Assembly (NCBI GenBank): GCA_027334715.1
Contig: DAHWUG010000001.1
Coordinates: 277,993 to 341,992 of the forward strand
Source: Nanobdellota archaeon
GTDB taxonomy: Archaea > Nanobdellota > Nanobdellia > Pacearchaeales > GW2011-AR1
Direction: 5' to 3'
Length of the DNA stretch: 64,000 nucleotides
In this document: in pieces, positions 1-64,000 of the stretch
Layout of the letters: each line of letters begins with the position of its first letter
Position numbering within the stretch: the first letter of the stretch is position 1
Notes under the pieces: model-generated
Told to the model about the DNA's origin: nothing
The model's database searches: none
Seen by the model: only the letters and a program-made list of their open reading frames with translations
Program-made: the position numbers and the translations under genes

Positions 1-108
1 AAATTATAGAAAGAAAGAGAAGAGGGATGAACAACGTTGTTGTCCTAAAAAACTAATGTAACTAGTTACATCAAAGCGATTATAATAATTATTCTTCTGG
101 GTTATTTT

Positions 109-795
109 ATGAGTTTCAAAGAATTCACTAAATCCCTGAGCAATAACGGTCCTGAAGGAGAATTGATAAAGACAATTTTTATTTCTTTGCTAACCTCGTT
201 CGCCCTTCTTGGCATTTTATATTACCTGAGCTTCAGATATAGTTCCAGCTTCTTGCCAAAATATGGGTTTTTTGCTTTTTTCGCAATTCTTAGCTATGCA
301 GTTATTCTTCCTTCTGTAAGGTATGTCCGTTCTTACAAGGAATTTCTTTGCATGCCCGGAATGATGATAGGAATGACTATGGGAATGATTTCAAGTTTTC
401 TTCCTGGTTTTTTTGTTGGAGCCACAAATGGCATGTTTGTCGGAAGCATGTTTGGGATGGCTATAGGAGTTTCATTCGGCGTATGGAACGGGAAATGCTG
501 CGGAATAATGGGGATAATGGAGGGCGTAATGGCGGGATTTATGGGCGGTCTTATGGGGGCTATGACATCTGTGATGGTATTAAATGACCACTTGAAAACA
601 ACGGGATTTATTATATTCCTTATTTCTGCATTCATCCTTTTTGGATTGAATTACATGATGTACAAAGAAACAAGGGAATCTGAAAGAAAATACAAGGATG
701 ATGAATTCTTTGTCATTTTATTAACTTTAATCTTAACAGCCATAACCTTATGGATAATGGTAATGGGACCAAGAAGCTTCCTATTCGGAAACTGA
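109..795 (+). CDS. Met/Gly-rich polytopic membrane protein (MxxxM-type repeats), possible copper-handling membrane protein
   Basis: ORF track; multiple TM segments packed with Met/Gly motifs (GMTMGM, GIMGIMEGVMAGFMGGLMGAM); sits immediately upstream of cupredoxin/copZ/copA. Confidence 0.4.
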   Translation: MSFKEFTKSLSNNGPEGELIKTIFISLLTSFALLGILYYLSFRYSSSFLPKYGFFAFFAILSYAVILPSVRYVRSYKEFLCMPGMMIGMTMGMISSFLPGFFVGATNGMFVGSMFGMAIGVSFGVWNGKCCGIMGIMEGVMAGFMGGLMGAMTSVMVLNDHLKTTGFIIFLISAFILFGLNYMMYKETRESERKYKDDEFFVILLTLILTAITLWIMVMGPRSFLFGN

Positions 796-802
796 GCATA
801 AA

Positions 803-1195
803 ATGAAAAAAACAACAGTATATATTGCACTTACGCTTATCATGGTTGGCCTGCTTGGATATTTATTATTAGAAAACAGCAATACAAATGTTTCTTCAGC
901 AATCCAGAATTCAGCATCTGCAGATTCAGGAAGTAATTTTCAAAAGGTGGTTTTAAGTATGCAGAATTACAATTATTATCCTAATACAGTAACCGTCAAG
1001 TCAGGACAGCCTGTAAGAATTTACCTTGATTCAAGTGTTCAGGGATGCTATAGGGGTTTTACAATAAGGTCTTTTGGAATTGCAAAATACCTTGCCACTC
1101 CTAGTGATTATGTTGAATTTACTCCAACGCAAAAAGGAACATTCCAGTTCGCCTGCAGCATGGGTATGGGAAGAGGCACCCTGATTGTTGAATAA
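803..1195 (+). CDS. secreted cupredoxin-like domain protein (Cupredoxin_1-like, non-canonical ligand set)
   Basis: N-terminal TM/signal; C-terminal pattern YYPNTVTVKSGQPVRIYL...GTFQFACSMGMGRGTLIV resembles the cupredoxin_1 fold, with Met replacing His near the Cys. Confidence 0.5.
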   Translation: MKKTTVYIALTLIMVGLLGYLLLENSNTNVSSAIQNSASADSGSNFQKVVLSMQNYNYYPNTVTVKSGQPVRIYLDSSVQGCYRGFTIRSFGIAKYLATPSDYVEFTPTQKGTFQFACSMGMGRGTLIVE

Positions 1196-1351
1196 GAATA
1201 AAAAACTAAAAATGATAAAGGAAAAATGCAGTAAATGTTGCTATGATTTAAAGAACGAAACAAAAGCTAAAATAAGAAAAGTAATATGCAAAAATGGATG
1301 TAATGATAACATTGTAACATGTTATACAATAAATAAATTTTCAACTCAGAA

Positions 1352-1570
1352 ATGAAAAAAGCAAAAATCGAAATTGTTGGAATGCATTGCGCAAGCTGCG
1401 CTTCAAATATAGAAAGAAGCCTGAAGAAGATTGCCGGAGTAAAGAGTGCAAATGTTTCCTTGCTCCTTAGGAAAGGAACAGCTGAAATTGATGACAATGT
1501 GTCTGAGGAAGACTTAAAAAAAGCTGTCAAAAGAGCCGGCTACAATGCTAAATCAATAACTTATGAGTAA
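1352..1570 (+). CDS. copZ: heavy-metal-associated (HMA) copper chaperone
   Basis: [12 protein letters not shown] = GMxCxxC metal-binding motif; 72 aa; directly upstream of and overlapping copA. Confidence 0.75.
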
Positions 1571-3587
1571 GATGAATCAAGATACGGGTAAACTGGAGGA
1601 AAATATAGAAATTCATATGCATGAGCATGAACAGCAGGATTCAGATGAGCATCATCACGACAAGCCTGTAGAGGACGATGAAATAAAAGATTGGCAGAAA
1701 AAACTTGTTGGCGCATGGGTTTTTGTCGTGCCCATAGCATTTTTCATGTTTTCCGAAAGGATTTTTGGAATAAAGCCTGTTTCAGAGATATTTATGACAA
1801 TACTTCTTTTGTTCTTTGGATTTCCCGTTATATTCATCTTTGGCTGGCAGACAATCAAGGCAGGAATAAGGGGATTGTTCACTTTTTATTTCAACATGGA
1901 TTCTCTTATTGCGCTAGGAACGCTTGTTGCCTATTTAACCGGAATTTTGAGCTTGTTTTCAAGCATCCAGGATTATTCTGGAGTGAGCTCTATGATTATG
2001 GCATTCTACATAACAGGCAAGTATGTTGAGGCAAGAGCACGCGGAAAAGCCTCCCAGGAAATAAAAAAACTCATGGAGCTTGGGGCAAAAAAAGCCAGGA
2101 TTCTAAGAAAAAACAGGGAAGAAGCTGAAATTGATGTGAATGGAATAAAGATAGGAGATATTCTTGTAGTAAGACCTGGAGAAAAAATACCAACAGATGG
2201 AATTGTTTTAAAAGGTGAAAGCAGCGTTGATGAATCAATGGTCACGGGAGAAAGCCTGCCTGTTGATAAAACAAAGGGTGGGAATGTAATAGGTTCAACA
2301 ATAAACCAGGATGGAATTCTCTACATAAAGGCAACAAAAATAGGCAAAGACACCTTCCTTGCCAACATTATCCGGCTTGTTGAAGAAGCTTCAAGTGAAA
2401 AGGTTCCTATACAGGTTTTAGCAGACAAAATAACAGGCATTTTTGTTCCTTCCATTCTAATTCTGGCAATAATTACTTTTGCCGCATGGGCTTTATTCTT
2501 TTCGAGCTTAAGCAAGGCAATTGCTGTAGGAGTTTCTGTACTTGTAATAGCATGCCCATGTGCGCTTGGCCTTGCAACACCAACTGCATTAATGGTTGGA
2601 TCAGGAATGGGAGCCAAAAGAGGAATCCTTATCAGGAAAGGCGAAGCAATGCAAACAATGAGAAAAGTCAAATACATTATTTTTGACAAAACAGGAACAA
2701 TTACAAAAGGAAAACCAGAAGTATCTGGAATTGAATCAAATGTCAAGGAAAATTACCTTCTTGAAATTGCATCTTCTCTGGAAAAATTGAGCGAGCATCC
2801 TATTGCTCATGCAATTGTTGAAAAGGCGAACATAAAAAAATACAGGGAAGTCAAAAATTTCAAAATTCTAAGAGGAAGGGGAATTGAAGGAAAAATAGGA
2901 AAGAAAACAGTTGTAATTGGAAACAGGAATCTTATGGCTGAAAAGAAGATATCAGTGGATGCTTTTGAAGATGCAATAGATAATTTTGAATCAGGGGGGA
3001 AAACAACAATGATTGTTTCAGAAGACAGCAAAGCCATAGGAGTAATTGCTGTTTCAGATGCATTAAAAGAGGATTCAAGAGAGGCCGTAGCTCTTCTTAG
3101 AAATAGCGGATATGAAACAGTAATGATAACAGGAGACAATGAAAAAACGGCAAATGCAATTGCGCGTGAAGTTGGAATAACTTCAGTCATTGCAAATGTC
3201 CTTCCAGAAAACAAGGCAAGGAAAGTACAGGAACTTCAGCAGAAAGGATTTGTTGCATTTGTTGGAGACGGGATAAATGACGCTCCCGCCTTGAAGCAGA
3301 GCAATGTGGGTATTGCAATGGGAACAGGAACAGATATTGCTATTGAGTCAGGAGACATAATCCTGGCGCGTGGTTCCCTGACAGGCGTTGTCCATGCAAT
3401 AAACCTCAGCAAGGCAACATTCAGGAAAATAAAGCAGAATTTGTTCTGGGCTTTTGCATACAACACAATTGCCATACCTATTGCTGTTGCAGGCATACTC
3501 AATCCTGTTTTTGCAGAAATTGCAATGGCCCTAAGTTCGATAACTGTTGTTACAAATGCAAACCTTCTGAGAAACAAGAAGATATAA
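1563..3587 (+). CDS. copA: copper-translocating P1B-type ATPase; His-rich N-terminus, no fused HMA domain
   Basis: TGES, CPC ([11 protein letters not shown]), [16 protein letters not shown] and [10 protein letters not shown] motifs; N-terminal [16 protein letters not shown]. Confidence 0.9.
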
Positions 3588-3740
3588 TTAAATTTTAATG
3601 TAAAAACAATAAAGGCTAAACAAAATAACTGTACAATACATACTTAAGCTATAAATTTTTATCTTTAATATCAAAACTTATTTAAATTGTTCTTGCATTA
3701 ATATATAAAATAAAAAGAGTGAATTTCAGCTATAAAAAAC

Positions 3741-3968
3741 ATGAGAGATGATACATTAATTTGGATTATTATCGGAGCTGTTTTAGCAATCGCTCTTTTT
3801 TCAGGGCTTTGGAACGGATTTTTTGGATATAACGGCATGATGGGAATGATGTACGGAGCTTACGGAATACCAATGCTCTTTTTCGGCTGGATTTTCGGAG
3901 TGCTTATTGTGGTTGCGCTTGCGCTTTTAGTGGTTTGGCTTGCAAAGAAAATAGAGAAGGAGAAATAA
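3741..3968 (+). CDS. small membrane protein (2 TM, Gly/Met rich)
   Basis: ORF track; hydrophobic; downstream of copA. Confidence 0.35.
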   Translation: MRDDTLIWIIIGAVLAIALFSGLWNGFFGYNGMMGMMYGAYGIPMLFFGWIFGVLIVVALALLVVWLAKKIEKEK

Positions 3969-3969
3969 A

Positions 3970-4128
3970 ATGAGAATAGTGGGAATACCCCTGTTAGTTT
4001 TTGTGTTAATCCTATTGGTAGCACTCATCTTTTTTGGATTTATAGTAAGCATTTTGGAAAGATTGCTTGTTCTTGTAATCTTTGTTCTTTTGATAATCTG
4101 GCTTTACAAGCAGGTTAAGAAAAAGTAA
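3970..4128 (+). CDS. small hydrophobic protein (52 aa), not in ORF track
   Basis: ATG at 3970 two nt after the previous stop; MRIVGIPLLVFVLILLVALIFFGFIVSILERLLVLVIFVLLIIWLYKQVKKK. Confidence 0.25.
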   Translation: MRIVGIPLLVFVLILLVALIFFGFIVSILERLLVLVIFVLLIIWLYKQVKKK

Positions 4129-4863
4129 TTATTTTTTCAGCCATTCATAACCTTTTTTATCAATTTCATTGGCTAAGTCTATACCATCTTCTTCTCTAAT
4201 AACTTTTCCATTAATCATTACAAAAACCTTATCAGGTTTTAAATATTTTAATATGCGGTTATAATGGGTTATTATAAGAAGGGTCATTCCAGTAGATTTA
4301 ATTATCTTATTAATGGCATTTGCTACTTCCTTTAAAGCATCAACATCTGTTCCAGAGTCTACTTCATCTAATATAGCTACTTTCGGATTCAGAACAAGAA
4401 GCTGCAGTATTTCTGATTTCTTCTTCTCTCCACCCGAAAATCCCCTATTTAGATAGCGCGAGAGAAATTCTCTTTGGATTTTCAGTTCGTCCGCCTTTTT
4501 CTCCAGCAATTCCTGAAATTCAAGGAAAGAAAGTTTTTTTTCATGAAGAGAATTGTAAGCCTGCCTAAAAAAACTTGAGATTTTCACGCCTTCTATTTCA
4601 ACAGGATTCTGGAAACTTAAAAAAATCCCTAATTTAGAACGCTCATCCACAGATAATTTAGTTATATTTTTACCATTTAGCAAAATTTCACCAGAATCAA
4701 CATTAAACTTTTGGTCTCCCATAAGAACATGGGCCAAAGTTGATTTTCCGCTGCCATTTGGTCCCATCAAAGCGTGAACTTTTCCTTTTTCCAATTTCAT
4801 GTTAATGCCTTTAAGGATTTCTTTTCCTTTAAAATCAACATGAAGATTTTTTATTTCAATCAT
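4129..4863 (-). CDS. sufC: Fe-S cluster assembly ATPase SufC
   Basis: Walker A GPNGSGKST, ABC signature LSGGEKKK, Walker B LDEVDSG; suf operon context. Confidence 0.9.
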   Translation of the reverse strand: MIEIKNLHVDFKGKEILKGINMKLEKGKVHALMGPNGSGKSTLAHVLMGDQKFNVDSGEILLNGKNITKLSVDERSKLGIFLSFQNPVEIEGVKISSFFRQAYNSLHEKKLSFLEFQELLEKKADELKIQREFLSRYLNRGFSGGEKKKSEILQLLVLNPKVAILDEVDSGTDVDALKEVANAINKIIKSTGMTLLIITHYNRILKYLKPDKVFVMINGKVIREEDGIDLANEIDKKGYEWLKK

Positions 4864-4864
4864 T

Positions 4865-5239
4865 TTATTTCAATGCCTCTTTTACAGCTTCAAAAGAAAG
4901 CAGGGCGCATTTAATCCTTGAAGGAGTGAGCTTTGACTTAAGCAGTGAAAGAACATCCTCCCCCTTCATTTTTTTAACATCCGAGACATTAGCTCCTTTA
5001 ATCTTGTCGGTCAGTAAAGAAGCAGTCACCATTGAAATAACACATCCACTTCCGCCGAATTTTATATCATCTATTTTTCCGCCCTTAACAATTATTTGCA
5101 CAGTTATTTCATCTCCGCATATGGAATTATATGAGGTATGCTTATGGCTTGGATTTTTCAGCTCTCCAAAGTTAGATGGGCTTTTGTAAAGCTCAAGTAT
5201 TTCTTCCCTGTACATGTCATCAACTGCTTCGTGCGGCAT
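4865..5239 (-). CDS. sufU: Fe-S cluster scaffold / sulfur-transfer protein, SufU/IscU-like
   Basis: NifU-N-like Cys pattern (CGDEI..., GGSGCVIS..., IKCA); between sufC and sufS. Confidence 0.75.
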   Translation of the reverse strand: MPHEAVDDMYREEILELYKSPSNFGELKNPSHKHTSYNSICGDEITVQIIVKGGKIDDIKFGGSGCVISMVTASLLTDKIKGANVSDVKKMKGEDVLSLLKSKLTPSRIKCALLSFEAVKEALK

Positions 5240-5240
5240 T

Positions 5241-5528
5241 TTAATTTAACTCAATTCTCATTTTTTCATAAACAAGATTTCCAAGACTATCAAAAACAAG
5301 ATAAGAACAACTTGCACCTAAACCATCTAATTCAGGACAATCATTATAATCTCTTTCGTCTTCCATAAGACCTGAATCTGCAATGAATTTAGCGCCATCT
5401 AAAGTAACAGATTCTCCGAAAACCTCTGCTCTTCTGTCTAATGAATGATGTTTAATTATTGTATACTTTTTGATTTTATTAGCTAACTCATTAGGGTTTC
5501 TTGCATTAATACCAATTCTGTTCATCAT
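5241..5528 (-). CDS. hypothetical protein (95 aa) embedded in the suf operon
   Basis: ORF track; no recognisable motif; 2-nt spacing from neighbours. Confidence 0.3.
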   Translation of the reverse strand: MMNRIGINARNPNELANKIKKYTIIKHHSLDRRAEVFGESVTLDGAKFIADSGLMEDERDYNDCPELDGLGASCSYLVFDSLGNLVYEKMRIELN

Positions 5529-6781
5529 TTGAATTTCTCCTGAATTTCCCTTAAGGAATCAACAAGGGCATCAATGTCTTCCAGCGTGTTGTAAAAATAA
5601 AAGCTTGCCCTGCAAACTCCACCATTTGCTTTAATCACAGACATCAAAGGCATTGCACAACAATGACCTGCACGTATTGCAATCTTTTTTTCATTCAGCA
5701 TTTCTGCAATATCATGAGGATGTATGGAATCCAATGTAAAAGATACAACAGGCACTTTCTCCCCTGAATTTGGATGGTATGTCTTGATTCCTTTAACCTC
5801 ATTTAATCTCTTTAATGCATATTTTAGCAAAAAAGCCTCCCACCCCGTTATATTTTCAATGCCTATTTTTTTTATGTAATTTATTGCTTCTGCAAAACCA
5901 ACTGCTCCTGCAATATTCTGCGTTCCAGCCTCGAATTTCTCAGGGGTTTTTGCCCAGCTTGCATCATTAAATGTTACTTTCTCAATCATTCCGCCCCCAA
6001 ACATGAAAGGGGAGAGTTTCTCAAGCAATTCTTTTTTGCCGTAAAGAACTCCTATTCCGTTTGGTCCCATCATTTTATGGCCTGAAAACGCAAGAAAATC
6101 ACAATCAAGATGCTTTACATCAATGGGAATATGCTGAATTGCCTGAGCTGCATCAATTACTGTTATTGCCCCTTTTTCTCTTGCTAATCTGGTTATTAGC
6201 TTAACATTGTTAATGGTTCCTAACACATTAGACGCGTAAGCAATGCTAACAATAGCTGTTTTATCACTTAGTTTTGAATTAAAGTCTTTCATATCCAGAA
6301 CAAAATCTTTTGTTATTTTTACAAACTTTAACTTAAACCCATTCCTCTTGCACAATTCCTGCCATGGAACAAGATTTGAATGATGCTCCATTTCTGTCAA
6401 AACTATTTCATCCTTTCCTTTGGGTATAATTTTTGATATCACATATGCTAGCAGATTAATTGATTCTGTCGTGTTTCTTGTGAATACTATTTCACCAGAA
6501 TTTGCTCCAATAAAGTTAGCAATAACAGTTCTTGTCTGGTCATATCTTTTCATTGCCCTGTTTGCAAGGGAATAAACTCCGCGGCCAACATTTGCATTGT
6601 CCTTTTCATAGAAGTTTTTTACAGCATTTATAACGCTTGCAGGCTTCTGGGTTGTTGCTGCATTGTCCAGATAAACAAGCCCAAGATTGTGGCTGAAAAT
6701 TGGAAAATCCTTCTTTATCTGCTTTGCAATTTCGTTTGTTATTTTCATTTTACACAACGCTGTTCTCAATCTCCAATTCAA
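5525..6781 (-). CDS. sufS: cysteine desulfurase SufS (class V aminotransferase)
   Basis: HHSNLVPWQ; PLP-Lys region SGHKMMGPNGIGVLYGK; active-site Cys loop RAGHCCA. Confidence 0.9.
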   Translation of the reverse strand: MNWRLRTALCKMKITNEIAKQIKKDFPIFSHNLGLVYLDNAATTQKPASVINAVKNFYEKDNANVGRGVYSLANRAMKRYDQTRTVIANFIGANSGEIVFTRNTTESINLLAYVISKIIPKGKDEIVLTEMEHHSNLVPWQELCKRNGFKLKFVKITKDFVLDMKDFNSKLSDKTAIVSIAYASNVLGTINNVKLITRLAREKGAITVIDAAQAIQHIPIDVKHLDCDFLAFSGHKMMGPNGIGVLYGKKELLEKLSPFMFGGGMIEKVTFNDASWAKTPEKFEAGTQNIAGAVGFAEAINYIKKIGIENITGWEAFLLKYALKRLNEVKGIKTYHPNSGEKVPVVSFTLDSIHPHDIAEMLNEKKIAIRAGHCCAMPLMSVIKANGGVCRASFYFYNTLEDIDALVDSLREIQEKFK

Positions 6782-9356
6782 TCAATCTGTTTAATTCAAC
6801 TGCATATTCCAATGGAAGCTCTTTTATTAATGGCTCTATGAAGCCAGAGACAATCATTTTTGTTGCCTCACGCTCTGGCAATCCGCGTGACATAAGATAA
6901 AAAAGCTGCTCCTCCCCTATTTTTCCAACAGCTGCTTCATGGGAGACTTCAACATCATTTTCATCAACTTCCATGCTCGGGAAGGTTGTTGCCTTGCTTT
7001 TGTTGTCAAGCATTAAACCATCACAACGAACGCTTGACTTTGATCCCGTGCAGCCGTTCTTTATTTTTACCAAACCCCTGTAAGCTGTTGTTCCGCCATT
7101 CATGCATATGCTTTTGCTTATTATATGCGAGCTTGTATTCTTAGCCATGTGATATGCCTTGCATCCTGTATCTTGGTACTGGCCTTTGTTTGCATATGCA
7201 ATTCCCACATAATCTGTCTTTGCGCCAGTCTCTAAAAGAACAGAAGAAGGATACAGCATTGTAATTCTTGAATTATGGACTATTAATCCATTAGCAACAA
7301 AATTATGATATCCTTCAACTTCAATATCAAAGGTTGGTTTTATCCCTCTTTCCTCAATTTTATTAATCCTAGAAAACCCTATTTCTTCATTAACTTTACT
7401 TCTAAAATTAAGCCCTCTTGAAGAAAAATAACCTCTTGTTGTTTTTATTTTACCAAGTTTATCTTTTTTGGCCATACACTTTAAAGGTAAAAACTTAACA
7501 TTCTTGCCATCAAATAATATTCTCCAAGAATCTTTGAGATTTACCTCTTTTCCAAGAATCATGGATTTTCTTGCTTTTCCATGGGTAAATACATTAGAAC
7601 CCCACAATCCTACTTGAATTCCAAGAAGTTTGACATCTTCAAGTAACTTTTTATTGATGCTAGTTAAGTATACAGAATGACTAGAAATGTGCCCATCAGA
7701 ATCAATATACCCTGCTAAGAAGGAAAGAATTTGACTTTCTGGTAAAGTAAAAACCCATTCCGGAATTTTTTTTGTATCTGCATTACCACTAAAACCAATT
7801 TTAGTAAACAACTGGCATAAGGTCTTAGAATTTATTATAATGTATCTCTCTTTTTTTTCTGTAACAGTATAATCAAATAATCTTTTAAGTAAGATTATTA
7901 ATTTGTCTCTATAATCTTCTCTTTCATGCGTTGCTATGTTTATTTTATTGGTATTTAAATCAATGTGTCCGTCACCAATAATTAATCCCATTAGCCACAT
8001 AAAGTCTTCATTTGTTTTCTGCGGATAATTTATCTTTTTATTATATAAATAGGAGATATTCATTTTAAATGTAGAATATTGATTTTTGCTATTAACTTCT
8101 TCTCCAATGCTAATCTTCGGTAAAATATGTGGTTTTCCTTTATGGGGAATTTTTTTTACTATTCCTATTAAATCTCCAATTTTTAATTCTTCAAGTGGTT
8201 TCCAGATAAATCTGAAAAATCCCTTTTTATGATGTGGGCTATTTTTCTCTCTTATTAATGTCAAGAATGGATGATTTGAAGAGGCTTCTATACTTCTCCC
8301 ACCTACAATAATTTTGTAAACTTTTTTACTTCCACTAAATATTTTGTTTTTAACTTTAGATGTTTTTAATCTATTAGTAAGTTCATCCCAAACAAAAATG
8401 ACATCTCCTTTTTTTATATATTGCATGTTTATAAGGCCCTTTGAATTTGTGAAAATCTTTGAATCTCCTGTAAGGCAACCTGTATTTCCATTAACCCACT
8501 CCATAACCCCATTTTCATACACAACAGCCCTTTTTGTATTCAAATTATAAACATTTTTGCTCCAGTTTTCAATGCTTGAATAACGGACTCTTGCGTTTTT
8601 TAGCACATGAATCTCAACTCCGCCTGCGTGAAGAGAATTTTCTGAATAAACAGGTGCAGAACATCCTTCAATATAATGAATCTCACTGCCTTCATCTGCG
8701 ATTATCAAAGTGTGCTCGAATTGTCCTCCTTTTCGTGCATTCATCCTAAAATAAGCCTGAAGAGGGAGGTCAACTTTCACACCTTTCGGCACGTAAATAA
8801 AAGTCCCTCCTGACCAAAAGGCTCCGTGAAGAGCTGCGAACTTATGAAGGCCCGGATTTATGCATGTTGTCATGAAATATTTTTTAAATAATTCTGGATA
8901 CTGCTGCAAACCCTGGTCACAGTCAAGGAAAATAACCCCTTTTTCTTCCCATTGTTTCTTCAGTTTATGATAAATGACTTCACTTTCATATTGCGCCCCA
9001 ACACCTGCCAGAGCTTCCCTTTCAGCTTTTGGAATTCCAAGCTTTTCGTAGGTTTCCTTGATTTCTGCAGGAACATCATCCCATGAAGTTGCATTTTTTT
9101 TTGCATCGGGTTTGATAAAATATGAGATTTCGTTCAAATTCAGATCAGCCAAGCTTGGCCCGAAATTTGGCATTGGTATCTCATTGAATAATTTTAATGC
9201 TTCAAGCCTTTTATGCAGCATCCATTCTGGTTCTTTTTTATCTTTGGATATCTTGCGTACAAGCTCCTCGCTTATTCCTGTTGTTGCCTTGAACTTCAAT
9301 TTTTCAGGATCACTGTGGTCATAGATTTCCCGATTTGTATTTATTTGATTACCCAT
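6750..9356 (-). CDS. sufB: Fe-S cluster assembly protein SufB interrupted by a 402-aa intein (host about 466 aa)
   Basis: SufB blocks flank an insertion that begins CLTGDSKI and ends VHN before extein S. Confidence 0.9.
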   Translation of the reverse strand: MGNQINTNREIYDHSDPEKLKFKATTGISEELVRKISKDKKEPEWMLHKRLEALKLFNEIPMPNFGPSLADLNLNEISYFIKPDAKKNATSWDDVPAEIKETYEKLGIPKAEREALAGVGAQYESEVIYHKLKKQWEEKGVIFLDCDQGLQQYPELFKKYFMTTCINPGLHKFAALHGAFWSGGTFIYVPKGVKVDLPLQAYFRMNARKGGQFEHTLIIADEGSEIHYIEGCSAPVYSENSLHAGGVEIHVLKNARVRYSSIENWSKNVYNLNTKRAVVYENGVMEWVNGNTGCLTGDSKIFTNSKGLINMQYIKKGDVIFVWDELTNRLKTSKVKNKIFSGSKKVYKIIVGGRSIEASSNHPFLTLIREKNSPHHKKGFFRFIWKPLEELKIGDLIGIVKKIPHKGKPHILPKISIGEEVNSKNQYSTFKMNISYLYNKKINYPQKTNEDFMWLMGLIIGDGHIDLNTNKINIATHEREDYRDKLIILLKRLFDYTVTEKKERYIIINSKTLCQLFTKIGFSGNADTKKIPEWVFTLPESQILSFLAGYIDSDGHISSHSVYLTSINKKLLEDVKLLGIQVGLWGSNVFTHGKARKSMILGKEVNLKDSWRILFDGKNVKFLPLKCMAKKDKLGKIKTTRGYFSSRGLNFRSKVNEEIGFSRINKIEERGIKPTFDIEVEGYHNFVANGLIVHNSRITMLYPSSVLLETGAKTDYVGIAYANKGQYQDTGCKAYHMAKNTSSHIISKSICMNGGTTAYRGLVKIKNGCTGSKSSVRCDGLMLDNKSKATTFPSMEVDENDVEVSHEAAVGKIGEEQLFYLMSRGLPEREATKMIVSGFIEPLIKELPLEYAVELNRLIELEIENSVV
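7272..8477 (-). mobile_element. intein with LAGLIDADG homing-endonuclease domain inside sufB (residues 294-695)
   Basis: Block A CLTGDSKIF; LAGLIDADG motifs LMGLIIGDGHI and FLAGYIDSDGHI; C-terminal ...GLIVHN|S; boundaries computed from residue counts. Confidence 0.8.
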
Positions 9357-9361
9357 TTTAA

Positions 9362-9643
9362 TTAACGTTTAAACCCTACCTTAAGTTTTTTACTATTAAC
9401 CTTTTTCTTGCTAACTCTTTTGTTTTTTACTGCACTTATTGTCTTATTTACATCCTTTATCATTAAGTCAATCTCTTCTTCAGACATGCCATGCATCATT
9501 GCCCCGTTTTCCAATGTGTCAAACTCTGAAAAATGGCAGCCTATGCAATGAAGTCCATAACCCATCAAAACAGAAATGGTTTCAGGATTTTTTTCTATAA
9601 GCTCGTTTATCAGCGTTTGCTTTGTAATTTCCTTTGTTTTCAT
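9362..9643 (-). CDS. DUF1858-type small redox/disulfide domain protein
   Basis: MGYGLHCIGCHFSEFDTLENGAMMHG matches the DUF1858 hybrid-cluster-associated pattern; overlaps the PCD gene by 4 nt. Confidence 0.5.
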   Translation of the reverse strand: MKTKEITKQTLINELIEKNPETISVLMGYGLHCIGCHFSEFDTLENGAMMHGMSEEEIDLMIKDVNKTISAVKNKRVSKKKVNSKKLKVGFKR

Positions 9644-9933
9644 AACTTATCTATTTCACTGGCGACTTTAAAATCTTTTTCTGTCAGCCCGCCTGCAGAA
9701 TGAGTTGTAAGCTTTACTTCCACTTTGTTGTAATCATAAATTTTTACATCAGGGTGATGCTCTTCTGCATCTGCAAGGGGAACTATCTTATTTACGAATT
9801 CAACAGCTGTCTTGAAGTCAGGGAATTCAAATATGCGCATTATGTATTGCCCATTGTCTTCCAAGCTCCATTCAGGGGTTTTTTCAAGATACGAGCTGAT
9901 TTGCGCTATACCTAAGGGAGGCATAGAAATCAA
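9640..9933 (-). CDS. pterin-4a-carbinolamine dehydratase (PCD/DCoH)
   Basis: EEHHPD...KVEVKLTTHSAGGLTEKD signature; 97 aa. Confidence 0.8.
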   Translation of the reverse strand: MISMPPLGIAQISSYLEKTPEWSLEDNGQYIMRIFEFPDFKTAVEFVNKIVPLADAEEHHPDVKIYDYNKVEVKLTTHSAGGLTEKDFKVASEIDKL

Positions 9934-9959
9934 AACTATCTGAAATATTTAAAGATTGT

Positions 9960-10223
9960 TTAAATCCAAGATTTTAATCCCCTGTAGAACTGACCACTTC
10001 TTTCCATCATTAAATCATGTTCTTCATCTGCAATAGCTTTTCCTACTAAATAAAAAATTATAGGAAAGCTTATTGGGAAAGTTGTGAGTACTCCAAGTTC
10101 AAAAATTCTATCAAATCCTTGAGCTTCGGCTTCTTTTGTCTTTTCCCAATCATATTTTAAAGCAGAGGCTAATCCGTCTTTTTTAATGTTATTTATTCCT
10201 TGCCTTATGCTATATTTTTCCAT
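9960..10223 (-). CDS. hypothetical protein
   Basis: ORF track only. Confidence 0.3.
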   Translation of the reverse strand: MEKYSIRQGINNIKKDGLASALKYDWEKTKEAEAQGFDRIFELGVLTTFPISFPIIFYLVGKAIADEEHDLMMERSGQFYRGLKSWI

Positions 10224-10298
10224 AAAATTTGGTAAATTAAATAACTTATAAAACTTGTGATACCTATTTTCATTCCAATTACCTTTGATTTATGAAAA

Positions 10299-11003
10299 TT
10301 ATTCTTCAGGCATTATTCTGTCAAGAATTCCTATTATTTTTTTCTTAATTCCCAGCTTTGTTTTTCCTACAGCTTTCAATCCCCCATGTGCAAGTTCATA
10401 TCTGTAAATTGTCCTGTGAACAATTCCATAAACCCAGTCTCTAAAACTTTCTGGTGCAGTTAGCCTATGGACTCTTAAATCATTTCCCGCAATTCCTTCT
10501 TTTTTTGCCTCTTTTATCAAATCCTCAAAGCTGTCCAAATGCGTCGGATTAGAAGCTATACCAACATCATGTGCCCCCATCTGTTTTAGTTTTTCAAGAG
10601 TATTGGCAGATTTTCCTTCTATTCTTATCTTTCCTGGCTTGATTCCATAACTTCTCAGCTGTTTGTAAATTGAATAAACTTGAGAGGTTTTTACAGGCTT
10701 ATCTATTCTACCTGTTATCAAATAAACCTGTCCTGGTTTGTCTTTTCCTTCTTCATAAGCCCTTTCTGTCCTTTCTTTGTCTGTTTTATAACTTCCTGTT
10801 GGTATCATTATTGCATCAAGAGTTTGTCTGCTTGCAAAAATTAGAACTGATGAAATAAAAAAAATTAAGCTAACAAGGTAAACAGGAGATATTTTCTCAT
10901 TTACTCCAATTATACTACCCGTAATTGTTGGATTAAGTGATATTAAAAGAAAAACTGCTGACAACACCAATAGAGAAAATCCTACTGGATTTTTATGCCT
11001 CAT
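10299..11003 (-). CDS. membrane-anchored DUF218 (YdcF/SanA/ElyC-like) protein
   Basis: N-terminal TM helices; C-terminal YLITGRI...GKSANTLEKL...pattern of DUF218. Confidence 0.45.
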   Translation of the reverse strand: MRHKNPVGFSLLVLSAVFLLISLNPTITGSIIGVNEKISPVYLVSLIFFISSVLIFASRQTLDAIMIPTGSYKTDKERTERAYEEGKDKPGQVYLITGRIDKPVKTSQVYSIYKQLRSYGIKPGKIRIEGKSANTLEKLKQMGAHDVGIASNPTHLDSFEDLIKEAKKEGIAGNDLRVHRLTAPESFRDWVYGIVHRTIYRYELAHGGLKAVGKTKLGIKKKIIGILDRIMPEE

Positions 11004-11033
11004 ATAAACTAAACTAAAGAGATATATATAAAA

Positions 11034-11639
11034 TTATCTTTTTGCTTTCAAATAGTTTTCGTTTACTTTTTCCCAGTTTACAACATTCCAAAATGCATCA
11101 ACATAATCTGGCCTTCTATTTTGGTATTTCAGGTAATATGCATGCTCCCAAACATCCAAACCAAGAATAGGAATTTTTCCCATGGATAAAGGATTATCCT
11201 GATTAGAAGTTGTTATTATTTCTACATCTTTTTTATCCAAGACTAACCAGCACCAGCCACTACCAAATAATCCGACTGCTTTTGCCTTAAAATCCTCCCT
11301 GAATTTGTCAAAGCTTCCAAATTTTTTGTTTATTGCCTGAAAGATTTCTCCCTTTGGCTGTGTCCCTTTTTTCAGGGTTGGCCAGAAAAAAGAATGGTTC
11401 ACATGACCTCCCCCATTATTCCTTACAATTGTTCTTATGTCTTCTGGAATGGCATTGATGTCTTTAATCAGTTCTTCTGCTGTCTTATTCTGAAGGTCCG
11501 GATGGCTTTCCAGTGCCTTGTTCAGCTTGTCAACATAGCCCTGATGATGCTTTGTGTAGTGGATTTCCATTGTTTTGGCATCTATGAAAGGCTCTAAAGC
11601 ATCATATGCATAAGCAAGTTTTGGCAATGTGTGTGTCAT
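11034..11639 (-). CDS. sod: Fe/Mn superoxide dismutase
   Basis: [16 protein letters not shown]...HYTKHHQ...D.WEHAYY; 201 aa. Confidence 0.9.
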
Positions 11640-11730
11640 TTAATATCTTTAATAACCTCTTAAAATTAAGTTAATTTGTCAGGAAATAAAGGTTTTTAAT
11701 ATTTGTGAAGTTGCTATCTACATCTTAAAA

Positions 11731-11812
11731 GCCCGGATGGCACAATGGTACTGCGCCACGCTCGAAACGTGGTTTCCGAAAGGATTTCTAGGTTCGATTC
11801 CTAGTCCGGGCG
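11731..11812 (+). tRNA. tRNA-Ser (anticodon CGA)
   Basis: 7-bp acceptor GCCCGGA/TCCGGGC; anticodon stem CCACG/CGTGG with loop CUCGAAA; 15-nt variable arm; T-arm CTAGG-TTCGATT-CCTAG; TATA-like element about 30 nt upstream. Confidence 0.75.
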
Positions 11813-11866
11813 AATTTTAAAAAACTGTTAAAAAGATTTATATACAATTCTTATTTTATACATAAA

Positions 11867-12238
11867 ATGAATGGGACAAAAGAAGTTCCTATTGGAGTAA
11901 AAATAATTTCTATTATTTACTACCTTGGAACTGTTGTTGGAGTTATTCTTGGATTATTCTTCATTATTCCAGTAGGGGTCTTTTTTGAAGGGATAATTCT
12001 TTTTGGATTAGGAATTCTTAGTTTTTTTGTTGCAAGAGGTTTATTGAAATTAAGACCATGGGCTAGAGTTCTAGCAATAATACTTAGTTGTTTAGGCATT
12101 CTTATGGCAGTTTTCTCAATTGCTTATTTAGGTGGAATTTTAGGAAATATTTTTACTATTATTTTTAGTTTACTATTTGAACTTCTTACAGGGGGATATC
12201 TTTTGTTTAATAATAATGTAAAAAAGGCTTTTTCTTAA
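11867..12238 (+). CDS. small polytopic membrane protein (123 aa)
   Basis: ORF track; 3-4 TM helices; lies between tRNA-Ser and a duplicated copy of the tRNA 3' end. Confidence 0.4.
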   Translation: MNGTKEVPIGVKIISIIYYLGTVVGVILGLFFIIPVGVFFEGIILFGLGILSFFVARGLLKLRPWARVLAIILSCLGILMAVFSIAYLGGILGNIFTIIFSLLFELLTGGYLLFNNNVKKAFS

Positions 12239-12274
12239 ACAATAATTCTTAGGGAGTCTAACTTTTTATTCTAT

Positions 12275-12295
12275 GCTTGGTCCGGGCGATTTTTT
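12275..12295 (+). repeat. direct repeat of the tRNA-Ser 3' end (putative att remnant)
   Basis: ggtccgggcgatttttt matches agtccgggcgaatttt at 11803-11818. Confidence 0.4.
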
Positions 12296-12344
12296 AAAAA
12301 AAGACAACAATAATTATTATAAATAATATTTTTATTTCCTTTTC

Positions 12345-13079
12345 ATGTTTGGACTTGCAGATAAACTATATTCTTTGAGGAAATGCAGAGAAGGTTATGT
12401 TGAACCTGAAATAGACTGGAGACCAGAGATTGTTTCCTATAACAGAAAATCTACTAGCTGGTTTTGTTTCGTATCTAACAATATTTCTAAAAGACCTTTT
12501 TTAAGAAATAGAATTATCCCAAAAGAGGGGGATGTTTTTATTTATACTATTTCTTCTTTAAATATTATTAAACCAAATCCAGAACAATCAGTTAGGAAAT
12601 TGCAGGATATTTATGAAGATTCTATGAACAGAATGTATAAAGAATTAGTAGATGGCAAAACATTGAATGTGCTTGGCGTAAGCTTAGGAAATGTTTTATC
12701 TATCAGAGCTTCTAGTGATATCAATTCAAGCATTGAAAGAATTATTTCTATTGTTGGTGGAGGAAGGCTGGGGTTATCTGCTTGGGATAGCATCTTAACA
12801 GGAAGTATAGCCAGAAAATCAGGTTGTCAATCTAGAACAGAGTATGAAGAAAAAATGTCTCTTTTTAGCCCTTTAAATTATATTAGTGGTATTAAAGCAG
12901 GTAAGATTTCTATTCGTTTGGGAACAAGAGATTTATTAATTCCATTTAAACAAGGACAAGAACTATCTTGGGCATTTGTTGAACAAGCTAAAAAAACTGG
13001 AACAAAAATAGATTACAAGGAGTATAAAGGAGCAGACCATTGTTCATCAATAATACTTTCTGCCTTAGATAAAATCTAA
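12345..13079 (+). CDS. alpha/beta-hydrolase fold protein
   Basis: GxSxG nucleophile elbow in LGVSLGNV; 244 aa. Confidence 0.4.
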   Translation: MFGLADKLYSLRKCREGYVEPEIDWRPEIVSYNRKSTSWFCFVSNNISKRPFLRNRIIPKEGDVFIYTISSLNIIKPNPEQSVRKLQDIYEDSMNRMYKELVDGKTLNVLGVSLGNVLSIRASSDINSSIERIISIVGGGRLGLSAWDSILTGSIARKSGCQSRTEYEEKMSLFSPLNYISGIKAGKISIRLGTRDLLIPFKQGQELSWAFVEQAKKTGTKIDYKEYKGADHCSSIILSALDKI

Positions 13080-13131
13080 TTAATGCTTTCTAGCAATAAG
13101 TTTTTTAGGGCTTGAGGTTTTATAAGAAAAG

Positions 13132-13202
13132 TGCGCCGGCCGAGAATTGAACTCGGGTCTGAACCTTGGCAAGGTCCTATTCTACCACTTAACTACCAGC
13201 GC
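13132..13202 (-). tRNA. tRNA-Gly (anticodon GCC)
   Basis: Reverse complement gives GCGCTGG acceptor, anticodon stem GGACC/GGTTC with loop TTGCCAA, T-arm CCGAG-TTCAATT-CTCGG, discriminator A. Confidence 0.8.
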
Positions 13203-13328
13203 ATTTAATTAGATAAAAAGAAGATGTTTTTAAAATTTTAGAAGATACAAAATTATTTATTTTGGTTACTGCCTTTCTTACAGAAAACTTTATAAACTAT
13301 AGCTTCTATAGCTGCTATAGAATAAAAA

Positions 13329-13538
13329 ATGGAAATATCAACAATACAATTAAGCAAGGAGACAAAGAAGAAGATTTCATCCTTCGGCTTAAAGGGAGAA
13401 AGCTATGATGACATAATCAACAGGATTTACTCTTTTGCTGTAAAGGAACAATTAAGGCAATTTTTAATGTCTACAGAAGGGTACATTCCGATTGAAGACG
13501 CTATTAAAGATGCTAAACAAAAATGGCCAAAGTCCTGA
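13329..13538 (+). CDS. small antitoxin-like protein (69 aa)
   Basis: Overlaps the downstream RelE-like ORF by 16 nt; small basic N-terminus. Confidence 0.35.
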   Translation: MEISTIQLSKETKKKISSFGLKGESYDDIINRIYSFAVKEQLRQFLMSTEGYIPIEDAIKDAKQKWPKS

Positions 13539-13867
13539 TTCTGGAATCTTTAAAAAATGAGGTGTTAAAAAAACTTAAGGGAGAAGCAGTAGAGGCATTT
13601 GAACTAATGCTTTCTTTGAAAAATAGCCCGCAAAAAGGAAAACTGTTAGGTAATGTTGGAAATCTTGTTACTAAGGAGATTAAGTACAAAAGCTTTAGAT
13701 TTTATTTCATTACAGACGGGCATATTCTTAAAATAATGGATGAGTCAAATTTGATTGACCTATTAATAACTTTTGTCAGAATGTCTGACAAAAAATCACA
13801 GCAAAAAACAATTAATGAGATTAAGAATGTTCTGAAGCATTTTGGTCCGGAAGGATTCAAAAAATAA
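13523..13867 (+). CDS. RelE/ParE-like toxin family protein
   Basis: C-terminal pattern KSFRFYFITDGHILKIM resembles the RelE/ParE core; overlapping gene pair. Confidence 0.4.
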   Translation: MAKVLILESLKNEVLKKLKGEAVEAFELMLSLKNSPQKGKLLGNVGNLVTKEIKYKSFRFYFITDGHILKIMDESNLIDLLITFVRMSDKKSQQKTINEIKNVLKHFGPEGFKK

Positions 13868-13969
13868 AAAATATGGTCCTAGCAAAGGTTGAATTACCTC
13901 TTTAATTTTAATAGACTGGTGGTATTAATAAACGCTAATATTTAAATAGTTGTTACACTATTCTATTAT

Positions 13970-14929
13970 ATGAAGAGAACAGTAGATGGCAGATTTATTG
14001 AAAAAAGAGTTATTATTGATAAAAATGATTTAAAGGAAATAATGAATTCTATTAAAAAAAAGAATAACTTCACTTGGGATGAAATAGCAAACAAGATTGG
14101 CGTAAATCCACAAACAGTTAAACATGACTGGCTTGTTGAAAATAGAACATTACCTTTATCATTTTTTAAGAAATTACTTATTTTATCCAAGACAAACAAA
14201 GATTATAAATTTGAAGTAATTGACCCTTTTTGGGGTCAAAAAATATCTCATGGAAAGCAAAAACTAAAGAATATTCGTTTTCCGAACAAAAGCGAAACAA
14301 GTTTTGCTGAATTTTATGGAATCCTGCTTGGCGATGGGTGCATAAACTCTGATTTGAAGAGCCTTTCTATAACTGGCGATAAATATCTGGATTATTATTA
14401 CTATAATAATTATCTTCCTAGATTAATAAGAAGAACGTTTAAAATCAGTCCAAAAATTTATCAAAATAAGGATGAAAAAGTAATCCGTTGCGTTGTTTAT
14501 AGCAAATCAGTAGATAAATACATGATTGATGCTGGTTTTCCTGTAGGAATTAAGTATGGAAAAGATTGTTCGATTCCTATTTATATATCCAACAACGAAA
14601 AAAACTTAGCTGCCTGCATTAGGGGCTTAATGGATACAGACGGGTCTTTATCAGCTCACCCTAATGTTAAAGTAATGATTCATTTATCTATTACTATTGA
14701 ATCCCTGCGTAAATCAGTCTTTGATGGTCTAAAAAAATTAGGTATAAGCGGGGGGATGTTTGACAAAGGAATAATGATTTATGGGACAGAAAAAATAGAT
14801 AAATTTCATAAGGTCATAGGATTTTCTAATTTTAAGAACAATTACAAATATGCACAGTTTAAAAGAACAGGAAGGGTCCCCTCTTCAAAGGAAGTAGAAA
14901 TGTTTATAAGAAAGAAAGCTGGGATTTAA
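13970..14929 (+). CDS. free-standing LAGLIDADG-family endonuclease-like protein with N-terminal HTH-like domain
   Basis: Two dodecapeptide motifs FYGILLGDGCI and IRGLMDTDGSL; 319 aa; ends 6 nt before tRNA-Val. Confidence 0.7.
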   Translation: MKRTVDGRFIEKRVIIDKNDLKEIMNSIKKKNNFTWDEIANKIGVNPQTVKHDWLVENRTLPLSFFKKLLILSKTNKDYKFEVIDPFWGQKISHGKQKLKNIRFPNKSETSFAEFYGILLGDGCINSDLKSLSITGDKYLDYYYYNNYLPRLIRRTFKISPKIYQNKDEKVIRCVVYSKSVDKYMIDAGFPVGIKYGKDCSIPIYISNNEKNLAACIRGLMDTDGSLSAHPNVKVMIHLSITIESLRKSVFDGLKKLGISGGMFDKGIMIYGTEKIDKFHKVIGFSNFKNNYKYAQFKRTGRVPSSKEVEMFIRKKAGI

Positions 14930-14934
14930 TTATC

Positions 14935-15006
14935 GGCCCATTAGTCTAATGGTTAGAACGGCTCGTTTACACCGAGCAGGCACAGGTCCGATTCCTGTAT
15001 GGGCCA
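14935..15006 (+). tRNA. tRNA-Val (anticodon UAC)
   Basis: Acceptor GGCCCAT/ATGGGCC; anticodon stem GCTCG/CGAGC with loop TTTACAC; T-arm ACAGG-TCCGATT-CCTGT; one C-A mismatch in the D-stem. Confidence 0.7.
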
Positions 15007-15078
15007 CTCTTTTATTTATTAACTTAAAAATGGTAACATCTAATAAAGTTTATAAAGTAGCAATTTATCCCACTTTTC

Positions 15079-15234
15079 ATGAAAGTTAAGCTAAGCATCT
15101 CTATGGAAGAAGAGCTGGACAAGAGGCTCGAGGACAAAGTGAAAGACAGCATTTTCAGGAACAAAAGCCATTTAATAGAATACGCCGTGAAATCATTCTT
15201 GAAAAAGGAAAAAATGGAGGCAAGAGCAAAATGA
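15079..15234 (+). CDS. ribbon-helix-helix (CopG/Arc/MetJ-like) small DNA-binding protein, 51 aa, not in ORF track
   Basis: MKVKLSISMEEELDKRLEDKVKDSIFRNKSHLIEYAVKSFL has the beta-strand plus two-helix pattern; its stop overlaps the start of the next gene (ATGA). Confidence 0.55.
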   Translation: MKVKLSISMEEELDKRLEDKVKDSIFRNKSHLIEYAVKSFLKKEKMEARAK

Positions 15235-17558
15235 GCGCTAAAGAAGACGCGTGGGCATTCAAGCAAAATAATCTAATAGAGGGATATGGAAATAAACTCT
15301 CTTCTATTGAAGGTCATATAATTCCTGTTCCAGAACCAAAAAGACTTCAACCAGCAACACCTGCTGATTTAGAGTACAGAGACGGAGATATTCTTCAAAT
15401 ATATGAACTTGGGGAAAAACTTGCAAACACAGAAAATGGCGGACAGGGAACTATTTACAGAGCAAAGAGAAAATCAGATGGCCTTGATACTGTTGTAAAG
15501 GTTTATGCAGCAGCAGAAACAGGAAACTGGGATGATATTTTTACTGAAGAGAAAAGAGCAGGGCGTGAAATAAGATTCCTTGAAAGAGCAAACAGAGAAG
15601 GAGTTCCTGGAGTTCCAAGAATAGTCCAGCATGGGGTTACAGGTTCTTTCATAAAGACGCCTGTTGCTGTCTTTGATTTCATTCCTGGAAAATCTCTGGA
15701 AGAGGAAGTTCTTGATCAAAGTTATTCCCCTTCAGCAGAAAATGTTCTAGGACTTTTCTCAGGTTTGGTTCCTGCCTTGGAATATGCTCATCATTCAAAT
15801 GGTGTAAAGCCTGTTGTTCACAGAGATATCAATCCTGGAAACATAAAAGTCAATGGGCATCCTGTTCTTATGGATTGGGCTTCTTCTACACCAACTAGTG
15901 GAAAAACCCAGTTAAGAACACATATGTTCACAGAATATTTCACAGCTCCAGAAGTTGTTGGAGGAAGTGCATTTGATGGAAGAGCTGATATCTATAGCAT
16001 GGGAAAAGTCCTCCAGTTCATGCTTTTAGGGCAGGTTTTCAAAGATGCAGATGGAAATCCCAAAACCAGCGATTTTGACAGATTAAATATTCCAAAAGAA
16101 GTTGCACAAATACTTGCAAAAGCAACACAAGAAAATCCAGATAAAAGATACAAGACAGTAAGGGAATTTTATCATGCTTTGGAATCTGTTTTCCAGACAG
16201 GAAGAAGCATGCCAACAAGAAATGAACTGCTAAAACATGAGACTGCTAAACCTGGAGATTGCATTGTTAAGATTAATGAAGATGGATCTGTTCATATTGG
16301 CTATTTCGAACCAGAACTTCCAGATAAACCTCACTGTGGAAACACCTTTGAGGGAAAAACTGTCTATGATATTTTTAGAGCCATAAATACTTATCTTTTA
16401 AATATTGGTTCTGACGAGGCAACTCTTGCGTATGCAAAGCATGTTGCACAGACAAATCCTTTAGTAAGAGGTACATTGGAAGGCAAAAGGACTTTGGAAG
16501 ACGTTGCAAGAGAGAAGAAACCTCGCTTTGATATTACTGATTTATTAGAAAAAATACCTTTTGTAAAATCATCTCGTTATCCTGAACCAGAAAGAGATTT
16601 AGAAGAAGCAAAAGACAAGTATCTTGCTAAAAGAAAACAGTTATATGAAATTTTTGGAGTGAAAGAAATGAGGGATTTGAATGTTGGTTCTGTAAGTTTA
16701 AGTGTTGGAGGCAGCATTGTTGGTGTCGCCGCAGGGACTTTTTCTGCTTTTAACTTAGGAATGTATGACACTCTTTCAGGAGCTTTGTTTGCTATGGGCA
16801 CTACAGTAATAGGGGCGATTTTAGGTCTAAACATTGGAGAATATATAGTAAACAAAAAACTACAAAAAAAGGCGCGTGAAGTTGATTCATGGATTAGGGA
16901 AGCAAAAAGAGCGCAAGGATTAGAAGGGAAAGTTGGAGAAGGAGAAATAAAGTTGACGGAGGAAGAAATAACAAGAATAAAAGATGATGTCGTGATTTAT
17001 AGAGCAGGAATACCTTTTTTAGGGGCTTTGATTGATTGTGGTTATACTTTTCTCACAAAAAATTATGGTGTTGCTTTAGGCGCATTACTTTCGTTACCTT
17101 TAATAGGAGAAACTGTAGGTTTTCTTGCTACAAAATATCTCAAGAATAAAAAGCTCAAACAAAAACGCCTTACTGCGGGGTTGGATGAAGACGGGATGAA
17201 AGCGTATGCTGGATTAATCACTGGAGACTCTAAAAATCTACCTTCAAGAACTCCAAAACTTGAAAAAATATTCTCTGTATTAAAACTTAAGAAAAGTTTC
17301 TTGAAACAAAAATTTAAAAATTCTAAAGCTAAAGTTAAATTAGATAATTATCGTGTAATAATAAGTGCTCTTCCTTCAGAAGAATTAAGGGCAAAAAATA
17401 TATATGATAATATAAGACAGTATTATGAGATTAATACTGTTTTTTCAAATTTCCCGGACCACTTTCAGCCATTTCAAGCAGGAGTAATCCTAAGCGACGA
17501 AACAAAAATGCCTGATGTAAGAAGAATCAATGGAGTTGGCGGTGTAGCAATTAATTAA
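15231..17558 (+). CDS. protein-kinase-like (PKL) phosphotransferase domain fused to a glycine-zipper multi-TM domain and basic C-terminal tail
   Basis: Gly-rich loop GQGTIYRAK, VVKVY lysine, catalytic loop VHRDINPGNIKV (HxDxxxxN), LMDW (DFG-equivalent), FTAPE; residues about 480-640 hydrophobic and GxxxG-rich; 775 aa. Confidence 0.6.
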   Translation: MSAKEDAWAFKQNNLIEGYGNKLSSIEGHIIPVPEPKRLQPATPADLEYRDGDILQIYELGEKLANTENGGQGTIYRAKRKSDGLDTVVKVYAAAETGNWDDIFTEEKRAGREIRFLERANREGVPGVPRIVQHGVTGSFIKTPVAVFDFIPGKSLEEEVLDQSYSPSAENVLGLFSGLVPALEYAHHSNGVKPVVHRDINPGNIKVNGHPVLMDWASSTPTSGKTQLRTHMFTEYFTAPEVVGGSAFDGRADIYSMGKVLQFMLLGQVFKDADGNPKTSDFDRLNIPKEVAQILAKATQENPDKRYKTVREFYHALESVFQTGRSMPTRNELLKHETAKPGDCIVKINEDGSVHIGYFEPELPDKPHCGNTFEGKTVYDIFRAINTYLLNIGSDEATLAYAKHVAQTNPLVRGTLEGKRTLEDVAREKKPRFDITDLLEKIPFVKSSRYPEPERDLEEAKDKYLAKRKQLYEIFGVKEMRDLNVGSVSLSVGGSIVGVAAGTFSAFNLGMYDTLSGALFAMGTTVIGAILGLNIGEYIVNKKLQKKAREVDSWIREAKRAQGLEGKVGEGEIKLTEEEITRIKDDVVIYRAGIPFLGALIDCGYTFLTKNYGVALGALLSLPLIGETVGFLATKYLKNKKLKQKRLTAGLDEDGMKAYAGLITGDSKNLPSRTPKLEKIFSVLKLKKSFLKQKFKNSKAKVKLDNYRVIISALPSEELRAKNIYDNIRQYYEINTVFSNFPDHFQPFQAGVILSDETKMPDVRRINGVGGVAIN

Positions 17559-17609
17559 ACTCAAAACCTTTATAAAAACAAATAAACTTTCATAACTGAA
17601 ACACAAAAA

Positions 17610-19460
17610 ATGGCAGACAAAACAGACAACAAACGAAAAACTAAAGAGAATAATGAGGAAATCCAGGAAATCCCCGGAATGAATCTTGACACAAATTACA
17701 CTTCTAAGAAACCACTTCTTCCTGAAGGAACAGAAAAGCTTCAGAAAGAAATGGAGAAAACAAAAAAAGAATTTGACAAGATAAAGAATGCAATTGTCAA
17801 GAAATATTCCTTTGTTCAGGCAATAGGAATCCTTGCTCCGCAGGCTGTAAAGCTTTTTGTCGAGGACGAAATAGGAGAAAACATTCCCCCTGAAGAATTG
17901 CAGAAATTGCAGAAGAAAAATCACATCTATATAATTATTCCAGAAGAAAAATTCAAGGAAATACCAAAAATAAAGAAGGAAATAATCGAGGAAGTTGAAA
18001 AAATAAAGAAAGACGTCTGGATTTACATAAAAACTCCTGTTGATATCTGGGAAGCATGCCTTGATTCAAAGTTTGACCTTGTTTCTGCGGTAGGAATGTC
18101 ATACCCTCTTCATGACACTGGAATTTTGGAAGGATTAAGAGTTGCTGAGATACACAAAGCAATGGTTTTGCAAAAGTTTGACAAATATATTGTTTCATAT
18201 GTAATTGCAGGAAGCATGGTAAGGGGAGATGCTGTAAAAGAATCAGATGTTGATGCTTTTGTCATAATAAATGACACTGATGTAAAGAGGATGCCAAGGC
18301 TGGAACTTAAGGAAAGACTGAGAAGCATGATTTTGCAATTTGTTGGAGAAGCAACAGCAATGGCAGGCGCAAAGAAAAATATTCTTAATGTACAGTCTTA
18401 TCTCTTGACTGATTTTTGGGAATCTGTAAAAGATGCTCACCCTGTCATGTTCACTTTCATAAGAGATGGAGTTCCATTGTACGACAGGGGAACATTCCTT
18501 CCCTGGAAAGCACTTTTGAAAATGGGAAGGCTGAAACCTTCTCCAGAAGCAATAGACATGTTTATGTCAATGGGGGACAAGTCCGTCAAAAGAGCAAAGG
18601 CAACTCTCATTGATATTCTTGTACAGGATGTTTACTGGAGCATATTGACTCCAAGCCAGGCATTACTGATGCTTTATGGGCTTGCTCCGCCTACACCAAA
18701 GCAGACAGCTGCTGAGATGAAAAGAATTTTTGTTGAAAAAGAAAAAATGCTTGAGCCAAGATACATAAAGATACTTGAAAAAATAATCCATGCATACAAG
18801 GATTTCGAGCATGAAAAGCTGAAAGAAGTCAAAGGTGCAGAGATTGACAAAATGCTTGCTGATACAGAAGATTATCTGAAAAGACTGCAGGAATTAAGGA
18901 AGCAGATAGAAAAAAGTTCACAGGAAAAAACAATAGACCAGATTTATACAGATATTTTCAACCTTTTGGATGCAATATTCGGAAAAAAGAAGCAGACAGA
19001 GCTTGTTGATGATTTTGAAAAACTTGTTGCCAGGGGGAAATTCACACAGAATCATTTTAGAATTCTGAAAGATGTTATTGGGGCAAGAATTGAATTCAAA
19101 AAAGGAAAATTGGATTCCAGAAAAGTTGATGAAGCAAGAAAAAATGCTTCAATTCTTATAAATGAATTGATAGACTATTCGCAAAGAGCAGATCTTATGA
19201 CAATGGAAAAGGGGAGAATGAGAATAAGATATCAGAAGGACGGAAAGCCCGCAAATGCAGAAATCCTCCATTGCAATGGAACCAGCTTCCTTTTTGAAGG
19301 AGAAATAGTTAAGAAAATTACAGATAAAATAGAGGTTTCCAGCATGAAAGAGGTGTCTGAATGTGTTGCACACCAGAAACTTTCAAAATCACTGGAAATA
19401 AATCCAAAAATTTTCGAGCTTGTAAAAAAAGAACTTGGGGATTTTGAGATTGTGCTATAA
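17610..19460 (+). CDS. Pol-beta-superfamily nucleotidyltransferase domain protein (616 aa) with Lys/Glu-rich N-terminus and long helical C-terminus
   Basis: GSMVRGDAVKESDVDAFVII = GS-x9-DxD nucleotidyltransferase motif; the rest is helical/coiled-coil. Confidence 0.5.
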   Translation: MADKTDNKRKTKENNEEIQEIPGMNLDTNYTSKKPLLPEGTEKLQKEMEKTKKEFDKIKNAIVKKYSFVQAIGILAPQAVKLFVEDEIGENIPPEELQKLQKKNHIYIIIPEEKFKEIPKIKKEIIEEVEKIKKDVWIYIKTPVDIWEACLDSKFDLVSAVGMSYPLHDTGILEGLRVAEIHKAMVLQKFDKYIVSYVIAGSMVRGDAVKESDVDAFVIINDTDVKRMPRLELKERLRSMILQFVGEATAMAGAKKNILNVQSYLLTDFWESVKDAHPVMFTFIRDGVPLYDRGTFLPWKALLKMGRLKPSPEAIDMFMSMGDKSVKRAKATLIDILVQDVYWSILTPSQALLMLYGLAPPTPKQTAAEMKRIFVEKEKMLEPRYIKILEKIIHAYKDFEHEKLKEVKGAEIDKMLADTEDYLKRLQELRKQIEKSSQEKTIDQIYTDIFNLLDAIFGKKKQTELVDDFEKLVARGKFTQNHFRILKDVIGARIEFKKGKLDSRKVDEARKNASILINELIDYSQRADLMTMEKGRMRIRYQKDGKPANAEILHCNGTSFLFEGEIVKKITDKIEVSSMKEVSECVAHQKLSKSLEINPKIFELVKKELGDFEIVL

Positions 19461-19614
19461 GCATCATAGAAAAAGATTTGGAGAAAGTTAGAGAGTTTAT
19501 AGAATTCTTAAGAGAAAACCAGGAATTAAATTTCGGGATTAAAATACCTCATTATTTCAGCCCTGGAGCATATTTGTCTTTTTAATAAAAATTTAAATAA
19601 TAACCTTATCTTTT

Positions 19615-20700
19615 TTGCTTATGGAATACATTTTTATACTTGGAAGAAATCCTGAACTTTCAATTTTAGAGCTAAAAAGCAGGTTAGGTAGTTTTAGTTA
19701 CCGTCAAGTCGGCAATGCTATATTAACTGATGTTCCTCAGCTTAACAAAGGATTTATTACTAAATTAGGCGGAACAATTGCAATCGGCGAAGTTGTCAAC
19801 ATAAAAAAATTAGACACTTCTTACATAAAATCCAACAAACCAAGGTATGTTATATGGAATTTCTCTGACAATGAAAAATTTTATGAGGAAATCAGGGAAG
19901 AACTAAAATCCAGATTCAGGGAAGAAGGATTTAAGGCAACAGAAAAAAGAATTTCTGATTTTCTAAAACTTCAGTCAGGTCAGGAAGTAAGGAACCTTTC
20001 TTCGAGCAAGCTTATTGATGAGCAGTATTTCGTCTTTAATGACAGATTTGGCAGAATAATCGAAACATGCGATTATGAAAAATTGGAAAAGCAGGACATG
20101 GAAAAGCCTGTGAGAAGGGAAAGCCTTGCCATTTCTCCCCGTTTGGCCAAAATAATGATTAATCTCTCAAAGGCAGAACAAGATGAAACAATTGTCGACC
20201 CCTTTTGCGGAGTGGGGGTTATTGCCCAGGAAGCATTAAGGCTTGAAATTAAGGTTATAGGAATTGACAAAGACTCGGAAGCAATAAAAGGAATTTTAAA
20301 AAATCTCAAATGGGGCAAATTTCAAGAGAAAAATTACCAGATTATTAATACAGATTCAATTACAGCAAAGATAAAAAAATCAAACGCCCTCGTGACAGAG
20401 CCAAGCCTGGGGCAGGTTCTCAAGTATGCTCCAAATAAGGAAATAGCATCTGGGATAATAAAAGAATATGAAAAGTTAATAATAAAAGTTCTTAACAACT
20501 TAAAAGATTCTGTTTCAGGAAGATTTGTTTTTACAGGCCCATTTATTCAGACAACATCAAAAACAGGGATAAAAAGAATGGGCTGTGATGCAAATAAAAT
20601 AATTAATAGTACAGGACTTAAGCTTGTTTCAGGATTTCCTGTTGCAGAGTTTAGAGAAAACCAGGTTGTCGGAAGGGAAATATTTGTCTTGGAGCATTAA
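19615..20700 (+). CDS. class I SAM-dependent RNA methyltransferase (Trm11/Trm14-like)
   Basis: SAM-binding motif I VDPFCGVGVIAQEA; N-terminal THUMP-like region. Confidence 0.5.
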   Translation: MLMEYIFILGRNPELSILELKSRLGSFSYRQVGNAILTDVPQLNKGFITKLGGTIAIGEVVNIKKLDTSYIKSNKPRYVIWNFSDNEKFYEEIREELKSRFREEGFKATEKRISDFLKLQSGQEVRNLSSSKLIDEQYFVFNDRFGRIIETCDYEKLEKQDMEKPVRRESLAISPRLAKIMINLSKAEQDETIVDPFCGVGVIAQEALRLEIKVIGIDKDSEAIKGILKNLKWGKFQEKNYQIINTDSITAKIKKSNALVTEPSLGQVLKYAPNKEIASGIIKEYEKLIIKVLNNLKDSVSGRFVFTGPFIQTTSKTGIKRMGCDANKIINSTGLKLVSGFPVAEFRENQVVGREIFVLEH

Positions 20701-20958
20701 ACAGACAATAATTCTCCTGTTTTAGAAACAGATTTTACATTTAATTACTGGAAAAATCGTTACCCTGTAAATATGGAATCTTGTCTGGATTGTGAAGCAC
20801 TTGGAATTTGTGGTGGAGGATGTCCTTATAATGCCTATCTAAACCATTGTGATATCTGGGCATTAGATGAAAGAATGTGTCAACACAATAAACTTATTTT
20901 AAATTGGGCTCTTTGGGACTCGTATGATTCCAGTCATAAAGAACCTTTAAATAAATAG
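20701..20958 (+). pseudogene. remnant of a radical-SAM SPASM domain C-terminus
   Basis: Frame open from the upstream stop: ...NYWKNRYPVNMESCLDCEALGICGGGCPYNAYLNHCDIW = CxxC-x5-CxGGC SPASM-type pattern, with no upstream radical-SAM core. Confidence 0.35.
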
Positions 20959-20974
20959 ACAAACCAATACATAA

Positions 20975-21706
20975 ATGAACCCAAAGGTTAATTTTATTGT
21001 TGCTGGAATTAATGAAACAATTGATGTATTTATGGATTTTTTGAACTTTAAAGAAGATAGCCAAAAGATATTTTCCAAATATTCGGCACTTAAGGAACGT
21101 TTTGAAAATTCAAGAAATAAAAAAAAAGCAGTTCGCGACTTTTTCTTTCAATTTGAAACAAAAAATAGGAAAATTTATGAGCAGGTTAGGGATGAATTTC
21201 AGAAAGAATGGGATAAAATAAATGATCCTATTATGAATGCCCTAGAAGAAGTAAATGAAATTAAATGGGAAGACGAGGCTTTCACTGCAAGGGTTACATC
21301 TAATCCTATATGCCCAAGGTACTTAAGTGAAAATACTTTTGATGTTTATTTTGGGCTTCATAATGATTTAATGATAAGGATAGTAATCCATGAACTGTCA
21401 CATTTCATCTTCTTTAAAAAATGGGATAGTATTTTCCCAAACTATAATCATGAAGAATTTGAATCGCCACATTTGCTATGGAAATTAAGTGAAATGATTC
21501 CTTATGTTATTCTAGGAGACAAACGGATTCAAGAAATTTATAAACATGAACCAGCTGTCTATGATGTTTGGCATAAAATTGAAATTAATGGAAAACCCAT
21601 TCTAAAATTATTACAGGAGATTTATGATAATAGAAGAGACTTTAAGGATTTTGTACGAAAATCCTGGGAACTTGTCAAAAATAACCGAAATATTTTATCT
21701 AGTTAA
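20975..21706 (+). CDS. hypothetical protein with HExxH motif (possible metallopeptidase-like)
   Basis: VIHELSHFIF; 243 aa. Confidence 0.3.
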   Translation: MNPKVNFIVAGINETIDVFMDFLNFKEDSQKIFSKYSALKERFENSRNKKKAVRDFFFQFETKNRKIYEQVRDEFQKEWDKINDPIMNALEEVNEIKWEDEAFTARVTSNPICPRYLSENTFDVYFGLHNDLMIRIVIHELSHFIFFKKWDSIFPNYNHEEFESPHLLWKLSEMIPYVILGDKRIQEIYKHEPAVYDVWHKIEINGKPILKLLQEIYDNRRDFKDFVRKSWELVKNNRNILSS

Positions 21707-21947
21707 ACCAGCCACTTTTTTCCTTTTTATTAATAAAGTCAAGATTTGCTATAACTGCTGCAACATCATTAATTGTATACAAGAAATTTGCTTATAAATT
21801 CTCCTCTTAATATTTTGAGATAATTAGGATAACTTTAAAAACCAAATTTTGATATGATATAAAGAGTAGATTTTAAGGTTTAGGGTGCAAAACCCAATCT
21901 ATCACAAAAAAACCTCTAGATTCTACAAATATTAATAGGAAAACATA

Positions 21948-22208
21948 ATGACAAACGGAAAAGTTATACAATTCAGAAGAGGAGTAAATACTATTCGGGA
22001 AAGGCATTTTATCATAGAAGTTGAAGGATCTAAAAACAGAAAAGAAGCAGGACAATTTATTGGAAAAATTGTTGAATGGAAATCTCCTGCAGGCAAAATA
22101 ATCAAGGGGAAAATAATGGCCGCACACGGAAATAAGGGACTTGTAAGAGCTGCTTTTGAGCGCGGATTGCCAGGCCAGGCATTGATAACAAAGGTGGAGA
22201 TAAAATGA
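21948..22208 (+). CDS. rpl35ae: 50S ribosomal protein L35Ae
   Basis: Full-length similarity to the L35Ae pattern (GKV...RRG.NTI..RHFIIEV...AAHGNKGLVRA.F...LPGQAL). Confidence 0.85.
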   Translation: MTNGKVIQFRRGVNTIRERHFIIEVEGSKNRKEAGQFIGKIVEWKSPAGKIIKGKIMAAHGNKGLVRAAFERGLPGQALITKVEIK

Positions 22209-22417
22209 GAGAAATTGGCGGAACAGATTATTGCGTTAGATTAGATAATGTAAAAAGAATAAGAGATATGAAAGATGATGGCTATAAATCTTTAACAGCA
22301 CGTGAACCTCAACTAAGCAGTTATAGAACATCCTTTTTAATAGCTAAAGAAAAATTATTCAGGGGCATAGAAGCAATTATGACGCTTTTTAATAAATCAG
22401 GAACTAATTCATGGTAA
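22205..22417 (+). CDS. hypothetical small protein between two r-protein genes
   Basis: ORF track; 4-nt overlap with rpl35ae. Confidence 0.3.
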   Translation: MREIGGTDYCVRLDNVKRIRDMKDDGYKSLTAREPQLSSYRTSFLIAKEKLFRGIEAIMTLFNKSGTNSW

Positions 22418-22418
22418 A

Positions 22419-22970
22419 ATGGGACTAAGAAAAGCATCTGCATACACGCACAAGCACGTTGTTCCTTTCACAAGGACAAGCAGCAAGAAGGGGAAAGCTT
22501 ACATAAAGACAGTTCCCCCTCAGGCAATTGTAAAATTCTCAATGGGCTCCCAGGGAGATTTCGAATCTGGAAAACTTCCATATGTTCTTACAATGGTAAC
22601 CCAGGAGCATGCTCAGATAAGAAATAATGCCCTGGAAGCTGCAAGACAGTATATCAACAAGCAGCTTGATACAGATCTTCCAGGACAATATTATTTCAAG
22701 GTTGTTCCTTACCCTCATCATATTCAGAGGGAAAATAAAATGCTTACAGGGGCTGGGGCAGACAGAATGCAGACAGGAATGCAGCTTTCCTTCGGGAAAT
22801 CCGTCGGAAAAGCAGCAATTGTAAGGCCAAACGACCCTATTTTTATGATTGCAATTCCAAATGAAAAAGCAACAGTAACTGTTAGGGAGATATTCAGAAT
22901 TGTCAAGCCAAAGCTTCCCTGCAGGACTAAGATTCTTTTCGAGATGAAAATGGTTCCTGCCAAAGTTTAG
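22419..22970 (+). CDS. rpl10e: 50S ribosomal protein L10e (uL16)
   Basis: RKASAYT...GAGADRMQTGM...FGK signature; 183 aa. Confidence 0.9.
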   Translation: MGLRKASAYTHKHVVPFTRTSSKKGKAYIKTVPPQAIVKFSMGSQGDFESGKLPYVLTMVTQEHAQIRNNALEAARQYINKQLDTDLPGQYYFKVVPYPHHIQRENKMLTGAGADRMQTGMQLSFGKSVGKAAIVRPNDPIFMIAIPNEKATVTVREIFRIVKPKLPCRTKILFEMKMVPAKV

Positions 22971-23035
22971 TTAATTCTTAACTAAATAGTAGTTACATCC
23001 ATAACATTTATAAACCTCAAAATCAGAGAAAAACT

Positions 23036-23629
23036 ATGACAAACTCAAAAGAGAAAGCAGAACAAGAAGCAAGGGAAAAGATGAGAGCTATTGCACTGAA
23101 AAATCTCAATGAAAAAGATCTTCTTAACTTTGCTATAGCTTATCTTACTCAGAGTAATCCAGGTTTTGGAGAAGAGGATAATTCTGCAGTTGATGAATTT
23201 CTTTATCAGCCTTCATTGAAAAAAGGGCCTAATGCTTATGACCTTAAGACAGGAGATAAGGCAAATCTTCTTCTTGATGGATTGCTAGGTTCAAGAAAAG
23301 GCGGAAAAAGATATACAGGACAAGTCAGCGAATATGACATGATAGAATCAGCTGCAAAAATAGTGCAGGATTCTCTTGGAACATTAAAAGTAAGTGATGT
23401 TATCTCACTTCTTGGTTCAGATGTAAAAATCAAGGACGCTTACAAAAATGTATATCTTGGTGATTTAGCAAAATCAGACAATAAAGAATACAAGCAGATT
23501 GTACAAACTCTTATAGGAGGATACATGGGTTACATGACTACACAAGGAGTTTCAAAAGCTCTTGGAACAAGAGCAAGTACAATAAAGAGCGGTCTTGAAA
23601 ATATTGTAAAAGAAGAAGACAAGAAATAA
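23036..23629 (+). CDS. hypothetical protein
   Basis: ORF track. Confidence 0.35.
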   Translation: MTNSKEKAEQEAREKMRAIALKNLNEKDLLNFAIAYLTQSNPGFGEEDNSAVDEFLYQPSLKKGPNAYDLKTGDKANLLLDGLLGSRKGGKRYTGQVSEYDMIESAAKIVQDSLGTLKVSDVISLLGSDVKIKDAYKNVYLGDLAKSDNKEYKQIVQTLIGGYMGYMTTQGVSKALGTRASTIKSGLENIVKEEDKK

Positions 23630-23643
23630 TTCTATATTTTAAA

Positions 23644-23937
23644 ATGTCTATAAACCTTGAAGAGGAAATTGAATGTGATGAATTTGAGGAAGATAGACGT
23701 TATAACTTAGATTTTGCTCCCCGTAGATTCGAGCCAAGATATGTCAGAGAAAATATCCTTGGAAGGTATATAAGTAGCTTAGCAAAAGAATTCTCGCCTG
23801 AAGGATACAATTATAGCAGCATGATATCTGCAATTTCTAAATTTGAAAGGGACCTTATAAAAAATCCCCTAAAAAATAAGTATATAATAAAATATTTAGA
23901 ATTTTTAAAAGAACAAGGATTTGTTTACTCCCCATAA
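23644..23937 (+). CDS. hypothetical protein
   Basis: ORF track. Confidence 0.3.
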   Translation: MSINLEEEIECDEFEEDRRYNLDFAPRRFEPRYVRENILGRYISSLAKEFSPEGYNYSSMISAISKFERDLIKNPLKNKYIIKYLEFLKEQGFVYSP

Positions 23938-23949
23938 TATTAAACAATT

Positions 23950-24798
23950 TTATTCAATCAAACTTTTTACAATCTGTGCCATCACATCCAAGAATTCTTC
24001 TGCCCTGTCCTGCCAGGCGTCAATTTCTATTCCCCTTAATTCTTTTATTTCCCCATGATCTATCTTTTTGTGCAAAACCAAGAGGTCCCTGTACCAAACA
24101 ACATATTTCATGTTGAGCTTTTTTTCATCTACAAAAGTTGTTTTCAAATCTATTGCAATATGCTCTGGGGAAGCAGGGGGGACATTTGCGGCTATAAGCG
24201 CTGCATGGGCTGAATCAACCATTGCCCAGTATAACCCTTCTATTGAATTTAACACTGAAATTTTGCTTCTAACTATGTGTACTGGAGCTCTTTGGAGCGC
24301 GCTGTAAATTGCTTCAGGCGTTGACCTTATTTTTCCTTTCAAAAGAAGACTTTTCAGGGGATTAAAAAACCCTGCCATGTCAATCATTGCTTCTCCATAA
24401 CGGAGAACATTAAGGACAACAGGGTCTCCACGCATTAAGTCTTCCCACCATGTGCTTAGCTTAACAGTATTTACATGCAAAGCCATTTGGTAAGGATTTG
24501 CCTTTATTATTTTTTCAAGCTCTTCCCTGTACCATGCAATAAGCTCTTCATCCCAATTTATTGCAACATCATCGAGCAGAATGATTATGTCTATGTCAGA
24601 ACCTGTGACAGTTGTCTGCTTAGCAGTTGAGCCGAAGAGAACAACTGATTTTATCAGCTTGTCAAATCTCTGGTATGCTTTTGTTGCAAAATCCATTGCA
24701 ATATCACTTTCTTTTTTAAGCTGAAGAGTGGGGACATTTTTTGGAATTTTTGGAATTTTTAGCTTTAGAACTTTCTGCTTTTGTTTTTTATTCTGCAT
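23950..24798 (-). CDS. minimal nucleotidyltransferase (MNT) domain protein with helical C-terminal domain
   Basis: VVLFGSTAKQTTVTGSDIDIIILLDD = GS...DxD motif. Confidence 0.5.
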   Translation of the reverse strand: MQNKKQKQKVLKLKIPKIPKNVPTLQLKKESDIAMDFATKAYQRFDKLIKSVVLFGSTAKQTTVTGSDIDIIILLDDVAINWDEELIAWYREELEKIIKANPYQMALHVNTVKLSTWWEDLMRGDPVVLNVLRYGEAMIDMAGFFNPLKSLLLKGKIRSTPEAIYSALQRAPVHIVRSKISVLNSIEGLYWAMVDSAHAALIAANVPPASPEHIAIDLKTTFVDEKKLNMKYVVWYRDLLVLHKKIDHGEIKELRGIEIDAWQDRAEEFLDVMAQIVKSLIE

Positions 24799-24951
24799 TT
24801 TACCTCTTTTATATAGTCTAATATATATTATTCAACACTCTTTTTAAATATTGCCCGTTCATTTCATTCGCCTTCATTTTTCCAATAAATTTTAATTTAA
24901 ATTGATTAAGTTTTACAGTATATTTTTTGGTTTGTTTACCAAAACAAATTT

Positions 24952-26769
24952 TTACTCCATCGGTCTGCCTGACATTCTGCTCCCCTGGCCACCCTGAACC
25001 TGGCCCCCAAGCTCTGCAGGCAGCCTAGAGAAACCTGTCCCGAATGTTTCATAATTCACCTGAGGAAGCCAGTTTCCTGAAAGACCCTCCTGATATCCTT
25101 GGTACAATGCTGGTGCCTGTGGCCAGTATGGAGCCATTTTCATTCCATAAATAGGAGAGCCTGTCGCTTCCAGAGTTTCCTGGAAAGGGGATGTTTTGAA
25201 GTGCTCCCACCATTGTCCTGCTTCTATAATTTTTTTTGCATCATATCCTTTTTCTCCAAGCTTTTCCATAATCTGCTTCAAAGGAACATTTCCCATTCCC
25301 ATTGGTAGTTCTGTATGCTCAAAGCCGAAATTATCAGAAAGATGAACATGCTTCAAGACAGGCGCTATTTTTTCAGATTCCTTTACAATATCCTCTTCCT
25401 TGTAGCCGAATTTTCTTAGCATGTTTATGTGGCCAACATCCCATGTTGCGCCTATTAATTTTTTAGCCTGTTCTTCTGCCTCCCCTTTAGACATTCCAAG
25501 ACCGCCTTTACCATGCTCCTCTGGAGGTTTTACAGCATTTTCAACAAATTTCTTTCTTGATTCCTCAACTAATTTTTTTAAATCTTCAGCAGTGCTTATT
25601 GCAGCTCCTGCTGGAGGATTTTCTATAGAAATAATAGGTGCAGTTTTTTTGTATTTTTTGTATGCTTCAAATGCTGCATTGCCAAAGCTTTCAGATGATT
25701 TTTCAATTGCAAAATCCTCTACTGGAACCCACATTTTAGGAATGTATTCCCTGCTTTTTAGGGTATTAAGAAGATTTTCCATTGCATGCGCCTGAGCAAA
25801 AGGACTTTTACTTCCTTTTTCCAATTCTGATCTGAACTCTTCATTCAGTTTTTTCAGTGCATCTTTTTGCTCTTGGTCCCCAAATTCATATGCTTTGCTG
25901 AACAATGATGTTACGTGCTGATTAATATCTTCAATGTAACTATTGACTCTCATGAACTTGTCAGCTATTTCTGCCTGCGTTTCTGAAGGGAGATTATTGA
26001 AATCCTCTTTTTTTATTTCTCCTGTTACTGGATCTGCAAGTTGCTGAAGAAATGGCCTTGTTTTTTCAAGAAGTTCATTTGCCCTTTCTTGGTTAAAAAA
26101 AAGCTGATCTATATTACTCTGCCAATTTGTTACATTATAAGATTCCATTCTTTGTTCAGGAGTTCTTTGTTCGCCTTTTTCAAGGTTTTCCATTCCAGGA
26201 GTGTACTGCACTTCTGGTTCCATTGGCGCAACTTTTCCATCTTCACGATTTACCATTATCAATCTTTTGTATTTTTCTCCTGTTTTTTCCCTCTCTCCTG
26301 GAGGTAGAAATTGGGAGCCTGGAAGGCCGTGTGTGGAATGGAAAGTAACATTAATATTTCCATCTGGATTTAATTCATGGCTTCGCAAGAGGGCGTTTGC
26401 AATGCTTCTTTCTGCTGCTTCTCTTTCTATTTCGCTGAATCCTCCCCCTCTTGGATCAAGCCCTGATGCTTCAACCAATGGCGCATGCATTGTTATGTCA
26501 ACCCCAGTAAGCTTTGAAAGCCTGTTGACTTCCTTCAATTGCTGTTTGGGTATAGAGTCAAATACATCTGGTTTTACAGTAGATATTTCAACTGTTTTTA
26601 CTCCTGGGGAAAGCTTTGCAGAAAATTCCTGCAACACATTTGCTGTTCTTGGGTCTGTTGCCATTCCGAACCTTCCCATATTTATGTATGCATTATCAGG
26701 AGGAGTCATTGATGAATAGCCTCCCTGATATATATCAGATATTGTGTAACCTCTTTTTTCTTCTGCCAT
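24952..26769 (-). CDS. xylose-isomerase-like / endonuclease-IV-like TIM-barrel protein split by an insertion of about 300 aa
   Basis: N-terminal half VDITMHAPLVEASG; C-terminal half ISIENPP, ATWDVGHINM, KHVHLSDN, HTELPMGMGNVPL match the metal-ligand blocks of that superfamily; the middle is helical. Confidence 0.4.
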   Translation of the reverse strand: MAEEKRGYTISDIYQGGYSSMTPPDNAYINMGRFGMATDPRTANVLQEFSAKLSPGVKTVEISTVKPDVFDSIPKQQLKEVNRLSKLTGVDITMHAPLVEASGLDPRGGGFSEIEREAAERSIANALLRSHELNPDGNINVTFHSTHGLPGSQFLPPGEREKTGEKYKRLIMVNREDGKVAPMEPEVQYTPGMENLEKGEQRTPEQRMESYNVTNWQSNIDQLFFNQERANELLEKTRPFLQQLADPVTGEIKKEDFNNLPSETQAEIADKFMRVNSYIEDINQHVTSLFSKAYEFGDQEQKDALKKLNEEFRSELEKGSKSPFAQAHAMENLLNTLKSREYIPKMWVPVEDFAIEKSSESFGNAAFEAYKKYKKTAPIISIENPPAGAAISTAEDLKKLVEESRKKFVENAVKPPEEHGKGGLGMSKGEAEEQAKKLIGATWDVGHINMLRKFGYKEEDIVKESEKIAPVLKHVHLSDNFGFEHTELPMGMGNVPLKQIMEKLGEKGYDAKKIIEAGQWWEHFKTSPFQETLEATGSPIYGMKMAPYWPQAPALYQGYQEGLSGNWLPQVNYETFGTGFSRLPAELGGQVQGGQGSRMSGRPME

Positions 26770-26807
26770 TTTACTTTTATATAGGGAAAATTTTGTTTAA
26801 ATAATTA

Positions 26808-27428
26808 TCACTCTGGAACTTTTGGTTTGTATTCCTTGTATCTTTCTTCCTCTCTTTCAAACATGTTCATTCTTCCTTCTTTTTCTGTATCAACTCTTTT
26901 TGCCCTTTCAACTCTTTCAAGAGATGAGTCAGAAGAAAGTCTTGAATCAGCAACTCTCTGAAACATGAACTCTGGATTTTTCTGCAAAAAATCACTCTGC
27001 CTTGTTCCTGAATAAATTCTTTCTGCTCTTTCCGTTCTTGAGTCAGCAGAAGCTGAATATTTTGGCTCATCACTACCCGGTGTGTTAGAATATTTGAATT
27101 CATCGGCTTCTTCTCCTGTTTCCAATTGCAATCCCCCGACAAAAACAGGGCGCGGAGCAGACAAAGCCATGCGCTCAAGAGCAACAGAACCTTTTTCCGA
27201 CGAATCTGGAAGATTTGTGAAATTGTTGAATTCAAGATTTTTTAGGTCAATGTTTGTCATGTCAGGTTCTTCATTTTCCTGCCCGACATCTTCTTCCAAT
27301 TTCATGTTTTCAAGGTCAAGGTCAAAATCAAGCTCTTGCTTCGGCTTAATTTTTTTATTAATACCCTTGCTTCTTTTGCTCTTAACATTAGCATTTTTTT
27401 TATTTTTTATCATTAAAATTAAAGACAA
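26808..27428 (-). CDS. low-complexity acidic/basic (disordered) protein
   Basis: ORF track; ER/K-rich with internal RxERAxR repeats. Confidence 0.3.
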   Translation of the reverse strand: MSLILMIKNKKNANVKSKRSKGINKKIKPKQELDFDLDLENMKLEEDVGQENEEPDMTNIDLKNLEFNNFTNLPDSSEKGSVALERMALSAPRPVFVGGLQLETGEEADEFKYSNTPGSDEPKYSASADSRTERAERIYSGTRQSDFLQKNPEFMFQRVADSRLSSDSSLERVERAKRVDTEKEGRMNMFEREEERYKEYKPKVPE

Positions 27429-27456
27429 GGCAAATATATAAAAATTACTTATTTAG

Positions 27457-27939
27457 ACATTTTTTACGGGAAAAGAAATAGAAAGGAAGTTTTTAGTTAG
27501 TAGCCTTCCCTTTGGGCTTGAAAGATATGTTTCTCACGAAATAAACCAGGGATATCTTCCTTCAGATAATCCGGATATTGAAAAGAGAGTTAGAAAAAAA
27601 GGCAATAAATTTTTTTACACAGAAAAAACAAAAGGAAACTTGTCAAGAGAAGAAAAAGAAGAAGAGATATCTGAAGACAAATTCCTCACTTTTTGGAGAG
27701 ATACAAAGAAAATGAGAGTTGAGAAAATAAGGTATAAAATCCCATTTTCAGGAAAAATAATTGAGCTTGACATTTACGCCGGAAATTTAGAAGGCTTGCT
27801 TTTGGCAGAAATTGAATTCATTTCAGAAAAGGAAGCACATGATTTTGTCGGTCCTGGCTGGCTTGGCAAAGAGGTAACTTACGACGAAAGGTACAAGAAC
27901 AGAAATCTTGCAGTTAACGGAATTCCCGCACTTACTTAG
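27457..27939 (+). CDS. CYTH-domain (triphosphate tunnel metalloenzyme) protein; start codon unresolved
   Basis: Open frame from the stop at 27454 encodes GKEIERKFLV (ExExK) through EIEFISEKEAHDFVGPGWLGKEVTYDERYKN; first ATG/GTG/TTG in frame is only at 27640. Confidence 0.55.
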   Translation, partial: TFFTGKEIERKFLVSSLPFGLERYVSHEINQGYLPSDNPDIEKRVRKKGNKFFYTEKTKGNLSREEKEEEISEDKFLTFWRDTKKMRVEKIRYKIPFSGKIIELDIYAGNLEGLLLAEIEFISEKEAHDFVGPGWLGKEVTYDERYKNRNLAVNGIPALT

Positions 27940-27944
27940 TTATG

Positions 27945-29390
27945 CTATGTGTAGCTTGGCATGCCATGGGCTTTCTTGTAAACATCAAAAATTTTGAAAG
28001 CCATTTCCTTTGATTTTTCTTCTGCAAATGGTCTTAAGTTCTGAGATTCTGCATATGACTCTTTTTCAGGCCACCAACTTTCCTTTTTTTCTGACTTTTC
28101 TTTTTTTGCTTTTTTGTCATAACCACCAAAAAGAGCCACAAAAGGATTTGATTTATCCCTGCTTTCTTCTTGATTTCCCCCATATTCATCCTTGTCCCCG
28201 AGAAAGAACTTTATTTCATCCTGTATTGTATCAAGACTCTGGCCTGTCGAGCCTTCTATTAGCTTCATGGCATCATCAACATCTGAACTGTCTATCTCTT
28301 CCTTGAATTTGGCAAGCTCATCGCTGTTAAGAACATAGGATTTGAAAGTTACTTCTGCTTTTCCGCCAAATGCATAATGAGATTGCTGGGCAATTCTCTG
28401 AGGAATTCCCCTGAACTTAAATTCAACAAGAGTGCAAACATAGTAGTCTCTTTTCATTTTCATTTTTTCAAATTCTTTTGGAAGATTTCCCGCGACAGCT
28501 TCTTCATCTGCTTTAATTTTCTGCTTTCCAAAAAGGGTAAGCTGAAGTATTATTGTATTGAATGTTTTAACCAAAGCAGGCTCTTTGTCCATTTCCTTCA
28601 TTTCAAGCTGCTGCGCTGCTTTCAGGTATGGTTTTGCCCAGCGCGCATAAAGTTTAAGGGAATTAACCTGGCTTTGGAGATATGATTTCTCAAGCTCATA
28701 CCTTTTTCTCAACTCTTTTTCACTGTTTCCAAGCCAATCATTGAATTCAAGAATTCTTGGCCTAAGAATTCTTTTTACCCTGTCGTTCAAATCAATCTTG
28801 TCAACATCTTTTAAATTCTTCGCAAAAAGAAATGCGTCGATAAGAGTTTGATACTGATATGGCTGACCAATAGTCATTGCCTTTATGCTTGAATTTCCTT
28901 TTGATATGTCAACCTTGTCCATCCATATTTGCTTTAATGCAAGAATTGCAGCATCGCGCTTTGGTGTTTTCAGGTCATTGTACTGAGACAGACGAATCCT
29001 AAATTCTTTAAGGTCATAAATGAGATTAAGTATGCTTCTCAGGACAGTATTAACATCGCCAAGGATTTTCGCACCCTGCTGCTGCATTATTGTTGCCCTT
29101 TGGCCCATTTCTGAAAAATGGCCTGATCCCGGAGAAGAAGCAAAATTATCCTCAAGCTTTTCAGGCTCAAGTTTAAAATCATTCATCAAGTCAAGTATGA
29201 AAAAATATACGGGCTCAAGGGTTTCTGAAGAAGAATCATAAACAAGACCATGCTGCGAAAGTGGCTTTTCTTTTACTTTTTCTGCATCTATATTGGAGGG
29301 AGAACCATATTCCTTCAGAAGCTCGCGCGCATTTTCAGCATATTTTTTAGGGTTTATCTTTCCTATAATCTGGCCCATTGTTGCTACCAT
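27945..29390 (-). CDS. hypothetical protein (481 aa, largely helical)
   Basis: ORF track; no recognisable catalytic motif. Confidence 0.4.
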   Translation of the reverse strand: MVATMGQIIGKINPKKYAENARELLKEYGSPSNIDAEKVKEKPLSQHGLVYDSSSETLEPVYFFILDLMNDFKLEPEKLEDNFASSPGSGHFSEMGQRATIMQQQGAKILGDVNTVLRSILNLIYDLKEFRIRLSQYNDLKTPKRDAAILALKQIWMDKVDISKGNSSIKAMTIGQPYQYQTLIDAFLFAKNLKDVDKIDLNDRVKRILRPRILEFNDWLGNSEKELRKRYELEKSYLQSQVNSLKLYARWAKPYLKAAQQLEMKEMDKEPALVKTFNTIILQLTLFGKQKIKADEEAVAGNLPKEFEKMKMKRDYYVCTLVEFKFRGIPQRIAQQSHYAFGGKAEVTFKSYVLNSDELAKFKEEIDSSDVDDAMKLIEGSTGQSLDTIQDEIKFFLGDKDEYGGNQEESRDKSNPFVALFGGYDKKAKKEKSEKKESWWPEKESYAESQNLRPFAEEKSKEMAFKIFDVYKKAHGMPSYT

Positions 29391-29432
29391 TTACAGAGAA
29401 AGCAACCGTCATTTAAAAAATGTTCTCTGTTA

Positions 29433-29534
29433 CTATTCAGCATCCTCAAAAAACTCGTCTAAGAAACCTTCGTCATTGTCATCATTTTCATTATCAAAAT
29501 CATCCAAGCCATCTTCCTTTGGCTTGTTTTTCAT
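29433..29534 (-). CDS. possible acidic micro-protein (33 aa), MKNKPKEDGLDDFDNENDDNDEGFLDEFFEDAE
   Basis: Short ATG-to-TAG frame just upstream of the 481-aa gene; not in ORF track. Confidence 0.15.
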   Translation of the reverse strand: MKNKPKEDGLDDFDNENDDNDEGFLDEFFEDAE

Positions 29535-29625
29535 TGAAAATTTAAGGCTGTGAAATATATAAATTCTCCGGTCTTTATTAATAGTAGCGAAGAAGTTTTA
29601 TAAAGTATTTTAGATTTTTTAGAAA

Positions 29626-31353
29626 ATGAACAGTTCAACAAGATTTGTTGTTGATGTGCTAAAACGAAACAGGAAACGGATATATACTATTGTTTTAGTA
29701 GCAACAATAGGCGCAATCTTGACAACAGCAACACCTTATATTTATGGTACGCTTTTCAGCCTTTCACAGGCTCCTGATACCGCCGCAAACCTACTTCTTG
29801 CCTTGATAGGGATCTGGCTTATACTCAGCCTTCTTTCAAATTACATATCAAACATGACTGGTTACATGGGGGAAGTTCTTGGTGTCAAAATTTCGCAAGA
29901 GTCAGAAGCAGAAGCGTATTCCCATTTTCTCACTTTGCCAATACTTTTCCATAAAAAAGAACAGAGGGGCGAGATTCTGCAGAAAATATCAAGGGCTTCA
30001 TGGTCATTGCAGGATATTGTCGCAACGATTTCAGATGTTCTTCCCCAGCTTCTAATGCTTCTTTTCTCTGTTGTCGCAATGTTCGTAATAAAATGGCAGC
30101 TTGCAATGGTTCTTCTTATCACTTTTGTAGTCTATGGAATATTCACTATAAAACTTGTAAACCCTGAAATGATTGCGAGAAGAATAGAGCACAGGACATA
30201 TGAGAAGCAGTATGGAAGAGTTTACGACAAGCTGTATAATGTCTTTCTTGTAAAAAATTTTGTTATGGAAGATGAAGAAAGGAAAAGATTCTTCAAATCT
30301 CTTGTCGAGAAAATTCTGCCTGTCGTAAAAAATGCAGCGGGCAAATCAAGGCGCGTTTCAAGTATTCAGGGAATTATAACCGGAGTGAGCTTTGTCATTG
30401 TGCTGGGAGGGGCAATTTTCTTCCTGAAAGCAGGGCAAATAACTCCGGGTGAATTTATTATGTTCTTCGGTTATATTAATCTTGCATTCAGCCCATTAAG
30501 ATTCTTCGGGAGCCTTTACAGAAGGTACAAAAGGGCTGTTGTTGCAGTAAGGAGATTCCTAAAGCTAAGAAGAATAACTCCTGAAAGGATGACACATGGA
30601 AAAAAGACCTTAGGCAATTTCAAGGGCGAAATTGTTTTGAAAAATCTTGATTTTGGCTACCTAAAAGAGAAAAGAGTTCTCAAAAACATAAACCTGAAAA
30701 TCAGTCCCGGAGAAAGCGTTGCTCTCGTAGGAAAAAGCGGGGTCGGAAAAACAACGCTTGCTGAATTAGTAATGGGTTATTATCTTCCGAACAAAGGAAA
30801 AATAGAATTTGACGGCACAGATATTTCTGAATTGCAGCTAAAATGGATAAGAGACCAGATAGCTGTTGTTCCCCAGGACCTTAATCTGTTCAATGACACT
30901 TTGATCAACAATCTAAAATATGCAAATCCTGACGCAACAGAAAAACAGGTTATTGAATCATGCAAGGCAGCTTCTGCAGATGAATTCATAACATCTCTTC
31001 CGAAATCATATCACACAAAAGTCGGCGAAGAGGGCGTAAAACTTTCAATGGGACAAAGGCAAAGGATTGCAATAGCAATGGCATTCCTAAAAAACCCAAA
31101 AGTGCTTATTCTTGACGAGCCAACTGCCGCGCTTGATGCAGAATCTGAAAGAAAAGTTCAGGAAGGAATAAACAGGCTGATTAAGGGAAAGACAACAATA
31201 ATAATTGCACACAGATTCTCAACTGTAAGGAATGCTGACAAGATAGTTGTTCTTGAAAAAGGAAAGATTACAGAGCTTGGAAACCACACAGAGCTTGTAA
31301 AGAAAAAAGGAACCTACTATCATCTCTACAAGCTTCAAAGAGGGCTTGATTAA
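29626..31353 (+). CDS. ABC exporter, fused permease and ATPase (ABCB/MsbA-like)
   Basis: 6 TM N-terminal domain; Walker A GKSGVGKTT, signature LSMGQRQRIAIA, Walker B LILDEPTAALD. Confidence 0.85.
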   Translation: MNSSTRFVVDVLKRNRKRIYTIVLVATIGAILTTATPYIYGTLFSLSQAPDTAANLLLALIGIWLILSLLSNYISNMTGYMGEVLGVKISQESEAEAYSHFLTLPILFHKKEQRGEILQKISRASWSLQDIVATISDVLPQLLMLLFSVVAMFVIKWQLAMVLLITFVVYGIFTIKLVNPEMIARRIEHRTYEKQYGRVYDKLYNVFLVKNFVMEDEERKRFFKSLVEKILPVVKNAAGKSRRVSSIQGIITGVSFVIVLGGAIFFLKAGQITPGEFIMFFGYINLAFSPLRFFGSLYRRYKRAVVAVRRFLKLRRITPERMTHGKKTLGNFKGEIVLKNLDFGYLKEKRVLKNINLKISPGESVALVGKSGVGKTTLAELVMGYYLPNKGKIEFDGTDISELQLKWIRDQIAVVPQDLNLFNDTLINNLKYANPDATEKQVIESCKAASADEFITSLPKSYHTKVGEEGVKLSMGQRQRIAIAMAFLKNPKVLILDEPTAALDAESERKVQEGINRLIKGKTTIIIAHRFSTVRNADKIVVLEKGKITELGNHTELVKKKGTYYHLYKLQRGLD

Positions 31354-31383
31354 ATTTAAAAATCGCTTACTCTTATATAAGAT

Positions 31384-31731
31384 ATGTCATTTCTTGGATT
31401 CGGAAAAAAGAAGAAAGTGGTTGATTGGGCTTCAGATTACCATGAGCAGGAAGCAGAAAAAGCTGCTGCAATGAAGCAGATAAAGGAACAACAGAACACT
31501 TCTGAAACAACCCCCTTTTCTGTATTTGACTCTCCTGCTGCAACAAGCAATGTTTCAAGCTCAGATGATTTTGAATCAGCAGCAACGCCTGAAGAAAGGA
31601 AAAAAAGGCTTGCAAAGAGAATATTGAACCTGTCAGAAAGGATCGAAGACCTTTCCAACCAAATTTATCATTTGCAGCAAAGAATTGAATTGCTAGAGAA
31701 AAAGCTTGATGTAAAAAGCAGCGGGTACTAA
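31384..31731 (+). CDS. hypothetical coiled-coil protein
   Basis: ORF track. Confidence 0.35.
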   Translation: MSFLGFGKKKKVVDWASDYHEQEAEKAAAMKQIKEQQNTSETTPFSVFDSPAATSNVSSSDDFESAATPEERKKRLAKRILNLSERIEDLSNQIYHLQQRIELLEKKLDVKSSGY

Positions 31732-31768
31732 ATTAATATTTGTTGGTTAAAATTTAATAAATGTTAAA

Positions 31769-32344
31769 ATGAATAATGGACTAAGTGTTGTTGCGGCATG
31801 CTGGATTGTTTTTCTTGTTTACTGGTTTATCTCTTCTTTTTTTGCAAAAAAATCCGTCACAAAAAGAAATTTTAGATGGAAATGGATAGTTGCCATAATA
31901 TTGTTTGCAATAATAATAAACTCTGGTGTAAGACTTTTCAGTATCTCATTTTCACCTATTTTCTCACAGCTTTTCTTTCCTTCATATACAGTTGAGTTTA
32001 TTGGATCGTTCTTTGCAGTTGTTGGCGTTATAGGAGCTGTTTGGGCAAGGACAACACTTGGAAGAAATTGGAGCGGATATGTCACATACAAAAAAGACCA
32101 TGAGTTAGTTACAAACGGGCCCTATAGATGGGTGAGGCATCCTATTTACAGCAGCTTATTGTTAATGTTAATAGGAACTTTCATTTATGATCCGACGCTA
32201 GTGGTCATAATAATCTTTCCTGTTTATTTTGGCATTTTCTTCTGGAGAATAAGAAAGGAAGAGGAAATCATGATAAATCTTTTTGGCAACAAGTACAGAA
32301 ATTACATGAAAAGGACAAAGAGGCTCATCCCATTTGTCTGGTGA
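31769..32344 (+). CDS. isoprenylcysteine carboxyl methyltransferase / phospholipid methyltransferase family membrane protein
   Basis: RWVRHPIYSSLLLMLIG motif; 4-5 TM. Confidence 0.6.
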   Translation: MNNGLSVVAACWIVFLVYWFISSFFAKKSVTKRNFRWKWIVAIILFAIIINSGVRLFSISFSPIFSQLFFPSYTVEFIGSFFAVVGVIGAVWARTTLGRNWSGYVTYKKDHELVTNGPYRWVRHPIYSSLLLMLIGTFIYDPTLVVIIIFPVYFGIFFWRIRKEEEIMINLFGNKYRNYMKRTKRLIPFVW

Positions 32345-32383
32345 TTTGATTAAATTTATTAATTAAGATTCTTTATTTAGATT

Positions 32384-32991
32384 ATGATGTTAAAAACCCA
32401 AAGGTTGATTTTAAGGAAACCAAAGATTTCCGATTGGAAAGATCTTGTCGAAGGTGTAAGTCCTTTAGAAGTATCTCAATACTTGGAAAGTGTGCCTCAT
32501 CCTTATAAAAAAAAGGATGCCCTTTGGTTCATTAAAAATAGTTTAAAAAAGTGGAGCAAGAAAAATAAGACCTCTTACCTTTTTTTTATTGAACTAAAAT
32601 CAGAAAAAAAGTTATTGGAGTTATTAGTATATTCAATTATAATAAGCAGCATAAAACCTGCGAAACAGGCTCTTGGATTAATAAAAACTATTGGAGAAAG
32701 GGTTATATTACAGAGGCTAAAATTGCACTTAATGAATTTGTGTTTAATAAACTAGGAGTAAGAAAGATGGAGACAGGAGCTTATGAAAAAAATAAAGCTT
32801 CAAATGCAACTCAAAGAGCAATGGGTTATAAATATGAAGGAACAAGAATAAAACACCATATTTCAAAATCAACTGGAAAAATCCATGATGAACATTTGTA
32901 TGGCCTTTTCAAAGAAGACTGGAAAAAGAACCTTCCAAAATTAAGGAAAAAATTAAATAAAAAGATTGAGATGTTAAATAAGAAAAAATGA
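32384..32991 (+). pseudogene. GNAT (RimL/RimJ-like) N-acetyltransferase interrupted by a frameshift at an A7 run (32604-32610)
   Basis: Frame 2 encodes MMLKTQRLILRKP...FFIELKSEKK; frame 1 continues VIGVISIFNYNKQHKTCETGSWINKNYWRKGYITEAKIALNEFVFNKLGVRKMETG...; one extra A would restore a ~200-aa protein. Confidence 0.55.
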
Positions 32992-34208
32992 AAGATTTAA
33001 AGGAAAAAGCTAGGGCATATGCGCTGAAAAATGCCATTGCATATGAAGGAAAGGCGCAGACAGGCAGCGTTATTTCTGCTTTGTTTAATGAAGGTCTTAA
33101 ACCAGAAGATGTAAAAAAATATTCAAAGGAAATAAATGAAATTGTTTTTGAAGTCAACGGGCTTTCGCCTGAGGAACAAAATGAAGAATTCAAAAAGCTG
33201 GAGAAAGAAACCCATCACAGAGAAGGGAGAGAAGGATTGCCTGAATTGCCTGGAGCAAAAAAAGGAAAAGTGATAATGCGTTTTGCGCCTTCGCCATCCG
33301 GCCCTTTCCATGTGGGTCATGCGCTTACAGGAAGCATTTCCTATCTTTTTGTAAAAAAATATGGTGGTATATTTTATGTAAGAATTGAAGACACAAATCC
33401 TGAGAACATTTACCCTAAAGCTTATGACATGATAAAAAAAGAGAGCGAATGGCTTTTTCCCGGAAAATTCCTGAAGATAATAATCCAGTCAGACAGAATG
33501 AAAATTTATTATGACCTTGCTGAAAAACTGATAAAGAAAAATGCTGCATATGTCTGCACCTGCAGCCAGGAAGATTTTAAAAAATTTGTAGAGAATAAAA
33601 AAGATTGTCCCTGCAGGAGTTTAAATGTTAAGGATAATTTAATTAGATGGAAAAAGATGCTCGATAAACGCGGATTTCAGGAAGGTGAGGCTGTTTTGCG
33701 ATTTAAGCAGAAAGGGGGGATGCAGGACAAAAATCCTGCAATGAGAGATTTTCCACTTGCAAGAATAAATCTTGAAAAGCATGCAAGGCAGGGAAACAAG
33801 TACAGGGTCTGGCCATTGATGAATCTGGCTGTGACTGCAGATGATATTGATTTGAGAATGACCCATATCATAAGGGCAAAAGATCACAGGGACAACGCAG
33901 AAAGGCAAAAAAGGATTTACACTGCCATGGGGCTGAAAAAGCAAGTGCCATGGACGGGATTTCTTGGAAGAATAAAATTCACAGACATGGAACTTTCAGC
34001 AACAAAAATGAGAAAGGCAATTGATGCTGGAGAATACACTGGTTGGGATGATCAAGAACTTCCAACAATTGCATCAATCATAAAAAAAGGGTACAGGCCA
34101 TCTGCTTTCTGGAAGTTTGCCGAGAGAATCGGGCTTTCTGAAAATGATAAAATAATGGACAAGCATGAATTTTTCAGGCTTTTGGACGATTTTAACCGAG
34201 GACAATAA
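32988..34208 (+). CDS. gltX: archaeal-type glutamyl-tRNA synthetase catalytic core lacking the C-terminal anticodon-binding beta-barrel domains
   Basis: N-terminal helical domain, HIGH motif PSPSGPFHVGHA, MSK-like LSATKMRK, WDDQELPTIASIIKKGYRP helical subdomain, then ends at 406 aa (typical length about 550). Confidence 0.7.
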   Translation: MKDLKEKARAYALKNAIAYEGKAQTGSVISALFNEGLKPEDVKKYSKEINEIVFEVNGLSPEEQNEEFKKLEKETHHREGREGLPELPGAKKGKVIMRFAPSPSGPFHVGHALTGSISYLFVKKYGGIFYVRIEDTNPENIYPKAYDMIKKESEWLFPGKFLKIIIQSDRMKIYYDLAEKLIKKNAAYVCTCSQEDFKKFVENKKDCPCRSLNVKDNLIRWKKMLDKRGFQEGEAVLRFKQKGGMQDKNPAMRDFPLARINLEKHARQGNKYRVWPLMNLAVTADDIDLRMTHIIRAKDHRDNAERQKRIYTAMGLKKQVPWTGFLGRIKFTDMELSATKMRKAIDAGEYTGWDDQELPTIASIIKKGYRPSAFWKFAERIGLSENDKIMDKHEFFRLLDDFNRGQ

Positions 34209-34281
34209 CATTTTTAAACTAATCTTTGTTTAATAAAATAAGTTATTGATATAACTTTAACTTAATCAAAAAGGAGGGTAA

Positions 34282-34734
34282 ATGCAAAACAAAAAGGGTT
34301 TGTCGGAAATTGTGGCTACTTTGATAATAATCCTATTGACACTTGTTGCTGTAGGAATTATTTGGGTTGTCATAAAGGGAGTTGTTACGAGCGGAACAAA
34401 TCAAATAAGCGTAACTTCTGAGTGCACTGCTATTAATCTGAATGCAGTATCTGTTAATGAAAGTTCTCCAGGAATTTATGATGTTACATTGCATAGATCA
34501 TCTGGCGGAGATAACACACTTGCAGGCATAAAGGTTAATATATTTAATGATACAACAAGCAGCGGACCAATGGACTTTGGAACACTTAACTTGCTAGATC
34601 AGCATACTGTATCTTTAAATACATCAACTGCAACACTTGTAACAGGCGGAAACAGGATTGAGTACACTCCGTTCTTCAAGGATTCATCAGGTAATGAACA
34701 GCTCTGCTCAGGAACACAGTCATTTTCATTTTAA
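34282..34734 (+). CDS. archaeal type IV pilin-like protein (class III signal peptide)
   Basis: MQNKKGLSEIVATLIIILLTLVAVGIIWVV: KG followed by an E(+5)-containing hydrophobic helix. Confidence 0.6.
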   Translation: MQNKKGLSEIVATLIIILLTLVAVGIIWVVIKGVVTSGTNQISVTSECTAINLNAVSVNESSPGIYDVTLHRSSGGDNTLAGIKVNIFNDTTSSGPMDFGTLNLLDQHTVSLNTSTATLVTGGNRIEYTPFFKDSSGNEQLCSGTQSFSF

Positions 34735-34971
34735 TTTTTTATTTCTGTGTTGTGTTTTTTATGTTAGTGCAAAAAATAAAGATGATTCCCCCTAATGGGA
34801 TGATTTATTCAAACATTATTTATTCTCAATCAGCTATAAAACAAAACTTTAAAAACTGGTTTTTTCTGTTAAAATCATGACAGCTCAATGTGGAGTTATC
34901 GGCATATTTAAGAAAGATTTCTTTAGCTGTGCCTATTTTTTTAACGAGTTTTCTGAGAAATTTTCTGGTAA

Positions 34972-34983
34972 GGTTTTTATAGC
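34972..34983 (+). promoter_or_regulatory. TATA-like box upstream of tRNA-His
   Basis: ggtttttatagc about 25-30 nt upstream of the tRNA 5' end. Confidence 0.3.
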
Positions 34984-35005
34984 ATTTTCACGTGAATTAA
35001 ATTAT

Positions 35006-35077
35006 GGCGGTTGTAGTTCAGTGGCAGAACATCCGACTGTGGCTCGGGAAACGAGAGTTCGATTCTCTCCTTCCGCC
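35006..35077 (+). tRNA. tRNA-His (anticodon GUG) with encoded G-1; acceptor stem carries two U-U mismatches
   Basis: G-1 plus GCGGTTG...CTTCCGC-C73; D-stem GTTC/GAAC; anticodon stem TCCGA/TCGGG with loop CTGTGGC; T-arm GAGAG-TTCGATT-CTCTC. Confidence 0.6.
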
Positions 35078-35103
35078 CTGTTCAACATAGTTCAGAGTAG
35101 AAA

Positions 35104-35592
35104 ATGAAAATAGGATTCAAAAAAATGAGACTGAAAGAGGATAGTAGAACGGTTCAAATAGAAGGAGAAATAGTTAATCCATTTAAAATTTACAAAGAGA
35201 AAATTAATATTGAAATGTCTATATTGCAACTAGCTAAAGTTTGGGGGACTGATAGAAAAGCTGTTAGTAAAGTAGAAAATGAATTTGGGTCAGAGGAATT
35301 AGAAGATTTATGTGAAGAGACAAAAGAAGAGATAAAAAACTTTCCAATAGAATTCTGGAACAAGGAAATTAAATGTGGATATGTTAATACAACAGATAAA
35401 ACAAATGATAGAGATAGCCCAGATATGAAAACACAAATTGTTAGAATTTATGGAGAAGATTTATGTGGGTGGGATAATGAAGGGATTTTAGTAGAAATAC
35501 CAAAGGAAATTTATGATAAAGAACTGAAAGGGAAGAAAATTGAAATGATTTTAGAACCTGTCTTAATTAAACTAAGGGAAAACAAAAAATGA
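35104..35592 (+). CDS. hypothetical protein
   Basis: ORF track. Confidence 0.35.
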   Translation: MKIGFKKMRLKEDSRTVQIEGEIVNPFKIYKEKINIEMSILQLAKVWGTDRKAVSKVENEFGSEELEDLCEETKEEIKNFPIEFWNKEIKCGYVNTTDKTNDRDSPDMKTQIVRIYGEDLCGWDNEGILVEIPKEIYDKELKGKKIEMILEPVLIKLRENKK

Positions 35593-35656
35593 CAGCTAAC
35601 CAGAACATTATTGGCTTGGTTACCCCTTCCGTCCTTGATATAAAAAAGAGAATAAA

Positions 35657-36799
35657 ATGAATACAGAACCAGTAAAGGGATTCAGGGATTTTTCAGGCAA
35701 GGAAGCTGAAAACAGAGCAGAGATGAGAAAGATAATAGTCAGGACTTTTGAAAGATATGGATTTGAACCTGTAGAGACGCCGATAATTGAACAGGAAGAA
35801 TTTGTTCGTGGAGAGAACAAAGAAGATGAAGCTATTTCAGACATATTTAAATTGCAGGACAAGGGAAAAAGAAATCTTGCTTTGCGTTATGAATTTACAT
35901 TCCAGTTGAAAAGAATTATGAAAAACAAAAAGCTTCCTTACAAAAGATACCAGATTGGCGAGGTTTTCAGGGATGAACCTGTTTCTTCAAACAGATTCAG
36001 GCAGTTTACGCAGTGCGATGTTGATATTGTTGGTTCAAATGTTAAAAATGAAGCAGAAATTTTGGCAATGACCAGTGAGCTGATGAGAGAGTTTGGCATA
36101 GAGCCAATAATTCTTGTAAACAACAGGAGACTTCTTAATGAAATACTCAATGATTTGAAAATAAAGGAAAAAGACAGGGAACAAGTGCTGAGGGAGATTG
36201 ACAAGTTTGGCAAAATAGGAGAAAAGGAAGTTATTTCTAATCTTAAAAAATTAAATGCTGATAAAGTTATTAAAGTGCTTAAAAGTGGCGAAGCTTACTT
36301 TAAAAAATTCCAAGCATACAAGGAAATCATTTCTCTGATAGAATATTGCAGACTTTACGGCGTCAAAATATTATTTTCACCTACTGTTATTCGGGGGCTT
36401 AGCTATTACAATGAGAATGTTTTTGAGGTAAAAGCAAAAAATATAAGTGAAACACTTGTTGCAGGGGGAAGCTATATGTTTGACGGCATTCAATGCACAG
36501 GAATTTCTTTCGGCCTGGATAGATTAGCTTTGATATCTAAGCTGAGATTTGAAAGAGAAAAATATCTTATTATCTCATTGGGGGAAGATGAAGCGGCAAT
36601 TGGCTTGGCACGAAAGCTTAGGGAGAAAAACAGAGGCAAAGATGTAACTGTATACTACGGAAAACCATCAAAAGCGCTTGATTATGCAAATTCTTACGGC
36701 ATAAATGAGGTTATTTTTGTCGGAGAGAAGGAAATCAAGGAAAAAAAGTTCAAAGTCAAAGACATGAAAACAGGAAAGGAAAGTGCACTTAAGTTATAA
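35657..36799 (+). CDS. hisS: histidyl-tRNA synthetase (class II; compact, 380 aa)
   Basis: Motif 1/2 region GFRDF, RYEF..QLKR, YQIGEVFRDEP, RQFTQCDVDIVG; C-terminal class-II anticodon-binding domain. Confidence 0.85.
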   Translation: MNTEPVKGFRDFSGKEAENRAEMRKIIVRTFERYGFEPVETPIIEQEEFVRGENKEDEAISDIFKLQDKGKRNLALRYEFTFQLKRIMKNKKLPYKRYQIGEVFRDEPVSSNRFRQFTQCDVDIVGSNVKNEAEILAMTSELMREFGIEPIILVNNRRLLNEILNDLKIKEKDREQVLREIDKFGKIGEKEVISNLKKLNADKVIKVLKSGEAYFKKFQAYKEIISLIEYCRLYGVKILFSPTVIRGLSYYNENVFEVKAKNISETLVAGGSYMFDGIQCTGISFGLDRLALISKLRFEREKYLIISLGEDEAAIGLARKLREKNRGKDVTVYYGKPSKALDYANSYGINEVIFVGEKEIKEKKFKVKDMKTGKESALKL

Positions 36800-36800
36800 A

Positions 36801-36819
36801 AAAAGATTATTGGTCCTTA
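36801..36819 (+). repeat. 19-nt direct repeat aaaagattattggtcctta (copy A)
   Basis: Perfect match to 38029-38047; the two copies bracket the CDPS-like and HIT-like genes. Confidence 0.6.
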
Positions 36820-36843
36820 TTCTGGTGCATAAACGGTTGGTAA

Positions 36844-37530
36844 ATTAAGTTAGGCATTATTAAAGGTGCAACAGAAGAAGAACTAAAGTCAAAAAAGTTC
36901 AATATTTATCTGGGTATAAGCTTAGGAAACAAGTGGTTTACAAAAGATAATACAAGAGAACATTTAAACTTCGCTTTGAAGTATACTAAAGATAGAATTG
37001 GATTACTTGTTGCAGATACTCTTCACGCAATTAATTATGAGATTAGGAATAAAATTTCTTATGAAAAAAGCTATAAAAAATCTCTTCAAAAAGGCACAAA
37101 GTTTATAGAAATTTTAAAGGAATTAATTGAAGAGTTGCCAGAAAAAGAACAAAAGAGAATTGATATAATAAGATGGGATGATATTAAAAAAGAGAAATTA
37201 TATAGAGAATTATTCCCCATTGCTAAAAAAGAGTTTAGAGAGGATAATACTTTCAAAGAAGCTATTTTAGATATAATCAGAGAACAGGTCAAACAAGAGG
37301 ACAGAATATTTAGTAAAAAAGATATAGAAAGATTTGGAGAATATATAATTGAAGAACTTCCCGAACTAGCTAATGGCTTTATTTTCAAAAATACTTATTA
37401 TAATTGTTATTTATATCCTTATTATAGCAAACTTGCTCAATTTGTTGAAGATTTACAACAAGGAAAAATCTTCACGCAAATCAGTGAAAAACTTGTAAAG
37501 AGGTATAATGTTTTTGTAGAATTAAGGTAA
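36844..37530 (+). CDS. cyclodipeptide synthase (CDPS)-like protein, tRNA-dependent; start codon unresolved
   Basis: Open frame from the stop at 36841: ...KKFNIYLGISLGNKWFTKDNTREHLNFALKYTKDRIGLLVADTLH (compare AlbC ALIGISAGNSYFS...VVYVDTH), later EYIIEELPEL (Y-x3-E) and YYNCYLYPYY; 228 aa; first ATG/GTG/TTG only at 36976. Confidence 0.55.
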   Translation: MKLGIIKGATEEELKSKKFNIYLGISLGNKWFTKDNTREHLNFALKYTKDRIGLLVADTLHAINYEIRNKISYEKSYKKSLQKGTKFIEILKELIEELPEKEQKRIDIIRWDDIKKEKLYRELFPIAKKEFREDNTFKEAILDIIREQVKQEDRIFSKKDIERFGEYIIEELPELANGFIFKNTYYNCYLYPYYSKLAQFVEDLQQGKIFTQISEKLVKRYNVFVELR

Positions 37531-37599
37531 GTAGTCTTATTAATTTGAAAGTCCTAACAAATGACTTGAACTGATTAAGATGAGTAAATTTTAAGTCAC

Positions 37600-38022
37600 T
37601 TATTGAATATCATCTTTTAAATAATCTTTAACTTTCTTAGCTAATTTTTCCACTTCTTTTATATTCCGGGTTGTCTTCATATTTTTTTGTGCATATTTCA
37701 ATATTTCTTTCAAAGAATTATTTTTAATTTTATTCATCCAATAATATCTTGGAAGAATCCAAATATGAAAGTTAAACTTTGTTCTTTCTTCTTGAAAAAT
37801 AGAAACTTCTTTAATTTTAAGAACAATTTTCATTGTATCACGGATTTTGCGAAGAATATCAATCATTTCATAAGATTCTTCTTTTGTAAAATCAGTTATT
37901 GACTTTACTTTACGCTTTGGAGCTAAAATGAAAAAACCAGATATTGGAATTTCCCAATCCTGACTAACTTTAAAATTATCTGTTTCATAAATAGTAATAT
38001 CAAATAGCTTTTTTAAAGTCAT
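37600..38022 (-). CDS. HIT-superfamily-like protein (degenerate histidine triad)
   Basis: FNFHIWILPRY block in place of HxHxHxx; 140 aa. Confidence 0.35.
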   Translation of the reverse strand: MTLKKLFDITIYETDNFKVSQDWEIPISGFFILAPKRKVKSITDFTKEESYEMIDILRKIRDTMKIVLKIKEVSIFQEERTKFNFHIWILPRYYWMNKIKNNSLKEILKYAQKNMKTTRNIKEVEKLAKKVKDYLKDDIQ

Positions 38023-38028
38023 ATTATT

Positions 38029-38047
38029 AAAAGATTATTGGTCCTTA
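38029..38047 (+). repeat. 19-nt direct repeat aaaagattattggtcctta (copy B)
   Basis: Identical to 36801-36819. Confidence 0.6.
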
Positions 38048-38081
38048 AAATTTAAAAACCTTTCTCAACTAGTTAATCTCT

Positions 38082-38906
38082 ATGCCTAAAAAATCTGGTG
38101 AAAAAAATAATAATATAATTGAAGTAAAAAATCTGGTGAAAAAATTTGGGGATTTCATTGCAGTCGCAAACATATCCTTTGAGGTAAAAAAAGGGGAAAT
38201 ATTCGCTTTTCTCGGCCCAAACGGGGCAGGAAAGACAACAACAATAAAAATGCTTACAACTCTTCTGGAACCTAATTCTGGGACAGTAAGTATTAACGGA
38301 TTTAATCCACAAAAGGAAAAAGACGAGACAAGAAAATCTTTTGGAATAGTTTTCCAGGATCCTAGCCTAGATGATGACCTTACTGCTTTGGAAAATATGG
38401 AATTTCACGGAATATTCTATGGAGTCCCTGACAAAATAAGAAAAGAAAGAATTGAATATCTTTTGAAATTTGTCGGATTGTGGGAGAGAAAGGATGACCT
38501 TGTCAAAAGATTTTCAGGAGGAATGAAGAGAAGGCTGGAAATCGCCCGTGGCTTGATACATCATCCCAAAATATTGTTTCTTGACGAGCCAACTTTGGGC
38601 CTTGATCCCCAGACAAGAAATCATTTATGGGAGTACATTAAAAAAATGAACAAAGAGGAAGGAATGACTGTTTTTCTAACCACTCATTACATGGATGAAG
38701 CAGACAGGGTTGCTGACAGAATAGCTGTGATAGACCATGGAAAAATAATCAATCATGGAACAGCCTCGCAATTAAAAAAAGAAACCAAAACAAATAATCT
38801 TGAGGATGCATTCTTGAAACTTACAGGACACGGAATCAGGGATGAGGATGCTTCTGCCAAGGATAATTTGAGAAGCCATGCCAGATTGTGGAGGGGAAGA
38901 AAATGA
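38082..38906 (+). CDS. ABC transporter ATP-binding protein (ABC-2/DrrA-like)
   Basis: Walker A GPNGAGKTT, signature FSGGMKRRL, Walker B LFLDEPT. Confidence 0.85.
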   Translation: MPKKSGEKNNNIIEVKNLVKKFGDFIAVANISFEVKKGEIFAFLGPNGAGKTTTIKMLTTLLEPNSGTVSINGFNPQKEKDETRKSFGIVFQDPSLDDDLTALENMEFHGIFYGVPDKIRKERIEYLLKFVGLWERKDDLVKRFSGGMKRRLEIARGLIHHPKILFLDEPTLGLDPQTRNHLWEYIKKMNKEEGMTVFLTTHYMDEADRVADRIAVIDHGKIINHGTASQLKKETKTNNLEDAFLKLTGHGIRDEDASAKDNLRSHARLWRGRK

Positions 38907-39649
38907 ATTCTCCTGTTTACATAATGTGGCTGAGGCAGGTAAAGAAATATCTGCGCTCAAAATCAAGGATAATCGGCTCCCTTGGACAGCCTCTTCTGTT
39001 TCTGTTTGCACTTGGATTCGGATTGGGAAGTTTGTACAAGCAGGCAGAAGGCGGAAGTTTCATAGATTTTCTTGTTCCTGGAATTATTGCAATGAGCATT
39101 TTATTCACGGCCATGTTTGCAGGAATAGAAGTTATCTGGGACAGGCAGTTTGGTTTTTTGAAAGAAACTTTGATTGCGCCTGTTTCAAGATTCAAAATAA
39201 TGCTCGGAAGAACTTTTGGAGGGACAACAACTGCAATTTTTCAGGGAATAATTGTCCTGATTATTTCAGTTATAATAGGATTCAGACCTGATTTATTGCT
39301 GCTTCCTGTTGCACTTCTTTTTATGATTTTAATAGGATTATTCTTCACTTCATTAGGAACAGCCCTTGCTTCCAAGCTTGAAGATATGCAGGGATTCCAA
39401 TTAATAATGAACTTTCTGATAATGCCTACATTCTTCCTTTCAGGGGCGCTTTTCCCATTAGGCACTGCACCGGAAGCATTGAAGATAGTTTCTTACTTCA
39501 ATCCATTGACATACGGTGTTGATGGACTAAGGGGGGCTTTAACAGGTGTTTTACAATTTGGAATTCCAGTTGACTTTATTGTCTGCTTTGCCTTAACAGG
39601 CATTGTCCTATGGATTGGAAGCGAAATGTTCTCAAAAATACAGATATAA
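38888..39649 (+). CDS. ABC-2 type transporter permease
   Basis: 6 TM; overlaps the upstream ATPase gene. Confidence 0.7.
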   Translation: MEGKKMNSPVYIMWLRQVKKYLRSKSRIIGSLGQPLLFLFALGFGLGSLYKQAEGGSFIDFLVPGIIAMSILFTAMFAGIEVIWDRQFGFLKETLIAPVSRFKIMLGRTFGGTTTAIFQGIIVLIISVIIGFRPDLLLLPVALLFMILIGLFFTSLGTALASKLEDMQGFQLIMNFLIMPTFFLSGALFPLGTAPEALKIVSYFNPLTYGVDGLRGALTGVLQFGIPVDFIVCFALTGIVLWIGSEMFSKIQI

Positions 39650-39659
39650 ATCTTAATTT

Positions 39660-39908
39660 CTAAATTCTTTTTCTCCAGTCAACATAGCGGTATCTGCCTG
39701 CAACTCTTCCATGCCACATTTCTATTATCTTTACAAGAACCAAAGTAAGGAAAATCATGACAGAAGCAGGAAACATCCACATAAAGAGGCTATCAATCAT
39801 AACACTGGGGCCTTTTATCAAAAACAGGTAAAGTCCTGATACAACTGCAAAGATAAAAGCTGCAATAATCTCCGCGTTTATTTCCCGATTTAATAATTTG
39901 TCAAGCAT
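39660..39908 (-). CDS. small membrane protein
   Basis: ORF track; 2 TM. Confidence 0.35.
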   Translation of the reverse strand: MLDKLLNREINAEIIAAFIFAVVSGLYLFLIKGPSVMIDSLFMWMFPASVMIFLTLVLVKIIEMWHGRVAGRYRYVDWRKRI

Positions 39909-39940
39909 TAATATAAAAATAAGAAGAAATTTAAAAATCT

Positions 39941-40618
39941 TTACTCAACTTCAATTTCCATTCTCCAGCTGTTGTTTTCTCCGGTGAAGTCAGCGCCAAG
40001 AACCTTGAGCGGTCTTTTGAACAGGGGACATTCAAGGACAAAACTTTCAAATTCACCGCCTTCTCCCGCAGCATGAATCTTGTATTTTTCATTCAGCTTT
40101 GTCACATCCTCAACAAATTTTTCATCAACAACTCTTCCCAGCCAGGACGCATTCAGCGGATATGCAGAAACGCCGATTATTATGACTTTGAATTTGCTGT
40201 TTATTATCTCCTTAAGATACTTAAATTCATCTTTATGCCACAATGGATTTATGCATGAAATTCCAAGGTTGTCGCATATTTTCTGGATTCTTGAAGCCTG
40301 ATACTGGGAATGCAAAGCTCCTGTGACTACCCCGTTTATTTTGTATTTTTTTACAGCATCTTTTATTGCATTTTCCAAATCATTAAGCTCTTCTTCCTTG
40401 ATTCCTTTTGTTGTTGCAACCATCAAAGGTATGCCCATAACTTCTGCCTGCTTTTCTGTTTTTCTTATTGATGCAGTATGAAACATGTAGCTATCAGGAT
40501 TTTCAGAGTGGATTGTTATAAGGCAGGCTATATCATGGCCTTCTTTCTTTGCCAAATAAGCCGCCATTGTTGAATCTTTTCCGCCGGAAAACAAAACTCC
40601 TAGTTTCATGATAATCAA
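39941..40618 (-). CDS. diphthine-ammonia ligase (Dph6/MJ0570-like PP-loop ATPase)
   Basis: PP-loop GVLFSGGKDS; 225 aa. Confidence 0.7.
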   Translation of the reverse strand: MIIMKLGVLFSGGKDSTMAAYLAKKEGHDIACLITIHSENPDSYMFHTASIRKTEKQAEVMGIPLMVATTKGIKEEELNDLENAIKDAVKKYKINGVVTGALHSQYQASRIQKICDNLGISCINPLWHKDEFKYLKEIINSKFKVIIIGVSAYPLNASWLGRVVDEKFVEDVTKLNEKYKIHAAGEGGEFESFVLECPLFKRPLKVLGADFTGENNSWRMEIEVE

Positions 40619-40712
40619 AGGATAATTTGGTTTTTAAGATATTTTGTGTTAGTATATAAATGTTATAAAGGTTATATCTGAAAGGTGTTGAGGCTAAATA
40701 GATATTAAAAAG

Positions 40713-41750
40713 TCACTCTTTTTTTCCATGTGCAACACTCTCTTCAAAGCCCGCCTTTGTTATTTCAATGAAATCTGCTTTTCCTACAAGATTATTCATC
40801 TCTTTGGCTCCTATGTATGTCATTCCTGATGCAAAACCGCCAAGAATTTTTTTGATTATTGGTTCGATATTTCCCTTATAAGGAACAATTGTTTTCTCTC
40901 CTTCTACACTTATGACTTCAGGCATTTCTCCATCAATCTCCTTCTTTTTTACAGTAACATCATAACTTGCAGAACCTCTGTAAACCTTAAATTTTTTCCC
41001 GTCTTTTTCAATTATGTCTCCTGGAGATTCTTCTGTTCCTGCAAAAATGTTTCCGCACATTACAGTGTCTGCGCCTGCCCCTATTGCTTTTACGATATCA
41101 CCTGATGTCCTTATTCCTCCGTCTGCACAGATAGGAATTTCTCCTTTAACAGCCTCATAAACATCCATTATTGCAGTTATTTGCGGAATTCCCGCACCTG
41201 TCTGAATTCTTGTTGTGCACAAAGAACCAGGGCCAACACCAACTTTTATTGCATCAGCTCCTTTGCTGAGAAAATATTCTGCAGCGTCCTTTGTCGCGAT
41301 ATTTCCCGCCATAATGTCTACATTTGGATATTTCTCCTTTAGGTGATCAAGGGTTTTTCCAGCATATTTTGAATGTCCGTGCGCAATATCTATCACAAGA
41401 ATATTTACTCCTGCAGAAACCAAAGCTTCTGCCCTTTCTTCAACATCCTTTACACCTATTGCAGCTGCGCAGATTAAATTCTCTTTTTTAACTTTCCTAA
41501 CCTCATCTGCCTGCTGCTCTATTGCCATGAATCTATGCAAAACTCCAAGACCCCCTAACTTTCCCAGAGCAATTGCCATTTTTGATTCGCAGACAGTATC
41601 CATGTTTGCTGCAACAAGAGGAATATCTATCCAGTAATTTCTTGTTACTTTTGTCTTAAATAAAACATCTTTTCTGGATAAAACCTTATTATATTTCGGA
41701 ACAATCAGAACGTCGTCAAAAGAATACCCCTTTCCTATTATTCTTGCCAT
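40713..41750 (-). CDS. IMP dehydrogenase / GMP reductase family protein without CBS domains
   Basis: Catalytic Cys loop [11 protein letters not shown]; 345 aa. Confidence 0.75.
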
Positions 41751-41948
41751 ACCATAGAAATGTTTGTTTCGCTGGTTTTTATAGGTTGTTGTGACTTAAT
41801 TTATATTTTATATACAGGATGTGTTGATGAAGAAAATGATGAACCCGTAGCTCATCGCGGAAATCTGTTGGTTGAGGGAGAAATGGATGATTTTTTCAGA
41901 AAAGCATGCGAATTTATAAGGCAAGTAGAAGAATAAGTAAAATAACTC

Positions 41949-42863
41949 TTATTCTACAATTTCACCTAAAGGATTGTCATATTTTTCATTTATCTCATAA
42001 AGCCTTTTCTCCTGTTCCTCATCAAGGTTTTCAATTTGCTCCTCAAGCTCTTTCTTCAGCTCTGCATAAGGATCAGGATTGTTTGCAAAATAAGCATCAT
42101 TCATCCAGATGTCAAAATCATTGAAATGGCTGTCCTGGGTGAGCCAGACTTTGTTCTGATGGTCAAGATGAAGCAGTGGAGGAAATGAAACAACCATGTC
42201 ATCTTTTTTTGTTCCAACAAAATCAGTAAATGAAATTTTTGTCTTGTTTTTGTCCTTGCTGAAATAATCCACGAGCTTGTCATAAAGTTCCCTTATTCTG
42301 TCAGTAATGTTGAATTTTCTTTTTGGAAGAGAAATACCCACCTCCCTCAGAGCGTTCTTGTTTACAATTTCCTTTTTTATTCTCCTGTTTTCAGTTATGA
42401 TTGCCTTGTTCAGAGATTCCATAAGTTCCTGCAATGTAACACGCTTGAATCTCGGCATAGGACTTTTTGGAACAAGCTCTGGAATAAATTCATCTAGCTC
42501 GATCCTTTCCATTTCATATTTCTTATCCTCTTTTCTGCCGAAAAGAATGTCATCAATTGATTTTATGTACTTGTTGAGGAGTATTTCTGACTTAATCCTT
42601 AGAAGAAGGGCTGCAGCAAGGAGAACTTTGCTTGAAACAAAGAAATCTGCCTCTTCCAGACCTTTCACCCTCTCAAGGTATTTGTTTGTCAATGTAATTA
42701 TGTTAATGTTCCAGGGGTCGAGCTGCTCTGTATTGATAAGGTCATAAATGATTTCCTGCCATCCAATCTCCCTGCTGAACAAAAGATCATGAATCTGCTC
42801 CTGCTTTACAGAAGGCTGTATTTTTTCTCCGGTTTTTTCATCTTTTTGCCCTCTTTTTTCCAT
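41949..42863 (-). CDS. scpA: segregation and condensation protein A (kleisin)
   Basis: N-terminal DLLFSREIGWQEIIYDLI...QLDPWNINIITLT typical ScpA block. Confidence 0.55.
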   Translation of the reverse strand: MEKRGQKDEKTGEKIQPSVKQEQIHDLLFSREIGWQEIIYDLINTEQLDPWNINIITLTNKYLERVKGLEEADFFVSSKVLLAAALLLRIKSEILLNKYIKSIDDILFGRKEDKKYEMERIELDEFIPELVPKSPMPRFKRVTLQELMESLNKAIITENRRIKKEIVNKNALREVGISLPKRKFNITDRIRELYDKLVDYFSKDKNKTKISFTDFVGTKKDDMVVSFPPLLHLDHQNKVWLTQDSHFNDFDIWMNDAYFANNPDPYAELKKELEEQIENLDEEQEKRLYEINEKYDNPLGEIVE

Positions 42864-42916
42864 ATACTTAGCATAGTAAATAGGAACTTATAAATTCTAT
42901 TAAGCTGAAATATAAT

Positions 42917-43015
42917 AGTGTAGTACCTAAATTGTATGCTATGTAGTACCTATAAAGATCGATATAATATTAATGTAGTGCTTAAATTGTTCTTCTGTAG
43001 TACCTAAAGAAGTCA
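42917..43015 (+). repeat. four tandem copies of a 13-nt motif tgTAGTACCTAAA with 24-33 nt periodicity
   Basis: gtgtagtacctaaattg, atgtagtacctataaag, atgtagtgcttaaattg, tgtagtacctaaagaag, all within a 620-bp intergenic region. Confidence 0.5.
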
Positions 43016-43487
43016 AATCATGTTTCAGCAAATTACTACTTTAGATTAATTATTGAATGTCATTTTTCAAGAGTAACAGTAACGAAACATTTAAATATGG
43101 CTATATGCTGTAAAGATATCACCTCTTTTTCCCCAGGAGACGCTTCAGACCATACTAATTTAAGAGGCCTGAAGCACTCCCGAGGGTTCAAACAAAACCC
43201 CCATTTCAACGATTTTTATCGAGATAGAGATTGACTCTAATTATTTGAAATCACTAGTGGGGTTTTGACAATATATAAAAAGAACCATTTATTAAAAGGA
43301 AAATGAAAGAAAGAGGAGAAGAACTAAAAAGATTAGGAGTAGTCATAAGAAAGGTTTAATTTTTAAACAAAATAGTTTTAATAAAATCAGGATTTTTGCT
43401 TAACTCTCCCGGGTTGTTCTTTTTAATGTTATTCTAAAGTAGTTACAATATCATAATGTTTAAATAGTTGATTTTTCTGGAGAAAAT

Positions 43488-43946
43488 ATGGAAAGGATGA
43501 GAGATAAACAACTGGAACGAGAAATCGGAGAAAGATTGGAGATAGAAAGATTACCGGATGGTAGAGTTAGAATCTCTGGACTAATCTTTAAAGTTAATGA
43601 TTTAGTTGAAAAAGGTCCAATAGAACAGGTGACAGATGTTCAGGGTAGACAAGTAATTGATGAACAAAAATTAGTGGAATACCCTATTGATGATGGTAAT
43701 TTTGGAGGAGATCCTTTATTTGGGCGTAATAGAGAAGATAACGAAAGAATTCAAGAACAATATGAAAATCTTAGATATAAAGCGATTCTTAAGCAAGCTC
43801 CAGAAGGGGCAATTGCTTTTGAAGTTCTTAAGAGACACCCCACTTCTGAATTTCTTACTTTTCGTGGAATCTCTTTACAAACGAGAGAGTTGCTTCCTCC
43901 AAGAAAGTATAGTTGGGATTTAATAAGATATCTTCAGAAAAAATAA
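43488..43946 (+). CDS. hypothetical protein
   Basis: ORF track. Confidence 0.35.
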   Translation: MERMRDKQLEREIGERLEIERLPDGRVRISGLIFKVNDLVEKGPIEQVTDVQGRQVIDEQKLVEYPIDDGNFGGDPLFGRNREDNERIQEQYENLRYKAILKQAPEGAIAFEVLKRHPTSEFLTFRGISLQTRELLPPRKYSWDLIRYLQKK

Positions 43947-44125
43947 TTCTTAAAATTAAAAATTCTCTATCTCTAACTTTAACATGACAAACACGGCTAT
44001 TAATTATCGGAACAGATAAAGATTTTAATAGCTTGACTTCTATGATTAAATTAATAAAGAAAGAAGATCCTAAACCGAAGACTGTTGATTTGTTTACACC
44101 TTCCGTCTGTTTTGAAAAATAAGAA

Positions 44126-44638
44126 ATGAAAAATTTCCAGATAATAAAAAAATTGAAAGAAAGAATGAAAAAAGATAGCGGGTATCTTATCACAGGATAT
44201 CCTTCCCTTTACAAAGAAGTTATCTATAAAATGATAAGGCCTTTCAAAAATGAAAGGATTACTAAAATTATGGCACCAGAAATGCAAGGAATAGTATATG
44301 GGACACTAATTGCTTATATACTAAACGTTCCATTTATTCCTATCTTAAAAAGCGGAAGAGTTCCCAAAAAATACGTACTCTCTAGAAAATATGAGGATTA
44401 TTCTAAGAAATTAAAATCTCTTGATGTTGCTAAAATTTCTGTTAAAAAAGGGGATAGAATCCTCTTTGTGGATGATATTCTTGAAACGGGAGAATCTGCA
44501 AAAGTGTCTATTCAAATGATTGAAAAATTAGGGGGTAAGCTTATTGGAATTTCTACTATTTATAACAGACTAAGTGAGAAAAATGAATCTTTTTTTAAAA
44601 AATATAACTATCACTATTTGGTTAAGTTAACAGATTAA
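44126..44638 (+). CDS. type I phosphoribosyltransferase (APRT/HGPRT-like)
   Basis: PRPP-binding motif ILFVDDILETGES; 170 aa. Confidence 0.55.
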   Translation: MKNFQIIKKLKERMKKDSGYLITGYPSLYKEVIYKMIRPFKNERITKIMAPEMQGIVYGTLIAYILNVPFIPILKSGRVPKKYVLSRKYEDYSKKLKSLDVAKISVKKGDRILFVDDILETGESAKVSIQMIEKLGGKLIGISTIYNRLSEKNESFFKKYNYHYLVKLTD

Positions 44639-44886
44639 GTAGAATTTGTACTCTAATAATTAAGATAAAAAATAAAATAAAAAGATAAATGCTTTTTTCT
44701 TTTGTTCTCAAGATAGATGGGTTTTTATATTCTCAGAAAAAGAGAAAAAAAATTTGCGGGCTTATTAAGATTCAGTATTCTTATTGATTGCTTGCCCGCG
44801 TGATTTTATAATTATAAACATACTAAAATTTAATTCTCGCTACCTGTCACAATTAAACTTTTAAAGATAAAATTTTTGATTGACCC

Positions 44887-45201
44887 ATGATTAAACGTTC
44901 CCCTCTTATTGCCTACTGGGTAATGGATATTGAAAAAGAGGCAGCTGAGAAACTAAAAATAAGCATATCAACAACTGAGAATAATTTTAGGCCAAGGTGG
45001 AAAGGAGATTTAACTTTTGAGGACATAACCCTGAGGTTAATAGAAACATCATTAGAATGTGAAGAAATGAAGAGAATTTATATTGGGTTAAGGGGCTTTG
45101 GAAAATATCCAAGAAGGCTTATGGGACTTTTGGAATATGATGTATACAACAGATACAATGAGATAAGCTTTCTGAAGCATAAGAAATACAGGACAGGGTA
45201 A
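44887..45201 (+). CDS. hypothetical protein
   Basis: ORF track. Confidence 0.3.
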   Translation: MIKRSPLIAYWVMDIEKEAAEKLKISISTTENNFRPRWKGDLTFEDITLRLIETSLECEEMKRIYIGLRGFGKYPRRLMGLLEYDVYNRYNEISFLKHKKYRTG

Positions 45202-45215
45202 TTTCTAATAAATCT

Positions 45216-45428
45216 TTACTCGTTAGCTTTCTTGCTTGTGAACTCACTGTAATGGCATTTTCCGCAGTAAGCTCTTCCCTGCGAAATCATAAGAAAAACA
45301 CCTGGCCCGCATCTGGGGCAGAAACGCTCACGCTTTACTGTATCGCCTTCAATCTTATATTTTGCATATTTCTTGCTTGTGGGCTTATTCTTATGTGGTT
45401 TTTTTCCTTTCTTTTTTTCCTTTGCCAT
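45216..45428 (-). CDS. rps27ae: 30S ribosomal protein S27ae (eS31), zinc ribbon
   Basis: RERFCPRCGPGVFLMISQGRAYCGKCHYSEF. Confidence 0.8.
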   Translation of the reverse strand: MAKEKKKGKKPHKNKPTSKKYAKYKIEGDTVKRERFCPRCGPGVFLMISQGRAYCGKCHYSEFTSKKANE

Positions 45429-45450
45429 TTTTTATTTTATTGTCAATTGT

Positions 45451-45744
45451 TTATTTTGCAGGAGCTGCTTTTTCCTTTACAGCACCTTCTTTTTTCTTTT
45501 TAATCTCGACTATGTTCTTTTCCTTTTCAGAGGAGTATATGTTTGCCTCTATGCTAAATATTTTCTTGCCAAAATTTCCCTTTATCTTCTTTATTTTGAT
45601 GTTTTCTGCAGGAGAAGAAAACTTCTTTGAGATTAACTCAAGAATCTGCAGCCTGCTTGGATTTATTTCTGATTCTACAGTTGCCTTCATTTCCTTTCTT
45701 CCAAAAAGCGGGTTGTTTTTTTCTTCAAGAATTTTTATTTCCAT
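45451..45744 (-). CDS. rps24e: 30S ribosomal protein S24e
   Basis: NPLFGRKEMKATVESEINPSR...IKKIKGNFG pattern. Confidence 0.8.
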   Translation of the reverse strand: MEIKILEEKNNPLFGRKEMKATVESEINPSRLQILELISKKFSSPAENIKIKKIKGNFGKKIFSIEANIYSSEKEKNIVEIKKKKEGAVKEKAAPAK

Positions 45745-45756
45745 TTTTGTTTATTC

Positions 45757-45945
45757 CTATCTTGTCTTAATTGCAAAATTCCCCTTGTCTTTTATGTTGA
45801 GCTTTTTTGCTATTTCTGATTTCTCCGGGTTCAGCACCTGAATTCTTCCCTTGAACCCCTCTATTGATTCCTTGGATCCGCATTTTGGGCATTTTTCACC
45901 TTCGTAAATTGAATTGCAGACCTTGCATGCTTTTTGCTTTGCCAT
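45757..45945 (-). CDS. spt4: transcription elongation factor Spt4 (RNAP subunit E'')
   Basis: MAKQKACKVCNSIYEGEKCPKCGS...IQVLNPEKSEIAKKLNI; the ORF-track N-terminal extension is rejected in favour of internal Met34. Confidence 0.75.
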   Translation of the reverse strand: MAKQKACKVCNSIYEGEKCPKCGSKESIEGFKGRIQVLNPEKSEIAKKLNIKDKGNFAIKTR

Positions 45946-45950
45946 CTTAT

Positions 45951-46553
45951 TTATTTCTTTCCTCCTTTCTTCGCAGCTTTTGCATCTTCCCTTTCTGCTT
46001 TCTTTGCTTCCTTGTCTTTCTTCATTGCATCTTCCTTTATCCATTCAAGTTTTCCCAATCCCGGCTGCCTCATTGTCAGTCCTATTTTTGGTTCGTCACC
46101 CTTATGGCTTATAGCAACAATTCTTGCCATGCATAAATCACCTGATTTGAGGACTTTTTTGCTTGATTTTCCAGTAAGGGTGTTTGTCTTTGAAAAGCTA
46201 ACATAATCTTCCATTGTCTGGCTTATGTGTATCATTCCCCTCATGCTTCCCATATCTATGAAAGCGCCGAAGTTTGTTATTTCAGATACTGTTCCGAAAA
46301 CAAGCTCATGAAGCTCTGGCTTCCATGTAAGCAAAGTAAATGTTGAATTGTAATAAGCTGCTCCATCTCCCGGAATTAGAATTCCGTCTCCAACACGGAG
46401 AACATCTATGACAGAAATTACCTTTCCTAGCTCCTTGTCATAATAATTTGCATAAGTTTCCCTAAGCTGTTTTTCAACAGCTTCTATAGTAGGAATTCCA
46501 AATAGCTTTGGTTCAACACGTATATGGTCCTCAACTTCTGTAAGATAGAACAT
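45951..46553 (-). CDS. rpoE: DNA-directed RNA polymerase subunit E' (Rpb7-like, S1 domain)
   Basis: Rpb7 N-domain plus S1 domain; conserved position upstream of spt4. Confidence 0.8.
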   Translation of the reverse strand: MFYLTEVEDHIRVEPKLFGIPTIEAVEKQLRETYANYYDKELGKVISVIDVLRVGDGILIPGDGAAYYNSTFTLLTWKPELHELVFGTVSEITNFGAFIDMGSMRGMIHISQTMEDYVSFSKTNTLTGKSSKKVLKSGDLCMARIVAISHKGDEPKIGLTMRQPGLGKLEWIKEDAMKKDKEAKKAEREDAKAAKKGGKK

Positions 46554-46603
46554 TTTGACTTTTTTACCTGTTTGAAATAGTAAAAATTGGTTTAAAAAGC
46601 TTA

Positions 46604-46942
46604 TTATATAATTTCAAGCTTTTTTCTTCCTCGAATAACCATTTTTGAGTTCCTTATTTTCTTCTGCAGCCCCTTATCAAGGGTTGCTACAATTGCCCCG
46701 GGATTTTTGTTTGCAAAATTGATTATTGCAATATCTGCATCTTTTCCAGATATTTCCAGCTTCTCGAATTCATTTTTATCAAGGATTCTGAGTGCAAGCT
46801 CAGCTCCAAGACCCTTAAGTTCCTTTATTACCTGTTCTGGAACAAGAATATGCAATCCTTTTCCTTCTATTTCCTCGAAAAAATCTATTTTTTTAGCCAC
46901 TGCCGTAAGTATAAAACTTGTATCAATTATTATTTGTTTCAT
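46604..46942 (-). CDS. PIN-domain protein
   Basis: N-terminal IIIDTSFIL; conserved neighbour of rpoE' in archaea. Confidence 0.45.
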   Translation of the reverse strand: MKQIIIDTSFILTAVAKKIDFFEEIEGKGLHILVPEQVIKELKGLGAELALRILDKNEFEKLEISGKDADIAIINFANKNPGAIVATLDKGLQKKIRNSKMVIRGRKKLEII

Positions 46943-47044
46943 TTATATTTCAGCAAATTCTTGTATAAAAAACTTGACATATTAACATTTATTAACATAT
47001 TTTTGCAGTATATATAATGCAAGAGGTGCCTAATTAGGAAAATC

Positions 47045-47608
47045 ATGCAAGAGAGGGGTAATATTCTCAGGATTTTTCAGGAAACAAGGGCTGCTATTGC
47101 GAGGGATGATTCTGCTTCAATACACTCACTAAGCAACCAGACAAACAACACGGCTGCACTGACAAATGATCCTGATAACATCGCCGCTGCAGTTGTTGTT
47201 TATGCCCTGAGCAACATAATTGAAAAAAAAGAATATTATTTCAGGATTCAGGGATGGAAAAAATTCTATGATTCCTATCTTCTTACAATTGACAGAATAA
47301 TCGACGCCCTTGAAGAAAGGGACGACCAAAAATACAGAGACAACATAAAAATAATCAGAAGCGCAATAGAAAACCTCTCGGGAAAGCTTAGGGGCTACAT
47401 ACAGGATGTTTTCAGAAGGACAAACATAAACCGTGCATCAAAGCTCTATGAACACGGGCTTTCAATGGAAAAAACATCAAAGCTTTTGGGAATTTCCATT
47501 TTTGAACTCGCAGAATATACAGGAGCAAAGCAGATTGGGGATGTCCCGCAGGCAAGGACGATGAATGTAAATGATAGAATTAAACTTGCAGTTGATTTTT
47601 TTAAATGA
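47045..47608 (+). CDS. hypothetical protein, possible C-terminal HTH
   Basis: ORF track. Confidence 0.35.
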   Translation: MQERGNILRIFQETRAAIARDDSASIHSLSNQTNNTAALTNDPDNIAAAVVVYALSNIIEKKEYYFRIQGWKKFYDSYLLTIDRIIDALEERDDQKYRDNIKIIRSAIENLSGKLRGYIQDVFRRTNINRASKLYEHGLSMEKTSKLLGISIFELAEYTGAKQIGDVPQARTMNVNDRIKLAVDFFK

Positions 47609-47853
47609 ATGAACAAATTTTTGTAATTTTAGGATGGATTGGGATGTTTCTTATGATATTAGCCTATTTTCTTTTAGCAAGGAGAACTTTAGGACCAAAT
47701 AATATTTCTTATCACCTACTAAATGGGATTGCAGGAGTGGGTGTTTTAGCAAGTTCAGTTTATGTTAAATTATGGCCTGTTGCTGTCCTGAATATTTTCT
47801 GGATTTTAGTTTCTATTTATTCCATATTAAAAATAAGTTTAAAGAAAAAATGA
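47605..47853 (+). CDS. small membrane protein (2-3 TM)
   Basis: ORF track; stop overlaps the next start (ATGA). Confidence 0.4.
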   Translation: MNEQIFVILGWIGMFLMILAYFLLARRTLGPNNISYHLLNGIAGVGVLASSVYVKLWPVAVLNIFWILVSIYSILKISLKKK

Positions 47854-48581
47854 AACGCGACGAAGTTCACATAGAAAAGCCAAAGTATCTTCCGATAACA
47901 AAAAAGGCAATCATATTTGACTCGGGGCCAATAATAAGCTTTGCAATGAACGGAATGACAGGTACTTTTCGCGAGCTGAAGAAAATTTTCAGGGGAAAAT
48001 TCATAATGACAAGGGAGGTGAAGAATGAGGTGATTGACACGCCCCTGCAGATAAAAAGATTTGAGCTTGAAGCTTTGAAAATAAAACAACTTCTTGATGA
48101 TAAAGTATTTGAGCTGCCGGATTCCGTTGACGTGAAAGATTCTGAGATTGAAAAAATTGACCAGGAATTTCTTAATACTGCAAATTCTACATTCGGCAGC
48201 AACGGAAAAGACATACACATTCTTGACCATGGGGAATCATCTTGCCTTGCGTTGAGCAGAATCCTGAATGAAAAAGGAATAAAGAACCTAATTGCAATTG
48301 ATGAAAGAACAACAAGACTTCTCGTTGAAAAGCCCGACAATCTGAGGGAAATGTTTGAAGAGAGATTTCACACGAAAATTGCAATAAATACGGAAAAAGT
48401 GAAGATGTTCGGCAATTTCAAGATAATCAGAAGTCCTGAACTTGCATATGTTGCATACAAAAATAATCTTCTTGACATAAAAGACGGAAAAACAGTCCTT
48501 GATGCTGTTCTTTATTCAATGAAATTCAAGGGTGCATCTATTTCCGGAGAAGAAATAGAGCAGATAAAGAGCCTGGGATAA
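47850..48581 (+). CDS. PIN-like domain protein (start moved to internal ATG)
   Basis: IIFDSGPIIS, ILDHGESS, IAIDERT acidic blocks; ATG at 47850 overlaps the upstream stop. Confidence 0.35.
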   Translation: MKRDEVHIEKPKYLPITKKAIIFDSGPIISFAMNGMTGTFRELKKIFRGKFIMTREVKNEVIDTPLQIKRFELEALKIKQLLDDKVFELPDSVDVKDSEIEKIDQEFLNTANSTFGSNGKDIHILDHGESSCLALSRILNEKGIKNLIAIDERTTRLLVEKPDNLREMFEERFHTKIAINTEKVKMFGNFKIIRSPELAYVAYKNNLLDIKDGKTVLDAVLYSMKFKGASISGEEIEQIKSLG

Positions 48582-48586
48582 AAGCT

Positions 48587-48595
48587 TTTAAAAAT
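48587..48595 (+). promoter_or_regulatory. TATA-like box upstream of tRNA-Trp
   Basis: ttttaaaaa about 28 nt upstream of the tRNA start. Confidence 0.3.
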
Positions 48596-48618
48596 CAGTA
48601 ACTTCTCCTAAAAATTAA

Positions 48619-48690
48619 GGGTCTGTAGTTCACCGTTTAGAATACTTGGCTCCAGCCCAAGAGAAAAGGGTTAAACTCCCTTCAGGCCCA
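48619..48690 (+). tRNA. tRNA-Trp (anticodon CCA), intron-less, atypical D and T loops
   Basis: Acceptor GGGTCTG/CAGGCCC with discriminator A; D-stem GTTC/GAAT; anticodon stem CTTGG/CCAAG with loop CTCCAGC; T-arm AAGGG-TTAAACT-CCCTT; D-loop lacks GG and T-loop lacks C56. Confidence 0.55.
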
Positions 48691-48753
48691 TTTTCTAAAT
48701 TAATCAAGAATTTCAAGCCCAAAATTTATAAATCAATTTTTACTGAATGAAAC

Positions 48754-48915
48754 ATGGCATCATATCCACCAGGACCACAAAAAGTCAAGATAGATTACAA
48801 CATAGACAGAAAAGCCTATGATGATTTTGTAAGGGCATGCAGCAGGAAGGGAATGGCTCCGCAGGTAATCCTCGAGCAAGCAATGAGAAAATTTGCACAG
48901 ACAGGACAGATATAA
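48754..48915 (+). CDS. small RHH-like protein (53 aa), not in ORF track
   Basis: MASYPPGPQKVKIDYNIDRKAYDDFVRACSRKGMAPQVILEQAMRKFAQTGQI. Confidence 0.3.
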   Translation: MASYPPGPQKVKIDYNIDRKAYDDFVRACSRKGMAPQVILEQAMRKFAQTGQI

Positions 48916-49004
48916 TCATAATCTCTACAGGTATAAACTTAAAATCCACAAGCTTCTTAAATGGATTTTCCGATAGATAAAGATAAAAGGAGTTAATAAA
49001 ACAA

Positions 49005-49127
49005 ATGAGTTATGATGGCTTGCATCTAGTCTGCGAAAAACATGAAATACCAACCATATACTGCACAATAACAAAGGAATGGGTTTGCACCGAATGCGAA
49101 ATGGAAAAAGGAAGCAAGTCCTGGTAA
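49005..49127 (+). CDS. small Cys-rich (zinc-ribbon-like) protein, 40 aa, not in ORF track
   Basis: MSYDGLHLVCEKHEIPTIYCTITKEWVCTECEMEKGSKSW; aaaggag 10 nt upstream. Confidence 0.25.
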   Translation: MSYDGLHLVCEKHEIPTIYCTITKEWVCTECEMEKGSKSW

Positions 49128-49151
49128 GCTCTAAAAAACAACAAAAATAAA

Positions 49152-50003
49152 ATGTGGAACCAAATTAAAACAGTGCTGCTGCTTGGAGTACTTACAGCTA
49201 TTTTATTATTAATAGGCGGGTTTTTCGGAAAAACAGGGCTTACTATTGCAATAATAATCGTTGTCCTTATGAACTCTGTAACATATTTTTTCTCTGACAA
49301 GATTGCCCTCATGATGTACAGGGCGAAACCAATTAAAAAAACACAGTATCCATGGCTTCATGAAATGGTGAAAGATATTGCAAAAAGAGCTGGAATACCT
49401 GGACCAAATGGAATTTACATAATACCAACAGAGCAGGCAAATGCTTTCTGTGCCGGAAGAGGACCAAAGCATTATGTTGTAGCATGCACAGAGGGAATAC
49501 TAAAAATACTTGACAAAGACGAGCTCAAAGGAGTTCTTTCCCATGAATTAAGCCATGCAAAGAACAGGGATGTTCTTGTTGCAACAGTTGCGGCAACAAT
49601 TGCAGGAGTTATTTCATATCTTGCGCAAATGGCCCAGTTCGCAGCAATATTTGGAGGAATGGGAAACAATAATAACAATAACTCAGGAGGAATGATTGAA
49701 ATTCTTGTTCTGGCAATTCTTACACCGATAATTGCAGTTATAATACAACTTTCAATATCAAGAAGCAGGGAATACATGGCAGATGAATCAGGAGCGAAAC
49801 TGCTGAAAGACGGAAAGCCATTGGCAACAGCCCTTGAAAAAATAGACAGCTCTGTAAAGAACACTCCGATGAAATTCGGAAACAAGGCAGCAAACAGCCT
49901 GTTCATTGAGAACCCATTTAAAGGAAGCTCTTTAACAAACCTTTTTTCAACGCACCCCCCTTCAGCAGAGAGAATAAAAAAGCTAAGGGAAATGAAATTT
50001 TAG
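49152..50003 (+). CDS. htpX: M48 zinc metalloprotease HtpX
   Basis: HELSHAKNRD (HExxH) plus downstream EYMADE; 4 TM. Confidence 0.85.
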   Translation: MWNQIKTVLLLGVLTAILLLIGGFFGKTGLTIAIIIVVLMNSVTYFFSDKIALMMYRAKPIKKTQYPWLHEMVKDIAKRAGIPGPNGIYIIPTEQANAFCAGRGPKHYVVACTEGILKILDKDELKGVLSHELSHAKNRDVLVATVAATIAGVISYLAQMAQFAAIFGGMGNNNNNNSGGMIEILVLAILTPIIAVIIQLSISRSREYMADESGAKLLKDGKPLATALEKIDSSVKNTPMKFGNKAANSLFIENPFKGSSLTNLFSTHPPSAERIKKLREMKF

Positions 50004-50151
50004 ACTCTCGTTTATCCAGTTTATGGTATGGCTTAAGGGATCTTAAAAGAGAAATAAGAAAATCAACCTAACTATATTATTTTTAATTAGGTTTCGGCGT
50101 GGATAGAATTTTTAAAGAAACATTTTTCAATATATAACCTATTCAATTGAC

Positions 50152-50457
50152 ATGGAAATAAAAGAAGTTAAAGAATTCCTTGAGAGCCTTACACAGTATA
50201 ATATCAGTTTCGACCCACATTTTTACAAAAGGGCCGGAGAGAGGCCAGTAAATGAAAGCATGGTCAGAAATTTTTTATCCAGAATAGATAAGTTGGAGAA
50301 AATTGAAATAGGGAATAATGACAGATTTAAATTGTGGTTTAGAATGAGTAGAAAATATTCATTAGTTTTAATAATTGAAATCAGCATCCAAAAACATTTA
50401 AAAGTAATAAGTGCTTGGAATACCAATAAGAAATGGCAAAACCAATTAAGACGATAG
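50152..50457 (+). CDS. DUF4258-like protein (putative toxin component)
   Basis: HFYKRAGERPVNESMVRNFL pattern; paired with DUF2283. Confidence 0.4.
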   Translation: MEIKEVKEFLESLTQYNISFDPHFYKRAGERPVNESMVRNFLSRIDKLEKIEIGNNDRFKLWFRMSRKYSLVLIIEISIQKHLKVISAWNTNKKWQNQLRR

Positions 50458-50789
50458 ATTACGATCCTGAAAATGACATATTCTTCATTTCTAATGGAGA
50501 TAAGGTAAAAGCTTCTCTAGATATTGGAGATTTCGTCTTGGATGTTAATCATAATGATTTAGTTTGCGGAATAGAGATAATAGATGCAAGTGAGAATCTT
50601 GGAATTGCTAAGAGAGTACTAGAGGATATTAAAAATATAAAGATGTCTGTTAATTATAAGCCTAACCATGTTTATGTCCTTCTTATGATAGCTTTTAAGA
50701 AAGAGGATAAAGCAGTTAACGTTCCTATTCCATTAACTCTTGATTTGGGGCATAAGACCGATAAAACACAAGTTTTAGTGTACAATTAA
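50433..50789 (+). CDS. DUF2283-like protein (putative antitoxin component)
   Basis: IDYDPENDIFFISNGDKV...DLVCGIEIIDAS. Confidence 0.45.
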   Translation: MAKPIKTIDYDPENDIFFISNGDKVKASLDIGDFVLDVNHNDLVCGIEIIDASENLGIAKRVLEDIKNIKMSVNYKPNHVYVLLMIAFKKEDKAVNVPIPLTLDLGHKTDKTQVLVYN

Positions 50790-50846
50790 CTTTCAACTCC
50801 CAGCATGTGGATTGTTATTCATAAGATTTCAAGAATTTTAATAATC

Positions 50847-51356
50847 TCAAATAACTCCTATTTGGTTTCTATCTTCGTAAATTATCTTCCCAATTTTTCT
50901 TTTTGTATTAAAATTGTAAAGGATTTTATTTTTTTCATCATCTTTCCTGAAACATACTTTTTTAATAAGTTTTATTTTTTTAAAATCCAAAAATCTCTTA
51001 CTCACTTTAAATATAGTTTTTGCAGGATTTAACATTTCTCTATGAAATTTTAATAAAGTTTTCTCGTATTTTTCTTTCCCAAGTCTCTTAAAATAAAATT
51101 TTATTCCTTTCTTACTTTCTGGAGAGAAAAGCCAAGAACTGATTTTATTTTCTTTTTTAACCCATCTAGAATATTCTTTTGCCCATTCTTTTCCGAATCT
51201 TTTACCGGTTTCTTTATTAAGGAGTTCGTCCATCTTGACAAATATGCCTTTATTCCTATATAGATATCTGTAATAAATTTCTTTTTTCATATTATTATTA
51301 ATTGATTCAAACTTATAAATTAACCATTTAAAACTAAGTCTTTGTAAACCATACAA
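50847..51356 (-). CDS. hypothetical basic protein
   Basis: ORF track. Confidence 0.35.
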   Translation of the reverse strand: MYGLQRLSFKWLIYKFESINNNMKKEIYYRYLYRNKGIFVKMDELLNKETGKRFGKEWAKEYSRWVKKENKISSWLFSPESKKGIKFYFKRLGKEKYEKTLLKFHREMLNPAKTIFKVSKRFLDFKKIKLIKKVCFRKDDEKNKILYNFNTKRKIGKIIYEDRNQIGVI

Positions 51357-51447
51357 TAACGCTCAAACTAGGCGTGGGCGATTTCGTTTAAAAGTATTAA
51401 ATGAAAATCACAATAATCTTTAAAAAGAGTTAAAAATAAGTATTTTT

Positions 51448-51747
51448 ATGACAGCGTTTTTGGATTTAGAACGAGAGATATCAAGGGTGATTCCTGCTGA
51501 ATCTTTTGCAAATAGAGTTGCATGGGCTCTTGCAAAAGCAGTTAAAGAAAGACATGGAAATTTGGGAGATAGGCTGCTTGTAAATTATAAAGATTCTTCT
51601 TTTGATTTGTTAGAAAGATTAGGAATGACTGCTGGCGGGAGATATATAACTGACAATAAAGTTAGTGATTATTATACGCTAAATCAAAAAGCAATTGATA
51701 CTCATATAGCTCTTTGCCAAGAAGGATTTTACGGATTTGACCATTAA
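51448..51747 (+). CDS. hypothetical protein
   Basis: ORF track. Confidence 0.3.
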   Translation: MTAFLDLEREISRVIPAESFANRVAWALAKAVKERHGNLGDRLLVNYKDSSFDLLERLGMTAGGRYITDNKVSDYYTLNQKAIDTHIALCQEGFYGFDH

Positions 51748-51845
51748 AGAATTGTTTGATGCAGCTCTTCCAATTATAACTACTTTTTAGGCAATTTCGC
51801 AAGTTTTTTAATATCTGGTTTTTTATGCTTTAAAGAAAAGAGAGG

Positions 51846-54233
51846 ATGATAAACACCCAAAATTATAAAGGCCTGACAAATTCTGAGGCAGAAGAAAAGA
51901 CAAAGCAATTTGGACTGAACGAGATACCTGAAAAGAAAGCAGGGTTTTTCAATAAAGCCGGAAAATGGCTTATTTCCCCGATAAGTCTTATGCTCATAGC
52001 TGCTTCTGTATTGTCATTCATAGGAAACAAAACATTCGACGGGTATTTCATAATTTTCCTTCTTTTCCTTAATTTTGGTGTTAGTTTCTGGCAAGAAAGC
52101 AAGGCTGACAGGGCTGTGGAAGATCTGAAAGAAAAGTTAAGAATAAGCATAAACGTGCTTAGAAATGGAAAATGGATTTACCTTGATTCAAAATATCTTG
52201 TTCCAGGAGATATTGTAAGACTGAATATAGGGGATATAATACCTGCAGATGCGCAGATTATCAGCACAAATAATCTTTCTGTCAATGAGTCTGTGATAAC
52301 AGGGGAATCACTGCCAAAAGACAAGAAAGAAAAAGATTATGTTTATTCCGGATCATATATCTCTTCCGGAATGTGTACTGCAAAGATAACATCAACAGGA
52401 AAAAACACATCATTTGGAAAGACCCTAATATCAATTGAGACAAACAAAAAAACAAGCATTCTTGAGGCAGACATACTAAGAATTGCAAAATACCTTTCAC
52501 TTATATCAATAGGGGTTGCATTAATCCTTACTGCTGTTTTCCTTATAGGGCATCAATCCCTTAATGAGCTTCTTGTCCTTGATTTAAGCCTTCTTATTGC
52601 TGGCGTGCCTATAAGTTTGCCTACTGTCATGACGCTTATAATAAGTATAGGAGTTGTTTCCCTATCCAAAAAAGATGTAATTGTAAGAAGGCTTTCAAGC
52701 CTTGAGGACTTTTCAAATGTAGATCTTCTTCTTACAGACAAAACAGGAACCCTGACAAAAAACCAGATTAATGTAGAGAAGGTAATATCCTACAACAAAT
52801 TTAAGGAACAGGATGTAAGAAAATACAGCTTTTATGCAATACAGGGAAATGAAAAAAATCCGCTTGATCTTGCAATAATTAACAATTCAAAAGCAAGGGG
52901 AATTGGGGGAAAGCCCGCTTTCATTGGTTTTATCCCATTCGATTCATCAAGAAAAAGGAGCACTGCAACAATAAATGACAATGGAAGAATTGTTACATTA
53001 AGTCTCGGAGCCCCTCAAGTTATAGAAGAATACTGCTCTTTTAAGAAGGGAGAAAAAAAAGAATTTGAAAAGGATTTCACAGATGCAGGAAAGAAGGGAT
53101 ACAGATCTCTTGCAATTGCAATGGCAAATGGAAGCAGCGAAAAAAACCTGAAACTTGTCGGAATGATTCTTCTTTCAGATACTCCCTATTCTGATATAAA
53201 GGATTCAATAAAATTCATGGAAGAAAATGGAATTAGCGTAAAGATGCTGACAGGAGACAGTGATGCAATCGCAAAAAGGGTTGCAAAAGACATGGGATTT
53301 AAGGGGAAAATCGTGAGCAAGGATTATTTTGAAAATGGAACAAGAAGCATGAAAGCAGGATGGATTAATTCTGTTGCAGGATTTTCAGAGATACTTCCAA
53401 ACGACAAAATGGAAATAGTGCAAACCAGCCAGAAGGAAGGAAATGTTGTTGCTGTGACAGGTGATGGGGTGAATGACCTTCCTGCAATACACTATGCAGA
53501 TGTTGGAATAGCTGTGAATGGAAGCGTTGATGCATTAAAAAGTTCTGCAGACATTGTTCTCCTGAAAAATGGGCTTTCTGTAATAAAAGATGCAATAATA
53601 GAAGCAAGGAAAATATTCAGCAAGCTTTACACATATTCAATATACAGGGTATCTGAAAGCTTCAGGCTAATAATGTCTATAGGCGTTTTAGGTATAGCCT
53701 ATGGTTTGTTCCCTTTGACTGCAATACAGATAATACTTCTTGCATTGCTGAATGACCTTCCCACCATAAGCCTTGCATATGACAGGGTAAAGCTAGCCAA
53801 CAAGCCCGCAAGCATAAATGTAAGGAAGAGATTTTTTATATCGACTATTTTTGGACTGGTAGGATTGTTCAATTCAATTTTGTTCTTCATACTTGCAGAC
53901 AAGGTTTTTCATGTGCCATTTGCAATGATAGAAACCCTGTTTTTCCTTAAACTTGCAGTAGGCGGACATATGCTTATCTATGTGGCCCATACAAAAGATA
54001 GATGGTACAAATTCCTTCCATCAAAGCAGGTTATTACAGCAACACTAACAATACAGGCAATAGGGACAATACTTGCACTAACAGGCACTTTCATGAACAA
54101 AATACCATTAAGCTATGCTTTGATAGTCTGGGCATGGGCATTTTTCTGGATGCAGGTTACAGAAGTAACAAAGCATTTTTCGCAAGTACAGGGTCAGGCA
54201 GGCCAGAAAAAAGATGAAGACAGGGATTTGTAA
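51846..54233 (+). CDS. cation-transporting P-type ATPase, P3A/plasma-membrane H+-ATPase-like
   Basis: ITGESLP, DKTGTLT, TGDGVNDLPAI; 795 aa; about 10 TM. Confidence 0.85.
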   Translation: MINTQNYKGLTNSEAEEKTKQFGLNEIPEKKAGFFNKAGKWLISPISLMLIAASVLSFIGNKTFDGYFIIFLLFLNFGVSFWQESKADRAVEDLKEKLRISINVLRNGKWIYLDSKYLVPGDIVRLNIGDIIPADAQIISTNNLSVNESVITGESLPKDKKEKDYVYSGSYISSGMCTAKITSTGKNTSFGKTLISIETNKKTSILEADILRIAKYLSLISIGVALILTAVFLIGHQSLNELLVLDLSLLIAGVPISLPTVMTLIISIGVVSLSKKDVIVRRLSSLEDFSNVDLLLTDKTGTLTKNQINVEKVISYNKFKEQDVRKYSFYAIQGNEKNPLDLAIINNSKARGIGGKPAFIGFIPFDSSRKRSTATINDNGRIVTLSLGAPQVIEEYCSFKKGEKKEFEKDFTDAGKKGYRSLAIAMANGSSEKNLKLVGMILLSDTPYSDIKDSIKFMEENGISVKMLTGDSDAIAKRVAKDMGFKGKIVSKDYFENGTRSMKAGWINSVAGFSEILPNDKMEIVQTSQKEGNVVAVTGDGVNDLPAIHYADVGIAVNGSVDALKSSADIVLLKNGLSVIKDAIIEARKIFSKLYTYSIYRVSESFRLIMSIGVLGIAYGLFPLTAIQIILLALLNDLPTISLAYDRVKLANKPASINVRKRFFISTIFGLVGLFNSILFFILADKVFHVPFAMIETLFFLKLAVGGHMLIYVAHTKDRWYKFLPSKQVITATLTIQAIGTILALTGTFMNKIPLSYALIVWAWAFFWMQVTEVTKHFSQVQGQAGQKKDEDRDL

Positions 54234-54272
54234 AAAATAAAAGTTTTTAAAGTTATAAAACGCTGGAAAATT

Positions 54273-55781
54273 GTGAAAATGAACAACTCCAAGTCTTTTT
54301 TGGCTGGAGAGGTGATTGCATCTGCATTAATTATCTTAGCATTTGTTCCTTTGATTAATGCGTCTGCAATAGGAACTTTTCCCGGATTTTTTTGGGACAA
54401 TGTAACAAATTTAACAATTACAGTAAGTCAGAACAGCTCGCAAGCAAGTTTTAACTTAAACACAATAGGTACTCCTTTTGATAACCAGATAGTTGTGTTT
54501 AGCGGAACAATAGGCTCTGGCGGTTACACTGTCGGAGATATTACTCAAAGCTTTAGCTTGTCTGGAATCCTAAACTCAGTTGATGGTAATGTCAGCATTG
54601 CAAAGGGAAACAGCATACCAAAATTCATCAGCCTTAACCTTCATCCACAATCTCCTTGGGATTTTTACCTGCCATTGGCATTGTCTTCTTACAATATGAA
54701 TGTCAGCCAAATAAATAATGATTGCCTGACTAATGGTTGCTCAATATTCAACAATTATCTTGTTAACCATAATATAACCATACCTTCTGATGCAAACATA
54801 AATTTCACAAAGTCAGGAACAAGCTATGCAATTTCATCAGACAGCGGCTACGGGAATGCCAGCACATACAGGAACAATATAACACACATAATAACTGATT
54901 CAGTTATGCAGATGAATATTTCCACTATTATCTCAGACATCCTGCCCATGATAACTAATAACTTGACATATCTTAACTATAGTGTTTCACAGCCACTTCT
55001 CAACTCCCTTAATATTGAGTATTATTTAAATTCAGTTGATTTGTCTAATGTGCAACTTAAAAATGGAAGTTATGTAGTCCCTATAACAATCAGCAATGGC
55101 ACATTAAGCTATCAAAAAAATGTTTATCTGAAAATTGAAGGAGTTCAAAATGCTCTGAATGTAACTCTGGACACAACTCCTCCTGTAATTAACATAACAT
55201 CTCCGCAGAATTCTGAAAATTATACAAACCAAATAACAGAGATAAATTACACTGCAACAGATGACAATCTTGAATCCTGCTGGTATAGCCTAAACCAAGG
55301 AGTTACTAATACAACAACCGCATGCAATACAATTATTACAGGCATTTCTTCTTTTAATGGAGAAAATACATGGACAGTATATGCGAATGACACTGCAGGA
55401 AATCAGGCAAGTGAAAGCGTAACTTTTTTCTTTGCTGAAAACTCAACAAACAGCACAAAAGATAATTCTACTGGCGGAAATAATGGCGGAGGAGGAACAG
55501 GAACAGGTGGTGGCGGAGGAACAGGCGGAGGTTCTGGCAGCAGGCATAGCAGCAGAACAGCATACATTGCTTCGCCGATAAATAATCCATCACAAGCATA
55601 CAACTCAGGCTCTAGCACAGGAAAAAGTACAATAACTGCGCTTACGGCAGCACCCCTAAATTCAAATGGCAACTATTCCGACTTCGCAGGTATATTTGTC
55701 ATTATAAGTTTGTTCACAGGATTAGGAATTTTTTTAGCAATAGTAACATTTTCATCAAGGCGTAAAAAAGTAAGATTATAA
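54273..55781 (+). CDS. cell-surface (S-layer/hami-like) glycoprotein with signal peptide, many N-x-S/T sequons, Gly/Thr linker and C-terminal TM plus basic tail
   Basis: Signal peptide ...VPLINASA; GGNNGGGGTGTGGGGGTGGGSG linker; C-terminal GIFVIISLFTGLGIFLAIVTFSSRRKKVRL. Confidence 0.55.
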   Translation: MKMNNSKSFLAGEVIASALIILAFVPLINASAIGTFPGFFWDNVTNLTITVSQNSSQASFNLNTIGTPFDNQIVVFSGTIGSGGYTVGDITQSFSLSGILNSVDGNVSIAKGNSIPKFISLNLHPQSPWDFYLPLALSSYNMNVSQINNDCLTNGCSIFNNYLVNHNITIPSDANINFTKSGTSYAISSDSGYGNASTYRNNITHIITDSVMQMNISTIISDILPMITNNLTYLNYSVSQPLLNSLNIEYYLNSVDLSNVQLKNGSYVVPITISNGTLSYQKNVYLKIEGVQNALNVTLDTTPPVINITSPQNSENYTNQITEINYTATDDNLESCWYSLNQGVTNTTTACNTIITGISSFNGENTWTVYANDTAGNQASESVTFFFAENSTNSTKDNSTGGNNGGGGTGTGGGGGTGGGSGSRHSSRTAYIASPINNPSQAYNSGSSTGKSTITALTAAPLNSNGNYSDFAGIFVIISLFTGLGIFLAIVTFSSRRKKVRL

Positions 55782-55788
55782 TCTGCAA

Positions 55789-56466
55789 ATGAAAAATACA
55801 AATCATGCAAATAAATATCTGGAAAATTTATCCGAGAAGTTAGGAAGAAAAGTTTTAAGAGCTACAGGCCTATGTGCTATTCTTGTCTCAGCTTTTACAT
55901 CTTGCAAGGATGTTCCGTTCATGCCAAGATGGGATATAGACACTTACATGCCTTTAGGGACAAGCGCAGTATATTTGAATGATTTCTTTACTTTTGGATT
56001 AATTCCATCCGGAATTTCAGCAAAAATCAGCTCTGTGCCAAAAAAATATGAGATGTACGGGGCGCTCAGAGATGCACTAAGAAGCATAGAAACAGATTCT
56101 GCAAGAGCAAGAACTGTGCTTACGCTCAGTTTTGCAAAAAGAACACCTATATACACAACTGACACATTATTCATTTCTTCTGATTCCAGCGGGCTTAATA
56201 ATTATGGAAAAGGGAATATAATTTTTCCAATCAGCCTTGAGACAACAGATACTCTAAAGACAGATTCAATCATTTTGCCGCAAGAATCAATTAATATGCT
56301 GCAGAATGCAGCAGGCATGGGAAATCCGTTATGGATTCAGACAAGAGGTTATGTCAGCAACCAATCAAGCAGTTCTATAAAAATTACATCTGCAGATTCT
56401 ATGAATGTAAATCTTGATGTTACAGCAAGAATTTTTGTTTCACAGAGCAGGGAAGGACAACAATGA
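55789..56466 (+). CDS. membrane-anchored or lipoprotein-like protein (lipobox-like AFTSC)
   Basis: LCAILVSAFTSCKD; 4-nt overlap with the downstream beta-barrel gene. Confidence 0.35.
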   Translation: MKNTNHANKYLENLSEKLGRKVLRATGLCAILVSAFTSCKDVPFMPRWDIDTYMPLGTSAVYLNDFFTFGLIPSGISAKISSVPKKYEMYGALRDALRSIETDSARARTVLTLSFAKRTPIYTTDTLFISSDSSGLNNYGKGNIIFPISLETTDTLKTDSIILPQESINMLQNAAGMGNPLWIQTRGYVSNQSSSSIKITSADSMNVNLDVTARIFVSQSREGQQ

Positions 56467-57806
56467 AAAAAATAATTCTGGGACTGGCAAGCCTTTTAAT
56501 GCCTGCGATGCTCAAAGCGCAGCTTCCAAATCCTTCTACCAGAGCGCTTGGTATGGGTGAAGCATATACTTCAATGGCTAGAGGTTATGAATCAGTTTTC
56601 TGGAACCCCGCTATGCTGGCAACTGAAGGAAATCCTGATTTCAGCATAAGCCTTCCGCATGCAGATCTGGAATTTGACAGCAATATTTACAGTTTTTCTG
56701 ATTTCAGAAGATATGCCAATCATTATCTGAGCTCTGCAGACAAGCAGACATTGATGAATAAATTAGCGCCAGATTCATCCCTTACAGTTAGCACAAAATT
56801 TAATGCGTCACTATTTGGCTTTTCAGCGGGTAATTTTGCTTTTGAAATAGGCACATCAGGGCAAGGAGATTTATCAGTAAACAGCGACGCAATGCAGCTT
56901 TTATTGTATGGAAATGCTGGACAGACAGGTCCTGGCCAATTTTTTACTGCAAATGGATCAAAAGGGCATGCATGGGCTGCGACAACTGCTGCTGCAAGTT
57001 TTGCATTACCATTTTATCTACAGAAAAATGTATTGTCTGTAGGAATTACAGGGAAATACACTATAGGGCATTTCATTGGTTCTGCAGAAGATTTAGGTTC
57101 AAGAATAAATGCAAATCCTTCATTTTCCGCGACAGAAGAAGCGCAGACGGTTTATACAAGTTATGGGGGCAACTGCACGAGCATTAATTTTTTAAAAGGC
57201 GGAAACTGCGGCGGGAAAGCAGGGGCAGGAATTGGCGCAGATTTGGGGGCAGTGCTTCAGATGCCAGATAAAGAAGTGACTATATCTGCTGTTATTGTCA
57301 ATGCTATTAACAGCATGAGATGGGACAAAAACCGGCTCATTTATGAAAGAACAGACTGCGAAACAGCCAGGAATTCATCAGGAGATTTTGTTAAAACATG
57401 CACTGATTCAACAAAACTCACAACACAATCAGCAATTAATGCAGACAGTCAAGCACGCGATTTCCAAAGCTATCTGATGGAAAATTCCGGCTTCTCCAGG
57501 CTTATACGGCTTGGATTTGCAGTCAAAAAAGGGAATCTATCAATAGGCAATGCTATGCAGTTAAGGTTATCCAATGGTCTTGATGAGCAGCCTGCAGCAC
57601 TAATTTCAGCAGGATTGGAATACAATATCCTTGGGTTTTTGCCAATAAGGGTCGGCTCTTCCTGGGATTTCAACAATAGAAAAACGATTTCAGTGGGTGC
57701 AGGCCTGCAGGTGAAAGGCGTTAGTATAGACGCTGCAATAGAAAGCATTTCAGAGTCAGATTATTCAGGAATTAAATTAGGCGTTGGAGCAGGACTTATC
57801 TGGTAA
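56463..57806 (+). CDS. FadL/TodX-like outer-membrane beta-barrel protein (signal peptide, C-terminal aromatic beta-signal)
   Basis: Signal peptide MKKIILGLASLLMPAMLKAQ; N-terminal ALGMGEAYTSMARGYESVFWNPAMLA resembles the FadL start; alternating amphipathic strands; ends ...GIKLGVGAGLIW. Confidence 0.5.
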   Translation: MKKIILGLASLLMPAMLKAQLPNPSTRALGMGEAYTSMARGYESVFWNPAMLATEGNPDFSISLPHADLEFDSNIYSFSDFRRYANHYLSSADKQTLMNKLAPDSSLTVSTKFNASLFGFSAGNFAFEIGTSGQGDLSVNSDAMQLLLYGNAGQTGPGQFFTANGSKGHAWAATTAAASFALPFYLQKNVLSVGITGKYTIGHFIGSAEDLGSRINANPSFSATEEAQTVYTSYGGNCTSINFLKGGNCGGKAGAGIGADLGAVLQMPDKEVTISAVIVNAINSMRWDKNRLIYERTDCETARNSSGDFVKTCTDSTKLTTQSAINADSQARDFQSYLMENSGFSRLIRLGFAVKKGNLSIGNAMQLRLSNGLDEQPAALISAGLEYNILGFLPIRVGSSWDFNNRKTISVGAGLQVKGVSIDAAIESISESDYSGIKLGVGAGLIW

Positions 57807-57880
57807 TATAATGAAAACAAAAAAGCCATTTTATCACCGAATAGTTTATAAAGTAAGAGGGAGTTTTAAAAAGACAGAAA

Positions 57881-59437
57881 ATGAGCAACTCCAAATTACT
57901 TTTGATTGGAGGGGTGTTAATTATATTTGCCATCGTGGCAATTGTCCCTTTGATGAAAGCTTCTTCTATTAGTGATTTCATTAATGCCACAAACATAAGC
58001 ATTGAAATAACTCAAGATAATGTAACAGCAAATCTTTATCTAAATACGGCAGGCACATCTTTTGACCCGCAAAAATTAACCTCAAATGATATAAACATGG
58101 CTGATCTTGTCAACCAAATTGGATGTTCTAATTTCAATAACTTGAGTTTTGGTTGTAATAATATATCCAGTATTACTTTTAATATTTCTGATTTTTTAAA
58201 TGCGATAAATGGGACAGCTGAAATAGCAAACAACACAAATTTTATCAATTTAACTTATTTATCAGTTTCTTCTAATCTTATTAATTTAGAAGTAACTACT
58301 AATGTACCTGGACAGGAGGGAAATGTTAGCATTAATTTATCAGAAATATTACCAAATATAACGACTATTAATAGTGAGTTAGCAGCAAACAATCTTAGTG
58401 TAACTTCTGATAGAAATATTATTTTTACAAAATCTGGAAACAATTACACCATTTTCAGTGATGAAGGTTATGGAAGCATAGGTCAAAACAAAACCCATAT
58501 AAGCGATTTAATAAGCCAGGATATCGGAAACATAACTTTACATAATTTAATCAAAAATATAATTCCTACAACAACGAGCAAAACTTTGGATGACTTTTTT
58601 AATGGAGCAAATTTAAATTATTCAGTTACTTCAGTTAACCTTTCAAATGTCAATTTAGAAGATGGGAATTATAATGTTAATGTAAGCATAAGCGATGGAA
58701 CAAATACATATTACAAAATTATCTATTTAACTTTGTATGGAATACAGAACTCAGACAGCGGGACAGCAGATTCAAGCGGGGTTTATATCCCAGTAAATCC
58801 AAATGTTTATTATTATCTTGAGAATGTAACAGGTCTTAATAATGGAACAAATGTATCTGTATCCTTATTTGATGTTTTCCCAAGTCCTGCTCCTCCGTCC
58901 AACATGCTGAATGTCATAAAGTACATTAATTTCAGTGTTTATCCGGACAATAGCAGCAATTATACAATATATTTCAAAGTTCCAGTTGATAAAATCACAA
59001 ATCATTTAGATGTTTTCTTGTACCACCTCGTAAATGAACAATGGGTGCAATTATCAACAGAATATCTTAGCACAGATAATACTTTCGATTATTACCTAGC
59101 AACAACACCCAGCTTTTCAATGTTTATGATAATGGAGACAACTGCACCTGTTGCAACGGCATCAACAGGTGGCTCTGTATATGGCGGACGTTTAATTTTG
59201 CCTTCAACACAGGCCCCTGCAAATCCAGCCCCAACACCAATCAATGCAGCACCTGCACCTTCAACACCACCAAAGGGATTTTTTGCAACAATAACCGGTG
59301 CAATTATTGGAGCATTAGGCACACCGGAGGGAATTATAGCGACAATATTCATAGTATTGGTCATTGGAGCATTAATAGCTGTATTTATTATCCTTAGGGG
59401 TAAGGGCAAGCCAGAAAAGGGCAAGAAGAAAGAATAA
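57881..59437 (+). CDS. paralogous cell-surface glycoprotein with Pro/Thr linker and possible PGF-CTERM-like tail
   Basis: N-terminus homologous to 54273 protein; C-terminal APANPAPTPINAAPAPSTPPKGFFATITGAIIG...FIILRGKGKPEKGKKKE. Confidence 0.55.
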   Translation: MSNSKLLLIGGVLIIFAIVAIVPLMKASSISDFINATNISIEITQDNVTANLYLNTAGTSFDPQKLTSNDINMADLVNQIGCSNFNNLSFGCNNISSITFNISDFLNAINGTAEIANNTNFINLTYLSVSSNLINLEVTTNVPGQEGNVSINLSEILPNITTINSELAANNLSVTSDRNIIFTKSGNNYTIFSDEGYGSIGQNKTHISDLISQDIGNITLHNLIKNIIPTTTSKTLDDFFNGANLNYSVTSVNLSNVNLEDGNYNVNVSISDGTNTYYKIIYLTLYGIQNSDSGTADSSGVYIPVNPNVYYYLENVTGLNNGTNVSVSLFDVFPSPAPPSNMLNVIKYINFSVYPDNSSNYTIYFKVPVDKITNHLDVFLYHLVNEQWVQLSTEYLSTDNTFDYYLATTPSFSMFMIMETTAPVATASTGGSVYGGRLILPSTQAPANPAPTPINAAPAPSTPPKGFFATITGAIIGALGTPEGIIATIFIVLVIGALIAVFIILRGKGKPEKGKKKE

Positions 59438-59481
59438 ATCATCACAATAATTCTTAAAAAGAAGATTATTTTTCTGTTTTA

Positions 59482-60303
59482 ATGGTTAGCAGTAACTTTA
59501 TTTCTGTGAGCGCAGTTTCTAATCGTGAGCAATTAAGGGAGATTAATAAAATTTATAGGGAAAATGGTGAATTCCCTTTCCATTTAGCCATTGGGTATCA
59601 AGTATCAAGCAAAAGCATTAATCAAGGAACCCAAAACCCAAGGCAGCCAAAGTTTGCAGACCTAGGAGAATTAAGCCAAGAAACATGGAATTACAGGATG
59701 ATTCCTGCAGTTCATTATTATACAAAAGATGGTGAAACAATTATTAGCGACCTTGAAAAAGTAGCTGCCATAATTCCAATGGGAACTATTCTTCAGCTTA
59801 ATATTCTTCCTCCTTCATTAAATGTTTTAGAAAAAATCAGAATGATGGGGTTTAATCCAATCTTTAAAGTAGCTGTTTCTGACAAGCAATCTTCAGAAGG
59901 AGGCTATGCAGTGTGGAAAGGAGAAGGAGTTCAGGACGTAAAAACTGGGGAAATTGGGCCATTAATTGAACAAGTCAGGGAAAGAAGAGGTTTTATTGAT
60001 TATGTCATGTTTGACCCGAGCCATGGAACAAACCTTGACCTTACATTAGATGAGAATAGTTTAGCAATAAGGTTTGGTAGAGAAATAGCAGAGAGCCATG
60101 ATTTAGATAGTCTTGGTCTTGTGTACGCTGGCGGAATAAAACCAAGTAATGTTAAAACTGTCTTAAACTCTCTTTTTACATATTTCCCTAGAAGAAGAAT
60201 TAGCATTGATACAGAAAGCGGGGTAAGAACGAGCGATAATCAGCTTGATATGGGCTTAGTCAGGCAGTATCTTGAAAATTGCAGGTATGTTTTAGAAAGG
60301 TAA
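59482..60303 (+). CDS. TIM-barrel protein with PRAI (TrpF)-like C-terminus
   Basis: VYAGGIKPSNV...ISIDTESGVRTSDNQLDMGLVRQYL resembles the TrpF phosphate-binding end. Confidence 0.3.
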   Translation: MVSSNFISVSAVSNREQLREINKIYRENGEFPFHLAIGYQVSSKSINQGTQNPRQPKFADLGELSQETWNYRMIPAVHYYTKDGETIISDLEKVAAIIPMGTILQLNILPPSLNVLEKIRMMGFNPIFKVAVSDKQSSEGGYAVWKGEGVQDVKTGEIGPLIEQVRERRGFIDYVMFDPSHGTNLDLTLDENSLAIRFGREIAESHDLDSLGLVYAGGIKPSNVKTVLNSLFTYFPRRRISIDTESGVRTSDNQLDMGLVRQYLENCRYVLER

Positions 60304-60307
60304 AGTT

Positions 60308-61039
60308 CTAATTCAGCTCCCCCACTTTTCCAAATTCATACACTTTGTCTTCTCCTATTACATATACCTTGAAATTTAAAATGTCCTTTCTGGGAATTAT
60401 TGAAAAATCCTCCCAAAAGTCGTCTTTGTATTCATTTACTGGAATTCCTTCATAGAAATTGACAAAACTTGGAACGACAATGAAAGTCTTGCCTTTTGAT
60501 TTTCCCTGTAGAAAGCATTTGTAGCTTTCTTTTTTCACGCCAGGATTCTCTGCAAGCGTGACAGAAGGATGAAGATGGCCTGAAACCACAAAATTTATTT
60601 TTTTGTCAAATGCTCCAGGATAAGAAACATGGCCATGAAGAAAGGCAATGTCATTTTCAATGTAATAATTTTTGAGGGGCAAGCCAAGCTCTGATGTATC
60701 GTGATTTCCTTTTATTATTACAATGTCTTTTTCTTTAACATACTCATTGAGAAATTCAAGTATTTTGTTGAAGTTCTTTTTTTCAATGTATTCCCAGCTG
60801 AACATGTGCTTGACATCTCCGAGAAAGACAATTTTCTTTATTGAATGTTTCTCATCCTGAATTTTTTTTATGATTTTCCTTAAATCTTCAATTACGTCCT
60901 TAACCTGCATTTCTGGAACAAGAATTCCAGATTCAATCAGGGCTTCCTCATAGCCAATATGCAAATCCCCTATTACAAGAATTCCTTCTACTGGGAAGAA
61001 CAGGCATTTGCCAATGAATTCGTATTTTTGCTCTGCCAT
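60308..61039 (-). CDS. calcineurin-like metallophosphoesterase
   Basis: GDLHIG, GDVKH, GNHD, GHLH motifs. Confidence 0.75.
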   Translation of the reverse strand: MAEQKYEFIGKCLFFPVEGILVIGDLHIGYEEALIESGILVPEMQVKDVIEDLRKIIKKIQDEKHSIKKIVFLGDVKHMFSWEYIEKKNFNKILEFLNEYVKEKDIVIIKGNHDTSELGLPLKNYYIENDIAFLHGHVSYPGAFDKKINFVVSGHLHPSVTLAENPGVKKESYKCFLQGKSKGKTFIVVPSFVNFYEGIPVNEYKDDFWEDFSIIPRKDILNFKVYVIGEDKVYEFGKVGELN

Positions 61040-61183
61040 GTTAATATTATAATTTTAAGGTAAAGAGAATATAAACTTTATTATTTGGCAATTTTACCCG
61101 GCATTTTTCAACACAAATTTTTATATTTAAATCAGGGCAGGGAAAGATTTAAATTATGATTCTGCGTTAGTAATAAATAAAAG

Positions 61184-61666
61184 ATGGCGAACAAAGCCCT
61201 TATAGGCATTGTAATTGTTCTGGCATTTGTTATCGTTGGTCTTGTTGTCTTTTACGTTCTTCCTTCATCAGGCTCAAATTCAGGAGCTCCTTCTGGCTCT
61301 TCAGGAAATCAGACAACAAAGGGATTTACTGGAGACATCACCTCTGCAGAATTCCAGGTCTTTCCTGCGGGAACACAGCTAAAACCAGGAATGACAGGGA
61401 CTGTGACAAGCAGTTTCAAAGCCAGCGATCTGGTCTCTATTTCAGGAGTGTCAGATGTCAGCAAGCCGGTTGTGGTAACTCTTAAGATTCTTGATGCAAA
61501 CGGAAATGATACGGGAACTGTATGGCATGGGAATGAGATTACAATCCAGTCAGGAACTTTTGGATTTGGAAGTATATCAATTCCGCAAACTCCAGGAAAC
61601 TACACACTCAAGATATATCTGGACAATTATGAATCAAAGGAAATGCCCTTCCAGATTGTGCAATGA
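61184..61666 (+). CDS. secreted or membrane-anchored hypothetical protein
   Basis: N-terminal TM/signal; Ser/Gly-rich linker. Confidence 0.35.
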   Translation: MANKALIGIVIVLAFVIVGLVVFYVLPSSGSNSGAPSGSSGNQTTKGFTGDITSAEFQVFPAGTQLKPGMTGTVTSSFKASDLVSISGVSDVSKPVVVTLKILDANGNDTGTVWHGNEITIQSGTFGFGSISIPQTPGNYTLKIYLDNYESKEMPFQIVQ

Positions 61667-61946
61667 TTTACTAAACATTTTACTATCTGTTTTTGGCTTT
61701 AGGCATTTTTAATCTGGTTATATAAATCCTTAAAAATTCACCGGAATTATTAATACAGATGGATTCAGTTGGATACGATTTTATTGATGGAGTTATGTAC
61801 TTTGCTGATTCTGAAGAAGATGAAAATTTCATAGAATACCATTTCAATGAATTAATTAACTTTAGGAAAAATGCCATTAAATCAACAAGAAAAATCTCTT
61901 TATCATTGCTGGAAGATGCAAATTTTGGGATAGATTTATTCTTTGA

Positions 61947-64000
61947 TTAGCCATCAATTTTCCCTCTCTTTATCACATTCTGCATATGAAGCTGATGCAT
62001 TCTTCGGAGAAATGCCTGCTTGTCCTCAATCCTTATCAAATCTGAATGGCCCTGAAGAATAAGGTTTAATGCAAATGGAGAAGGAATCGGAGTTTCAACC
62101 ATCTTTATCTTTACCTTGCCTTGCTCAATCCAGTGAAGAACAAGCTTTGCATTCTCAACATCCATCAAATCCTCAAAAATCTCCCTTCTTGCTTCCTTAA
62201 GAATGGGAAATTCATTTGATATTTTTTTTACAGCTGCCAGAAGAAAATGCGATTTCATCTGCTGTTTTCCAACTGTTCTTCTTACTCCCTTGTAATTCCT
62301 TAAAATCATAAGGGCACGAGTTGCGCAATGGCGAAAACGCCTTGCCAAAACATCTGTCCGGTCTATTGCTTCCTTAAGGTATTTCTCAAGATTTTTCTCC
62401 TTAAGCTCTGAAAGAGCTCTCGTTATAATCATATTTTCCCCAGAAAGAAAGAATCCGTTGTCTGAAATTCCCACCTGAATATCCCTCCCCCCCAAAGCAC
62501 CTATCATGTAACCTATTGCCCTTGATAACGCGTCATTCACCCTCCTGCCATAAAGGGTGTGAAACAAAAGATATTTTTTGTCATTGTCTGTGAATTTCTC
62601 AACTATTACTGTGTTTTCATCTGGAATTTCAAGAAAGCTATGCTGCTCAAGAAAATAATTGTAAATTGCCTCTGCTGTTTCAGAAGGAACGTAAAGATAA
62701 GAGCTGATGAATTCAAGGGTTTGCTTTTTAGGCTGGTTTGATTTAAGCTTTTTTTTCATAAGCGTCCTGAAATGATCTATTTCAACAGCTGAATCAAAGC
62801 TTAATGGAAGCATTTCTGAAAACCATGAAGGTATTGTGGGATTTTTTCTTACTTCTGAGGCAACATAAAGGTTCATCCCTCTTGTGTATCTGTTAAGGTA
62901 TTTTTTTCCTCCAAGGACAAATACATCTCCTGCCCTCATCCTTGAAAGGAAAGATTCATCAATCATCCCGACAACTTCCTCTGTTCCTGCAACCTTGACC
63001 TTGATGAATGACTCTTCAGGAATTGTTCCTATGTTTGTCAGATAAAGAACACGGGCCATCTTTCCTTTTTTTCCGATCTCCTTTGTTTCCTTGTCATACC
63101 ATATTTTTGCATATATATGGTTTTTCTCAAGGGCGTATTCGCCTGAAAGATAACTTATAACATCAAGGAAATCGCTTCTTGTCAAGTCTGAATAGCAATA
63201 GCTTTTTCTTATGACATTAAATAACTCCTGCTCTTTCCAGATTTTGTAAATTGCCATTCCGAATATCTGCTGGGAAAGTACATCAAGGCAGTTTCTGGGA
63301 AATCTGATTTTGTTTATCTTTCTTTCAACCATTTCTTTCTGTATGACAGAGCATTCAACTAAATCATCCCTGTCAAGAATTATGAATCTTCCTTTGGCCA
63401 TGCTGTGAAGCTGGTGGCCTGCCCTTCCAAGCCTTTGCAAAGCCCTTGATGATGATTTCGGAGAGCCAAGCATAATCACCAGGTCAATAAATCCAATGTC
63501 AATACCTAATTCAAGGGATGTTGAACATACGACAACTTTCAGTTTTCCCTGCCTTAAACGCTCTTCAATATCATATCTATGCTGCTTGCTGAGAGATGAA
63601 TGATGCGCAGCTATGTTTTCATCGCCATAAACTGTCGGATATCTCTCTTTAAGAAAATTTACAACTCTTTCTGTTGCAGAGCGAGTGTTTGTGAAAATCA
63701 GTGTTGTCTTGTGCTCCTGGACAAGCTTTGATATAAGGTCGTACATCTTGATGTGCAGACCTTCGTCTTCCACAACATTCTTCACAGGACTCAGGACCTG
63801 AATGTCTATTTTCTTCTCAAGATTTATTTTTGCAATTGAAACTTCCCTGTCGTCTGAAATGCCAACAAGAAACCTTGCAACTTCTGCCATCGGCTCTATA
63901 GTTGCACTTAGCCCAATTTTTACCGGCCAGGAAGTGCTGATTTCGTTCAATCTTTCAAGCGTAATGCTGAGATAAGCTCCGCGCTTGTTGTCAAGAGAAT
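61947..64000 (-). CDS. lhr: Lhr-type DEAD/DEAH-box helicase, 5' end lies beyond the window
   Basis: GLSATIEP (motif III), HHSSLSKQHR, QRLGRAGH (motif VI), C-terminal Lhr domain; frame stays open to position 64000. Confidence 0.7.
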   Translation of the reverse strand, partial: SLDNKRGAYLSITLERLNEISTSWPVKIGLSATIEPMAEVARFLVGISDDREVSIAKINLEKKIDIQVLSPVKNVVEDEGLHIKMYDLISKLVQEHKTTLIFTNTRSATERVVNFLKERYPTVYGDENIAAHHSSLSKQHRYDIEERLRQGKLKVVVCSTSLELGIDIGFIDLVIMLGSPKSSSRALQRLGRAGHQLHSMAKGRFIILDRDDLVECSVIQKEMVERKINKIRFPRNCLDVLSQQIFGMAIYKIWKEQELFNVIRKSYCYSDLTRSDFLDVISYLSGEYALEKNHIYAKIWYDKETKEIGKKGKMARVLYLTNIGTIPEESFIKVKVAGTEEVVGMIDESFLSRMRAGDVFVLGGKKYLNRYTRGMNLYVASEVRKNPTIPSWFSEMLPLSFDSAVEIDHFRTLMKKKLKSNQPKKQTLEFISSYLYVPSETAEAIYNYFLEQHSFLEIPDENTVIVEKFTDNDKKYLLFHTLYGRRVNDALSRAIGYMIGALGGRDIQVGISDNGFFLSGENMIITRALSELKEKNLEKYLKEAIDRTDVLARRFRHCATRALMILRNYKGVRRTVGKQQMKSHFLLAAVKKISNEFPILKEARREIFEDLMDVENAKLVLHWIEQGKVKIKMVETPIPSPFALNLILQGHSDLIRIEDKQAFLRRMHQLHMQNVIKRGKIDG

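Follow-up and report, generated by a model that had tools for sequence, protein, structure and literature searches.

Related barrels and archaeal envelopes

Beta-barrel proteins of the outer membrane rely on insertases of the Omp85 family and are considered a defining trait of diderm bacteria and of the organelles derived from them. To our knowledge, a barrel of this kind ordinarily requires the outer membrane of a bacterium, and archaea are not known to have such a membrane. DUF5723 (PF18990), the Pfam family of the barrel described here, comprises predicted outer-membrane barrels of diderm bacteria and has no assigned function; a Brachyspira member has likewise been modelled as a barrel with a signal peptide (bioRxiv 10.1101/2025.01.03.631275). 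Other points of comparison are FadL/TodX (PF03349), PorV and PorQ of type IX secretion, and the BamG–BamH pair of the Bacteroidota/FCB-group BAM complex (PMC12611786), to which the present pair would be similar in its proposed working principle only, not in membership. Archaea offer precedents for outer bilayers and for a barrel-type relative: double membranes have been reported in Ignicoccus, ARMAN, the SM1/Altiarchaeum lineage and Methanomassiliicoccus (PMC4243693), and a possible distal relative of outer-membrane proteins, PopA-like, has been noted in Altiarchaeales (PMC12228718). The barrel at our locus differs from these: it was imported recently, is restricted to one clade and can be traced to a donor. 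The literature that we searched on DUF5723, DPANN outer membranes, Pacearchaeota gene transfer and Gemmatimonadota–DPANN relations does not describe the module in archaea, and no paper in it mentions archaeal DUF5723.

A clade-specific island of four genes

The window, by which we mean the whole 64-kb stretch of archaeal DNA analysed, carries four adjacent forward-strand genes. surfA (54273–55781; 502 aa from a GTG, or 500 aa from the ATG at 54279 chosen by gene callers) is followed by a lipobox lipoprotein gene of bacterial origin (55789–56466; 225 aa), by a gene, also of bacterial origin, for an outer-membrane-type beta-barrel of the FadL/PorV class (56463–57806; 447 aa; Pfam DUF5723), and by the surfA paralogue surfB (57881–59437; 518 aa). 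Conserved genes bound the island on both sides, namely an HtpX-like M48 peptidase on the left (49152–50003, forward strand; Peptidase_M48 match; 90% identity to its orthologue in lineage L003) and an SbcD-related archaeal Metallophos phosphoesterase on the right (60308–61039, reverse strand; TIGR00024, 120 bits). In the sister archaeal lineages L041 and L048, these two genes directly adjoin each other without the four-gene block, which is therefore a clade-specific island. Two further elements vary within it. A secondary, window-specific insertion (50152–54233), with four small open reading frames (ORFs), including one for a DUF2283 protein, and a 795-aa P-type cation ATPase (Pfam domains), is missing in L003/L033 and L107, where surfA directly follows the peptidase gene; and orf273 (59482–60303, forward strand), which has no family, is an extra gene of the variable region that is missing in the L003 lineage.

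The four-gene arrangement recurs in four archaeal lineages and in over 20 assemblies that are independent of one another. The slightly raised GC of the barrel gene (0.41–0.44, compared with about 0.30–0.37 around it) might suggest a chimeric assembly, or an archaeal bin contaminated with bacterial DNA. However, the same junctions are found across the four diverged lineages in assemblies from JGI, ENA, Logan and NCBI, with contigs of up to 508 kb, so the contig is not chimeric, and archaeal codon GC3 is 0.20–0.33 compared with a GC of 0.70 in the bacterial gene. On this synteny and codon composition we reject the artefact, to which we assign a negligible probability. A mobile element or virus as the vector was also rejected: the island junctions are tight and show no sign of an integrase or of repeats, and viral contigs scanned with surfB and with the barrel profile yielded no relatives.

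An AT-rich TATA-like box, TTTTTAAAGTTATAAAA (54244–54260, forward strand), lies 19–35 nt upstream of the surfA ATG and is a putative archaeal promoter for surfA, the lipoprotein gene and the barrel gene. The 7-nt gap between surfA and the lipoprotein gene, and the 4-nt overlap (ATGA) of the latter with the barrel gene, leave no room for separate promoters of the pair, which appears to be co-transcribed with surfA. A second box, TTTATAAA (57845–57852, forward strand), 29 nt upstream of the surfB ATG, may serve as a separate archaeal promoter for surfB; lineage L103 has the same box and L003 a similar one. Both promoter roles are inferred from reading the DNA.

Flanking surface glycoproteins

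The initial annotation described the flanking genes as encoding two paralogous surface proteins of about 500 aa, with many N-glycosylation sequons, Gly/Thr or Pro/Thr linkers and C-terminal transmembrane segments with basic tails, and this description holds. SurfA and SurfB are paralogous over their N-terminal ~300 aa (31% identity, E = 2 × 10−29), and each has an N-terminal hydrophobic segment, a C-terminal transmembrane segment and a basic tail. Sequons of the form N-x-S/T exceed the expectation from composition in both (26 versus 14.7 ± 3.1 in SurfA and 25 versus 11.7 ± 2.9 in SurfB). SurfA consists of a signal or transmembrane segment, a family domain of ~300 aa, an Ig-like domain (residues 304–386, a weak Glucodextran_B/Big_13 match), a Gly-rich linker and the C-terminal segment and tail, and is predicted to be a native type-I surface glycoprotein. 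Its family is small and AT-rich (56 clusters among 1.84 × 10^9 representatives), and its omega relative to L003 is 0.21; that of surfB is 0.41. SurfB has a Pro/Thr linker and a PGF-pre-PGF domain (residues 345–418; TIGR04213, E = 2.3 × 10−11; 43.9 bits, above the cutoff of 28), as well as two hydrophobic segments near the C terminus and a tail rich in Lys. The PGF-CTERM-like reading of this tail in the initial annotation had to be abandoned: the PGF-CTERM model gives no match at E ≤ 1, the tripeptide differs among three lineages (KGF, RGL or TGF), and it is followed by two hydrophobic segments.

The barrel and its lipoprotein partner

The 447-aa product has the features first noticed in it, namely a Sec-type signal peptide (ending LKA|QLP), a FadL/TodX-like ALGMGEAYTS...WNPAMLA block near the N terminus and a terminal beta-signal ending in Trp (GAGLIW; G-x-G-L-I-W in the three full-length archaeal copies). 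Analysis of the fold found a 14-stranded barrel with an N-terminal hatch, as in FadL/TodX, together with the alternating lipid-facing hydrophobic residues and C-terminal aromatic beta-signal of outer-membrane proteins in general. The outward-facing hydrophobic fraction of the strands is 0.65 in archaeal and 0.68 in bacterial copies, and the inward-facing fraction 0.28 and 0.30, respectively. DUF5723 is assigned to the window barrel in precomputed tables. The family model scores 65.9 bits for P0003, an archaeal orthologue 64% identical to the window barrel, and 60.1 and 55.1 bits for the bacterial homologues P0016 and P0048 (gathering cutoff, 26.8); direct hmmscan of the window barrel itself gave no DUF5723 match, probably owing to HMMER speed filters, and neither the lipoprotein nor the barrel obtained an informative match in direct Pfam scans of the four proteins. 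The beta-barrel reading thus stands, with the copies here being archaeal members of a bacterial family.

Comparison with the FadL and PorV families, proposed as a check, gave a divided answer: similarity to PorV was seen below cutoff, and Toluene_X did not match. The window barrel scores 47.6 bits with PorV_fam, 26.1 with PorVQ2 and 16 with PorV (NCBIfam NF033709, NF033710 and NF033711; cutoffs of 90 or 250), and PorV_fam matches 41 of the 42 barrel family members, all below cutoff. No type IX secretion genes or CTD cargo occur within ±10 kb of the bacterial loci or in the 64-kb window. A search of PDB sequences with the barrel profile found only PorV (E = 0.55), and we therefore reject orthology to BamG, PorV or FadL. 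The pair has no detectable sequence relation to BamG and BamH.

A FadL-like transporter is a reading that we consider rather unlikely. As such, the barrel would be a passage for the fatty acids or lipids, both hydrophobic, that a lipid-dependent DPANN cell scavenges, and the lipoprotein would be a substrate-binding accessory. The window barrel is 14–16% identical to FadL/TodX and does not match Toluene_X (PF03349; cutoff, 29.7 bits), the best score in the family being 16.9 bits (P0016; E = 0.0023) and confined to the N-terminal 54 residues, and its sequence similarity points towards PorV/PorQ. FadL delivers its substrate laterally into an outer membrane, which would have no obvious meaning where none exists, and it is platform barrels that typically have a lipoprotein as an obligate partner; this pairing and the FCB-group origin of the barrel fit the protein-binding branch better.

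That the upstream gene is lipobox-like is borne out: a basic n-region and a hydrophobic h-region precede A-F-T-S-C39, and 61 family members, including the four archaeal ones, share the Cys without exception. The conserved tail after it reads C-K-D-x-P-F-x-P-x-W-D. Fold searches indicate a beta-sandwich or jelly-roll with generic jelly-roll and carbohydrate-binding-module (CBM) matches only, so no specific family could be assigned; the lipoprotein family is previously unnamed. The protein is much smaller than BamH, which it does not resemble beyond such generic jelly-rolls, and there is no BamA nearby. Neither Lgt/Lsp nor an archaeal equivalent was seen within ~64 kb plus flanks.

A single transfer from Gemmatimonadales

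The barrel and the lipoprotein encoded upstream of it occur as a fixed pair in Gemmatimonadales, where their genes come last in an operon encoding FHA, Ser/Thr kinase, PP2C and FHA-protease proteins. The bacterial module is thereby itself defined, as a DUF5723 and lipoprotein family pair that closes an FHA/kinase/phosphatase/protease operon. Among the matches listed in a scan of GTDB genomes, the family occurs in Gemmatimonadota only. The archaeal copies are monophyletic (200/200 neighbour-joining bootstraps) and nested among the bacterial ones, indicating a single transfer of both genes from bacteria to archaea. The donor belonged to Gemmatimonadales and the recipient to a Pacearchaeota (DPANN) lineage. 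Of the two implications initially drawn from an archaeal barrel, a double-membrane envelope or inter-domain transfer, the second is the one established. The GC content of the archaeal pair has since been ameliorated to 0.36–0.42, compared with 0.70 in bacteria.

Retention under purifying selection

The pair is kept by purifying selection. Omega is about 0.14 for the barrel and about 0.28 for the lipoprotein; the ORFs are intact in all four archaeal lineages, across which identity is 64–76% for the barrel (three full-length copies) and 58–82% for the lipoprotein, and 84 of 110 conserved sites are retained. Also kept are the translational coupling, which the initial annotation had noted, and, in the proteins, the signal peptide, the lipobox Cys, the lipid-facing hydrophobic stripe and the beta-signal at the C terminus. 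The archaeal branch has evolved 1.58 times faster than its bacterial sister, which, with no insertion machinery in evidence, would suit a neutral passenger, that is, a functionless relic of transfer in which decay has not yet set in. The selection, the intact ORFs, the preserved stripe and coupling and the fully ameliorated GC all speak against such a relic, and we regard it as very unlikely.

A proposed surface-display platform and candidate bilayers

The pair is an outer-membrane module captured once, as a unit, from Gemmatimonadales, and we consider it probable, if not strongly so, that the barrel acts as a membrane platform that holds the CBM-like lipoprotein at the archaeal surface. Sec would export both proteins, and the barrel would fold into a lipid bilayer and grip the lipoprotein through its conserved lipidated N-terminal tail, acting like PorV, PorQ and BamG of the FCB group. 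The CBM-like domain would thereby be displayed next to the glycoproteins on the outside of the cell, where its most plausible role is contact with a partner cell or the capture of glycans or lipids. Candidate bilayers for the barrel are the archaeon's own cytoplasmic membrane, an unrecognised outer layer and the membrane of a partner.

Were the second of these correct, the Pacearchaeota clade would be diderm and the pair a genuine outer-membrane complex. The lipid-facing stripe, aromatic terminus and beta-signal maintained under selection would be expected of such a complex, and the double membranes of other archaea and the Altiarchaeales relative mentioned above offer some encouragement. However, the 64-kb window contains no BamA/Omp85 insertase, and neither this nor any other outer-membrane biogenesis gene is found in the DNA available (window and flanks). 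Unlike a core envelope component, the module occurs in a single narrow clade and is missing from sister lineages, and the surface proteins on either side have ordinary transmembrane anchors at their C termini. A diderm archaeon is therefore improbable.

We attach an equally low probability to a partner-directed role, in which the archaeon would live fixed to a diderm bacterial cell, plausibly from a Gemmatimonadales lineage related to the donor, and the pair would work at or in that partner's outer membrane. Bacterial hosts of DPANN archaea have been proposed (PMC8204110). The donor is specifically from Gemmatimonadales, donor-type and recipient sequences occur in the same ENA ERZ272 accession range and in other JGI metagenomes, the retained GLIW beta-signal is the very one found in the bacterial sister group, and the pair shares a putative operon with an adhesin-like surface glycoprotein. 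Gene transfer, however, requires a shared habitat only, and we know of no mechanism by which a barrel could be inserted into an outer membrane from outside.

Implications

An archaeal lineage keeps a barrel and its lipoprotein partner within a putative surface-glycoprotein operon, with all membrane-embedding features preserved. That this clade uses the captured complex in a real bilayer outside its cytoplasmic membrane, either its own outer membrane or that of a Gemmatimonadales-type partner, seems to us a minority prospect. If true, it would be the first functional module of a beta-barrel outer-membrane protein and a lipoprotein in Archaea, and genomic evidence of a cell-surface interaction between an archaeon and a bacterium. 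The locus offers a handle on two questions, namely whether some DPANN archaea have non-canonical envelopes and whether some are in physical contact with bacteria rather than archaea, and for the latter the traceable Gemmatimonadales donor names a candidate partner.

Gene block and its archaeal context

The window is archaeal, and it and its orthologous loci encode the ribosomal proteins S27e, S24e and L10e, Spt4, Rpb7 and diphthamide synthase. An Lhr-type helicase, an archaeal phosphoesterase related to SbcD and a protein whose signal peptide is class-III pilin-like are also encoded there. All four co-oriented open reading frames (ORFs) of the initial annotation are present: surfA (54273–55781, +; 502 amino acids from a GTG, with ATG at 54279 chosen by gene callers), a lipoprotein gene (55789–56466, +; 225 amino acids), a barrel gene (56463–57806, +; 447 amino acids) and surfB (57881–59437, +; 518 amino acids). 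The lipoprotein gene begins after a gap of 7 nt from surfA and overlaps the barrel gene by ATGA, and AT-rich TATA-like boxes lie upstream of just two of the four genes, surfA (54244–54260) and surfB (57845–57852). Given only two such boxes and this tight spacing, the first three genes look like a single transcription unit.

For both middle genes, the closest labelled relatives are from 'Candidatus Pacearchaeota archaeon', placed by NCBI in the Nanobdellati, that is, DPANN. The identical four-gene order recurs in four diverged archaeal lineages, represented by the window (equivalent to loci L001 and L002), L103 (barrel identity 76%), L107 (lipoprotein identity 74%, GC 0.33) and L003/L033 (barrel identity 64%), drawn from JGI, ENA, Logan and NCBI assemblies with contigs of up to 508 kb. 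This shared order across lineages and sources rules out an assembly artefact; a chimera with bacterial DNA, raised at the outset, is likewise dismissed by the same junctions in independent assemblies.

Using the neighbouring gene for an HtpX-like M48 peptidase as an anchor, we retrieved 70 related metagenomic loci. The backbone Rpb7–orf187–orf269–M48...Metallophos–Lhr, in which Metallophos is the phosphoesterase gene, is kept where M48 is 71–76% identical. Among the sister lineages examined, Metallophos directly adjoins M48 (L041 and L048) or is separated from it by one unrelated 338-amino-acid ORF (L036), and therefore all four genes, both surface-protein genes included, are absent from this site. 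The block is a clade-specific island, and the junction is a variable site and a recurrent insertion hot spot. Two extra insertions in the window, one of four small ORFs (one DUF2283) and a 795-amino-acid P-type cation ATPase (50152–54233) and the other of orf273, which has no family (59482–60303), are missing from L003 and L107.

Elsewhere in the window, the SufB gene (6750–9356, −) is split by an intein, with the SufB halves at residues 10–294 and 705–850 and a C-terminal splicing motif at residues 675–696. A 319-amino-acid ORF (13970–14929, +) with a LAGLIDADG_3 homing-endonuclease-like domain is flanked by tRNA-Gly (13131–13202, −) and tRNA-Val (14935–15007, +). The eukaryotic-type Ser/Thr kinase domain of a 775-amino-acid protein (15231–17558, +) has its best NCBIfam likeness to MADS6 and PglW defence-system kinases, far under cutoffs. 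The product of 31769–32344 (+) belongs to the ICMT/PEMT family of membrane methyltransferases and resembles isoprenylcysteine carboxyl methyltransferase (E = 1e-16). A 150-amino-acid protein (34282–34734, +) whose signal peptide, MQNKKGLSEIVATLIIILL..., is of archaeal class III (type IV pilin-like) ends in ...SFSF and matches no Pfam family. Immediately 3′ of HisRS, a 184-amino-acid ORF (36976–37530, +) matches the cyclodipeptide synthase family PF16715 near threshold (E = 6e-6, 26.5 bits, cutoff 27); for a DPANN genome, a candidate tRNA-dependent CDPS beside an aminoacyl-tRNA synthetase is possibly of interest.

Native surface proteins

As originally described, surfA and surfB are paralogues, and nearly all members of their family are about 500 amino acids long, with an N-terminal hydrophobic segment, a C-terminal transmembrane segment and a basic tail. 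An exhaustive profile search with their shared N-terminal domain, run against 1.84 billion representatives, recovers no more than 56 clusters, and the family is AT-rich throughout, its weakest match (P0169) excepted. Sequons are enriched beyond composition in surfA and surfB and not in the lipoprotein or barrel. Both surface proteins are native to the archaeon. The suggestion of a PGF-CTERM-like protein holds in part: in surfB a PGF-pre-PGF domain scores above cutoff, and a genuine PGF-CTERM is unsupported.

A FadL-class barrel and its lipoprotein

By fold, the 447-amino-acid protein is a FadL/PorV-class barrel, as the proposed FadL/TodX likeness had anticipated. Fold-similarity values were 28.3 for FadL, 27.8 for a P. 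aeruginosa FadL homologue, 27.2 for TodX, 26.0 for BamG of the Flavobacterium BAM complex, 25.3 and 24.7 for the corresponding chains in the BAM complexes of P. gingivalis and B. thetaiotaomicron and 25.1 for PorV, with a clear fall thereafter (remaining porins ≤17.7). DSSP assigns 17 beta-segments; relatives of solved structure are 14-stranded, and a DUF5723 protein from Brachyspira has been modelled with 16 strands (bioRxiv 10.1101/2025.01.03.631275).

The archaeal orthologue P0003 (64% identical to the window barrel, P0001) and the bacterial homologues P0016 and P0048 match Pfam DUF5723 at 55–66 bits (65.9 for P0003; cutoff 26.8). Precomputed tables assign DUF5723 to P0001 itself; hmmscan of P0001 against Pfam returned no family, even at E ≤ 10, which is probably a HMMER speed-filter artefact and leaves a small discrepancy. 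Profile searches gave no match above cutoff to the FadL or PorV families: NCBIfam PorV/PorQ, matched by 41 of 42 family members, was sub-threshold (47.6 bits, cutoff 90), a weak Toluene_X match in P0016 fell on the N-terminal motif, and the family profile found no convincing solved protein (best, PorV, E = 0.55). Weighing these signals with the fold matches, we therefore assign the protein to the FadL fold class, yet reject orthology to FadL, PorV or BamG. A long-loop Cys pair (NCTSINFLKGGNC; 57150–57210, barrel residues ~237–248) is shared with the bacterial consensus. Relative to that consensus, the window protein has an additional pair, C299 and C313 (57350–57405, residues 299–313), which might be an added disulfide.

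The 225-amino-acid protein aligns, from the lipobox Cys onwards, with the product of the unannotated ~200-amino-acid gene preceding the bacterial barrel gene (42% identity, E = 4e-51). Profile search yields a family of 63 members; Cys39 is invariant in 61 of 61 aligned sequences, in which the tail after it, C-K-D-x-P-F-x-P-x-W-D, is the most conserved stretch. Judged by sequence, this protein is the barrel's bacterial partner.

Bacterial origin and retention

GTDB contigs (one genome per species) contain at least 23 matches, those listed being all Gemmatimonadota, mostly Gemmatimonadales. In a neighbour-joining tree, the three archaeal barrels are monophyletic (200/200 bootstraps) and nested among bacterial sequences, and 159 of 200 replicates give them a bacterial sister group; among 42 barrel homologues, only P0001–P0003 have an AT-rich amino-acid composition. 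Members of the sister group, the remaining close homologues and the most similar bacterial lipoprotein are housed in a fixed operon (GC 0.70–0.73) ordered FHA-zinc-ribbon, Ser/Thr kinase, PP2C, FHA-trypsin-like protease, lipoprotein, barrel. The lipoprotein–DUF5723 pair is always the operon end in the Gemmatimonadales loci (L007–L020, L104, L106 and L108), and convergent peptidoglycan-recycling genes follow (SSF transporter, GH3/NagZ, AnmK, MurQ-like). Transfer was limited to these final two genes. Inter-domain transfer, one of the options first offered, is shown by the nesting and the Gemmatimonadota homologues: a single event, from Bacteria to Archaea, moved both genes jointly. Viral contig scans (surfB; barrel profile) found no viral carrier of the pair. 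Taken as a whole, the Gemmatimonadales operon has the look of a trans-envelope system, as yet uncharacterised, for signalling or processing.

The imported genes have a GC content of 0.36–0.42, versus 0.70 in bacteria, and a GC3 of 0.20–0.33, an amelioration that indicates long residence. Omega between the window and L003, rough because dS is saturated, was 0.14 for the barrel, 0.28 for the lipoprotein, 0.06 for M48, 0.14 for Metallophos, 0.21 for surfA and 0.41 for surfB. The archaeal branch is 1.58 times as long as its bacterial sister. Of 110 positions at least 90% conserved in bacteria, 84 are identical in all three archaeal barrel copies and 10 are altered in all three, mostly from G/A to N/S. 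In the lipid-facing register, archaeal strands equal bacterial ones in hydrophobicity (0.65 versus 0.68), and the inward values are 0.28 versus 0.30. The cleavage context of the signal peptide (between A and Q) is invariant and the terminus G-x-G-L-I-W is that of the bacterial sister group, consistent with the Sec signal peptide and Trp-ending beta-signal recognized earlier; the ATGA overlap, and with it the proposed translational coupling, is kept across archaeal lineages. A decaying relic is therefore unlikely given omega, conserved sites, register, terminus and coupling, and the barrel appears to be still selected to sit in a bilayer.

Possible function and significance

Beyond the fold, pairing, origin and retention established here, we infer a mechanism by analogy. 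FadL-fold barrels of FCB-group bacteria repeatedly serve as protein-holding platforms, PorV and PorQ doing so in type IX secretion. Such a platform is the best available analogy for the pair, because the pairing is obligate, translationally coupled and co-transferred, the sequence signal is of PorV/PorQ type, the donor belongs to the FCB group and the post-Cys tail of the CBM-like lipoprotein is strongly conserved. The barrel would anchor the lipoprotein, which would be displayed at the surface beside glycoproteins putatively co-transcribed with the pair. The main functional rival to a platform is a FadL-like conduit for a lipid or hydrophobe.

No Omp85-type insertase is known from archaea, and none was seen in the available DNA (window and orthologous loci). 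The barrel may self-insert near the cell's own membrane; it may be received by an outer bilayer of the archaeon, unrecognized so far, for which there is archaeal precedent (PMC4243693) and, in Altiarchaeales, a protein possibly related to OMPs (PMC12228718); or it may act on the outer membrane of a bacterial partner, an idea raised for DPANN generally (PMC8204110).

Overall, the initial annotation is confirmed as an observation, and its interpretation is supported with small corrections. One orthologue is already auto-annotated as 'DUF5723 family protein [Candidatus Pacearchaeota archaeon]', and we found no paper noting or interpreting a DUF5723 protein in Pacearchaeota. Bacteria-to-DPANN gene transfer is well documented and the protein families are of known kinds; the unusual part is what was transferred, namely an outer-membrane barrel with its lipoprotein, kept under selection within an archaeal surface-protein operon.
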